A DNA stretch of 37,241 nucleotides from Klebsormidium nitens (lineage: Eukaryota > Plantae > Klebsormidiophyceae). Below the pieces are notes generated by a model. The model was not told the origin of the DNA, did not search any database, and saw nothing but the letters and a program-made list of their open reading frames with translations. The number at the start of each line of letters is the position of its first letter. Positions within the stretch are counted from its first letter, which is position 1. The stretch covers positions 1 through 37,241 of the forward strand of contig DF237517.1 in assembly GCA_000708835.1 (NCBI GenBank), written 5' to 3'. Both the position numbers and the translations under genes were made by a program. Shown piece by piece: positions 1 through 37,241 of this stretch.

Positions 1-600
1 GGCAACCGGATCGGGGATGAGGGGGCGCGGGCCCTGGCTGAGGCCCTGGGCAAGGAGGGCACGTGCCACGCCCTGCAGACCCTAGACCTCCACTCCAACG
101 ACATCGGGGTAGAGGGAGCGCGGGCCCTTGCAACAGCACTGGGCAAGGAGGGCACGTGCCCCAACCTGCAGACCCTAAACCTCCGCTACAACCAGATCGG
201 TTATGATGGAGCGCAGGCCCTGGCAACGGCCCTGGGCAAGGAGGGCACGTGCCCCAACCTGCAGACCCTAGACCTCTACTCCTACGACATCGGGGATGAG
301 GGAGCGCAAGCCCTGGCAACGGCCCTGGGCAAGGAGGGCACGTGCTCCAACCTGCAGACCCTAGACCTCAGCCTCAACCAGATCGGGGATGAGGGAGCGC
401 GGGCCCTGGCAACGGCCCTGGGCAAGGAGGGCACGTGCTCCGCCCTCCAGACCCTAAACCTCTACTACAACCAGATCGGGGTAGAGGGAGCGCGGGCCCT
501 GGCAACGGCCCTGGGCAAGGAGGGCACGTGCCCCAACCTGCAGACCCTAGACCTCGAGGAACATCAGATCGGGGATGATGGAGCACGGGCCCTGGCAACT
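1..600 (+). repeat. About seven 84-nt coding tandem repeats (28-aa LRR, consensus TCPNLQTLDLxxNxIGDEGARALATALGKEG)
   Basis: Near-identical GGCAAGGAGGGCACGTG recurs every 84 nt, and the translation matches LxxLxLxxNxI. Confidence 0.95.
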
Positions 601-2604
601 GCATTTGCCGACGCAAATGCGCGATGCTTGTCAACGATAGCGTTCATCACCGCATTCTGTTTGGACTTGGACGACCTCTTCATGAGGTGTGCACGTTCGA
701 GGACAAAGCTCAGTGAGTGGCCCCTCCTTACCGAGGGAGTACTACCTGCCCTTCATGACTTTCAGGCACGCATACAAACATTGGAGGGCCCATCCGCAAT
801 GGGAGGAACTTGGGACGCCTGGGAGGAACTTGCAGACGCGACAAAGTGTTTGGTTGACGGGGACGTAGGTATGGGGGGTCTCCTGAAACTAGCGGAGTGG
901 CTACCTTGGGCTGAAGACTACATTCACGAATGCGCTGTAGCTGCCGGGCAGCCTGTTGATTACCTGAGGGGCCAAGAAACATTTTGCGCTGCGGAGAGCG
1001 AGGTAGGTATTGGGGGCGTGGAGTTCTGGGCCGCAGTCAGCGAGCAGGCCTGGAATAACACTATTGCGGCTGCACTTGCAGCTTCGCAAGCTCTCATACA
1101 TGCTCTGAACGCCTTTGGTGTTATTGAGCTGGCGGGGTCAGTTCCATCTTCGGTAGTGTCCCCATCCGGTGCTCCCCATACATCGACCGCCACTTCACCG
1201 ACCGAGGGACAGCCAAAGCAGATAGCCGGGAGCGTAGGTGATAGAAGTGGGGTCTTGGGTAGGAGCTCTCCGCATGCGGCATCAACCCTTCCATCAGTTG
1301 CAAAGCAGCATATTAAGCAGCAGACCATCCGAATCCTTTATGCAACAGAGCGGGAGCGAGTGCCACGAGATGCTGACCACGATGGCGTTGGTTACACCTC
1401 TCGCCGCCGTGCTGCTGACGATGGCCCTTTCGAGTGCGGCTGGGTGGATCTGGCAGTCCCGGAGCATTGGATTGAACAGGGGGCTGAAGTGGACTTGATC
1501 GAAATTGTGCGAGTGGAAGCCATTCCTGTCTCCCAGAGGTCATCAGTAGTCTACCAAGAAGAAGTCGGGAGGCAGCTTCACGCATCCATGCGTCAAACCG
1601 TTCGGAAGGAGGCACTTGTATTTGTTCACGGTTTTGCCACCAGCTTTACCAAAGCCGTCAAGCGGGCAGCGGGATTGTCTGCGGGATTGTCCTTTGGAGG
1701 CCTGACGGTTGTGTGGGACTGGCCTTCCAGGGGCGCACTTGATCCAGGGGCCTACATCAGCGACAGTCAAGAGACAGTACGCTCCTCAAAAAACTTGGTT
1801 GCACAACGGCTGGGAGCACGAGATGAAAATGGTTGTGGTTTCCTGTGCCTGCTGACAAAGGCAAACACCTGGGTAAGCTATCTGGAGCTCACACACCAGT
1901 CCAGTCAAGGCTGTGCATGCGAGGCAAGCTTACTTTTAGTTCAGTTTCGATGTTATGGTAGAATTATTGGTGTTGAGTAGTACAATCGTTTCTGCTTTAA
2001 TTCTTAAATCTGGTTGTTGCCTAGGATAATTCAAAAAGCAACGATGCGCCTCTGAATAGATTCTCTGCTACAGGCGGGAGGTGACTCCATTGTACGCAAG
2101 GTACACCTTATTGCCCACAGTATGGGGAATCGGGTCGTCTTTGACGGCTTCACGAGTCACGTCTACATGTGGGATGATCCAACAAAAGTCGGCCAGGTGA
2201 TTGCCGCTGCAGCCGACACATCCCTTGAGGCATTTGAAGAAGGTGTTCGAGCTCTAGTCGATGGAACGGAGAATACGGCTCTGAGAATTTCACGCTACTT
2301 TTCTAACAACGATCTGGCATTGCGGATTTCAAGAGCAGCTCAAATGGGGAGAACCTCAAGTGCTGGGCGAGAGAGGGTCGGCCGCGATGTTTTCGATTCC
2401 ATAGATGCATCAACCACAAGAAGTGGAGCATCTCTGGCTTCGGATGGCCATGGTTATCTTTTCAATTCAAGGCGGGTTCGGGCGGACATGTGGTCTATAC
2501 TCGAAGGGCATCCTCCTACATCACCGTCCAGATACAGAGTCACAGTCCAAGATCATACAGCAGTGCAAGCTCCACGATTGTACGAGTTGATCCAAGCAGT
2601 CTAG
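1..2604 (+). CDS. 5'-partial RNI-like LRR protein fused to a C-terminal DUF900-type alpha/beta hydrolase; exons 1-1872 and 2074-2604
   Basis: Frame 1 is open from base 1 through the LRRs into ORF 628-1980. A phase-0 intron TGG|GTAAGC (1873) to CTACAG| (2073) joins to KVHLIAHSMGNRVV. Motifs FVHGF, VVWDWPSRG, AHSMG, YFSNNDLAL and GHGY are present. Confidence 0.8.
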
Positions 2605-2869
2605 ACTCTCTACCTAGCCATTGTTTGCCTAGCGGAAACTGTTTGGCTGACATTCCTTTGCTCAAACACAATCTATTAGTCGCGATTCGCGGCGTCCGCT
2701 TGTGTCATGCCAACCTACCTTGAAACATAAACATTGAATTTCAATATGAGGTTCTTGTAAATGCCCATTACTCACCATTCATCCCCCTTCCGATGGTTTG
2801 CTTTCTGAGTAGTTCAGCTTTTGTTAAGCGTCAGGATGGCTACAAAAGAAACAAACTGATTGGTAGACC

Positions 2870-3547
2870 ATGCACTTTCTTACGTTTGCATCCGGTAGTC
2901 CCTATGTAGAATATGCGAGATTTCTTTCAAACACTGCATTAAATGTAGCTCGGTTCGTCGACTCGTATACATATGATCCGACAGACTTTTGTGCGGACTT
3001 TTGTAACACACCTCATGATGTCCTCTCGGTGTCCAGGGGATTTGGTCTTTGGTGTTGGAAGAGCATGATCATCAAAAGACGCTTGAGCGAGCTGCAACCA
3101 GGAGAGATCCTGTGCTACTGTGATTCGTTATACTATTTCCTGCAAGATTTCCGGGGTCTCGCATCCAAGTTGTTGACAGAGAATGACGTTGCGCTCTTTA
3201 AGAACAAACCAAGCGAAGGTGCTTTTATCGAAAGGGATTGGACGAAACGCGAAGCTTGCGACGAGCTCCATGTCGATTTCGAGACACACGGTCAAACTCC
3301 GCAAGTTTGGGGAGGGTTCTTGCTCATTCGAAAGTCCCCAGACTCTGTGGCGTTCGTTGATGAATGGTACCGCATGTGTGGTCATAGAAATCTAATGGAC
3401 TTTGAAACTTCTGGACGAGAAATCTCGACGTTTCGAGAACACCGAAGTGATCAGAGCGTAATCTCGTTGTTGGCTAAGAAACACGGAATACGAACCGACA
3501 GAGAATTTCCTGTTGGGGTCCTTTACAATGTTCGAGTCGGAAGTTAG
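2870..3547 (+). CDS. Putative glycosyltransferase of the type common in giant viruses
   Basis: Intronless 225-aa ORF with RGFGLWCWKS-II, YCDS (DxD-like position), QVWGGF and HRSDQS motifs. Confidence 0.6.
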   Translation: MHFLTFASGSPYVEYARFLSNTALNVARFVDSYTYDPTDFCADFCNTPHDVLSVSRGFGLWCWKSMIIKRRLSELQPGEILCYCDSLYYFLQDFRGLASKLLTENDVALFKNKPSEGAFIERDWTKREACDELHVDFETHGQTPQVWGGFLLIRKSPDSVAFVDEWYRMCGHRNLMDFETSGREISTFREHRSDQSVISLLAKKHGIRTDREFPVGVLYNVRVGS

Positions 3548-3613
3548 TGATTGATGTGGCACAGCTGCACCGCGTCAAGCATTGACAATCTTTTTGTGCC
3601 CAATCACAAAAGA

Positions 3614-4141
3614 ATGTCTTACTTCATCTCCGTGAGACTTCATGGAGGACTCGGGAACAAATTGTTCCAACTAATTTTTGCATACGAATCAGCGCGGCGC
3701 TTGAAACGTCCTTTTAAAATCGTGGAGGTCGAACCCAATCGCCACTCTGACCTGGACTACTTCGATACCGTTTTCGCTTTCTTCCGACCCTTTGTTGATT
3801 TTGATGCTCGAAGGTTGGTGACGAGTGTGGTACGCGAGAATGCGAGCGATCCATGGACTTACACTCGATATGTGGTACCCGATTACCGGAATGTCATGTT
3901 CAGTGGATACTTTCAGAGTTATAAATACGCATCGACATCATTTTCGATACGTGAACTACGTTCAATGAGTGGTCTGACTTTATCGGTCAAAAACGACGTG
4001 GTGACACGATTTTCGGGTACCACACGAGGAATATTTTTGCATGTTCGACGTGGTGATTACCTGACGACACCACATTTATGTCATATGTTGGAGCTCGGGG
4101 TTTACTATTCGAGCGCGCTCGGAATAATGGCAAGTGGGTGA
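3614..4141 (+). pseudogene. GT11 alpha-1,2-fucosyltransferase-like gene, C-terminally truncated
   Basis: GGLGNKLFQ, GYFQS and HVRRGDY motifs are present. The ORF stops about 20 aa after HVRRGDY, before the usual SDD region. Confidence 0.75.
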
Positions 4142-4161
4142 TCCGCTGCTCACTCCCCACT

Positions 4162-4926
4162 ATGATGAAGGCAAAGAGGAGGAAGCCATTGGGCGAGGCA
4201 GTCGTGGATCATGTCGGTCGGGTTCTGTCAGGTGGTGTAAGGAACACGTGCACATTGCAAGAGCTGGTGCTGGATCTGAGGGGCCTTGAAAAGTATGTAG
4301 CAAATGGAAGACTTGATGACTTGTGTACGTACTTCCAACCCAGCCACCGGTTTCCACAGCTAAGCAATGTGGTCGTGCTGGGGGCACTGAGGGAGCCTGA
4401 CAGTGTTTTCCCGGGGGTGCTGCGAATTGAGGCCAGGATCAAAGACTTCCATATAGAGACCTACTGGGGCACGGTCACCTGTTGCTCAGAATCGAGAAGT
4501 GCCAAAGTGGTGATGGATAAGTCGATTGAGTGCTGGTTAGATCTCGATAGTTTGACACGTCTGCTGCGTGCTAATGGGAAGCTCTCGAGCTTGCACCTTG
4601 TAGTCAATGCGGAGGATATCTACGAGGACCATACGACACCGGCACCCGAGGAAGATTCATGGAGGTCCGAGGAAGATTCATGGAGGTCCTCCTTGGCCCG
4701 CTCCCGGCACGCCTTGCACCGGTCGGAGACTGGCTCTCCGCCTCCTTTTGCGCGTCGCTCAGCCACAAAGTCAGCATCAGGGCGCTCTTTGTGGCAAGCG
4801 ATGCACTCCTTGACGCCCTTGGTGGCCTTGGCTTTGTTCCTCTCTGCAGTGGCTGCGTCCCGCTTCGCCTTGTTGACCAGCGAGCGCTCCCTGATCTTCT
4901 TGATGCATGCGTCGCATGTTGACTGA
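4162..4926 (+). CDS. Hypothetical protein; the part after about 4690 is probably antisense read-through
   Basis: Open frame with ATG at 4162 and globular-looking sequence to about 4640. No motif recognised. Confidence 0.3.
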   Translation: MMKAKRRKPLGEAVVDHVGRVLSGGVRNTCTLQELVLDLRGLEKYVANGRLDDLCTYFQPSHRFPQLSNVVVLGALREPDSVFPGVLRIEARIKDFHIETYWGTVTCCSESRSAKVVMDKSIECWLDLDSLTRLLRANGKLSSLHLVVNAEDIYEDHTTPAPEEDSWRSEEDSWRSSLARSRHALHRSETGSPPPFARRSATKSASGRSLWQAMHSLTPLVALALFLSAVAASRFALLTSERSLIFLMHASHVD

Positions 4927-5141
4927 TCAGAGTCGAGGGGGAGCTCCGCCTTGTCAGGGCACTTTTGTTCTCCGCCTCCGATGCAGAGCTTCACGCCCCG
5001 AGCCGTTCGTGCTGCTTCCTCCTTCTTGCGAGTCTCCTCCAGCTCTGCAGACTTGTGGTGTATGTGACACAAGGCCTTGCCTGCAAGCGCTTGAAGCGGG
5101 CATGGGAGCCCCTTTTTGGTCAGCTCACTGCACGGTGCCAT
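4620..5141 (-). CDS. Cys/His-rich multi-zinc-finger protein, virus-like, probably truncated
   Basis: N-terminal C-x3-TKKG-x-PC-x10-C-x2-H motif, then CDAC and CIACHKERPDADF...RCKACR fingers, resembling the Zn fingers that precede HNH domains in large-virus proteins. Confidence 0.6.
   Translation of the reverse strand: MAPCSELTKKGLPCPLQALAGKALCHIHHKSAELEETRKKEEAARTARGVKLCIGGGEQKCPDKAELPLDSDQSTCDACIKKIRERSLVNKAKRDAATAERNKAKATKGVKECIACHKERPDADFVAERRAKGGGEPVSDRCKACRERAKEDLHESSSDLHESSSGAGVVWSS
4646..4689. repeat. Perfect 21-nt tandem duplication CCGAGGAAGATTCATGGAGGT x2
   Basis: Read directly at 4646-4666 and 4667-4687. Confidence 0.95.
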
Positions 5142-5671
5142 CGCTGTCTTGATCTCTTTGGACCACTACTTCGGTCAGAGCAGCGTTGGTCGGCGATCCA
5201 CAGAGGGAAGGGGCTAAGATAGCCACGACAACAAGGAGGACGAAGAAGGCTGAAAAGGCTACGCACAAGAGAATGCGTATCTCCCTCTGCATCAATGTTA
5301 GGCTGCAGCCGCTGCCAACTGCTGTGGACAGGCCTTATGTGGGAAGAGTGTGCTGTATGATAGGTGGGGACTGGGGGAGCGGTGAAGGGTAAACCTAAGA
5401 CCGAGGAGGCGCCCAATGACCAGTGTCAGGATGAAGAAGGTGATGGAGACTGCTACTAAGATGCTCTCGTAGTCCAGCATGGCCAAGAGTGGAGAATGCC
5501 AAAAGCGAAGAATGCCAAAAGTGAGGGCTCGTTCTGACACTTATACTCTTTGCATAGTGGCGTCTCATGTCGAAAAGGTGGCTGCCCAATGGCCTCAAAT
5601 GGCTGGAACAAGCTGAGGGGTGGCAGTGCGTGGCGGGAATTCTGCAATAGGACTTCATCCTCCAGCAAAAG

Positions 5672-6334
5672 TTGCTGACACAATTCTCAACCTTTTCCAC
5701 AGAGATGGCAACCATGGCTTGCTCAAGCTTGAATCTACTCAGCAGCCCTGTACTCATCTGCAAGCCTCGGGTACGTGCGGTGGGTCCTGTGGTCCCATGC
5801 GGGACGTTCATGAAGCCCTACAGGGGCTACTCAAAGCTCTTTCAGAACATAGGCAGCACTTTGTCAGAGGAGTTGGAGCTCACCTCCGCACCAAGCCAGC
5901 TGGGTTACGACATGTTTCATCCATTGACAGAAGCCAAGGCCAAGAAAAGCGTTGGCAAGAGTACAAGGATTGACTACCTTTTGGAGCTGGAGGTCCGTGC
6001 TCCGGAATCCAATGATGCAGTCTTCAAAACCATTGTCTGCGCTCGTCCTGACAGCTCCATCCCGGACATGACAATTGCCGCCTTTCTGCAGCCTGGGCTG
6101 AGCGCAAGGCTCTCTCTGGAAATGACTCCAGATGTTGGGGGCGCGCCCGCAGCACTTGCAAGCTTTTTCGACGAGGCAGATGGGCTGGCCATTCTCCAAC
6201 CCCAAACCATCCAACACAACATCAGGAGGGGACGGGTTGGATTCCAGACTACCAATCCCTTGCGAGACTTGCCCGCCTTTGAGAAGCTGGCCTGGAGCTT
6301 TGTGAGAGAGTGGTTAGGCAGCGTTATGTACTGA
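5672..6334 (+). CDS. Hypothetical protein
   Basis: 220-aa open frame with plausible composition and no recognised motif. Confidence 0.35.
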   Translation: MLTQFSTFSTEMATMACSSLNLLSSPVLICKPRVRAVGPVVPCGTFMKPYRGYSKLFQNIGSTLSEELELTSAPSQLGYDMFHPLTEAKAKKSVGKSTRIDYLLELEVRAPESNDAVFKTIVCARPDSSIPDMTIAAFLQPGLSARLSLEMTPDVGGAPAALASFFDEADGLAILQPQTIQHNIRRGRVGFQTTNPLRDLPAFEKLAWSFVREWLGSVMY

Positions 6335-6438
6335 CAGTTCCTATAATAACCCGAAAGGAGCAGGCACAAGCACGCGACAAGGTCACAAAGTTCACCTGGG
6401 AGTCACCCATCCCGCTCTCTTTTTGTTGTCGGTCGCAG

Positions 6439-6694
6439 AAGGGACCTTAGTGCATGTATAGCAGCAACCTCTGGAAAGTCCAAAACCTTCATCCTAAATT
6501 TTGTTATACTTTCTTTCTTCTCCAGAGAAGGAATTGATGAACAGATACGCTGTACAGTGCTTTTCTTTGGCGATATGTACATGTATGTAAGGCCATACCC
6601 CAAAAAGATGCAATTTTGCTACGTATTACAGAGGTTTTCGCCTGAATTGCGATTGCAAATATGTATGTATGGAAGGCCATACCCCAAAAAGATG
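6439..6694. repeat. Degenerate copy of the foldback repeat also at 35552-35848 (same orientation)
   Basis: Shared blocks AAGGGACCTT, TTCTTTCTTCTCC(A/G)GAGAAGGAATT, AACAGATACG and ATGTATGTAAGG(C/A)CATACCCC.AAAAGATGCAAT. Confidence 0.85.
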
Positions 6695-6774
6695 CAGTAC
6701 TGCAACTAAGCAGAACCCTCTTTGCACAGCAAGTATCCATGCAACGCCCCTGCAACGTTTCTGCAACGTTTCTG

Positions 6775-6905
6775 GCAATCCAGCACCTAACACCAAATCC
6801 ACTTTCGGCACAATATGCAATTGGAACAAAGACATCTTTCATCGCAAATAAAAAGCCACCGATGCCAGTGAACAATGACAGTTCCTTATTACCATTTGCG
6901 TCCAA
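6775..6905 (-). pseudogene. Relic of a DNA cytosine-5 methyltransferase (motif I)
   Basis: ELSLFTGIGGF...IAYC at 6884-6810 matches the FxGxGG SAM-binding start of C5-MTases. No intact PCQ motif follows. Confidence 0.55.
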
Positions 6906-7065
6906 AGTGTCGCAGGTTGCATGTAACGCTCCTGAATGGACAGTGCGTTTAAATTTTGCTGAAAATCCCTGGGCGTAATGTATGCTGAACTATAAGCATC
7001 ACCAGCTAAGGGTAGCAAGGAGCGGTCTAGGCGTGCCCCGTCAATCACGGTGTAGAGACCTCCAT

Positions 7066-7552
7066 NNNNNNNNNNNNNNNNNNNNNNNNNNNNNNNNNNN
7101 NNNNNNNNNNNNNNNNNNNNNNNNNNNNNNNNNNNNNNNNNNNNNNNNNNNNNNNNNNNNNNNNNNNNNNNNNNNNNNNNNNNNNNNNNNNNNNNNNNNN
7201 NNNNNNNNNNNNNNNNNNNNNNNNNNNNNNNNNNNNNNNNNNNNNNNNNNNNNNNNNNNNNNNNNNNNNNNNNNNNNNNNNNNNNNNNNNNNNNNNNNNN
7301 NNNNNNNNNNNNNNNNNNNNNNNNNNNNNNNNNNNNNNNNNNNNNNNNNNNNNNNNNNNNNNNNNNNNNNNNNNNNNNNNNNNNNNNNNNNNNNNNNNNN
7401 NNNNNNNNNNNNNNNNNNNNNNNNNNNNNNNNNNNNNNNNNNNNNNNNNNNNNNNNNNNNNNNNNNNNNNNNNNNNNNNNNNNNNNNNNNNNNNNNNNNN
7501 NNNNNNNNNNNNNNNNNNNNNNNNNNNNNNNNNNNNNNNNNNNNNNNNNNNN
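7066..7552. other. Assembly gap (N run)
   Basis: Run of N. Confidence 1.
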
Positions 7553-7621
7553 CCAGCGTCATTTGCGAAAGTTGAGCCACACTTAGGTTTTGCCAGTGGG
7601 CAGAGGCCCTGCTGCTCAAGG

Positions 7622-7935
7622 ATGGAAAACAATGGGACTGCCCAAAAACGTCAGCGTGAATACCTGGAAAGGAGAAAAACACGCGCATTCGAAGATGCAA
7701 TGCAGAATTCCAAAACATTCTTACTCTGCCTCCACATCTTCTCAGTTGATCTCTGCCTCACAGTGTTGAGCGGAACACATCCCCTTGTGAAGCTTGTCAC
7801 CGATGGTTTTAACAACCTACTGACTGGAGGCGAGCTAGTTCTGAAAGTATTCGATGGATACAAGACTTTGCGCCAGATTTGGGAGGATTACAAAGCTGTG
7901 CCCTCCTACCTACTGCTGGCCTATGAAGCTCTCAG
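7622..7935 (+). CDS. Probable coding exon of a host gene, possibly upstream of the ATP-grasp gene
   Basis: 105-aa open frame ending at a CAG|GTAGGT donor. Confidence 0.3.
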
Positions 7936-8005
7936 GTAGGTGTTACGGTACGCTGCATCGCTTGTACATTCGAAGGAATGCTTGTATGAATCGGTTGCAA
8001 TGTAC

Positions 8006-8025
8006 AGGGTTTTAGGGTTTTAGGG
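8006..8025 (+). repeat. Short interstitial telomere-like repeat AGGG(TTTTAGGG)2
   Basis: Read directly. Confidence 0.6.
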
Positions 8026-8263
8026 GATATTCTCATGCATGCCTCCTCTTTCTCTGTCGTGCAGTGCTAATCTCTGCTTTGGAGAGGCAGGTACTTACCA
8101 TATCAATGTCCGCGAAAAGCTTCACATAACTGATGCACACAGCTTCTGGAGCGCTATGAACCAGGCAAGTAGCTTCTCAGACCCTATCTGACGTTCAAGG
8201 CATTGTGGAGCTCGTGCTTTCATAGTAATGGACCTTGATTCTCAACTCTGAGCACATGGGTCT

Positions 8264-9581
8264 ATGGAAACAAAATACCGTCCATCGTGTCTGCAGACGG
8301 ACACTCTCTGCAGCCATGGAGTTGCGGTGGTCCTGTTGCCTCCATTGAGCACAGCTCAAAGCCCAGACGCATATGCCACTATTGGCAAGCTGCAAGGAGT
8401 GCTCATTTCTGCTGGGATTGCGTCCATCCCATCATTGGAAGAGTACATGGCCGTGAGTATCAAAGAAGTGCAGTACCAACTGTGCGACCGCCTAAAACTG
8501 GAGCACATCCCCTTAAAGGTGGGTCAATATTTGCAGAATGTTTTTGGCCATTGCATGCATTGTTCGGCTTTCAAGAATGTCCAAGGGGGCGCTCGTGAGC
8601 TAAGGTGATTCATCAGGGGAGCTCACAAGAGATATTCCTGTCCTTCTGCAGGTCATCACGTACACTGGTTCAGACTCGGCCGCAGACATTGAGAAGGCTC
8701 TCAAAGATTTACCCAGTGCCCCTGGCATGTCAATATTGCACCCTCGCGCACAGCCAGGAGGGTACATTCTGAAGCCAGGTGTTGGAGATTGTGGGTCGGG
8801 TTTGAAGCAGTTCAATATGCCAGCCCGGAGGAATGCGCTTGAAAGTCTGGTGCAACTTATGTTGGCCCATATGCACAAGTACGTGGAGGAGGTGCGAGTG
8901 TGGTTGCTGCAACCCTTCTTCCCAACCTTCCCAAAAGCTGAGTATAAGGTCTTTGTAACTCCACCTCCACTACATGGCCCAGGGTCTAAGGGAGGTTTAC
9001 AAGCGCTACTGGTATACACACCAATCTTTAAGGCTGGTACATCCCCAGTGTACTGTGAAGAGGGCCAGATCTTCAGTGAGCTGTTTGGTCCTGATGGTAT
9101 GGCCGTGACGCCCCAGTATCAGACGAGCCTTAGAGGTAGTCGAAGGCAGGAGCCGTGTCACAGCCTCTCTCAAACTTGGCACTCCCCTAAGCTGCACAAA
9201 GCCATTCGTGAATTTGCAACAAAATGTGCATCAGCCATTGCCTCGGAGGAGGGCCTTAAAACTGCCGGACAAGTGTTCTTGCGGGCGGACGTCGTCTGCT
9301 TTTTTGAGGACGTATCGGACGAGGATTCACGGGCATACATGGTACACGAGCCTGTGGTCGTGCTCAATGAGCTAGACATTATTGGGAGTGCAAGCTTGCA
9401 TTTGGATCTCATAGATCCTGGAAGGGATGGGCTCCGTCAAATGAGGCCTCATGGGAGCGCTATTCCAGTTGAGCGCCATCACTGCCAAAAGTACTGGGTT
9501 GCGCATTTCAGCAGATTATTGGGGGCACGATTGTTCGGTGATAGGGTGTGGAGGGAAGCTCAGATAGAACTCTGTCCATAG
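8264..9581 (+). CDS. Spliced ATP-grasp fold protein (RimK/glutathione synthase-like); exons to 8518 and 8652-9581, 5' end uncertain
   Basis: A phase-0 intron AAG|GTGGGT (8519) to TTCTGCAG| (8651) gives IPLK|VITY. Motifs YILKPGVGDCGSG, LLQPF, EYKVFV, FLRADV and VLNELD follow ATP-grasp order. Confidence 0.55.
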
Positions 9582-9652
9582 TTTTGGTACATATATTCGA
9601 GTGTATATAGTCCTTTTTGATTGCATGTGATGACCCAATTCCATTGTCAGGA

Positions 9653-9764
9653 TGCAGATGCCTGTACATAGAGATGCAAGGCAGCTTGAAACTGCAGATG
9701 TATGTACATAGAGATGCAGGTCAGCTTGGAACTGTAGATGCCTGTACATAGAGATGCAAGACAG
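9653..9764. repeat. 40-nt minisatellite, about 2.8 copies
   Basis: (C/T)AGATG..TGTACATAGAGATGCA at 9655, 9695 and 9735. Confidence 0.9.
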
Positions 9765-9825
9765 TCAAGGCCTTGACATTGAGCCGCAACAAAGAGCGAG
9801 TGTGCGTGATTGGCACAAAGAACAA

Positions 9826-10542
9826 TCACGTCCTTTTACGGAATGCGAATGTGTCATACAGTGCTGAAATAACACTCTCATCTTTGGAATAGTCTTGTGG
9901 AACTGACAAGTATTGAGGGAAGCTACTCCACCGCTTCAGGCTGAGCCCTGCTGCCAAAGCTGGACCTATGATGTCCTCTGGTCGTACCAACATCTCTTTG
10001 CTGGCTCCATTCTCAAAGTAGTACGTGCCGTGCATGTCAAATTCCATAATGTCACCCGCCCGCCGCACGCTGAGGATGCTGTTCCTGTAGCTGCTGCTGT
10101 TGCCCATGAGCTGATCCACCCTATCACCATTCAGGACAGTGCCGATAAAGTATCCACCATGCTTCAATGCACCACTGACTGCACTGAGGAAGTTGGCAAA
10201 CTTCTCTGGATCTTCCATGAGATAGTGAATCGCAAAGTTGCATGTGATGACATTCCACCGTTCCTGTCTTGCATATCGTTCTAGCCGATTGCATACGTCC
10301 GCTATGACGAAACGGTAGGCTGTCTTGCATGTCTTGTTCCGCCTTCGCGCTTCTAGGATGGCCTCCTCACTGGCATCCAGGCCCATCGCATCATGAATGC
10401 CAAACCGCTGCCACTTGTGCAAATCTGAACCTGGCCCACATGCCAGGTCAAGGAGGGAGGTGCTGGGAGCGTCCCCGCCTTGAAGAGCTTCGCTCAACGC
10501 CTTGGTCTTAACCATATTGTGATACCGTCTAAGACTCTCCAT
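9826..10542 (-). CDS. Stand-alone mRNA cap guanine-N7 methyltransferase, virus-like
   Basis: Intronless 238 aa with LRRYHNMVK, LLDLACGPGSDLHKW (SAM motif), CNFAIHY and GGYFIGT. Confidence 0.85.
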   Translation of the reverse strand: MESLRRYHNMVKTKALSEALQGGDAPSTSLLDLACGPGSDLHKWQRFGIHDAMGLDASEEAILEARRRNKTCKTAYRFVIADVCNRLERYARQERWNVITCNFAIHYLMEDPEKFANFLSAVSGALKHGGYFIGTVLNGDRVDQLMGNSSSYRNSILSVRRAGDIMEFDMHGTYYFENGASKEMLVRPEDIIGPALAAGLSLKRWSSFPQYLSVPQDYSKDESVISALYDTFAFRKRT

Positions 10543-10649
10543 AACGATACTTCAATGCATGTGAAACTGGCCCTAAGCTTCTGATTGCAGGCTTGTGTGA
10601 GCAAGACATGCGTGTTGCCGGCTCACCAAGCTTCTGTGCAATGTTCAGA

Positions 10650-11459
10650 ATGGAGTCGACGTTGGTCCAGCTTCTCCACACGCACTCTTCGATTGATGTC
10701 AAAACCCTCTGTTCGTTGGCGTGCGTCTCAAAGGGCTTCAAGCAGGCCGTTGATGACAGCTGGGACTTGGCACGGGAGGCAGCCAGGCGTCGCGCAGCCA
10801 CACAATCAAGAGAGCTCCCACAACGGTGGGGGCGCAAATACGCCTGGGACTCGGATTATGATGCTCAGTACGACGCGAGAGGCCGCCTCTGTTTGCAATT
10901 TGTTTTCTCGGGTGTCTGGGGTGGCTCGGAGAGCGCAGCAATGCGACCTGACATGGCACGACGCGACTTCCTTGTTGAAATTATGAACCTCAAACCGCTG
11001 CAAAGGTACCGGATTGTGAGGCTCATCCACTACAGTTTCGATGTCGTGGCGGCAGGTATTCTCAAATTTGGCTCGCCCGCCGCCTATCTTGCGGCTCTGT
11101 TGGAGAAGCTGCAAAAGAGGATCAACAAGGCAAATAAGAAGCAGGTAAGAATGGAAGCAATGGAAGCGATGCTGCGAACAACGTTCAACAATGGAGACAG
11201 GCCGGACGCAGCTTCGCTGGCCCGATACGCCTGTGAGTACGTTCAAATTGGTCGGGGAGGAGTCCGTGGGGTCCAAGCGAAATGCATACGGCACCAGACA
11301 TTTCCCCTCTTGATTCCCTCTGTGTCGCCCCTGGAACTCGAGCACGTACGGTGCTTTCGCGTGAGATATGCGATGGACTGTGATGCTGAGATGCTGTCAG
11401 CAGCAATCAACACAATCCGTTTGACCAGGCTGTCCTTGCTGCAGAGTGGGCGATGCTGA
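10650..11459 (+). CDS. F-box-like protein
   Basis: N-terminal IDVKTLCSLACVSKGFKQAVDDSW resembles the second half of an F-box. Intronless and divergent from the cap MTase. Confidence 0.5.
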   Translation: MESTLVQLLHTHSSIDVKTLCSLACVSKGFKQAVDDSWDLAREAARRRAATQSRELPQRWGRKYAWDSDYDAQYDARGRLCLQFVFSGVWGGSESAAMRPDMARRDFLVEIMNLKPLQRYRIVRLIHYSFDVVAAGILKFGSPAAYLAALLEKLQKRINKANKKQVRMEAMEAMLRTTFNNGDRPDAASLARYACEYVQIGRGGVRGVQAKCIRHQTFPLLIPSVSPLELEHVRCFRVRYAMDCDAEMLSAAINTIRLTRLSLLQSGRC

Positions 11460-11472
11460 GAGAAAATCCTGC

Positions 11473-11862
11473 ATGATACAAAAACGAATGAACCGCTCCC
11501 AAATTTTCCAATTAATTGCGGACACAATGAAAATGATGGCTCGCAGCACTTGCCGTCTCAGCCTGCACATTGTGGCTCGGACTCCAGGCGCACAAGATTG
11601 GAGCAGCTTCGAGATCGAGCGACTCGATGGGGAGAACATATTCTACATCTCCGACGAAGATGCCGGTGTCGGTATAGCACAGGATAACGCGACTTCTATC
11701 CGAGAACTGCTCGCGCACCTTGTTCCTCCTACGAAAGTGATTGAATTCGTAGGATTGATCGGCACTTACACGCCACCGCAAGACGATGTACCAACTTTGA
11801 TTTTATATAGTTTGAGAGCTGCACCGGCCATTTCGTTGCATTCGCCACGACACCTCCGCTAA
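11473..11862 (+). CDS. Hypothetical protein in a compact block
   Basis: Starts 13 nt after the F-box gene stop. Its stop overlaps that of the convergent ORF. Confidence 0.4.
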   Translation: MIQKRMNRSQIFQLIADTMKMMARSTCRLSLHIVARTPGAQDWSSFEIERLDGENIFYISDEDAGVGIAQDNATSIRELLAHLVPPTKVIEFVGLIGTYTPPQDDVPTLILYSLRAAPAISLHSPRHLR

Positions 11863-12077
11863 AGATCTTGAAACTCGTACCGATCCTTCGGAAAAGCACG
11901 GGATCCACGAGTAGTTTCTACTAGTAGAACGTAGTAGACAAGAGGTGGTCGGCATGTCTTAGTTGCTTCCAACTTCAAGCTCCGATACAAGGTGGAACCG
12001 ATTCTGGCGCCTGCTTGAAGAGGGCGACCGCTTTGACTATTGATTTGGAGCCGGCTGCTCCGAATTTTGTCGGTCAT
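11859..12077 (-). CDS. Small hypothetical protein
   Basis: ATG at 12077, and the stop overlaps the convergent ORF by 4 nt. Confidence 0.3.
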   Translation of the reverse strand: MTDKIRSSRLQINSQSGRPLQAGARIGSTLYRSLKLEATKTCRPPLVYYVLLVETTRGSRAFPKDRYEFQDL

Positions 12078-12353
12078 GTCCACTACACACAGGGCCGGGG
12101 AAATTGCGCAGCCGTAAATATGTGAATGTGCAAATAAGAGAATATAATGCGGCTAGACTGAAAGTTGTGCGGCCGCGAGGGAAATTTAAGTGAGAGAAGC
12201 GCATTTACACTGTAAGTCTTGTACCTAAGAAAGATAAGGAAGTTGCGTACTTTTCGTACCAAAAGTGTACAGTTATTGAGTCTGTAGTTTGTTATTTGAC
12301 GTCGCAGCTCCCTTTCTTTTTTTACATTTTACTTTTCCTTGTGTTGTCGACCA

Positions 12354-12427
12354 TGTTCTTTTGCCCTAGCGGTTAGAGCGTCAGGATCTAGACCTGGAGG
12401 TCCCAGGTTCGAATCTCGGATCTGGCC
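12354..12427 (+). tRNA. Degenerate tRNA-like element (pseudo-tRNA or SINE head) with apparent CUA anticodon
   Basis: D arm GCCC-TAGCGGTTA-GAGC, anticodon arm TCAGG-ATCTAGA-CCTGG, variable AGGTC, T arm CCAGG-TTCGAAT-CTCGG, then ATCTGGC-C-TTTT. The 5' acceptor strand does not pair. Confidence 0.55.
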
Positions 12428-13071
12428 TTTTCCACCGGCGCAAAGGCTGGTACGGTACGTACCGGTAGTAAGAGGTAGGTACCGGGAACCATTTCACTCT
12501 ATAACGATATCTTGGCGCAGTCTGCAAAATTCTCTCGACTGAGTTGTGGATCTCCTAAGAAGTAACGCCAGTCTGCACCTCCAGTCTATCGTGCATATAC
12601 TACATATATATATAAAGCGTTACCTCCGGGAGGGGGGGGTTGGGACACTACACAACATATATAACGTAGAACATTTTACAACTACCACCAAAAGCTGCTT
12701 GTACGCGAAACGACCGGATTGCCGGCGTCATGACGTATCGTATATTACTACCACAACAATTTTTTGCTATCGGTTGTGTGTGTTGCATAAGTAGCTTTTC
12801 ATGTTTCCAATTGCGGGAAGCAGGGGCTCACAACCGAATAGCCTGCCTTTCTTCCGTATGCGATTATGGACAACGCCAGATGGGCTTGTGTCTGGGACTG
12901 GGATGATGTATCAATCTGGTCATGCGCACATAGCAGCCGCACACAGAGTCCCGTTTCGTATCACACAATGCTGCGTGTGGGTCGGATCCTTTGTCGTTCC
13001 ATCCTTGTGTGCCTTTCTTCCCGTCCTTTATATCAAGACCAACGAGACCTGGTATCCTTGCTGGTGTGCAG

Positions 13072-13993
13072 CCCCTGCCCGGCGTGCTCTGCTGTTGACC
13101 CTGAACGCCAACCTGGGCATCGTTCTCCCCCTCCTCTACCACCTGGCCTCCCAGCACTGCGGGGCAGCCATGGCGGCGCAGCAGGCGGCAACAGCAGGCG
13201 CGGCCCCATGCCGCCGTGGTCACCGCCGCCCTGGCCGCAGCTGATGCCTACTTGAAGTGGGCACCTGTGCCGAACCTGGAGTCGAGTCGCCTGATCGAAG
13301 CCGCGGGGGCGCTGCTGCAGGCCAGCGAGTTTCGTCATGGGGCGGCGGACTTGCTCAAGCATGTCGCAGCAAGGTGGGACCACACCACTGGCTAGTTCAA
13401 GGTGCCTGCAGACTAACTGTGCACAACAACTGAATGTTGGAAGGGGCAAGCGCCTCGATAGTACAGTACTGGAGCACCATATCAGGTCTTTTGCGCTTTT
13501 GCAGATTGTATTTGCGTCTCCTCTAAAGTCGGAGTTTCTTTCAGAGGCCCAAGCCCAGAACTGGCATGGACAAAACCTAACAACCACCATCCACTCTCTT
13601 GAGGCCCATGACGTTTCCGCTCCTGCTTCCAATGGGCGAGTTTGACATGTGTCTACATCTCAATCACTGCTAATCTACAGTATTCTTTCCATAGTCTTTC
13701 TAAACTCCCTTTCCAAGAACTCTGAGCCTAGTAGACTGACGCATCCCCCCTCCTCTCTACCCGTGGCGCAGGCGGCGCCCTACTGACGAGAGCCAGGAGC
13801 AGCACGATGGGCCACGTGGCAGCCCTGGTGGCGGCCGCCCGGGAAGCACTTGCCGTGGCCCACAGCCGCTCCGCCTAGGATGAGGACCGCCAGTTTGCGG
13901 AGAAGGTCGCAGAGGGGCTGGCAGCCCTAGGCAACATGAACGGGGCCGCGCTGGCAGGGCAGGGAGAGGAGGCCGCAATTACCAACCTCACAG
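13072..13993 (+). pseudogene. HST: Two-exon fragment of an exportin-5/HASTY-like gene (13072-13373, 13772-13993)
   Basis: LGIVLPLLYHLASQHCGAAM...HAAVVTAALAAADAYLKWAPVPNL...LLQASEFRHGA then |RRPTD...FAEKVAEGLAALG parallels plant HASTY from recall. Frameshifts near 13205 and 13800, in-frame TAG at 13876, canonical splice sites. Confidence 0.75.
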
Positions 13994-15256
13994 GTAGGCC
14001 CGCGAGGCTGCAAACCTTGTTGAGAGCAAGGAACGAAGATGACGAGCAAAAGGAGTCTCACTAGGAGCTGTCGTAAGTGCAGGGAGCCAGTTCGAAGCCA
14101 TCGGGGTCATGTAATTGGCTCCGAACTGGGGCAGGTGTGTGTTGCGTTTTGACTGGATGTTCCAGGGTTGCTGGATGGCTGACAAGGACGAGTATGTGGC
14201 TGGTGCCTTTGAGTTACGACAGGATATTGACAGTTGCTGAAGTGTATCACCCTTCCGCCTGCAGATCGAGGGAAGCAGATCCAAGAGCAGACGAATGCTC
14301 CAAGATCAGCACAGAGTCCTAGCGAAATAGACAAACAGGGCGGCCTGATACAGCACAAATGACAGCCCTCGACTTTATCCGGTCCGTCCACCAATTATAG
14401 AGTACTTGAGATTAAGAGGCATTGACGACATGAGAACCGAGTTGAGGGCTGCTATGTGGGGACTACATGCGATCAATGTCGAAAAGCTCACAAGGTGAAT
14501 CAGTACATCAAGGTGCCTGGCAGTTCTGCGAAATCGGTGGCTGAGTTTGGGCTTTCGAGCCGAATGACATAAACCAACTTCGAAAGCAGAGCCTTGCTCT
14601 TGTAACCTGCACTAAGTGCAAGAGCCATCACATACTTGGCGCGAAGTGATTCCGTCGCGCGCCCTCACATTTTGATCCCTACCTCCTCTCTGCTGATTAC
14701 GGATGCCGAGCAGTTGGATTCGTTGTGTGCATGCCTTCAGATGCAAAACCGATGTATCTTGGCATGTTGCAACCATATGCACATGGGCAATATATGAAGT
14801 CGCTTGTTGACAGTTGCAGCATCATGCTTGCAAGCCTTTGTTGAACAATGAACATGTGGTCATGTTGCATGTTCCAAGTTGAGGATGCTTTCCTTTGAAT
14901 TATATTTGTACTTCCCACTTCACATGCAAGCATGGCACTGATTTGCGTCGCTTGCAACTATGTTTAATTAGCTGACGAGCCAGTATTGTATGCCGCGGTC
15001 TCCTCGGCCCATGGTACTTGTGTGGCCAAGGGCGTATATTGAGAAGATAGAATCAGCCACCGGTTAATTGTGTAACAACTGAAGCGTCCAAGGTATGCAT
15101 GGAACACATGATCCTTATCATAGTATATTGCACCCACCAACTTCACTCGGGCATCATCACCATGACATACAGAGACTCATCCAAAATGTTTGTTGCCACC
15201 GAATTCTAATTATGGTATTGATGGAAACATGACCTTCGGTCTGTGTTTATTCTGGA

Positions 15257-15480
15257 AGGTTGTCTGACATTGGCAAAACCGCTTTGGGTAAGCTGGGAGC
15301 GTCACTACCTGGCTCAGGAATTTTTAATTCTAAAAGGTTGTCAGACATTAGCAGAGCTACTCTAGGTAAGCTGGGAGCGTTACTACCTGGCTCATGGCAG
15401 TTAATATTCTGAGAGATTGTCGGACGTTGACAAAGCTGCTCTGGGAAAGCTGGCAGCATCGCTACCTGGCTCAGGCAACT
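15257..15480 (-). repeat. Three 78/79-nt tandem repeats encoding PEPGSDAPSLPRAALxxSDNL at the Crinkler-like gene 3' end
   Basis: CTACCTGGCTCA at 15305, 15383 and 15462. Confidence 0.9.
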
Positions 15481-18400
15481 TCAACCGGATAGCCCATTGC
15501 TCTATGCTTTCGAGCTCAACAGGGACCTTGTCCTCCGGAAGAACGCCTTTTTTCACGACTATCTCCTTCAAACCCGTCTTGCCCACTCTTTCGGCTGCCT
15601 TCTCACCAGTCCAAGACTGCCAGCCATACTCCTCGAATCTTTCTTCTGGCACTGCATGTACGACTCGCACTTTCTTCTGGCTTCCACTTATTCGCTGCAG
15701 AAGTTTCAGAATCCCGCCCGCGCCAATCCCATGGTTGACATTCCGGGTGAACTGGATTGCATTTACCCAATCATCACCCGAGCAGATTAACGAGTCCCAC
15801 GACTCCTGGATTCTTGTGATTGGCATAACGTACGACTCCGTCAGCATCGCCAAATTGCTCATTTTGCTGGGGTTGTCCCAAACCAGGATCTTGGTGCCCC
15901 GGAACGCATTCTGAATCTCCATGATCACTTGCCTCTGCTCCGGTGTCGGTTCCTTCACTGCTTTCTGCGCTGGCGGCCGACCGGGCGCCTTCCTGAAGAC
16001 CTGCCTAATATCATCGCTACTCAGCTCGATGCCCTGTAGACATACTGCGTGCCCGAAGGATTCCAGGGCATCCCCTGACATCTTGCCTACTTCCTTCTCG
16101 CTGGCAGCGGCATGCAACAGGTCCACCAGGTCCCGCCACCGACCCCGCTGAGCTCTTGCAAAGACAAGCGCCTTGATAGCTTGCGAACCAAGGACGTACC
16201 CCACTCTGCGAAGATCTTCTGTTACCTGCACACACAGATTGCAAAGGTGGTCAGGTGGGATTAATCGTGTGCAAGTGAGTGCACACCGTCAAATCTGCCT
16301 TCAAACCTGCTTCAATAGAGGAGCACAGGCCCGACTGCAGGGACCAATTGTGTCGCCAGTCTTGCAATGCATAAGCTTGCAATCCAAATAAGGGTCGGCG
16401 TCGACCGAAAAGTGATGGACGTCTCAGGCGATCGAAACCGATCACGTGGAACCTACGTGGCGTACTGAGGAGCGGCTCGCCCAGTCTATTAAAAGCCAGA
16501 CTCGGGCCTGACCGAGGCTGGGGACTTGAAACTTTCAGACCCGGAAGATCGATCAGTAGTGACTGACGCAAGCTGATCAGCATGGGAATGATCAGCTCAT
16601 CAGCATCTACGCATCCAACTCGTCGCGCATGAGTGCTGAATGTTTACATGGCTGGTAAACTTACAACGTATTGCTACCGTACTTAGGGCATTCCGTTGTT
16701 TTGCTGTACTAGTATTTGAGATAACACCAGCTTGCCAGCTTCTTGAACAGCTGAACCCTAATTATGATGGCCGGGCTTGAGACGAACATCAGAACGTGCT
16801 CTGTGAATGTATCAACGAGCAGCTTTTCAGCTCATTGATCATCTTTGGGACTCACTGTATTTATCTTGTCATGGTTCTTCTCACGTTCAGGTACAATCAG
16901 AAGTTCCTCAAAGTTGGTGAAGAATCTAAAACATCTGGACATTGTTGCGGATGAGGGTCCCATTAGCTGCTTGCAAGCAATTCTGACGTTCAAAACGCAT
17001 CCTATGCGTTGGTCAAGACGTCAAATATCATGTTTCAGATGCTCTTTCATCAAGATGCTTCAATTCTCGATCACACAAACGCCCCCCATTTCTGGATGGA
17101 CTGTTTTGCCCCTCAAAGCAACAAAACGGGGGGCTCGTGTTCTCCATTCAAATGAAACCAATTACCAATCTGACTCCTCAAGCCTTTCAAAAACACAAAA
17201 TGGCACTCTGCATAAAGGTCTGTGCCTTCCCATCTGCCAGCCATTGTAAGCTAAACTTCAGCGACAAAGATGGTGCATTCCAGCATTCCACCATTTGAAA
17301 ACGGGTTTCATGCCGGGTTATGGAGGATAATCAGTATCTGTAACCAAGGGTTTCGATTCTTGGTCTCTGATTGGTCCACGCTGGACAAGAGAATCGGGAA
17401 TGCAGGCTCAGCCTTTTCGGTCGACGCCGACCCTCAAGGCACGAGAACAACAAAGACCAAGCAGAATACTGAGAGGTTGGGTATCATTCTAATCCATGAT
17501 TTTGTCCTATCAAGACGAGCTGTCTCACCGCAATATGTGCGAAAATGTGCCGCACTTCACTCTCCAGCGATTGAAGGCTCAGGTGGTACAAGTCCATAGC
17601 CTGATCAGCCGAAAGGGTCTCCGCAACGTCCTCAAAAGGAAGGTCAGGGTCCGCCAGGACGTTCCTGATCAGCCCGCCAAACTGCAGGACGCGGGTCTCC
17701 ATCAGCTCTTCCGACACCTCAGGGTAGAGGCGCCGCCGACAGTCCTCCAACTCGGACAGCGACCACGTGGGAAGCCACCAGAGCCGGCATCTCCTGAACC
17801 ACAATTCAAATTATCAGCAGGTCCCAAAGTGCCTGCTGTGGGAAGAGCTAAGGGTCAGAGGGGGTGCAAAAGCCAGACCTGCCTGTCTACGCTCGATGAA
17901 ACAAGACAAAGGCGCAGGTGTTAATCAGCAGCAGGCCAATGTAACCTCTGGTAAACGGTAACCCACAAAGGAGAGAGGGTTGCAAGCGAACGCCTGAAGG
18001 AGGGGAAGCTGATTAGCAGCCTTCCAGGACGTGCTGCGAGGTGCTGTAACGTCAGTGGCTTGCAGCCAGGATTCCGTCAACCTGTTTACTTTTGTAAGGC
18101 TGCAGACCAGCAAAAGCACAAGGAGCGAGCGACACTTAGCAAAAGCTAGCGGATCTGTTGCAAACGGAGTTGCGAGCCCAGGCAAGAACCCAGACCCTGG
18201 CACACATCAAGGTCCTAATTCCTCCCCTCCATGAACAACTCGCTTTGCAACGTCTAGTAACATTGTTCCACACATCACTTACTTTCCTTTCCGAAACTCC
18301 TTGTAGTTGTCTGCATTGGGCGAGCAAAGTACCACATAGCGACCATAACCCCGGAACTGCCCCTGGGGCGCTCGTCCGTCCTCCACTTCCCAAACGGTAG

Positions 18401-19349
18401 GCTGCTCAGAAAGATCTGCACAACAAGAGAGGACAACCGTTGCTGATAGGCATAAGAGCAATGCTGTCATTTACAGCATCAATAGTTCAGGCCCAGAGAG
18501 AGTGCGCTTTGCCATGTAATTACACCGTCACCTGACTTCACGGAAAACACATGTTCGCGTTGAGCATCCACCATCGTGGAACCTTTGCAGCTCTTTGAAC
18601 CTGGAAGCAAACTGCCCTTTGCTGCATAACAAGGGTTTCACGGTTGCATCATCATGTTTCAGACTTTTGCTTACATATGAGTGATGGCCAATCAACAGAG
18701 CCTTCAAAGGCCCTTTTGACGTTAATCGCCGATGGATCCGAGAAATCGAAGAAGACGATAACATTCCCTGCAGTGTTGTCTTTGTACCTGCAAAGGCAAA
18801 CTAAGAGTGTTGGCACATAACAAGTAGGCATTATATTTCCTGTTGCAGAAGGCCTGCTTAGCAAGTTGCTCAGCAACACACGCTACAAGTCAAAGCGGGC
18901 AACTACTGAGTCAGCCGAGAACGGTGTGCGCACACCTGTACGACACTTGAGCCCCCCGCTTTGCCAAGTGGTGCAGTAGAAGGATGGCGAAAGCAGACTT
19001 CCCAATGCCCGGGGAGCCACTGAGCACGACAGCAAAGTTGTCCGAGAGAGCATCGATTTTCTCCAGCAGCACGAGGTAGCATGGCCGGATAACGATGCTG
19101 TCCCTCAGGCTTGGAGGTACTGCCGGCGGAAGATTGGGGGGGACCTCGATGACTCCGCTGGCGGTGTCCGCATTTGCAATGTAGTTGGCATAACTTTGGA
19201 GCGCTGGACACACAGCAGATTTTCATTGTGGTGGCGACTAACCAATGGCAGAATCAGACACTTTTGCACCAATGCAAGAACCACTACAACAGACAATTAG
19301 CACCTGAAGCACGAGTCAAGAAAGCTGACAACACCAGCTTCATAGCGTC
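15401..19349 (-). CDS. Crinkler/RHS-type P-loop NTPase plus restriction-endonuclease-fold protein; exons 19349-19304, 19203-18936, 18787-18675, 18415-18283, 17793-17529, 16225-15401; N-terminus unresolved
   Basis: All GT-AG junctions are phase-compatible. Walker A LSGSPGIGKS, then VEDG, VLCSPNADNYKEFRK, LPTWSLSEL, FGGLIRNVL, GDALESFGH, and REase-like YVMP...WDS...IQFT...H...VVHAVP. Confidence 0.75.
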
Positions 19350-21313
19350 CTGAAGCTAAGAAAGCTATGAAGGTCACATCAACGGTAGTCTGACCAAAGC
19401 CGCCCACCTTGGAGGCCCTTTGCAACTTGCTGTTGCATGTCTGATCTACCATCATCTGGAGGCTTAGACGAAAGGCTTGAAGCTGCATATACAGAGGATT
19501 TGCAATCAAATTTGGTTGGTTCCGGAAGAACAATTGCACATGACAGCTGGAGCTACTTCTGCTGGCAAAAACTGCTTGGGGATTGGGCACAGGAGCAGCA
19601 GGAGACTGGAACACGAGAGCCCAGCATTAGCAGCGCAGCTTCAAGGCCAAGCTTTTAAGGTGCACAACACAATATGGTGATGTGTCTCTCACCTTGCATC
19701 CTCACCGTCATGAGACCCTGGCGCGGTGACCTCACCAACCCAGGCTTGTTCAAGAGCAGTCTGTTTACCGAGGTTCTGGACAGCCCTGTAGCAGATGAAC
19801 ACGGCATGAGTCAACCGCAATTTCTAGATGACACACTCAGGAAGGGATTTTTAGAGACAACAGCACATGCATTTTGCTTCAACACCTGCATGCGTCCAAA
19901 TTTCAAAAGGTGGTTCTGGACGGAGTTGATGGCATTGCCACAGCCCTGGTCACCTCATTCTGAGCGCTGTCCACTGCACCTGCGCATGGGCTCATCGAAC
20001 CAGCACACAACTCAGGCATGACCATAATGCTGCCGCTACTTTTACAGCTGCTCAGCCCAGACAGGCATAGCAATGATTGCTGACCTGGACGATGCTTCTC
20101 TGCGTATCCTTTTACTTCCAAGCTCAGTATCTTCTAAACATTGTGGGTCCCACTCTCTGCCGGGCTTGTTTCTCCAAATCTATCAATCGTCATCCTTGCT
20201 AAGAGACCTCTGATTCTAAGGAGGTCTCCTGGTGTACATGAAGAAAATATCGAGACGATGAAGCCAATTTCTTCCGCCAAGCGTAAAATGAGATAAGGCT
20301 CCTTCAGCCCTCTTTGAGCTGAGTATCAGATGTGTGTCCGAATTGTCACCGCTCAGAAGATGGCAACTTAGCAGAAGCTGACCGTCCGCATAACAATGCA
20401 GTCAACCGCTTGTGCACCTTCTCGATGGCTCTTCCCTTTCTTTTGCATCTACCACTTTACTCAACTTAAAACAAGTAGGTTTGTATTACCATCCTATTCC
20501 TAGTCTCCCTTGCTCCATCAAAGTGACCCAGCATGAAGAAAAGCCCTTGACAAATGACAGCACTTCCTACGCTCCGTTACTTAATCACGTAAACCAGCAA
20601 ATTCTGCTGCTACCAATCATCCTGAAATTCAAAATGAAGCTCATTGCCCACTCCTGTGGAAGCACCAAGAGGCAATCTGCAGTCTCTGCGCCTCACAATA
20701 CTTGCACTTCCGAAAGCAGCTTTCCACGCTCCCAAATCCCCCCAAAGATCTCCTGATTAGCTGGTTGAATTGAGCAGACACTTCAACAAAAGAGACATAG
20801 CCTTTCCAAGAAACAGACCCAGCTTCCTCTGGCTACTATGATCTTTCCGAAATTCACAGAACATAGTCCTCCCAGCCCAAGCGTTCATGGCACTAATATC
20901 AGAACAAATCCTACATCCAAGATGAGGGTGCAACTGCCACGCCCTCTGCGGAGCTTCCTCTGGTCAGCGGCTTAGGCAGACCAAAGAGTAACACTCTGGG
21001 GTCAACACCTGATGGAAAGGGACAATACCAGAAGAGCAGCAACTAGCAGGTCTTTCAAGAGTGGAGCTCACCAGCAGGGCCTTGACCTTCTCTCCTGACA
21101 TTAGTTGTGAGCTGCCCGGGCAGGTCTCTTGCTGAGACTTGTTTGCTGGGCCCAAAGGTCCGCCTCTCCTCCAAACCCTTTGCCGGGGCCCACGTGGGAC
21201 GAGCTGCAGTTGTCATAGCCCTACGTAAACGCTTGAGTCCCTGCTTTGGGTTTTGATCTAGGTGCTGGTGCTTCTGTTTTATGACAGGAACTCTTCAAGT
21301 CCGTGCGATGAGG

Positions 21314-21659
21314 ACCCTTCTTCATTGATGCTTCTTCCTGTCGCTCAAGTCCTCCTTTGAATGCCTAGGTATTTACTAATATTCACTGCAAAGGAAGTAA
21401 CTTTGTTATTGGACTGAAGTTTGAACGGAGAGCACAAAGCTTGCGACTTTCAAGGCGCAAGCGCCACAGCAACGGGCGGAGCAGGAGAGGCGAACTTCTT
21501 CAGTGAAGGGCAGCACCTTCATTGCAAACCCTAAATTTGAGATAATCTTAAAAACCTGATGGTACCGTAGTTGTGCCCTCAGTTCCGACACTTCTAGTTA
21601 ATACTGTAAATACCTAGGCATAAGGACTTGAGCGACAGGAGGAAGCAGGGAAGAAGGGT
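21314..21659. mobile_element. MITE-like element with about 60-nt imperfect inverted repeats
   Basis: 21336-21353 and 21623-21640 are an exact 18-nt inverted pair, and 21361-21376 and 21606-21621 are an exact 16-nt inverted pair. No target-site duplication seen. Confidence 0.55.
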
Positions 21660-21689
21660 GCCCCAACTATCCAGATCCGGCATAAAACC

Positions 21690-22090
21690 GCCCACTCCCG
21701 TGCCGCCACGTGTCCCCCCGTCCGTCCCGGCCGGGTGGCCTCGATGGATCGCTAAGGGTCCCCGTCCCGTCCCGACCCGCTCCGGAATCGAAAAAGCCAT
21801 GTAGGTACGCAAGGCATCTGGACAGTTTTGGACTTATACGTCGACGCAAGCCAGGCCCTCACATTGCACCACGTGGAAGCACGTTCAAAATTCCGGAGTT
21901 TGCCTTCGTATACGTGGTCGAATGTCTGGGCTTTCTGGTCGGACCGTCCCGACCGGACCGTCCCGTGTGGCAGCAATGCGGGCCTATAAATTCCAAATTT
22001 CCGAACGTAAATTCTCATTTCCAGCATCCACCGCCCCAACCAAGGTCCGAAGTTCCGAATGTATAGCCTCATTCCCAGCATCCATCAGCA
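21690..22090. repeat. GC-rich segment with clustered CCGTCCCG-type motifs and a duplicated CTCATT(T/C)CCAGCATCCA
   Basis: Motif clusters near 21715-21780 and 21940-21966, and a short direct repeat near 22015 and 22068. Confidence 0.45.
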
Positions 22091-22451
22091 GAATAAGCGA
22101 GCTGGCCGTCGCTAGAGTGCAGCTCAAGGCAGAGAGCAAGACCGCCGAGCTGTCAGCTGGGGTAGCTTCCTGTGCGTCCTCTGTGGGTGGTGCCTGTGCG
22201 GCCGGGACCTGTTCTTCTGTGGCTGGACCATGGTTAGTTGCTCAGTCCGATCATCATCTTGAGAAGGTGGCCAGAGCATAAGCGGCCCTGGCAGCACAAG
22301 CACCCCAAGTTGACCCCCGCTCTAATTCTTCAGAATCCAGTGGCAGCTTGCAAGCAAAGGGGGCCTGCCATCGCTGGGAATTGCACTTGCGCCCTTCTGG
22401 CCCGTAAAAACCGCGCTTCTAGACAGTAAGCTTTCAAGTTTCCATGTAGGC

Positions 22452-22904
22452 ATGGCCGAGGTGGTTTCCGTTGATCTAGGGTTGTTGGAAAAAACTTGTG
22501 CACGGTGCGGAAACAGGTCGCCTAGAAGCATTCTTGCGACTCAAAGCGTCTTTCAATCTGACAACTTCCGGTCCTTTCTCGTCTATCAGGAAAGTGGCGG
22601 TTCAAGCAACGAAGCTGTGTCCGACGGAGAGGACATAGAGGACGTGGAGTTCCACCAGGAGGAAGAGTCTTCTGACGAGGAGACCTCGCAGGACCGGGCG
22701 TTCAGGAATGATTCGCCTCAACCACTGGGCCGTTCCCCAGTCAGTGTGTATGCTGCAATGGACGCAGAGCTTTGGCCGTCAGACACAGAGTCGGGCATGC
22801 AGTTGGGGGGGCGCAAACGAAGCGAGCGGGGAGAAAGCGATCAGAGCACAGAGTTGCAGCTACGTGGGAGGGGTCGTCGCCGGGTGGTCATGTCTTCACT
22901 TAAG
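22452..22904 (+). CDS. Hypothetical acidic low-complexity protein with CxxC, runs into an assembly gap
   Basis: ATG at 22452, CARC motif, D/E-rich middle. Confidence 0.4.
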
Positions 22905-22927
22905 NNNNNNNNNNNNNNNNNNNNNNN
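22905..22927. other. Assembly gap (N run)
   Basis: Run of N. Confidence 1.
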
Positions 22928-23124
22928 TTTATTTTCATCTAAAGATTTTCTCCGAATAAACATTTATCAGGTAAGAGGTTCCGTTTCTGCACGCGCCGCC
23001 AATCTGGCAAAAAACGGTGACAACTACAACAAAAAAGGTGACAACCACAACTCAAGAGACCATTTGTTTCACAATTGAGTACAGAGAACCAGCCTACCCT
23101 ATTTCATGCAAATGTTCGTCAAGT

Positions 23125-23421
23125 TCAGAACTCATTCCGGGCCGCCTTCTGCTTGCCCGTCAAACGTTCAGCCCTACTTTCATTGGCGAGACTGGTGTTG
23201 TTCGTGACAGATCCTGCAACCTGCTTTGCCGTTCCTGCAACCTTGTCGCCAGTGGCCTCTGCCTGCTTCCGAGCCTTTGCAGCGTCTATCTCTGCTTGCC
23301 CCTTCTCACGCTGTGCGGCACCCTTGCTTTTGAGGCGATTACTGAAAACCTTCCCCGTGGCTTCTTTTGAAGCTCCGACGGCCTTGTCAACATAACCTGA
23401 TGTCTTGTTGGACGTGGACAT
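23125..23421 (-). CDS. CsbD/LEA-like small hydrophilic stress protein (98 aa)
   Basis: A/K/G/T-rich with the pattern DKAVGASKEATG...EKGQAEIDAA...DKVAGTAKQVAGSVTNN, resembling CsbD-like and fungal HMP1-like proteins. Confidence 0.7.
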   Translation of the reverse strand: MSTSNKTSGYVDKAVGASKEATGKVFSNRLKSKGAAQREKGQAEIDAAKARKQAEATGDKVAGTAKQVAGSVTNNTSLANESRAERLTGKQKAARNEF

Positions 23422-23450
23422 GCTCAGCTATATGTCAAGGAAAAAAATGT

Positions 23451-24277
23451 TCAGAAGGCGGCACACGTGCAGTTGCATTGAAGGCGCTGCCGATTATCTT
23501 GCAAGGTCATCCGCCTGCTCTCTGGTGCTCTCAAAGTACTAGAGCTCTGCTTACAAGCGTACTCTCCGCCGACCCATCCCATTGGGACACAGTCGACGAG
23601 TTCGACCTCGCTTTTGGGGTCGCTCATCACGAGCTTCACGGAGATTGGAGCCTGAATCTGCCCGTTGTGGACGAAGCTCGTGCCCCAGTCACGCTTTAAA
23701 GGGACGTAACTGCCCGCAGGCGAGCGAATGAGCATCGCATCGTACGAACCCTGGCCGGCCAAGTTCAGAACTCGAAGGGACTGCCAATAGGGAGTGCCTT
23801 CGATCGATACAACAGGAGGCCCCACTCTCTTGCAATGCACTCTGCGGTATTGCAGTGCAAAGTGGCCGATCGCCATCGTACTTACCAGCTCGCTGAAGGC
23901 TTTCCCAGACAAGTCGAAATGATGTGCATCGGCACCACACCACTGCTCGTTGCCCTGAGTCGGGCAATAGTCGGTGATCGTAACCACGACGGACCTGCCA
24001 GTACATACGGGATTTCCTAAGCACTTGATCTCGTAGCATGCCCCGCAGTTTGCACCGCCCTTGTAAAGCTGATCGCTGCCGGCTGCAAAGAGAGGGCCGT
24101 AGGTCGCCCCCTGGATTCCAGCAATGCTGCGGCTGAGGTCACTGAAGCCGCATTTCCAGCATAACCGCCGGACACGTCATCAACTCCCGTATAGTAAGTA
24201 GCGGTCCCTGCCAGCCAGCCCGGCTCCTGAGAAACTACGCAGCTGGTTAAAGATAGGAGCACAAAGAAGAATATCAT
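23451..24277 (-). CDS. Intronless expansin (signal peptide, DPBB domain, CBM63-like domain) with one apparent -1 frameshift at 24153-24155
   Basis: MIFFFVLLSLTSCVVS signal peptide, then ATYY, (G)KCGF, YG...AAGS..LY.GG..CGACYEIKC, VTITDYCP, HHFDLSG.AF, YRRVHC and RDWG. Adding one A to an AAA run gives a 275-aa ORF. Confidence 0.9.
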
Positions 24278-24314
24278 CGTTCTGCAATACGGGTAGAAAA
24301 AGTGACAAAGAGCA

Positions 24315-24596
24315 TCACCGTTTGTAGGTGGCTGCAGCGAGCTGCATGGCATCCTTGTACGTCTTGCCAAGCGGTTTGATGTCATCGTAAACACTCTTCA
24401 CGTGGTCTAACCACGCCTGGAGTTTAGGATTATTGATGGCATTCTCGTGCCTTTTCCGAGACACAATGGTCCTGGACTTTCCATCATGAGTCGCGTACAT
24501 GAGGTCCTTCTTTTTGAGGCCCGATGAGGTGTGGTCCTTCTCAGACTTCATGACCTGCCTCCTCTCTAGTCTGTACTTTTTGATGTGCGATGCCAT
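24315..24596 (-). CDS. DVNP: DVNP-like (dinoflagellate/viral nucleoprotein) basic protein, 93 aa
   Basis: RRQVM...HTSSGLKKKDLMY...TIVSRKRH...LQAW..V matches the recalled DVNP pattern R.QV...T.GGL.K.DL...IVSKK...AW. Confidence 0.75.
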   Translation of the reverse strand: MASHIKKYRLERRQVMKSEKDHTSSGLKKKDLMYATHDGKSRTIVSRKRHENAINNPKLQAWLDHVKSVYDDIKPLGKTYKDAMQLAAATYKR

Positions 24597-24679
24597 TCTT
24601 TTTGATTCGCTGTGCAATGGCATCACAAAAAAATTGGGACGAGAATTTTGCACTCTGTTTTTCCTGGACAGTATGACAG

Positions 24680-25876
24680 ATGGAATGGAGCCGACTCGTT
24701 GCAGCAGCCAGCGCTGGGGACGGGATGGCAGTCGACCACCTGATCGAAGCACGCTTGAAGGGGGAGCTTCCACCAAGCGAAGAGCAGGCCTTTGAAGAGA
24801 GTTGCTTCCTGTATTGGTTCCGTGATGGGCCGTATTCTCAAGAGGCACGGAAGAATGCAACCTCTCATGACCCCGAGGAGAGCAACCTGAGCCGTGACAA
24901 GAATGCCAGCCGTATGGACTTTCGGTTCATAGAGGCCTCCCACATGTCACGGCTCCTCGGCCTCGGTTTGGAAGGGTCCTGGGACGTCTCTGTGACTTTC
25001 CACCCCCACAGTTCGAACAAGGTTCGTGTCCATATTGTTGAGGAGCCTGAAGCCCCAAAAGTTGATTGGTACGCCCAGTCGCGTGCTTGGCAGAGGTCTG
25101 GATACAAGCTCGTGCGGGAGTGGAAGCGGGCGAGGGTGGCGAGCGTGAGGCAGAACCTGTCGATGCAAGCCTTTCAGAAACGTGGGCAGCTCGCGAGGAG
25201 CGTGAGCTACATCATCCAGTGTTTCAGTTCGACTTCCAAAGGAACGTCAAGAAGCGCCGTGGCTGACCTGACCCTCAAAGCTTCGCTCGGAGAAACAGAC
25301 GAAGAGGATCCTGGCAGCAGTACAAACATCTTGCGCGTGCTCCTCTCTGCCACATGTACAGCAACAAATGAGTTGGGCGGACAGGTGAGTCACAGGGGCC
25401 AGATCGACCTCTACGGAGGCAGCTTTTGCAGCTTGGCGGATTGGTCGGTCAAAGAGTCTGCAAAGTTGGACGTTCCCGACAGCTGTGATGCTCATCATGG
25501 TGCGTCCACCCTGAGATGTAACCGACTGGATGACCTCTCGGGAGTTGGGGACGTGTCCGACATGCAGCTTGACACGATGTGGCTTCTCCAAGACAAGGGG
25601 ATGCACACTTTTCGGGCATCGGTCAAGCACGAGCTTGAGGTGGCACGAGAGAGCCGCAAGAGTAAGCTGCTAGGCCGGGTCTCTCGGCTGTTCCAGGACC
25701 CCGTGTCATCGGTCCTGTCGGTTTCCAATTCTCTGTCTGTGTATGTGACATGTGATCTGTCGTTTTCCGACTTTCTCAACAAGCTGGGTATGATGCGGCG
25801 TGTGAGGGACCAGGCACTGAAACCCAATCAAGGAATCCAGCGCCTGACAAACGTGGGGGCCTCTGCACGTTTTTAG
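24680..25876 (+). CDS. Hypothetical protein (398 aa)
   Basis: Long intronless ORF divergent from DVNP. Confidence 0.65.
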   Translation: MEWSRLVAAASAGDGMAVDHLIEARLKGELPPSEEQAFEESCFLYWFRDGPYSQEARKNATSHDPEESNLSRDKNASRMDFRFIEASHMSRLLGLGLEGSWDVSVTFHPHSSNKVRVHIVEEPEAPKVDWYAQSRAWQRSGYKLVREWKRARVASVRQNLSMQAFQKRGQLARSVSYIIQCFSSTSKGTSRSAVADLTLKASLGETDEEDPGSSTNILRVLLSATCTATNELGGQVSHRGQIDLYGGSFCSLADWSVKESAKLDVPDSCDAHHGASTLRCNRLDDLSGVGDVSDMQLDTMWLLQDKGMHTFRASVKHELEVARESRKSKLLGRVSRLFQDPVSSVLSVSNSLSVYVTCDLSFSDFLNKLGMMRRVRDQALKPNQGIQRLTNVGASARF

Positions 25877-25903
25877 GGGGTCGCAAAAGTCCCGAGGCTT
25901 CTC

Positions 25904-26467
25904 ATGGAGATGACGCCAGCTTACAATGGCCAGGAGGACTACTCGCTGCTGGAAACAAAATCGATCAGCGACTGGATGTTTCTCGCAGACCTGCCCGATG
26001 CTGCCGCATTTGCCAAGGCTTCTTTGGAGGTCGATCGCCTCCTGAAGCCCTTGCAGACAGAGCAGGAGGCCTGTGGAAAGGAGGTTGCAGAGGCCCGTCG
26101 GAGGCTGTCAACGTTCGAGGAGGGTTTGTCCCGGGTCATGAATCACGTGCATGAGGCCTCCGCCATCGAAGTCATACAAAGCCTTGTCAAAGATGTGAAG
26201 AACGGGCTGGAAAGGGACTTGACTGAGAAGGTGCTCCGGTTGGAACAGATACATGCAAAGCTGGCTGCTTTCTACGAAGTAACAAGCAAGATGAAACGGG
26301 CAATCAATCCTGACATGTGTGGGGAGTGCCCGGTCTGCACTCACGCTCAGGTCAGGCTTGCAATGATTCCGTGCGGTCATTGCATATGTGACGAGTGCTA
26401 TCGAGGCCGGAGCGTGTGTCACTACTGCCGCAGCCTGGTTGAACGGGCATTGCGGATCTATCTCTGA
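25904..26467 (+). CDS. Coiled-coil protein with C-terminal C3HC4 RING finger (putative E3 ligase)
   Basis: CPVC...PCGHCICDEC...CHYCR at the C-terminus. Intronless. Confidence 0.85.
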   Translation: MEMTPAYNGQEDYSLLETKSISDWMFLADLPDAAAFAKASLEVDRLLKPLQTEQEACGKEVAEARRRLSTFEEGLSRVMNHVHEASAIEVIQSLVKDVKNGLERDLTEKVLRLEQIHAKLAAFYEVTSKMKRAINPDMCGECPVCTHAQVRLAMIPCGHCICDECYRGRSVCHYCRSLVERALRIYL

Positions 26468-27362
26468 GCCAAGGGTGATCCAAGGCTTCCCTCGCTGTCG
26501 CTCTCGACTCGACGTTCCTGTTGAGCAGCCGTTTCAGAAAGTCTTTTGCGGGCAGGCTGAGGTCCGCATTGTCAATGTCAGGCTCGTCCCTCAGCACGGC
26601 CTTGAAGATCTCCGAGTCCGTCCTCCCAAAGAAGGGCCGTGTTCCGATCAACAGGATGTATGTCAGGACCCCCACGCTCCACTCGTCTGCCTTGAGATTG
26701 TAGGCCTGCTTTAGGACTTCTGGCGCGACAAAAAATGGGCTCCCCACTACTTCCTTGACAGTTTCGTTCTCTTGACACTTGTAGGACAGACCAAAGTCTA
26801 TTGCTTTTATGATGTTGTCCTTCTCGTTGGCAAAGATGAAGTTTTCAGGCTTGATGTCCCGGTGGATCACGTTCTTCTCATGCATGTAGGCAACTGCCGT
26901 GAGGATCTGCCACACCAACTCGACCGCGGTTGCCTCCTTGTATGGCCCCTGGTTGCTGAGGATGTCATCCATCAGCTCGCCACCTTGGCATAGCTCCATC
27001 ACAATGTACACGTTCATCAAGTCCTCGTAAGCTGCCATGAACTCCACTATCCCCTCGTGGCCTGACAGCAGGCTCAAGATCTGGACCTCTCTGTGAACGT
27101 CCATAATGGCGGCCTCACTGATCATGGAGCTCTTTGGGATGATCTTCACGGCCACAGTGCCGCCCTTTTGTGACTTGGCCTCTGCGATGTGCGTCCTGCC
27201 AAAAGATCCGCGACCAATCTCCTCCTTGACCGTGTACATGTCCTTAAAGTGCCGGTTGAACCCAAAATCTTTGTTTGCCAGGGTTGTCCTTGGAACAGTC
27301 TGCTCTGGCGATGGTTCATCCTGGGTCTCATGATCTCTTTGCTTCCCGATGCACAGCCCCAT
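26352..27362 (-). CDS. Intronless CDPK-related Ser/Thr kinase (CRK-like) lacking the C-terminal regulatory domain, 336 aa
   Basis: MGLCIGK acylation motif, DFGFNRHF, GRGSFG, VAVKIIPK, DVHREVQIL, VYIVMELCQGGEL, HRDIKPEN, KAIDFGLS, VGSPFFVAPEVL, RPFFGRTDSEIF and HPWL. Confidence 0.9.
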   Translation of the reverse strand: MGLCIGKQRDHETQDEPSPEQTVPRTTLANKDFGFNRHFKDMYTVKEEIGRGSFGRTHIAEAKSQKGGTVAVKIIPKSSMISEAAIMDVHREVQILSLLSGHEGIVEFMAAYEDLMNVYIVMELCQGGELMDDILSNQGPYKEATAVELVWQILTAVAYMHEKNVIHRDIKPENFIFANEKDNIIKAIDFGLSYKCQENETVKEVVGSPFFVAPEVLKQAYNLKADEWSVGVLTYILLIGTRPFFGRTDSEIFKAVLRDEPDIDNADLSLPAKDFLKRLLNRNVESRATAREALDHPWLRDRSAMPVQPGCGSSDTRSGLDSTRHICNDRTESLQA

Positions 27363-27369
27363 GTGCCTC

Positions 27370-28140
27370 TTATACCGCTGTATTTTCTCCAAAATGCAGC
27401 TCATAGATGCATGTAAAGAATTCCTGAAGGCCACCGAACCAGGGAAGGTGGGATTCTGCCGTGACCAAGTAGAACCTCCCATCGTGCTGTACGACACAGG
27501 TGGGGTCTGTGATGGCCCGCTCGAGCTGGGCCTCCACCTCTGCAAAGCTCATCTGCCAGCTCTTTACATCCAGCCGCCATACAAACGGGTTGTGTTTGAC
27601 CTCGCCCTTGGGGCCTGCCGTCGTACGGTGTCCAAAGCCGACGTAGACACGGTCGTCGACCGGGGTCTTGTAACCAGGGGTGCCACCGCGCAGGCTGTAG
27701 TCCGGGCTCTCCTTCCGGGCCCTGACTCGCCTCCAAGTATCGGGGTAGGGCGACTCGGTTGTAGACAGCACGGTCAGGGGTCGGAGCCACTCGATGCAGA
27801 GGAGCTCGTCGCCGTGGGAGATGAGGCTGAGATTCTTGCCCTTTGAGGGAAGCTTGCACGGTCGGAAGTTGTCAGCTGGCACGATCAAGCTGCTGCTGCC
27901 CCAGGTGTTGTCCAGCAGGTAGTCCGTGCCCTTGTGTGAGATGCACCTCGGGTCCTCCCCAGGGCACGTTTGGCCGAAATCATGCACGATGGTCCAGCCA
28001 CGTGGGTCAATCAGGCAGCGGCCCAGGATCCTCTGGTCGTATCGGAGCCGATAGAAAGAGTCAAACATCCCGGTCGCGTCGCTTCGGAGTATGTAGAAGA
28101 TAGTGCCCGGCGGTGTAGGCACTCGGGCAGTGTTCCTCAT
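27370..28140 (-). CDS. Putative five-bladed beta-propeller glycoside hydrolase/transferase (GH130/BMT-like)
   Basis: GEDPR, GKNL, LRGGTP and GFGH motifs in the expected order. Confidence 0.55.
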   Translation of the reverse strand: MRNTARVPTPPGTIFYILRSDATGMFDSFYRLRYDQRILGRCLIDPRGWTIVHDFGQTCPGEDPRCISHKGTDYLLDNTWGSSSLIVPADNFRPCKLPSKGKNLSLISHGDELLCIEWLRPLTVLSTTESPYPDTWRRVRARKESPDYSLRGGTPGYKTPVDDRVYVGFGHRTTAGPKGEVKHNPFVWRLDVKSWQMSFAEVEAQLERAITDPTCVVQHDGRFYLVTAESHLPWFGGLQEFFTCIYELHFGENTAV

Positions 28141-28240
28141 TGTGATGCCGCGGATGCAGTCGGTTGGAAGCATGAGTGTCCTGTAGGCTACACAGGAGAA
28201 ACGGCCACCGATGGACCGCACGGATTCAGTTCCGGCTCTG

Positions 28241-29914
28241 TTACTTCCATCCTATCCCGGTTGACGTTACAGTTGGCTTGTTGGCATTGTTGTTCTTGGA
28301 CACAAAAGGATTTTTGCTGGTGTTTGTCTGGTTGAAGCCGTTTACGGCCATTGCTTTTGACAAGTTCGACCCTCTTACTGCCTGAGCTGCATTGACAGAT
28401 TGCCCAATGTTCTTGGACACGAAAGGATTTTTGCTGGTGTTTGTGTGATTAAAGCCGTTTGCAGCCATTGATTTTGAGAGGTTCTGCCCGGTGAGCGCTC
28501 TTACAGCCTCTGCGGCATTTGCGACTTGGACACCGTTCTTTGCACCAACCACGCTCTTGGTATTGTTCTGGATGGTGTTTTGCAGAACTTTACTCGGAGC
28601 TCCCGCCTTCTTTGCAATATTTTTAAGCCCTTCCTGACCGGTTGCTTGCAATCCGTTGCCAATGAGGGCAACCTGCGTTGCTGCTAACTTGGAAGCGTCA
28701 TGGTCGGGTCTTTGGTTGAGCTGCGACCTAGCATTGTTGCTATTGAAGTTTGCAAAGTTGGGAGCATTGATTGCTTTTGCCGCCAAAACCACTGCATCAG
28801 TGGGGGGCATACCACCGGTGGGAGTCGTTGCATTCTGCGCTACTGCAACAAGCACGTCCGATGGGTTTCCTGTCTGTGCAGCACTTGCAATGCTTTCGTG
28901 ACCTTCCTTAGAAGCTACGAGGTTTTTCTTCTTCAAGGCTGTCGCAACCGCCTCAGGTGTCATCTTTTCTGGTTGATGAATGTCCTTGACGGCTCCAGTG
29001 ACTGCATTCACTGGAGGAGGGGCCCCATTCGTGGTTACAGCCGCGTTCGCAATCGCCTTTGCAGTGCTCTCTTCTCCCAATGGTGTGCTTTCAGCAACGA
29101 GGCGTTTGCCATCGGCGGATGCATCCAAGCCGTTGTTCTTTAGCGCAGCATCAACCTGCTTGTTGACCCGCTTGTTCTGATTGGCAACCCAGCTCTTCAT
29201 ATTGCCTTTACCTTTCTCAAACGCGTCCTTGTTCATGAGAGGAACCCCGTTGGCAATGCGCTTGTCGAGTGTCCGATAGTCGGGGTGCATAAACCGACCC
29301 GTCAAGGTAGTCCCAAAACGGTGATTGGCATTCCTATACTGATCAACATCTTCGAGATTCACCTTTGACCGATAAACTTTTTTAAGGTTCAGGTCATCAC
29401 CTACGTTTGCTGGGTCGTAGAAGATGTGAGTCTGACCGTCCTCTTGCGCGTCAGGAAGGTTTTTTGTGTTGAAGTCAACGTAATCCGGGTTGAGCGAGAG
29501 CCGGTCAGGCGGAGGGCTCAGACGCGATGGTGTTAAGAGTTTGCTCACCACCTTGTAAAGGCTAATATCGCCACCCTGTGCCAGAGTGCCCCTCTCTTCG
29601 AGGATCTTCCGCATCACGAAGCTCAAGCGGGCGCTGCGGGTTGCCTCGCTTGCCGCGTTGTAATCGTTGCCGTCCAGAGAAACGACGAGTTTGCCATCTT
29701 TGACAGTGATCTTGGCCTTTTCATTGCTCTCGTACCCTGGTGGGTGCTCAATGTAATTCACGAGCTCCCTTGCCAACTCGTCCAGCAAATCCTGCACGTG
29801 CTTTTCATAGTACAGAAAGGTATCACTGCCATATTCGTGCTTCGTAGCCTCCGATTGTGCGTCACGCAACTCCATCAACCACTTGTCTACAAAGTCCCCG
29901 ATCGTCACTTGCAT
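28241..29914 (-). CDS. Asn/Ala/Lys-rich protein with duplicated C-terminal repeat, possible virion protein
   Basis: 557-aa intronless ORF. NLSK(S/A)MA(A/V)NGFN(H/Q)TNTSKNPFVSKN occurs twice. Confidence 0.7.
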   Translation of the reverse strand: MQVTIGDFVDKWLMELRDAQSEATKHEYGSDTFLYYEKHVQDLLDELARELVNYIEHPPGYESNEKAKITVKDGKLVVSLDGNDYNAASEATRSARLSFVMRKILEERGTLAQGGDISLYKVVSKLLTPSRLSPPPDRLSLNPDYVDFNTKNLPDAQEDGQTHIFYDPANVGDDLNLKKVYRSKVNLEDVDQYRNANHRFGTTLTGRFMHPDYRTLDKRIANGVPLMNKDAFEKGKGNMKSWVANQNKRVNKQVDAALKNNGLDASADGKRLVAESTPLGEESTAKAIANAAVTTNGAPPPVNAVTGAVKDIHQPEKMTPEAVATALKKKNLVASKEGHESIASAAQTGNPSDVLVAVAQNATTPTGGMPPTDAVVLAAKAINAPNFANFNSNNARSQLNQRPDHDASKLAATQVALIGNGLQATGQEGLKNIAKKAGAPSKVLQNTIQNNTKSVVGAKNGVQVANAAEAVRALTGQNLSKSMAANGFNHTNTSKNPFVSKNIGQSVNAAQAVRGSNLSKAMAVNGFNQTNTSKNPFVSKNNNANKPTVTSTGIGWK

Positions 29915-29943
29915 CCTCTATGTAACCAATGCCACAAAATCTT

Positions 29944-30687
29944 TCAGACTGCGAGTAGCTCTTGGTAGTGCAGCAATGCTGTTTTGAACAGGGTCTCGGC
30001 GAGGCCACCGAGCACCTCAGCATCCATGCGCAGGACAGTGCGTTCCCTTGCTGCGAGGCCCTCTCTGCGGGCGACACTCGCTGCTTGCGTGAAGCGCTTG
30101 AAGGTGAACCACATCCAGCCGAGGGACTTGTGGAAAGCCTCAAGCTTCAACCTGCTCTTCCACCAGACGTCTGCTGCCTGCTTGTAGCAGCGGCGCCTGG
30201 CAAACGCAACCAATGGGAGGCTCCTAGAGAGCCCTGAGAACTTTGCGGCGTGGATCCCGCAGCTCTCTATGAGGTACATCAAGGACGATCGGATCTCCCC
30301 GAGCGGCTGGTAATCGGGCTCTTCCGACAGAGAGTGCGGGTTGAGGTACACGTCAACAGGCTCGAGGGCCGCCATTGTGCAATAGAGGTACTGCATGACG
30401 ACGGCCAGGCGGGCGATTGCATCGTAGCTCACAGCCTTCCATTGCAGAGCATATTGCAAGGACAACTCCGCAACTCGGACGTCATCCTCGTCGGGCTTGC
30501 AGTACCATGTGTAACGAGTTATAGCGCGCAGGTCCTTCATGATGGCATCCATGCTGGTCTTCTCCGTGATGTCAAAGTCGCGCACTCTTTGATTTGGTGA
30601 GACGTTGAAGTGTTTCATGCAGTACCGGTCGTGTTTCTGGTACACTCTCTCACTACACGAAGCATCAGCACACACGCCAAAGTCCAT
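29944..30687 (-). CDS. Hypothetical protein with N-terminal C-x4-C-x10-C-x2-H motif
   Basis: ATG at 30687, 18 nt downstream of the TOP2 stop. Intronless. Confidence 0.6.
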   Translation of the reverse strand: MDFGVCADASCSERVYQKHDRYCMKHFNVSPNQRVRDFDITEKTSMDAIMKDLRAITRYTWYCKPDEDDVRVAELSLQYALQWKAVSYDAIARLAVVMQYLYCTMAALEPVDVYLNPHSLSEEPDYQPLGEIRSSLMYLIESCGIHAAKFSGLSRSLPLVAFARRRCYKQAADVWWKSRLKLEAFHKSLGWMWFTFKRFTQAASVARREGLAARERTVLRMDAEVLGGLAETLFKTALLHYQELLAV

Positions 30688-30705
30688 ACCAAGCAACCAG
30701 GCTAT

Positions 30706-33700
30706 CTATGCTCCGATTTTCCGCGCTCTCTCCAACTCAAGCAGGTCTTCCTCCCACAGCGCCGAAGAAGTGTTGCCCTTGAGGAGGTCAAGGGCTGACG
30801 CCAGGGCCTCTTTGGCCGCCAAGAGCCTCTCCACCTCGTCCACCGTCAGGCTCGACAGGGGGAGCGACATGAAGCGCTGATGGTAGGCCTCGGGGATCCC
30901 TGCCGCGCTCATGTCGGCACGGATGTCTGCCACCTTGGCTTTCAGAAGTCGGACACCCCCATCGAGCACACTCGTCACAAAGAGCGCCCGGTAGGAACAG
31001 GCAGCCAGCTCCTCTTCTTTTGCTCGGATCAGGTGCAGCAGGCGGCGTTCGTAGAGGCTCAGCCGCACCCCAAAGAACTCCCGCAGGATGTCGGTCACGG
31101 TCTCAAACCGTCTTATGTGGCCGTTCGAGTCGAACAGGTGCATGTTGTTGGTGCTCAGCTTCCTGGTGAGGCAGAGCTCCTTCTCGATGTCAGGCAGGAT
31201 AGTCTCGAGCCTCTCGGGGCTGAACTCCACGGTGAAGTCCACAATCGTGTCCGTGCATTCGTTCTTGATGGACCGGGCCCCTAGCTTGTCGCTCTCCAGG
31301 AAAGCCTTGTAGGCGTCGATCGACGTCCCGATTGGCAGCTCCGTGATGCGGATGCGGCTGCTGTCGAGCCTCTCGTAAACCCCGGAAACGACGTACTCCC
31401 CCTTTTCAGACTCCCGGACGGTCCCCTTGAAGCCAGCCCAAGAAGGGTGCATCTCAATCGGGTCGAGGCCTCGCAGCATTGCCCGGATGTTGGCAATGAC
31501 GTCCTCCAGCGCGTGGTTGGGGACGTACGTGGAGAAGCCAGTGCCGATACCGGAGGCACCGTTCAGGAGGATCAAGGGTACGGTCGGGACAAAGTAGGCT
31601 GGCTCTATGGCCTTGCCGTCCTCTTCAAGGTAGGTCAGGAGGGGGCCGTCGGCAGGGTGGACAGCGCAGAGTGCAGTTGGAGTCAGGTGCGTGAAGAGGT
31701 ATCTCGGCGCGGCACCTGCGACCGCCCAAGTTGCTTCTTGAGGGGCTGTCTGCGCTTCTCTTGCAGCTTTTGACGTTCGAGATAGTCATTGGCACTGTAA
31801 AAACATGCAGAAAGGGCGGCACCGTGAGCTGCAAGACATGCAGTATCCTGTATGCCAAGCACCTTGGTTGTCACCACAGGCCTGTAACATGATGCAAGGG
31901 TGGCGCCCACCAGTGACCTGCCTGACATGCTGTCTTGTATTGGCACGCAGGTTTTGAACACGGCTCGGATGCAGAATACTCACTGTCCTTCCCGTTGGCC
32001 AGGCGCGTCCCGAACATCCCGACCGGTTCGAGCAGGTTGAGGTTGTTGGATCCCACAAACGTCTGCGCCAGGTTAATGATGGCGCCGCTCAGACTCTCCT
32101 CCCCTATGACAAAAGTAAGCTTTCACCCGTCAGATTCTCGACCCTCTCAATTTTCGAAAGGTTGTCTGACGTCAAATATGCAGAACATTGTAGTCAACTG
32201 CAAACTTGCGCACGTACACGGATGGAGCGCAACTTTCAAAAGTATTTCAAAATCTGGGACCTAGTAAATTTGACTATAGGAGGGGGGTTGAAAACACTTG
32301 CTCATGCGCGCATGCGTGTTGTAGCCATGCCGGTAAGGATAAACCAAGACTTTGTAGTTCACAGCATGCTACAGCCATTCCAGTAAGAAACAGAGGTTTG
32401 TAGTTTACAGCAAGCTCACGCATATACACGGATGGAGCGCAACTTTCAAAAGTATTTCAAAATCTGGGACCCCCCTTTTTTGACTATAGGAGGGGGGTTG
32501 AAAACACTCGCTCATCCGCGCATCTGCGCAAGAGGTTCGCCTCTCACCGTGATGGTATGCACTTCCCTCTGCGACCGCCGCGGCTAGCTGGGCCACCTTG
32601 AACTCCTCCCGAACGTTTCTTTTGATGCTGACGTGGATGATCTTCCTCGTCGAGGGTTTCAGACCGTCGATTGCACTGGGGATGGAGCGGCGGACATCAG
32701 CAATGGAGTAGTTGACAAGCTCGGTGTCCACCATCTCTGAGAGGGTCACCCGCTCGCCTACCGGCTCCGGCGCTGGGTTTGCAATCGCCTCAACGATCCA
32801 CCTCTTCCTGTCGTTTGCCCTTGCCTTTTGAAAGGCTAGCTGCATGGCCGCGGCCGCCCCGGGGTCCGTTGTGTACGTGACCTTGCTCATGTTGCTGAAG
32901 ATCTCCTTGGCATCCTTGGCGGTGGACGTGCCCAGACCTGCATCGCTCAGAAGCTTAGGAAAGTGCTCTTGGGGCAGAGCGTCAAGAAATATGGCAATGG
33001 TGGCTCGCCTGGAGACGCTTATCCAGGTGCCCGCTCCAGATGTCAGTCGACAGAAGGTCAGGATTCGTCATGATTTTGCTGCTGGAACCATCGAATTGCT
33101 CACCGCAGACACAGCCATCAGAGCTGGGCCTTCAAAGATTGCATACCTCAACTATCAGCTCTTCGAGACAAGTGCATACATAAGCCTTATGGGTGTTTCC
33201 AAACCTTTCCGGGGTATGGGATTTTCGTTCCTGCTGCTGAACACCGCACTCGCGCACATGTACTCCCTCGGTGTCAAGGAAGTGCAGCTCTTCTGTTATC
33301 CTTTAGCCGAAGGGCAGCAGACAGGCGAAGACGCACACTTGAGCAGACTACAGGCCCTCTACACGCGTTACGGTTTCCAACCAGTCCAAGACGAGAGGGA
33401 GAGGTTGACGGGTCCCGAGAGGTACCGAGTCCCTGGAAGTTCGCACCTTTCAGGAACTTGATTCGCCAGGCACCACGGGCCTCGCTCGTCTGTGCCCACT
33501 CCCTGTACTGCCGCTCCGTGAAGAACGCACGCGTCAGGCTGCTCTTGAACGCCCTGACCACGTGGGTCCTCAGGTGCCACGCAAACCCCAGCTGCAAAAG
33601 AATCCTTGTACTTTCGAATGGAGGAGACGGGGACAGCGGCAGACAAAGGCACGAGCAAAGACAAGAGTGCGGAGAACCAGCATACCATTGTCAGAGAGCC

Positions 33701-35332
33701 TTCGTTGGATGTGTGGCTGACCTCGATAAGCTCCGGCCAGCCAAACTCGACAAAGTTGAGGAAGAGCGCTCGGATGTGCGTGCCATCGCAGTCAGCATCC
33801 GTGAGGAGCATGACTCTCCCGTAGCGCAGCTCCAAGAGCGACTTGTACTTGTGGCCCTCTCGGAGGCCCAGGATCTGCTTGAGGTTGGCAATCTCCTTGT
33901 TCTCCGCAATGGCCTTGATTGGGGCGTCCCTGCAGTTGAGGATCTTCCCCCGCAGCGCAAAGACCCCGTACAACTCCCTGCCAACCACAGAAAGCCCTGC
34001 CATGGCGAAAGCACGAGCGCTGTCCCCTTCCACCACCAGGAGCGTGCATTCGGAGCTCCGCTTGCCACCCGCTTTGTTGGCATCCTCCAGCTTGGGGATC
34101 CCCCTGATGACGCTCGTCTTGTTCCCGTCCGTTCGTGACAGAGTCTTGGCCTCTCGCTCCCTTGCCTTTGCAATGATCGCGTCGGCAATCCCTAGCTTGC
34201 CCACCACCTTTCCAACCACCTCGTCTGGCACCTCGCACGTGCTCCCAAAGAGGCTGGCCTTTAGCGTGCACATCTCCTTTGTCTGAGAGCTGAAGGTGGG
34301 GTTGACGAGCGTCGCATTCACAAAGAGCATCAGCTTTTCCTTGACATGTGCTGGCCGGATAGTAGCCCCCTTCACCTTGGCCTGCAGCATTTCGGCAACC
34401 CTCCGGGTGAGCGGCGCAACCACGTGCTCCACGTGGGTGCCGCCCAGAGCCGTGTGCACGCCGTTGACGAACGAGATGGCTTGGAAGCCGTCCGCGGAAG
34501 CAGCTACACAGACCTCCCAGCGCTCGTTTGGGCGGAAGAACACGCGCGGCGCCTCCTTCTTGCACCCGATGAACAGCTCGCAGTAGCTCTCAAACCCACC
34601 CTTGGACGGGAGGTTCTTGCCATTGAAAGACACCCTCACGCTCGGACGCGTGCAGGCTGCGGCGTCGTGGGCCCTCCGGTGGAGGAGGCTGACAATCTCG
34701 TCGTTCAGGCGTTCCATGGAGAAGACAGCGAGGTCGGGTTTGAAGGAGATCTTGCAGTAGCCGTGCTTGGGATTCTTGGGGCGTGAGATCTTTGGCGGCT
34801 TGCACTTGGACATCCCGTCCTCCCAGACCTGGCAATACTTGAGCCCTCTCTCTAGGTCCAAGGTCTCAACAGCAAAGGATTGGCTGAAGACGTTGGTCAG
34901 CTTGGCCCCGTACCCGTTGCGCCCGCCGGTGGTCCGCTCCTCCGAGTCATCATAGTTTGAAGAGGTCAGGAGGTTGCCAAAGATCAGCTCAGGTATGTAC
35001 ATCTTGTAAGAGTCGTGCTCAACCACGGGGATGCCTCGCCCGCTGTTGGCCACGCTGATAAGCCCTGCCTCCACATCAACCTCAACCTTGATGGAGTCGA
35101 CGGTCGGGTCCACCTTTGTCTGGTCGATCGCGTTGACCAGGATCTCGTCCACAATCTTGTAGAGGCCAGGGACGACAGTGATCTCCTTCTCGATGGCGCG
35201 CCCTTCCTCGATGACCCAGGTCTTGGTCTGCTCTGGGACAACGGACCCTACATATGAATCTGGTCGAGTTCGGATGTGCTCGATGGGGGTGCAGCGCCTG
35301 TAAGTTGCTGAGACCTGAGCAGTCGAGGCCAT
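30706..35332 (-). CDS. TOP2: Type IIA DNA topoisomerase, short viral type, 1091 aa after splicing; exons 35332-33722, 33591-33447, 32937-32548, 32103-31984, 31715-30706
   Basis: [38 protein letters not shown]|LGTS, DGLKP, YHHG|EESL and KDS|AAPRY (catalytic Tyr at 31701-31699). Four GT-AG introns restore the frame (3276 nt). No eukaryotic C-terminal domain. Confidence 0.95.
32215..32523. repeat. About 99-nt direct repeat x2 (32215-32313, 32425-32523) inside TOP2 intron 3
   Basis: TACACGGATGGAGCGCAACTTTCAAAAGTATTTCAAAATCTGGGAC...TTGACTATAGGAGGGGGGTTGAAAACACT occurs twice, 210 nt apart. Confidence 0.95.
32991..33461 (+). CDS. GNAT-family acetyltransferase nested antisense in TOP2 intron 2 (156 aa)
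   Basis: Motif [21 protein letters not shown] and motif B LYTRYGF. Confidence 0.75.
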   Translation: MAMVARLETLIQVPAPDVSRQKVRIRHDFAAGTIELLTADTAIRAGPSKIAYLNYQLFETSAYISLMGVSKPFRGMGFSFLLLNTALAHMYSLGVKEVQLFCYPLAEGQQTGEDAHLSRLQALYTRYGFQPVQDERERLTGPERYRVPGSSHLSGT

Positions 35333-35551
35333 CTTGAATCTGAAGGAACATTCTGAGCGACAAAGGCAATATGAAGGAGGAGAAGTGTGGCCCTAGATGA
35401 GTGCAGATGGCAGCCTGTGGCGTGCAGCAGCCACGGCCTGCCTACCCATGCCCGACTGCGCCAGCTTGAAGTCCATATAAAAGGCCGATTTGAGGGTGTG
35501 AATCTTCATTTGAAGAGTTTCACCTTTTGTGAAACTCTTTGCCTTTCTTCC

Positions 35552-35848
35552 AAGGGACCTTGCATACATACATATTGGCAAGCATCGGGGGGAACCAAAA
35601 CTCTTATACTATAATCTGTTATAATTTCTTTCTTCTCCGGAGAAGGAATTATAACAGATACGTAGTACAGAGTTTTCCCTTTGGTCCCCAATTGCCAATA
35701 TATATGTATGTAAGGACATACCCCCAAAAGATGCAATATTGTAATTACCTTTTCAGAGAAGAGAATATAACAGATTAGTAGTACAAAGTTTTTCAGTAGG
35801 ACTCCAAACGCAAATATGTATGTATCTAAGGCCATACCCGGAAGAATG
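35552..35848. mobile_element. Foldback/MITE-like palindrome (about 160-nt hairpin at 35554-35716 plus a partial tandem copy)
   Basis: Centre CTTCTCC|GGAGAAG at 35638/35639. ATCTGTTATAATT pairs with AATTATAACAGAT, AAAACTCT pairs with AGAGTTTT, and 35563-35580 pairs with 35693-35710 (1 mismatch in 18). Confidence 0.7.
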
Positions 35849-36238
35849 TCATCTCACAAAACCACATGAGCATAGAGACGGCATAGAGACCTCCATCAAA
35901 GGGCTCATCTTCGAGCTTCCCTAAAGTGCGATTGCACATTGTGCAATGTACCGGCATCGCTTGGATTTGGGCTGGAGGTCTGTGGCATAGCTGGGACACA
36001 GTAACGCTCCTTGCAGCATCACCCAAAGCGGACAAGTATTCAGCGGTACCAAGCACCGTATGGCGCTTGGCGGCCACTGGATAGTGGGGGCAAAGCCCCC
36101 AAGCGAAGCGCCAGTTGACTCTGGTATTATGCCCTTTTCTTGCCTCCGTTACGTCATGGAGGCGGCACTTTGGGCGCAAATGGTAGTAAGAAGACGCAGG
36201 ACTGAGTTGAAGAAAGACACTTGTGAGCATGTGACATG

Positions 36239-37171
36239 TCATCTCAAATTTATAATCTGGTGTTCCTCAATCGCTGATCTCAGTGCAATGTTCGGCATAA
36301 GTTGTCTGTCCTCCTTATTGAGCCGCCGACCACTTATGGGGCACTGATTATGAGCTTTGAACCAGCTCTCGATTGAGCACTTGTCAAATGTTGTCCTATT
36401 GCTAATCATAATGTGCGGATCCTTCATTATCTCCTTGGATATGGGGCAGAGAAAAGCGTTCAAAACACGCTCACAGCCCTGCTGTTCTACTAAGTTTTCA
36501 TCGTCCTCATCTCTATGTCTCACTTGGTCTTTCAGCACAGCATTCTCTGACCTCAGCTGGGCCACCTGCTTCCTGAAGTGCTGCACATCTTTGCCCATCT
36601 TGCACTTCTCAGCATCCAAAAGCTCCCTCACTCTTTGGATGTCCGCCTTCAAACGTTCTTCCCTGTTCTGAGCAGCCTCCCATTCCACCTGCATTTGGTG
36701 AAGCTTTGCCTCCAACAGATGCTTCTCCTTCTCCACGTCATCCTGCAGCTGTGTCTCCCTAGCCTCGTCTTCACTACGCTGTGCTAAATTTGTCAGCACT
36801 GTTTCCACAACTTGCCTGACAGTCTCTGCATCATCTCTATCTTTGCGGGGATGCTCAACTCCTGCAACATCCAAAAGCGCTGCAATGTTGCAGATAGCAA
36901 CACATGCATTGTCTAACTTACGGGGTCTTGATGTACAGTCTTCTACCAAAGCTTTTGCACGTTGCAACTCCCGTTCAAATGGTGTTCTACTTATACGTAG
37001 GCTGACCTTTCGGAATGTCCCCGCCAAAGCACCTTCACCCAACGCTCGGTTCGCATCTTCAATGAAGGTGAGCCGACCTTCACCATTTGCCTGGCGCATC
37101 CAGGCCCCCGCTTCTCCACAGGAAGCAGCCATGCAATATGAGCAGCGGTGACAAGGCGTCATTGAGGGCAT
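36239..37171 (-). CDS. Coiled-coil plus C-terminal U-box protein, probably the last exon of a host gene
   Basis: FLCPISKEIMKDP...TFDKCSIESWF...CPISG...LMPNIALRSAI preceded by heptad-rich sequence. Confidence 0.85.
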   Translation of the reverse strand: MPSMTPCHRCSYCMAASCGEAGAWMRQANGEGRLTFIEDANRALGEGALAGTFRKVSLRISRTPFERELQRAKALVEDCTSRPRKLDNACVAICNIAALLDVAGVEHPRKDRDDAETVRQVVETVLTNLAQRSEDEARETQLQDDVEKEKHLLEAKLHQMQVEWEAAQNREERLKADIQRVRELLDAEKCKMGKDVQHFRKQVAQLRSENAVLKDQVRHRDEDDENLVEQQGCERVLNAFLCPISKEIMKDPHIMISNRTTFDKCSIESWFKAHNQCPISGRRLNKEDRQLMPNIALRSAIEEHQIINLR

Positions 37172-37241
37172 GCCAGGCGAGTGTTGTGGGCTAGTCCCCT
37201 CTTTACGGCGCGGTTGCGAGTCGGGGCACTTTACGCAGCCT

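Follow-up and report, generated by a model that had tools for sequence, protein, structure and literature searches.

A conserved viral gene module with plant-type cargo, kept under purifying selection, in the Klebsormidium nitens genome assembly

Multiple divergent phycodnavirus-like NCLDV inserts in Klebsormidium flaccidum/nitens were reported by Gallot-Lavallée & Blanc in 2017, and passages of that study describe NCLDV core genes, plant-type expansins lying in viral regions and read as captures for crossing the cell wall, viral contigs mostly devoid of host junctions, and a public annotation that contains chimeric gene models (PMC5294986). Endogenization in Klebsormidium has also been cited in later papers. 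In green algae, a latent giant virus carrying intron-bearing genes, the punuivirus of Chlamydomonas reinhardtii, resides in the genome of its chlorophyte host, where it is integrated, expressed and productive, and a subset of its genes is interrupted by spliceosomal GT-AG introns (PMC13692296). Phaeoviruses, including EsV-1 and the Ectocarpus endogenous elements, are latent nucleocytoviruses with DVNP homologues and differ from the element described here in their brown-algal hosts (PMC13236599, PMC11953307). DVNP genes are widespread among Algavirales and Imitervirales, and the protein is packaged into virions (PMC11953307).

The window analysed here comprises bases 1-37241 of scaffold DF237517.1 of Klebsormidium nitens (NIES-2285 assembly), the assembly used in 2017, and is very probably part of one of several distinct Nucleocytoviricota (phycodnavirus/Algavirales-like) genome copies in it; whereas the punuivirus is known to be productive, this element is known from sequence alone. 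The 2017 study was anchored on the core-gene contigs DF237168, DF237869, DF237607 and DF237785; its main text names neither DF237517.1 nor DF237677.1, for which one supplementary file also had no match, and in its passages expansins neighbour VLTF3, whereas in the window the neighbours are DVNP and CsbD (PMC5294986). A preliminary description had presented the locus as a candidate for an undescribed system, but NCLDV inserts, captured expansins and the wall-crossing idea appear in those passages for the same genome, so that this kind of element was already reported. What is new relative to them is the DVNP, the truncated plant-type kinase and a TOP2 gene with four host-style introns; these, the GNAT gene nested in TOP2 and a selection analysis are absent from the passages, which were picked by terms other than DVNP, kinase and topoisomerase (PMC5294986).

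Between positions 23125 and 35332 genes take up 98% of the sequence and are separated by -116 to +83 bp, bearing out the viral spacing originally proposed; the block holds four ORFans and genes for CsbD, an expansin, DVNP, a RING protein, a CRK-like kinase and a TOP2 lacking the C-terminal domain (CTD). Its bounds had been placed at 22452-35332, of which the right-hand part stands, the interval 22452-23078 falls outside the block, and virus-type DNA continues beyond both ends, to the left as a cap N7-methyltransferase gene and ORFs up to 11862 common to the sister copy, and to the right to at least 35839. The order TOP2-g250-g557-g283-kinase-(RING)-g398-DVNP-expansin is kept in the relatives L004, L005 and L006, and gene order is shared with a second K. 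nitens scaffold and three metagenome contigs; the one assembly contains two or more divergent copies, 83-90% identical in nucleotide sequence. IMG/VR and the metagenome-contig collection yielded no relatives, and the metagenome relatives may for their part be copies endogenous to related algae. The block is a conserved viral gene module kept under purifying selection: between the two K. nitens copies, dN/dS is 0.11-0.30 at dS 0.19-0.70 in all 14 segments, ORFans included, and 11 of the 12 block genes are intact as single ORFs or splice models, the exception being the expansin with one frameshift. On these two grounds the earlier label of a fossil was abandoned. A decayed remnant of an ancient infection, with genes drifting neutrally as relics in the host genome, could accommodate that frameshift, the loss of the N-terminal part of TOP2 from the sister copy, the splitting of the element by an ORF-poor 11.3-kb segment and the published methylation of K. 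nitens viral genes, but it is improbable given the intact genes, the low dN/dS and the retention in TOP2 of 130 of 136 near-invariant columns.

The streptophyte-type cargo first described was recovered in two genes. The plant-type two-domain expansin (23451-24277, minus strand; Pfam Expansin_C and DPBB) has a signal-peptide-like N-terminus; in the window copy the frameshift divides it between two frames, with no stop within the matches, and in L004, L005 and L006 one ORF spans it. Both domains of the intact sister-copy expansin matched Phl p 1 / EXPB1 (1e-19), placing it closest to plant beta-expansins. The second is a CDPK/CRK-type kinase of 336 aa (26352-27362, minus strand; Pkinase, 2.7e-65), whose top PDB match is ‘Calcium-dependent protein kinase 3’ (8e-64) and whose nearest cellular homologues are land-plant CDPK-related kinases (CRK; 47-55% identity). 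It shares with plant CRKs the N-terminal MGxC acylation motif, kept in 13/13 relatives, but ends about 35 residues past the kinase domain, without the autoinhibitory and calmodulin-like regulatory region by which CRK and CDPK are defined. The CsbD-like small basic protein (98 aa; 23125-23421, minus strand; Pfam CsbD, 1.5e-9; 87% identical to the L006 copy) was identified as expected, yet belongs to a general stress-protein family; with this, the missing regulatory domain of the kinase and an unverified propeller glyco-enzyme, a plant-specific toolkit was an overstatement. The predicted DVNP-like gene encodes a basic protein of 93 aa and pI 10.1 (24315-24596, minus strand), which matches PF19060 (E 8e-11) above the gathering score and was aligned across five copies; its ORF has 100% identity to KFL_005680060 of K. 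nitens.

The kinase has a conserved partner in the ORFan g398 (24680-25876, plus strand), which is 56-91% identical in L004-L006 and has homologues at 35-40% in L008, L009, L012 and L007, adjoining or near the kinase. In L008 the kinase and g398 occur together 3.2 kb from an NCLDV minor capsid P8 gene, and in L012 they occur together with an EsV-1-7 repeat protein, a likeness to phaeoviruses by gene content alone. For g398 itself there was a weak UBC-like hint (E 0.016) and an unusable AF2 model. The RING-finger gene, also anticipated (187 aa; 25904-26467, plus strand; zf-C3HC4_3, 2.2e-5), is convergent to the kinase gene, overlaps its 3' end and has orthologues in L005 and L006. The other ORFans are g250 (about 247 aa; 29944-30687, minus strand), conserved in all copies, 51-93% identical to L004, L005 and L006 and without a match in Pfam, PDB or IMG/VR; g557 (28241-29914, minus strand; relatives at 32-71%), with a conserved N-terminal half, a repetitive, Ala/Asn-rich C-terminal half and no match in family searches; and g283 (27370-28221, minus strand; relatives at 59-86%). 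The last had been called a propeller glyco-enzyme, a name that finds no backing in Pfam or PDB even at E<=1 or among IMG/VR sequences, while a single-sequence AF2 model, mostly of beta strands, was unusable (pLDDT 34).

TOP2 (30706-35332, minus strand) was delineated by Pfam, PDB and a splice model as a type IIA DNA topoisomerase with GHKL, GyrB, Toprim, TOPRIM_C and topoIV domains and, as first noted, no eukaryotic C-terminal domain. A single open frame is ruled out by its five exons and four GT-AG introns (130, 509, 444 and 268 bp); the predicted product of 1091 aa contains no internal stops, aligns with an intact viral TOP2 of 1114 aa over residues 1-1081 of the latter and has human TOP2B as its top PDB match (1e-149). 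For the sister copy, which lacks the N-terminal part, the NCBI model also has four GT-AG introns, intron positions and phases are identical in the window, L004 and L005, and the four introns are common to every close relative; they follow the extended consensus GTRAGT...TGCAG, and an Rfam search found no self-splicing intron. Antisense within intron 2 lies a GNAT-type acetyltransferase ORF (32844-33461, plus strand; Acetyltransf_1, 4.4e-4), with antisense homologues at the equivalent place in L004, L005 and L006 and another in L011 (2e-18), and a dN/dS of 0.29 against the sister copy. The topoisomerase II of PBCV-1 has about 1060 aa, and the window protein resembles the chlorovirus type in size and domain set, but differs in its four spliceosomal-type introns and nested gene; the searches recovered no named chlorovirus sequence. 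TOP2 is the one intron-bearing gene seen in the window, in contrast to the gene subset of the punuivirus (PMC13692296). Such host-type GT-AG introns with the algal-style TGCAG acceptor, together with the purifying selection and the host-like GC, would also be expected of an old viral insert co-opted by the alga and maintained by selection on it. Domestication of this sort is nevertheless quite improbable: selection acts on every gene of the dense block, including ORFans specific to the lineage and a DNA-packing protein of virion type, there are several divergent full copies rather than one conserved locus, and distant relatives of TOP2 and the kinase/g398 pair are located among capsid and replication genes.

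The viral affiliation of the block, as initially proposed, is supported by the TOP2 tree together with the synteny and the kinase pair near P8. The window, the three metagenome copies and P0003-P0006 form one clade at 100% bootstrap, and on the P0003 contig TOP2 adjoins a D5 primase-helicase; the next relative, L001, has PolB, a C962R-type primase and minor capsid P8 and P9 genes as neighbours. The deeper backbone of the tree is poorly supported, a clade restricted to CTD-less enzymes having a bootstrap of 17-25%. Profile searches for the core markers suggested earlier (capsid, PolB, A32, VLTF3) and for D5 found none inside the window. The missing capsid gene, and the existence of mirusviruses that are rich in introns and carry TOP2 and ribonucleotide reductase (PMC12768974), would fit another large DNA element, but the probability of this is very slight: the relatives carry PBCV-type P8 and P9, D5 and the C962R-type primase, reports of DVNP come mainly from Imitervirales and Algavirales (PMC11953307), and the capsid genes of K. 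nitens were typed as phycodnavirus-like in passages of the 2017 study (PMC5294986).

To the left of the block, the virus-type DNA includes an mRNA cap guanine-N7 methyltransferase (238 aa; 9826-10542, minus strand; PF03291, 4.5e-23), 92% identical to the L006 copy, which is placed just past CsbD, and two ORFs common to the sister copy (10593-11862, plus strand), the first (10593-11459) with a weak F-box match. Blastn colinearity delimits an 11.3-kb segment missing from the sister copy (11809-23123), with few ORFs, a 78-bp tandem repeat, a 23-N gap and a multi-exon STAND-NTPase-type NCBI gene model (nSTAND3 exon at 18911-19213, minus strand). ORF 22452-23078 lies in this segment and was for that reason excluded from the block; its frame exists only through the 23 N, and it has no family match and no counterpart among the relatives. 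The block, beginning at 23124, is unaffected by the gap. No host-virus junction occurs within the window, and the 2017 passages record one on a single contig, DF237168 (PMC5294986); together with scaffolds of 60 and 40 kb that are short, densely viral and host-like in GC, this would suit viral DNA that was free or episomal and was sequenced along with the culture, rather than integrated DNA. That explanation is unlikely, since at least two divergent copies occur in a single assembly, the five to six divergent core-gene copies in the published passages are unexpected from one infecting genotype (PMC5294986), and the STAND-NTPase-type model is found in the window copy only, in a segment whose left junction lies in contiguous sequence, not at the N gap.

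For a nucleocytovirus of this kind, gene content suggests that TOP2, the cap methyltransferase and a ribonucleotide reductase encoded just beyond the window edge would serve replication and mRNA capping, and the DVNP-type protein viral DNA condensation. The secreted expansin may loosen the cell wall when the virus enters or leaves, and the kinase, probably held at the membrane through its MGxC motif, could act constitutively on the stress and calcium signalling of the host because the calcium-sensing regulatory domain is lost. Host ubiquitination might be redirected by the RING, F-box-like and U-box proteins, the last (310 aa, with a coiled coil; 36239-37171, minus strand; U-box, 9.4e-12) being 36% identical in its N-terminal part to an ORF on the virus-like contig L012 (4e-13), and CsbD may confer stress tolerance. 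The shared TOP2 introns point to transcription in the nucleus and use of the host spliceosome, which would fit a temperate or latent lifestyle, as in phaeoviruses and the punuivirus, rather than a decayed fossil. At the scaffold start, an open frame (1-1980, plus strand) encodes RNI-type leucine-rich repeats (LRR_6, 4e-48) followed by a DUF900 alpha/beta-hydrolase domain (1.2e-9), and contains a 93-bp tandem repeat.

The conserved block, a dense giant-virus-like gene module at window positions 23125-35332, is 98% covered by genes separated by spacers of -116 to +83 bp, a spacing of viral type as proposed in the preliminary description, and the DVNP, CsbD, RING, protein kinase and TOP2 genes named there were likewise recovered by Pfam and PDB matching. 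CsbD (23125-23421, minus strand; Pfam CsbD, E 1.5e-9), a domain also listed for annotated gene models, is followed by a two-domain expansin (23451-24277, minus strand) and by DVNP (24315-24596, minus strand). The DVNP protein, with 93 aa, 22 K+R residues and a pI of 10.1, matches Pfam PF19060 above its gathering score (E 8e-11; 42.7 bits against a curated cut-off of 25), and the K. nitens protein KFL_005680060, from a 60,194-bp scaffold, is 100% identical to the DVNP-bearing ORF. The window corresponds to bases 1-37241 of this scaffold, DF237517.1, in the same numbering. Searches with DVNP yielded close relatives only. DVNP homologues occur mainly in Imitervirales and Algavirales, and also in virions (PMC11953307). 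The plant type of the expansin was borne out: Pfam identified both the DPBB (D1) and the CBM63-like (D2) domain, a hydrophobic N-terminal leader is visible in the translation, and the intact sister copy, on K. nitens scaffold DF237677.1, showed alignments to Phl p 1 and EXPB1 that cover D1 as well as D2 (1e-19), the window copy carrying one frameshift. The RING gene (25904-26467, plus strand; Pfam), for which no record was found by exact-sequence look-up, the protein kinase gene (26352-27362, minus strand; Pfam) and the TOP2 gene (30706-35332, minus strand; Pfam domains and a PDB match) lie further to the right. The window contains two N gaps (7066-7552 and 22905-22927), the second of which falls within an ORF at 22452-23078 that is open solely through N read as X; no family was matched by the stretch to the left of the gap, and related loci contain nothing equivalent to either side. 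This gap is immaterial for the block because the conserved sequence begins 197 bp to its right, at 23124.

The viral affinity of the block was assessed through TOP2 and its relatives, among other genes. The protein carries GHKL ATPase, transducer, Toprim and WHD/tower domains with their conserved residues, as in type IIA topoisomerases, and lacks the eukaryotic C-terminal domain (CTD). An unbiased HMMER search returned CTD-less forms as the nearest TOP2s (55-56% identity), whereas eukaryotic long forms did not exceed 49%. A neighbour-joining tree built from 168 sequences over 537 columns, with 100 bootstraps, placed the window TOP2 with three metagenome copies at 100% support, and this group was then joined by four related proteins (P0003-P0006), also at 100%. 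The following 21-24 sequences were all CTD-less, with clade support of 17-25% and a backbone without resolution. A D5 primase-helicase adjoins P0003, and the next TOP2 relative, on the virus-like contig L001, is surrounded by PolB, a C962R-type primase, RFC, TBP and the minor capsid proteins P8 and P9. The kinase and the ORFan g398 recur linked on two further contigs, on L008 with a P8 minor capsid gene and on L012 with an EsV-1-7 repeat protein. No capsid, PolB, A32, VLTF3 or D5 gene was found among the non-overlapping ORFs of at least 130 aa in the window, a 37-kb fragment; genes of this kind have been reported from other contigs of the K. nitens genome (PMC5294986). D5, PolB and P8/P9 genes neighbour homologues on L001, L003 and L008. 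Judged from its sequence, the block is viral, as first proposed on the strength of its gene content. CpG depletion gave no contrast between viral and other DNA, and tRNA and Rfam scans returned no tRNAs or Rfam families. Scans of IMG/VR with g283, g250, DVNP, the kinase and g398 yielded no relatives, nor did metagenome-contig scans with DVNP and g398 alignments, in a collection evidently without the samples holding the metagenome copies L004 and L005.

The block had been described as the fossil of a virus, a reading that is contradicted by the comparison of its copies. Scaffold DF237677.1 is colinear with window positions 23124-35839 and 9832-11808 at 83-90% nucleotide identity, and three contigs of JGI sample 3300060284 retain the gene order of the block wholly or in parts. 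When the K. nitens copies were compared with each other, dN/dS was 0.11-0.30 (dS 0.19-0.70) in 14 of 14 segments, ORFans included; between the window and the metagenome copies it was 0.05-0.38 where dS could be estimated, dS being saturated in that comparison. Every block gene in the window is an intact single frame or splice model, with the expansin as the sole exception; in the sister copy, TOP2 lacks its N-terminal part. The evidence of selection indicates that the copies diverged under selection rather than as dead DNA. The TOP2 introns of the two K. nitens copies are 86-89% identical, approximately as expected for neutral sites, and we infer that the copies probably diverged mainly as replicating genomes in which the introns were already present.

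In the NCBI model of the sister-copy TOP2 (P0162), four canonical GT-AG introns separate five exons. The window and two metagenome copies likewise have GT-AG at these four positions, in phases 0, 1, 1 and 1. Peptides spanning the junctions were identical at 22-41 of 41 residues, with a single case falling below 31. All 16 introns across the four copies have GT-AG ends within the extended contexts GTRAGT and TGCAG, which the intron search did not require and which fit spliceosomal introns. Consensus, positions and phases, as read from sequence, thus agree with spliceosomal introns, and no self-splicing fold was detected. An intein or group I intron was ruled out, as the flanking exons lie in different frames and Rfam returned no self-splicing intron in TOP2. 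A broken pseudogene was also discarded, the interruptions being GT-AG introns common to relatives. The window exons, joined unaltered, give a stop-free product of 1091 aa, which is colinear with a viral TOP2 of 1114 aa, itself intact, over residues 1-1081 of the latter. Of the 136 columns with conservation of at least 95% across 60 full-length TOP2s, the product retains 130.

An antisense GNAT ORF fills TOP2 intron 2 in all copies, down to a copy with a TOP2 identity of 62%. The more distant the relative, the fewer the introns: a 62%-identical TOP2 has interruptions at all four positions, as seen on contig L011; at about 53% an interruption occurs at the intron-2 position alone, with an unrelated same-strand ORF; and at about 45% none of the four is interrupted. 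Intron gain can be ordered across the relatives from none to one to four, which bears on the nuclear adaptation of large DNA viruses. The 53%-identical TOP2 lies on L003, a GC-rich contig with D5 primase, where a basic 278-aa same-strand ORF (7437-8273, plus strand) sits within an 889-bp interruption at the intron-2 position; its homology to the GNAT ORF was rejected, as the two show no similarity. Aquaporin-type (MIP) genes are found a few kb from TOP2 on two related virus-like contigs (L003, 843-1550; L011, 1860-2609).

The kinase is a second case of plant-type content. Its closest cellular homologues are land-plant CDPK-related kinases (CRKs; 47-55% identity), and the motifs VAVK, HRD, DFG and APE are visible in the translation. 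It had been named a CRK kinase, of which the catalytic domain stands and the regulatory part does not: the 336-aa protein (relatives, 284-338 aa) consists of the catalytic domain only, which is followed by about 35 residues up to the stop, and lacks the C-terminal autoinhibitory and degenerate calmodulin-like domain. Because this regulatory domain is missing, the protein is best described as a CRK-derived catalytic domain rather than a CRK. All 13 relatives share an N-terminal MGxC, an acylation signal typical of plant CDPKs and CRKs, and the kinase would be predicted to be membrane-bound and calcium-independent.

Four further conserved genes of the block (g250, g557, g283 and g398) are ORFans, with no family found in Pfam, even at E<=1, or in profile searches against the PDB, where the sole hint was a weak UBC-like match for g398 (E 0.016). 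The gene previously described as a propeller glyco-enzyme, g283 (27370-28221, minus strand), has no Pfam or PDB match; its single-sequence structure model had a pLDDT of 34 and, like that of g398, was too poor for a fold search. The C-terminal end of g557 (28241-28700, minus strand) carries repeats of an Asn-, Ser- and Lys-rich motif some 35 residues long, and this gene diverges much faster in its C-terminal than in its N-terminal half. The weakly UBC-like g398 adjoins the RING gene, and three ubiquitin-ligase-type genes lie in the 37-kb window: RING (25904-26467), a U-box gene (36239-37171) and a weak F-box match (10593-11459). In the public K. nitens annotation (L010, DF237517.1 16352-38140, and L006, the sister copy), adjacent viral genes are fused into models of 2596 aa (RNR and TOP2), 739 aa (g250 and g557), 541 aa (g283 and kinase), 436 aa (RING and g398) and 229 aa (DVNP, expansin and CsbD), a concern for every user of the K. 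nitens reference proteome.

No host-virus junction was found within the window, and the signs of chromosomal integration are indirect, namely the multiple divergent copies and a multi-exon gene model in the window copy. This model, of STAND-NTPase type, lies in an 11.3-kb segment (11809-23123) that has few ORFs and stands in place of a 91-bp spacer in the sister copy. The left junction of the segment is in contiguous sequence, the right side rests on a 23-N scaffold join, and no LTR, TIR or target-site duplication was found at its ends; conceivably, the segment is DNA of host type acquired after endogenization. JGI samples 3300060284 and 3300060285 hold at least six distinct related contigs (L002, L004, L005, L007, L011 and L012), with TOP2 62-83% identical to that of the window, which suggests either numerous inserts in a related alga or a swarm of viruses related to one another. 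The contig diversity of this sample pair parallels the multi-copy state in K. nitens.

Contrary to the earlier supposition, the block is not undescribed as a system. Gallot-Lavallée & Blanc 2017 reports several divergent phycodnavirus-like inserts in the same K. nitens assembly, with DNAP on five contigs and with six MCP, six ATPase and five VLTF3 genes, and junctions missing save on DF237168 (PMC5294986). The same study records two expansins on viral contigs, interpreted as captured for wall crossing, and remarks on chimeric gene models (PMC5294986). Klebsormidium endogenization and the methylation of its viral genes are cited by later papers, and a 2026 description of a latent giant virus of a green alga includes spliceosomal introns (PMC13692296). 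A literature search found no paper on DVNP and Klebsormidium together. What appears to be new is the DVNP-expansin-CsbD-kinase-TOP2 module and its conservation in environmental sequences, together with a putatively acylated kinase without its regulator and an intron-bearing TOP2 with a nested GNAT. The published picture is thereby extended by a conserved cargo (expansin, the regulator-less and putatively acylated kinase, ubiquitin-ligase-type proteins, CsbD and DVNP), by evidence of selection during the divergence of the copies and by a replication gene with host-style introns.

It is conceivable, if rather unlikely, that K. nitens and related soil algae in the metagenomes host a still-functional temperate giant-virus lineage whose essential genes are adapted to nuclear expression, an adaptation suggested by the spliceosomal TOP2 introns, the oldest of which holds a nested gene. 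If so, streptophyte algae, which are sister to land plants, would have their first known virus lineage of this kind. To our knowledge, giant viruses infecting streptophyte algae have yet to be isolated, and such elements are therefore the sole view of the viruses of land plants' closest algal relatives.

Several minor features were recorded in the rest of the window. An open frame runs from the scaffold start (1-1980, plus strand); its 93-bp tandem units, at least six in number, specify leucine-rich repeats of RNI type (LRR_6, 4e-48), and a DUF900 alpha/beta-hydrolase domain comes next in the same frame. Two neighbouring ORFs lie at 2870-4141 (plus strand), the second with a weak match to glycosyltransferase family 11 (E 1.2e-3), which may be a component of a virus-encoded glycosylation set. 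A 40-bp tandem repeat (9653-9764, 2.8 copies) occupies the spacer next to a cap methyltransferase gene. Inside the 11.3-kb segment, a 78-bp tandem repeat is present at 15248-15477, and a STAND NTPase P-loop exon (18911-19213, minus strand; nSTAND3, 3.5e-6) belongs to a multi-exon NCBI model that also matches Cwf_Cwc_15.

Follow-up and report, generated by a model that had tools for sequence, protein, structure and literature searches.

The closest described systems are two similar expansins encoded beside VLTF3 on NCLDV-like contigs of Klebsormidium flaccidum, and section 3.4 of the report on those contigs proposes that they help a virus to cross the host wall (Gallot-Lavallee and Blanc, 2017; PMC5294986). 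An initial annotation of the DNA analysed here knew of no described viral expansin; the 2017 copies are such a precedent, as they share with our locus the host genus, the giant-virus gene setting and the proposed wall-crossing role. Our locus lies on contig DF237517.1 of Klebsormidium nitens, positions 1 to 37,241, and this whole stretch is called the window below. Whereas the 2017 copies flank VLTF3, the window copy sits between a DVNP gene and a CsbD-like gene. The K. nitens protein GAQ85077.1 (P0182) and the window protein group together in one clade (support 100/99), and it is likely that P0182 and P0031, which are 75% identical to each other, are the 2017 pair. The window protein shares 52% identity with P0182, which belongs to the sister sublineage, and probably represents a further, distinct sublineage relative to the 2017 copies.

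Other expansins offer partial likenesses. Plant EXPA proteins have the same two domains, HFD motif and cysteines, and the CP...WC loop before the HFD motif of the window protein resembles a shorter form of the alpha-insertion which, with the alpha-deletion, marks EXPA domain 1 (PMC3628503). However, identity to EXPA is only about 30%, the window gene is intron-free and has a Cys-ended tail, and its relatives carry GNCG where EXPA has GACG. Among solved structures, plant EXPB in the form of maize EXPB1 (PDB 2hcz) is the best match by sequence (E 2e-17) and by fold, and the aromatic positions of domain 2 align, but identity in the fold match is 26%, EXPB1 lacks the insertion before HFD, and the best tree sets the window protein in a separate clade. 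Microbial EXLX proteins (Bacillus EXLX1, Clavibacter, fungal) have the same fold, a non-plant carrier and presumably a use on host walls. In contrast, the window protein is virus-carried and has a disulfide-rich, plant-type domain 1, and its score against the NCBIfam EXLX1 model (NF041144) is 37.3 bits, below the curated cut-off of 100. Finally, chlorovirus wall-degrading enzymes, such as the chitinases cited in PMC5294986, are likewise viral proteins aimed at an algal host wall; these are hydrolases, whereas the window protein is predicted to be non-lytic, and chlorovirus proteins in BFVD give only a weak, barwin-type match to domain 1 (E about 0.01). Family features and context follow the relevant parts of PMC3628503 and PMC11244446. 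The literature searched, whose coverage excludes most subscription journals, gave nothing joining expansin with Nucleocytoviricota or DVNP with Klebsormidium.

Organisation of the expansin gene

On the minus strand the expansin reading begins at an ATG at 24277, runs for 41 codons to 24155 in one frame, and resumes in another frame for 233 codons, from 24152 to a stop codon whose end is 23451 (Table 1). Joining the two pieces requires no intron, in agreement with the initial annotation, and the short spacers that it gave, to the DVNP stop on one side and the CsbD-like ATG on the other, are as measured.

Table 1. Coordinates of the expansin gene, its neighbours and the surrounding stretches in the window.
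Feature	Position	Strand	Remarks
Spliced host genes	12791..21100		RNA-type contigs in 3 of 4 runs, about 12.8-22.2 kb, 10 listed GT..AG-type joints
Assembly gap	22905..22927		23 N; boundary between host-like stretch and viral block
Gene-dense block, likely of giant-virus origin	22928..35400 (right edge approximate)		CsbD-like, expansin, DVNP, ORF without assigned family, RING, kinase, NCLDV-type hypothetical, topoisomerase II pieces
CsbD-like gene (stress protein family)	23125..23421	-	29 nt downstream of expansin
C-terminal tail of expansin	23451..23552	-	About 33 residues, ending CxCxC, then stop codon
Expansin domain 2 (Expansin_C, CBM63-type)	23553..23828	-	2 cysteines; W123, W156, F160 and W193 (piece numbering) align with EXPB1 aromatics
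Expansin domain 1 (double-psi beta-barrel)	23829..24152	-	8 cysteines, TD motif, HFD motif at 23921-23913
Frame break	24151..24154	-	Lacks 1 base compared with homologues; X1, X4 and X5 contigs have an additional base
Expansin piece 1	24155..24277	-	Start codon, hydrophobic leader (about residues 1-16) and first domain 1 strand with TYY motif; aligned to N-termini of full-length homologues
DVNP gene (viral nucleoprotein family)	24315..24596	-	37 nt upstream of expansin; Pfam 2.6e-11

Around 24153-24155 the initial annotation had seen a single lesion, an A missing from a homopolymer, and had taken it for a sequencing error. DNA contigs were compared over the break from four of the five public runs that cover the region (X1, X3, X4 and X5); X1, X3 and X4 are from a single sample, which may be the window's own source, and X5 is from a separate sample and study. 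One extra base at 24151-24152 is carried by the contigs of X1 (depth 21.1 of 21.1), X4 (5.61 of 5.61, with one other difference in 273 nt) and X5 (25.2 of 35.7), and X3 has zero cover over these two positions. As the extra base is found in three of the four DNA runs, from two studies, an assembly error very likely accounts for the frame break, and the gene is probably intact in the DNA of the alga. The homopolymer part of the earlier explanation is not borne out, since the run of identical bases at the break is only three long and the placement of the extra base differs among the three contigs, in two of them without extending that run.

The same runs also differ from the window elsewhere, by a single base at 23178 in all four and at 23878 in X1 and X4, the latter difference being absent from X3 and X5. 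Over 22930-26500, 98 of the 108 places at which X5 differs are C>T or G>A. This pattern looks like that of a bisulfite library over heavily methylated DNA.

Predicted expansin protein

The protein had been described from the letters as a complete two-domain expansin with a signal peptide, conserved cysteines and an HFD motif, and the comparisons made here bear out this description. Pfam matches to the second piece all lie above their cut-offs (DPBB_1 2e-16, EXPB1_D1 1.5e-9 and Expansin_C 2.4e-7). With a best 11-residue Kyte-Doolittle mean of 2.63, the leader counts as strongly hydrophobic, and by the same hydropathy measure a leader is present in all five homologues checked; its cleavage would fall after about residue 16. 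A full-length, 79% identical homologue (P0026) was modelled from 122 sequences with a pLDDT of 88.7 and a pTM of 0.80, whereas a first fold with nine sequences had reached a pLDDT of 55. The 11 top solved-structure matches of the P0026 model are all two-domain expansins, with maize EXPB1 first (E 4e-18, TM 0.68/0.78). A BFVD fold search gave single-domain matches only (best TM 0.34) and no two-domain match, and a PHROGs search with the expansin returned nothing.

At the level of residues, all 24 clade rows, the window among them, keep the eight cysteines of domain 1, the TD aspartate and both the H and the D of HFD, and 22 of them also have the F of that motif. The four domain 2 aromatics (Table 1) correspond in the sequence alignment to Y, W, W and W of EXPB1. 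Furthermore, an N-terminal motif of the type YTGxxDxSGG occurs in 23 of the 25 clade rows, the other two having no such region, and in none of 167 other proteins. From these features we infer that the protein would be a secreted, disulfide-bonded and non-lytic wall loosener.

Relatives and shared gene order

Searches for expansin relatives gave 22 matches among 165 candidates: nine at 55-86% identity (eight environmental proteins and P0006), the partial P0020, and 12 at 28-33%. The environmental homologues are full-length or nearly so, derive from gene calls of JGI, ENA and Logan, on contigs of up to 78 kb, and appear to be intron-free; some of them may lie in inserts carried by the genomes of other algae, or may even be genes of a host. 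The K. nitens gene model GAQ91109.1 (P0006) contains DVNP, expansin and CsbD fused in the order of the window at 86-87% identity, and so the three genes were already neighbours before both copies diverged. For both a DVNP at 80% identity (P0198) and an expansin at 85% identity (P0003), the source is a Logan contig 2833 nt long. The two probably share that contig, and the upstream extension of P0003 matches the spacer of the window. The public K. nitens gene model of the window copy, the 'hypothetical protein' GAQ89839.1 (P0020), has a CsbD part that matches the window at 100% identity for 100 residues and an expansin piece of 39 residues at 97% identity. The CsbD-like gene adjoins expansin in two loci; a gene of this kind would suit a virus whose host is a soil alga tolerant of desiccation.

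Giant-virus genomes, to which the initial annotation had pointed, yielded no free virus genome with an expansin: viral_contigs returned no locus for the expansin, ORF 24680, topoisomerase II or DVNP, and BFVD gave no two-domain match. Metagenome searches for expansin gave either no match or 33 loci at 24-37% identity, eight of which were translated; each of the eight is a GC-rich EXLX lipoprotein of bacterial type and lies outside the clade ('myxobacterial' for these rows is a label given in the analysis). A CPxxGNEQWC loop is common to these bacterial lipoproteins (L001-L033) and the viral clade, the loci having been retrieved by that pattern and thus selected for it; the tree separates them.

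Phylogenetic position and donor

A FastTree analysis used the 151 cores retained from 197 fetched proteins, the 46 that were dropped as too short including P0031, P0011, P0113, P0193 and P0020. In this tree the window protein lies in a 25-row clade with a support of 100, together with P0006, P0182 and environmental proteins. An IQ-TREE analysis of 59 chosen rows (LG+G4 with no mixture model, a bootstrap that had not fully settled, and labels given in the analysis for unnamed rows) recovers the clade, here 14 rows, at 100/99, with two sublineages at 99/94 and 97/89. The best tree nests it in the green-plant expansins (100/99), with a weak tie to two Chara proteins (87/62). Set among EXPA, EXPB, algal and microbial rows, as the initial annotation had suggested, the protein therefore falls in a clade of its own. 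On the sequences compared, this clade comprises at least 25 proteins that are 35-99% alike, in two sublineages with differing neighbours.

AU tests, on groups chosen after a first tree, reject joining the clade with eight EXPA-like rows (p 0.016), of which only one carries a name from its source, the EXPA label being that of the analysis. Joining it with EXPB (p 0.17), with all microbial expansins (p 0.37) or with the myxobacterial-type rows alone (p 0.07) is not rejected. A green alga is the favoured, though tentative, candidate for the donor.

The probable giant-virus block

The expansin gene lies in a stretch that differs markedly from the spliced host genes across the assembly gap, with ORFs of at least 150 aa making up 77% of 22928-35400 compared with 11% of the host stretch. 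DVNP, the immediate neighbour, is known from giant viruses and, among cells, from dinoflagellates only (PMC11953307). The window DVNP has a further in-frame ATG at 24623, and its homologues begin at 24596. The CsbD Pfam match (1.5e-9, 38.1 bits) is just below its cut-off of 40. For ORF 27370-28173 the top Atlas clusters are 82-95% viral, most commonly Nucleocytoviricota, with a score of 0.95-0.96 and a recognition score below the 2300 mark of the tool, and this placement is moderate evidence for a viral block; ORF 24680 had no usable Atlas match. Capsid, DNA polymerase, packaging ATPase and VLTF3 genes were sought by Pfam among 30 ORFs and none was found, the block being about 12 kb and gap-bounded. 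No tRNA genes were called, and around the expansin only short, chance-level repeats are present. The RNA-type contigs of four runs leave 23067-31500 uncovered save for a 21-nt match at 24874, and no RNA dataset is listed as covering 22950-26500; neither observation is taken here as evidence on expression.

Taken together, the gene order in a second, 86% identical locus, the DVNP neighbour, the intron-free, dense block, the separate clade and the lack of retrocopy hallmarks uphold the initial reading of the expansin as virus-borne, which we hold with high confidence. The block itself very likely represents part of a giant virus of Klebsormidium that became integrated.

Several other features of the block deserve mention. 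DNA runs contain a second copy of 24784-25929, about 90% identical across ORF 24680, and a related insert is therefore indicated in the same organism. Topoisomerase II, which with DVNP and the Atlas clusters counts towards the NCLDV-type character of the block, is split over at least three ORFs (33368-35332, 32405-32890 and 30706-31479, all within 30706-35332), and this fragmentation may reflect decay, introns or assembly errors. At 26352-27482 there is an intron-free Ser/Thr kinase (Pfam Pkinase 2e-65), presumably resembling a relative of the plant calcium-dependent kinases and probably another captured host gene. The T5NT motif, which we take to be the early terminator of poxviruses, was considered as a block-wide signal and discarded; it follows the expansin and DVNP stops, yet it occurs after only two of 19 genes.

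Possible roles in infection

Wall loosening for entry or release would be a plausible function for a protein with this sequence and predicted fold. Our preferred explanation, to which we give somewhat better than even chances, is that the intron-free expansin of the integrated block allowed a giant virus to loosen the cellulose wall, most probably from within the cell for release. The leader would route the protein into the host ER, where its cysteines would pair. Outside the cell, domain 2 could attach to cellulose by its aromatics and domain 1 could act through its HFD aspartate as in other expansins, so that the secreted protein would loosen the wall without cutting it. A soluble secretory protein would reach the wall most simply from the infected cell, and could there help progeny out. 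Release, or spread along the filament, is favoured over entry because the leader is present and no transmembrane anchor is found beyond it. The gene may have been captured long ago from a green alga and then kept by the virus group.

A role in entry is possible, although distinctly less probable than release. The protein would then be attached to the virion, for instance by a disulfide through its Cys-ended tail, and would loosen the wall at the point of attachment. A terminal CxC is found in 16 of the 25 clade rows compared with two of the 167 remaining proteins, and of these two P0193 in fact belongs to the clade. The 13 cysteines downstream of the frame break, in the mature chain, would leave one unpaired, and in the other sublineage a Pro/Ser/Thr linker separates the core from the CxC, as in tethered domains. 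An odd cysteine count and a conserved tail would thus also fit a virion-tethered entry factor. In addition, the DVNP of another giant virus is part of its virion (PMC11953307), and section 3.4 of PMC5294986 names wall crossing with no direction chosen. However, a tether of this kind would have to do without a membrane anchor, the tail of the P0026 model is of low confidence (pLDDT 55-73), and in giant viruses the neighbours of a gene say little about what it does.

A broader proposal, which we consider unlikely, is that a family of giant viruses of filamentous streptophyte algae has an ancient lineage of expansins of its own, which opens cellulose walls non-enzymatically and is attached to the virion or oligomerised by way of the Cys tail. 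Were this lineage to branch at or below the base of green-plant expansins, such viruses could have helped expansins to pass between microbes and the algae from which land plants descend.

Fate and origin of the presumably integrated copy

Under the release reading, the copy now in the algal genome is probably a silent relic, because the methylated genes of K. nitens are enriched for viral ones (PMC12344493) and the differences of X5 from the window are bisulfite-like. Takeover of the gene by the alga, as a host expansin used under some condition, is quite improbable. The apparently unbroken frame in the alga's DNA and the short end branch of the window protein (0.035) would be consistent with it, but a recent insert would likewise show an intact frame. 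Moreover, the topoisomerase II of the same block is in pieces as assembled, the expansin has gained no intron, and the methylation of viral genes is against such a use.

It is less probable still that the block is free or latent virus DNA of the culture, scaffolded beside host DNA across the gap, and the viral origin of the gene would be unaffected if it were. The host-virus junction does coincide with an assembly weakness, as the block begins directly past the 23-base gap and none of the listed contigs was seen to bridge the host and viral parts. However, DNA runs of two samples and studies contain the block, several diverged copies exist within the species, and integration is argued from multiple diverged core genes in PMC5294986. 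The C>T and G>A pattern of X5, if it does stem from methylated DNA, also fits poorly with free virus.

That a host retrocopy landed in the viral insert after integration is very improbable indeed. The gene is of plant type and its clade lies among green-plant expansins in the best tree, and the intron-rich K. nitens expansins of PMC11547041 fell outside the direct comparison, as they were not recognised among the compared rows. The shared gene order contradicts this reading, since the second locus keeps the order with all three genes about equally diverged, and the probable linkage to DVNP on the environmental contig is also against it. The initial annotation had named poly-A, a target-site repeat and a near-identical paralogue as the marks of a retrocopy. 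No poly-A and no target-site repeat were found, the flanks never sharing a word of more than 6 nt, and among the 165 candidates no near-identical paralogue appeared, the named cellular matches outside the clade being 28-33% identical. In its base composition the expansin (GC3 0.67) matches its viral neighbours (0.57-0.79), although the one host exon measured (0.62) is no different.

Equally improbable is a hydrolytic, GH45-like endoglucanase in place of a non-lytic loosener. The homology of domain 1 with GH45 enzymes (E about 3e-4 to 9e-4, with fold matches) speaks for it, as do the TD and HFD aspartates, which never vary within the clade. However, other expansins often have these residues too (aspartate in 50 and 87 of 98 non-clade rows, respectively), and the full two-domain match is to expansins, GH45 covering domain 1 only at TM 0.32-0.34.

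Consequences for expansin annotation

In the public K. nitens models GAQ91109.1 and GAQ89839.1, the separate DVNP, expansin and CsbD-like genes (window 23125-24596) are merged into false proteins. The former is used as an algal expansin in bioRxiv 10.1101/637728. Similarly, Table S2 of PMC11547041 gives seven K. nitens EXPA genes, and the words 'virus' and 'viral' do not appear in its main text. Two entries of that table, kfl00728_0080 (394 codons) and kfl00219_0300 (250 codons), match P0006 and P0182 in length and have the fewest introns. Virus-borne copies counted as host expansins bear on inferences about the origin of plant expansins.

The proposal of 2017 gains evidence from these results, as the gene has long been kept in a virus group and is not a one-off capture. 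What is added here is the breadth of the clade, its tail ending in cysteines, the gene order common to two loci and the pitfall in annotation. With intact homologues available in nature, the passage of giant viruses through a cellulose wall becomes testable by creep assay.

Further features of the window

A second gene-dense stretch at 680-11900, with 63% in ORFs of at least 150 aa, encodes a GT11-like glycosyltransferase, an mRNA cap N7 methyltransferase, an F-box protein and a DUF900 protein; it is probably another viral piece, with the spliced host genes lying between it and the expansin block. At the start of the host-like stretch, a tRNA-like sequence at 12360-12430, which ARAGORN does not call, is possibly a tRNA-derived repeat. 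To the right of the viral block, 36239-37171 encodes a U-box protein with a coiled coil.

Follow-up and report, generated by a model that had tools for sequence, protein, structure and literature searches.

The window, that is, the whole 37,241-nucleotide stretch of DNA analysed here, shows a 100% match to a Klebsormidium nitens record; it is a giant-virus (Nucleocytoviricota) insert in the K. nitens genome. It carries an intron-free gene for a tail-less CRK-type protein kinase. We consider it likely that this gene was captured once, long ago, from a CRK of a streptophyte host, and that the viral lineage kept a minimal kinase, predicted to be membrane-anchored and independent of calcium and calmodulin. 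The relevant features of the window are as follows:

26352..27362, minus strand: tail-less CRK-like Ser/Thr kinase ORF, 336 aa, no intron
27342..27362, minus strand: MGLCIGK, predicted N-myristoylation (G2) and S-acylation (C4) anchor, from the sequence motif
26466..27236, minus strand: kinase domain, residues 43–299, with HPWL at its end (Pfam PF00069, E=1.7e-65)
26352..26465, minus strand: 37-aa C-terminal read-through, antisense to the RING gene (pLDDT <50 at residues 303–336)
25904..26467, plus strand: convergent RING-finger gene, 187 aa (PF13920, E=2.2e-5, under the curated cut-off)
27370..28173, minus strand: upstream hypothetical gene, 267 aa, Nucleocytoviricota-like (Atlas 0.95–0.96)
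24315..24623, minus strand: DVNP (dinoflagellate/viral nucleoprotein) gene (PF19060, E=2.6e-11)
9826..10542, minus strand: mRNA cap guanine-N7 methyltransferase (PF03291, E=4.5e-23)
30706..35332, minus strand: virus-like type II topoisomerase in five segments, 52% to viral contigs
23451..24277, minus strand: expansin with signal peptide (DPBB_1, EXPB1_D1, Expansin_C), no apparent intron, split by a frameshift near 24150

The kinase and its C-terminal read-through

The kinase ORF (27362–26352, minus strand) is translated without stops into 336 residues, and its N-terminus, MGLCIGK, fits the MGxCxxK motif. Residues 43–299 align to the full Pfam Pkinase profile (positions 1–263), and the catalytic set is present: GxGxxG from residue 50, K73, E92, HRD (167–169), K171, N174, DFG (189–191), APE (213–215), D226 and R287. 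The first-pass annotation had described an intron-free CRK-type ORF with the membrane anchor and all catalytic motifs, and this description holds. Matches to NCBIfam were those of generic kinases, all under cut-off, and among solved structures the closest is that of a calcium-dependent protein kinase 3 (9vhu, 219 bits). The AlphaFold2 model (mean pLDDT 73.6) shows a complete bilobed kinase fold, with pLDDT below 50 at residues 1–23, 205–210 and 212–223 (activation segment region) and 303–336.

The protein is shortened at both ends. After HPWL, which ends at 26466, it continues for 37 residues as against 188–195 in three land-plant CRKs, and 48 residues precede the Gly loop as against 128–135 in four land-plant CRKs, indicating a shortened variable domain. 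The junction/calmodulin-binding region and the degenerate EF-hand domain that characterize CRKs are absent, as are the four functional EF-hands fused to the kinase in CPKs/CDPKs proper; Pfam detected no EF-hand family in the ORF. The window protein is thus CRK-derived and not a canonical CRK. A hidden tail exon was rejected: when the window was searched by tblastn with the tails of 10 host CRKs/CPKs, the best hit (E=0.042, 24% identity) lay about 15 kb away. These results bear out the earlier claim that the junction and EF-hand region are missing after HPWL.

The 37-residue extension is an antisense read-through and not a regulatory tail, junction or CaM-like domain. The stop codon of the RING ORF (26465–26467) abuts the HPWL codons of the kinase, so that the RING ORF and the kinase domain end at the same point and the whole 37-residue extension lies antisense to the RING ORF. 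For the tails of relatives we examined whether, with the register kept, they are compatible with Cys/His codons of a RING finger on the complementary strand, a fit expected by chance at about 0.13 per site. The zinc-ligand positions fitted at 8/8 sites in P0003, P0122, P0007 and P0010 and at 4/4 in P0005, despite just 6–17 tail residues identical with the window. The fit was absent at every site in P0006, P0124, P0009 and P0014, reached 2/3 in P0008 and 2/8 in P0020, and amounted to 0–2 of 8 sites in seven host kinases. The fit in five relatives indicates that the tail is the shadow of a neighbouring RING gene conserved in part of the family.

Differences between copies were also compared, run X5, with its excess of C>T and G>A changes, being left out of the counts. 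Among the 40 of 75 difference rows listed, 17 of 21 in the kinase-only stretch and 8 of 11 in the RING-only part are synonymous. In the kinase/RING overlap the proportion is 3/8 in either frame, so these differences are silent on which frame is constrained, and they were discarded as proof of constraint on the RING frame over the tail.

The viral insert

The assignment of the window to a giant virus is based on the DVNP gene, the virus-like topoisomerase II, the cap methyltransferase and the viral-type upstream ORF, all found in K. nitens DNA. It agrees with the viral context and the streptophyte host proposed in the first-pass annotation, this host of the viruses being already published (PMC5294986). 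Topoisomerase II scored 565–618 bits against four viral proteins picked among the best matches and 495–503 bits against the human and yeast enzymes (no plant enzyme was in the comparison). The cap methyltransferase is 31% identical to an ORF located beside topoisomerase II in the viral locus L084. The product of the upstream ORF is assigned by Atlas (0.95–0.96) to clusters that are 82–95% viral, mostly Nucleocytoviricota, a recognition that lies under the threshold of the tool. An IMG/VR scan for DVNP confirmed one stretch and returned no locus. The gene at 24315–24623 is a DVNP-family gene carried by a streptophyte-infecting giant virus.

None of the hallmark genes MCP, PolB, A32 and VLTF3 was found among 83 window ORF translations scanned with Pfam (27 and 56, in overlapping sets). 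The K. nitens genome is reported to hold five or six copies of each, and several distinct viral inserts have been argued (PMC5294986). Pfam also recognized host-like genes in the window, namely LRR-DUF900 and U-box.

Several other genes of the window deserve mention. Four gaps separate the topoisomerase II segments, three of them with GT..AG ends as judged by eye, suggesting that this viral core gene is interrupted by spliceosomal introns. The expansin, whose best PDB matches are plant beta-expansins, is located between the DVNP gene and a CsbD-like gene, and contigs of a second copy (runs X1 and X5) show an indel near 24150. Viral inserts with captured plant genes (expansin, U-type cyclin) were published for Klebsormidium in 2017, and the viral expansins of K. 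nitens were described as adjoining VLTF3 (PMC5294986). The window expansin may be a further copy of these, since VLTF3, unlike in the published setting, was not found in the window. The CsbD-like stress protein of the viral block (98 aa, 23125–23421, minus strand) matches its family with E=1.5e-9, just under the curated cut-off. An ORF of 557 aa (28241–29914, minus strand) has a near-duplicated Asn/Ala-rich C-terminal segment; no family match in Pfam and no viral-contig relative in IMG/VR were found for this orphan, and a divergent second copy is present in run X1. Two intron-free ORFs at 2870–4141 (plus strand), one with a weak match to glycosyltransferase 11, have a lower GC content (46%) and a high CpG ratio (1.2–1.4) and possibly represent a fragment of different origin.

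The gene upstream of the kinase also precedes it in P0004, P0008 and one contig of run X7. Contigs from a differently labelled organism thus link these genes: the X7 contig connects the upstream gene with the kinase, and one from run X8 connects the RING gene with the kinase-domain end. In run X6, which is only presumed to be RNA, 270 bp of the upstream gene are covered but no part of the kinase, which is uninformative on expression. The IMG/VR scans revealed no relatives of the upstream ORF.

A tail-less family beside the CRKs

The window kinase and 18 further 90%-identity clusters form a family of about 20 tail-less kinases with within-family identity of 48–96%. Fifteen clusters, at 53–90% identity to the window kinase, rank above every plant CRK; P0020, P0288 and P0401 complete the family, and angiosperm CRKs come next in the profile search. 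Seventeen of the 20 family rows end 3–45 residues past HPW, three break before it, and none carries the CRK tail. Many family ORFs are metagenome gene-caller calls, which are blind to a spliced tail; the spliced NCBI models that keep HPW (P0002, P0126 and P0130) end 6–37 residues past it. Family ORFs span the whole kinase domain without introns, several of them on contigs of 14–90 kb. The best 120 matches of a search for longer proteins included no close tailed relative, and no tailed protein with more than 59% identity to the family was found.

All 16 family rows with an N-terminus start with MGxC and have 41–65 residues before the Gly loop, as compared to 128–135 in land-plant CRKs. The catalytic residues are conserved, with D169 in 19/20 rows and D189 and D226 in all 20. 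All 18 family rows of the alignment have D or E at the position of E204, an acidic residue in the activation loop that we take to be activating. Decay is evident in part of the copies: in P0004 the HRD motif reads HRN and the C-terminus is broken, and P0016, P0017 and P0401 are truncated or frameshifted. The lesions G50D, D169N, G207E, S208N and E215K in P0004, P0015 and P0016 are each one G-to-A change away, as would be expected from deamination of methyl-cytosine, judging from the protein alignment. Viral genes of K. nitens are reported to be strongly methylated (PMC12344493), and the kinase copy in the algal genome is probably silent.

Four K. nitens gene models (GAQ89841, GAQ91107, GAQ87935 and GAQ92039) are the only named members of the family, and all are fused models on short scaffolds of 25–89 kb. 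GAQ89841 is the top match of the window kinase (100% identity, 94% query coverage), but in this model the upstream ORF is spliced to the kinase and the MGxC start is lost; GAQ91107, a second K. nitens copy, likewise fuses the upstream ORF with the kinase. The fused GAQ89841 model is probably an annotation artefact, because every relative with an N-terminus starts with MGxC, and it was rejected as the true gene on these grounds. The public K. nitens "protein kinase" models (P0002, P0004, P0126 and P0130) thus represent the kinase fused to unrelated upstream ORFs, the partners being the viral-type hypothetical protein, RNase H and an F5/8 type C domain. All four are probably artefacts and could inflate counts of the CDPK family.

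Flanking DNA was seen for the window's own subclade, and the other two subclades are regarded as viral by extension. Their fused neighbours are RNase H and the F5/8 type C domain, and Atlas gave just 0.83 for the neighbour P0127, with no usable match. The deepest subclade is formed by P0020 and P0288. Four exact-word scans of IMG/VR, of limited sensitivity, returned as relatives of the kinase only two generic kinases at 31% identity. A metagenome scan with generic kinase words in 1/64 parts gave as its best match a full-length plant CRK transcript (L001) and no family locus.

In phylogenetic trees the family is monophyletic (100/99 under LG+G4 and 100/100 under LG+C20) and falls inside the clade of CRKs and group-IV CPKs (96/97 and 99/97, respectively). 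Its union with the CRKs is supported by 99/94 under LG+C20 (38 rows) and by 73/71 under LG+G4 (59 rows). In the LG+C20 tree it is sister to the Chara, Closterium and land-plant CRKs (85/59), and two alternative placements were not rejected (p-AU 0.122 each). Of 72 rows, 13 (near-duplicates and the viral kinases L081/L082) were left out of the LG+G4 tree, 34 out of the LG+C20 tree and AU test, and 38 out of the tree with L081/L082; the sample included no full-length Klebsormidium CRK, and the searches had yielded neither PPCK nor PEPRK sequences to add. Rows were assigned to groups (CPK-IV, other CPK and some CRKs) by their motifs, source names being available for some rows only. The CRK affinity claimed in the first-pass annotation is favoured, CRKs also being the best full-length matches; the tree of CPKs and CRKs that it called for places the family in the CRK/CPK-IV clade, beside the sampled CRKs and not inside them.

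Of 23 columns separating 21 CRKs from six group-IV CPKs, the family agrees with CRKs at 12, with CPK-IV at two and with neither at nine, and it matches CRKs at just four of nine CRK-derived columns. In all 20 family rows the nearest CRK (51–59% identity) is closer than the nearest CPK-IV (46–53%), and I188 of the AIDFG motif is CRK-like throughout. The CRK marks H53, A209 and A246 and the PPPSPA motif are missing from the family, PPPSPA being absent also from three algal CRKs.

Two readings that the first-pass annotation had itself named as contrary to capture were rejected. A generic viral kinase is contradicted by identities of at most 29% among the best 50 BFVD matches, and by the kinases L081/L082, which are 31% identical and stand outside the family in the tree on very long branches. 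A recent retrocopy is contradicted by the best identity to any sampled full-length CRK, at most 59% in a sample without a full-length Klebsormidium CRK. The suggested capture from mRNA would fit the absence of introns, especially since topoisomerase II of the same insert has them.

If the donor was a stem member of the CRK and group-IV CPK clade with working EF-hands, removal of the tail would have been truly activating, as in engineered constitutive CPKs. The missing CRK marks and PPPSPA would agree with such a donor, as would the LG+G4 tree, which does not settle the placement, and the AU values for both alternatives. We nevertheless regard it as unlikely in view of the mixture-model support for the family with CRKs, the greater closeness of every row to a CRK, the CRK-like I188 and the three algal CRKs that equally lack PPPSPA. 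The chances are similarly small that the loss of tail and introns had already taken place in the host, in a tail-less CRK paralogue of the Klebsormidium lineage from which viruses later took the trimmed gene. The lack of known context for the deepest subclade leaves room for this order of events, and plants offer a precedent in PPCK/PEPRK, from which the junction and CaM-like domain are gone (PMC5482843); it is opposed by the four named K. nitens members, which are all fused models on short scaffolds, and by the decay-type lesions in several members.

That the gene is a host retrocopy which inserted into the already integrated viral DNA and does nothing for the virus appears very improbable. 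Such an event would account for the kinase being in no free-virus contig of the IMG/VR scans and would be in line with the LRR-DUF900 and U-box genes of the window. However, the order upstream gene–kinase–RING recurs in divergent copies and in the differently labelled organism, and the deep divergence within the family, its conserved catalytic residues and the lack of any closer tailed protein are difficult to reconcile with it. Equally remote is the idea that the protein serves chiefly as a decoy at the membrane, drawing partners away from host CRKs/CPKs, with catalysis secondary: fixed family changes near the substrate groove (S53, P209, F211, G246 and E251) and the poxvirus precedent of a captured MLKL kinase-like domain (PMC10583209) speak for it, whereas catalytic residues are almost invariant across deep divergence. 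Ancient capture of a host CRK thus remains the preferred reading.

Predicted function and significance

The closest known counterparts of the family are the plant CRKs (Arabidopsis CRK1/CRK5 and tomato CRK1; group C3 of PMC5482843), which share the MGxC anchor and a CRK-like kinase domain (44–55% to the window protein). Common to both are also AIDFG and G[ST]RPF-type motifs and a sister relationship in the mixture-model tree. The family differs from them in lacking the junction, the calmodulin-binding or degenerate EF-hand region, PPPSPA and introns, in having an N-terminal domain of 41–65 residues rather than about 130, and in its viral context and branching outside the sampled CRKs.

Engineered constitutively active CPK constructs consist of the variable and kinase domains only. 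The family shares with these truncations the plan of a lipid anchor and a kinase without junction or CaM-like domain (PMC9561101), and differs in being natural, old and nearer to the already Ca2+-independent CRKs, so the gain from truncation may be small. The PPCK/PEPRK kinases are likewise CDPK-family members without autoinhibitory and CaM-like domains, assigned to subfamily B6 (PMC5482843), whereas the window family falls in the CRK/CPK-IV clade in trees without PPCK/PEPRK sequences. Generic giant-virus Ser/Thr kinases (BFVD; L081 and L082) have in common with it the fold and carriage by Nucleocytoviricota, at the low identities given above.

The mechanism suggested by these features is as follows. 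Myristoylation of G2 and acylation of C4 would direct the kinase to the plasma membrane of the host; such targeting by G2/C4 lipidation is reported for tomato CRK1 (PMC5983578). Without a junction or calmodulin site and with the acidic E204, the kinase would be on whenever made, and viral transcription alone would then set its timing. In the infected cell it may phosphorylate CRK-type membrane targets such as transporters, channels and receptor-kinase partners, and thereby reset ion fluxes or stress signalling; CRK5 is described as associating with transporters and a receptor kinase (PMC11989534).

The first-pass annotation had likened the gene to a captured retroviral oncogene, deregulated by removal of its tail. 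Deregulation of this kind applies to CPKs, in which the junction acts as a pseudosubstrate (PMC9561101). Arabidopsis CRK3, 5 and 8 are reported to be spontaneously active without Ca2+, the role of the CRK junction being given as unknown (PMC11989534), and calmodulin raises substrate phosphorylation just slightly (PMC11989534, PMC5983578). The oncogene analogy is therefore too strong. Loss of the tail most likely strips host inputs (calmodulin, partner docking) from an already active kinase instead of switching on a silent one, and the likelier gain from truncation is freedom from host calmodulin and partners together with compactness.

Capture of host genes by giant viruses is itself known. 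The kinase, unlike the expansin and U-type cyclin captures of Klebsormidium, is not mentioned in the main text of PMC5294986 or in one supplement (Figure S5 aside). In the mainly open literature no prior report of a virus-borne CRK/CDPK family was found, the NCLDV–CDPK link there concerning a host CDPK only. The virus-borne kinase family is real and apparently undescribed. With it, a plant-specific signalling kinase joins the list of host genes taken up by giant viruses, here in a group of viruses for which inserts in streptophyte algae are the sole record. Gene counts may be distorted, at least four annotated K. nitens kinases belonging to the family; nine group-C3 genes are reported for K. 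nitens and eight for moss (PMC5482843), and the nine may include the four viral copies.

The family also provides a natural test of the function of the CRK junction and degenerate EF-hand tail, called unknown in PMC11989534. In this lineage purifying selection has maintained the kinase although its tail is gone, which shows that the role it has there, whatever that may be, does not require the tail. The same source states that CRKs occur in land plants only and are absent from algae (PMC11989534). P0286 (Chara), P0327 (Closterium) and P0284 have CRK-type kinase domains with weak EF-hands and cluster with land-plant CRKs. The family bears on CRK origins, as the Chara and Closterium proteins group with CRKs and it branches at or below them.

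A broader picture may be drawn more tentatively, with slightly less than an even chance of being correct. According to it, the giant viruses that infect streptophyte algae possess a signalling-kinase family of their own, plant-like in type and acting at the plasma membrane, derived from a CRK captured before the split of the Chara, Zygnematophyceae and land-plant CRKs. This kinase would have been pared at both ends to a calmodulin-free unit of lipid anchor and kinase, and the viruses would employ it, alongside the expansin and cyclin that they also captured, to gain control of plant-style signalling. If so, it would be the first virus-encoded effector of the CDPK family, a minimal CRK of natural origin and fossil evidence that CRKs are older than land plants.
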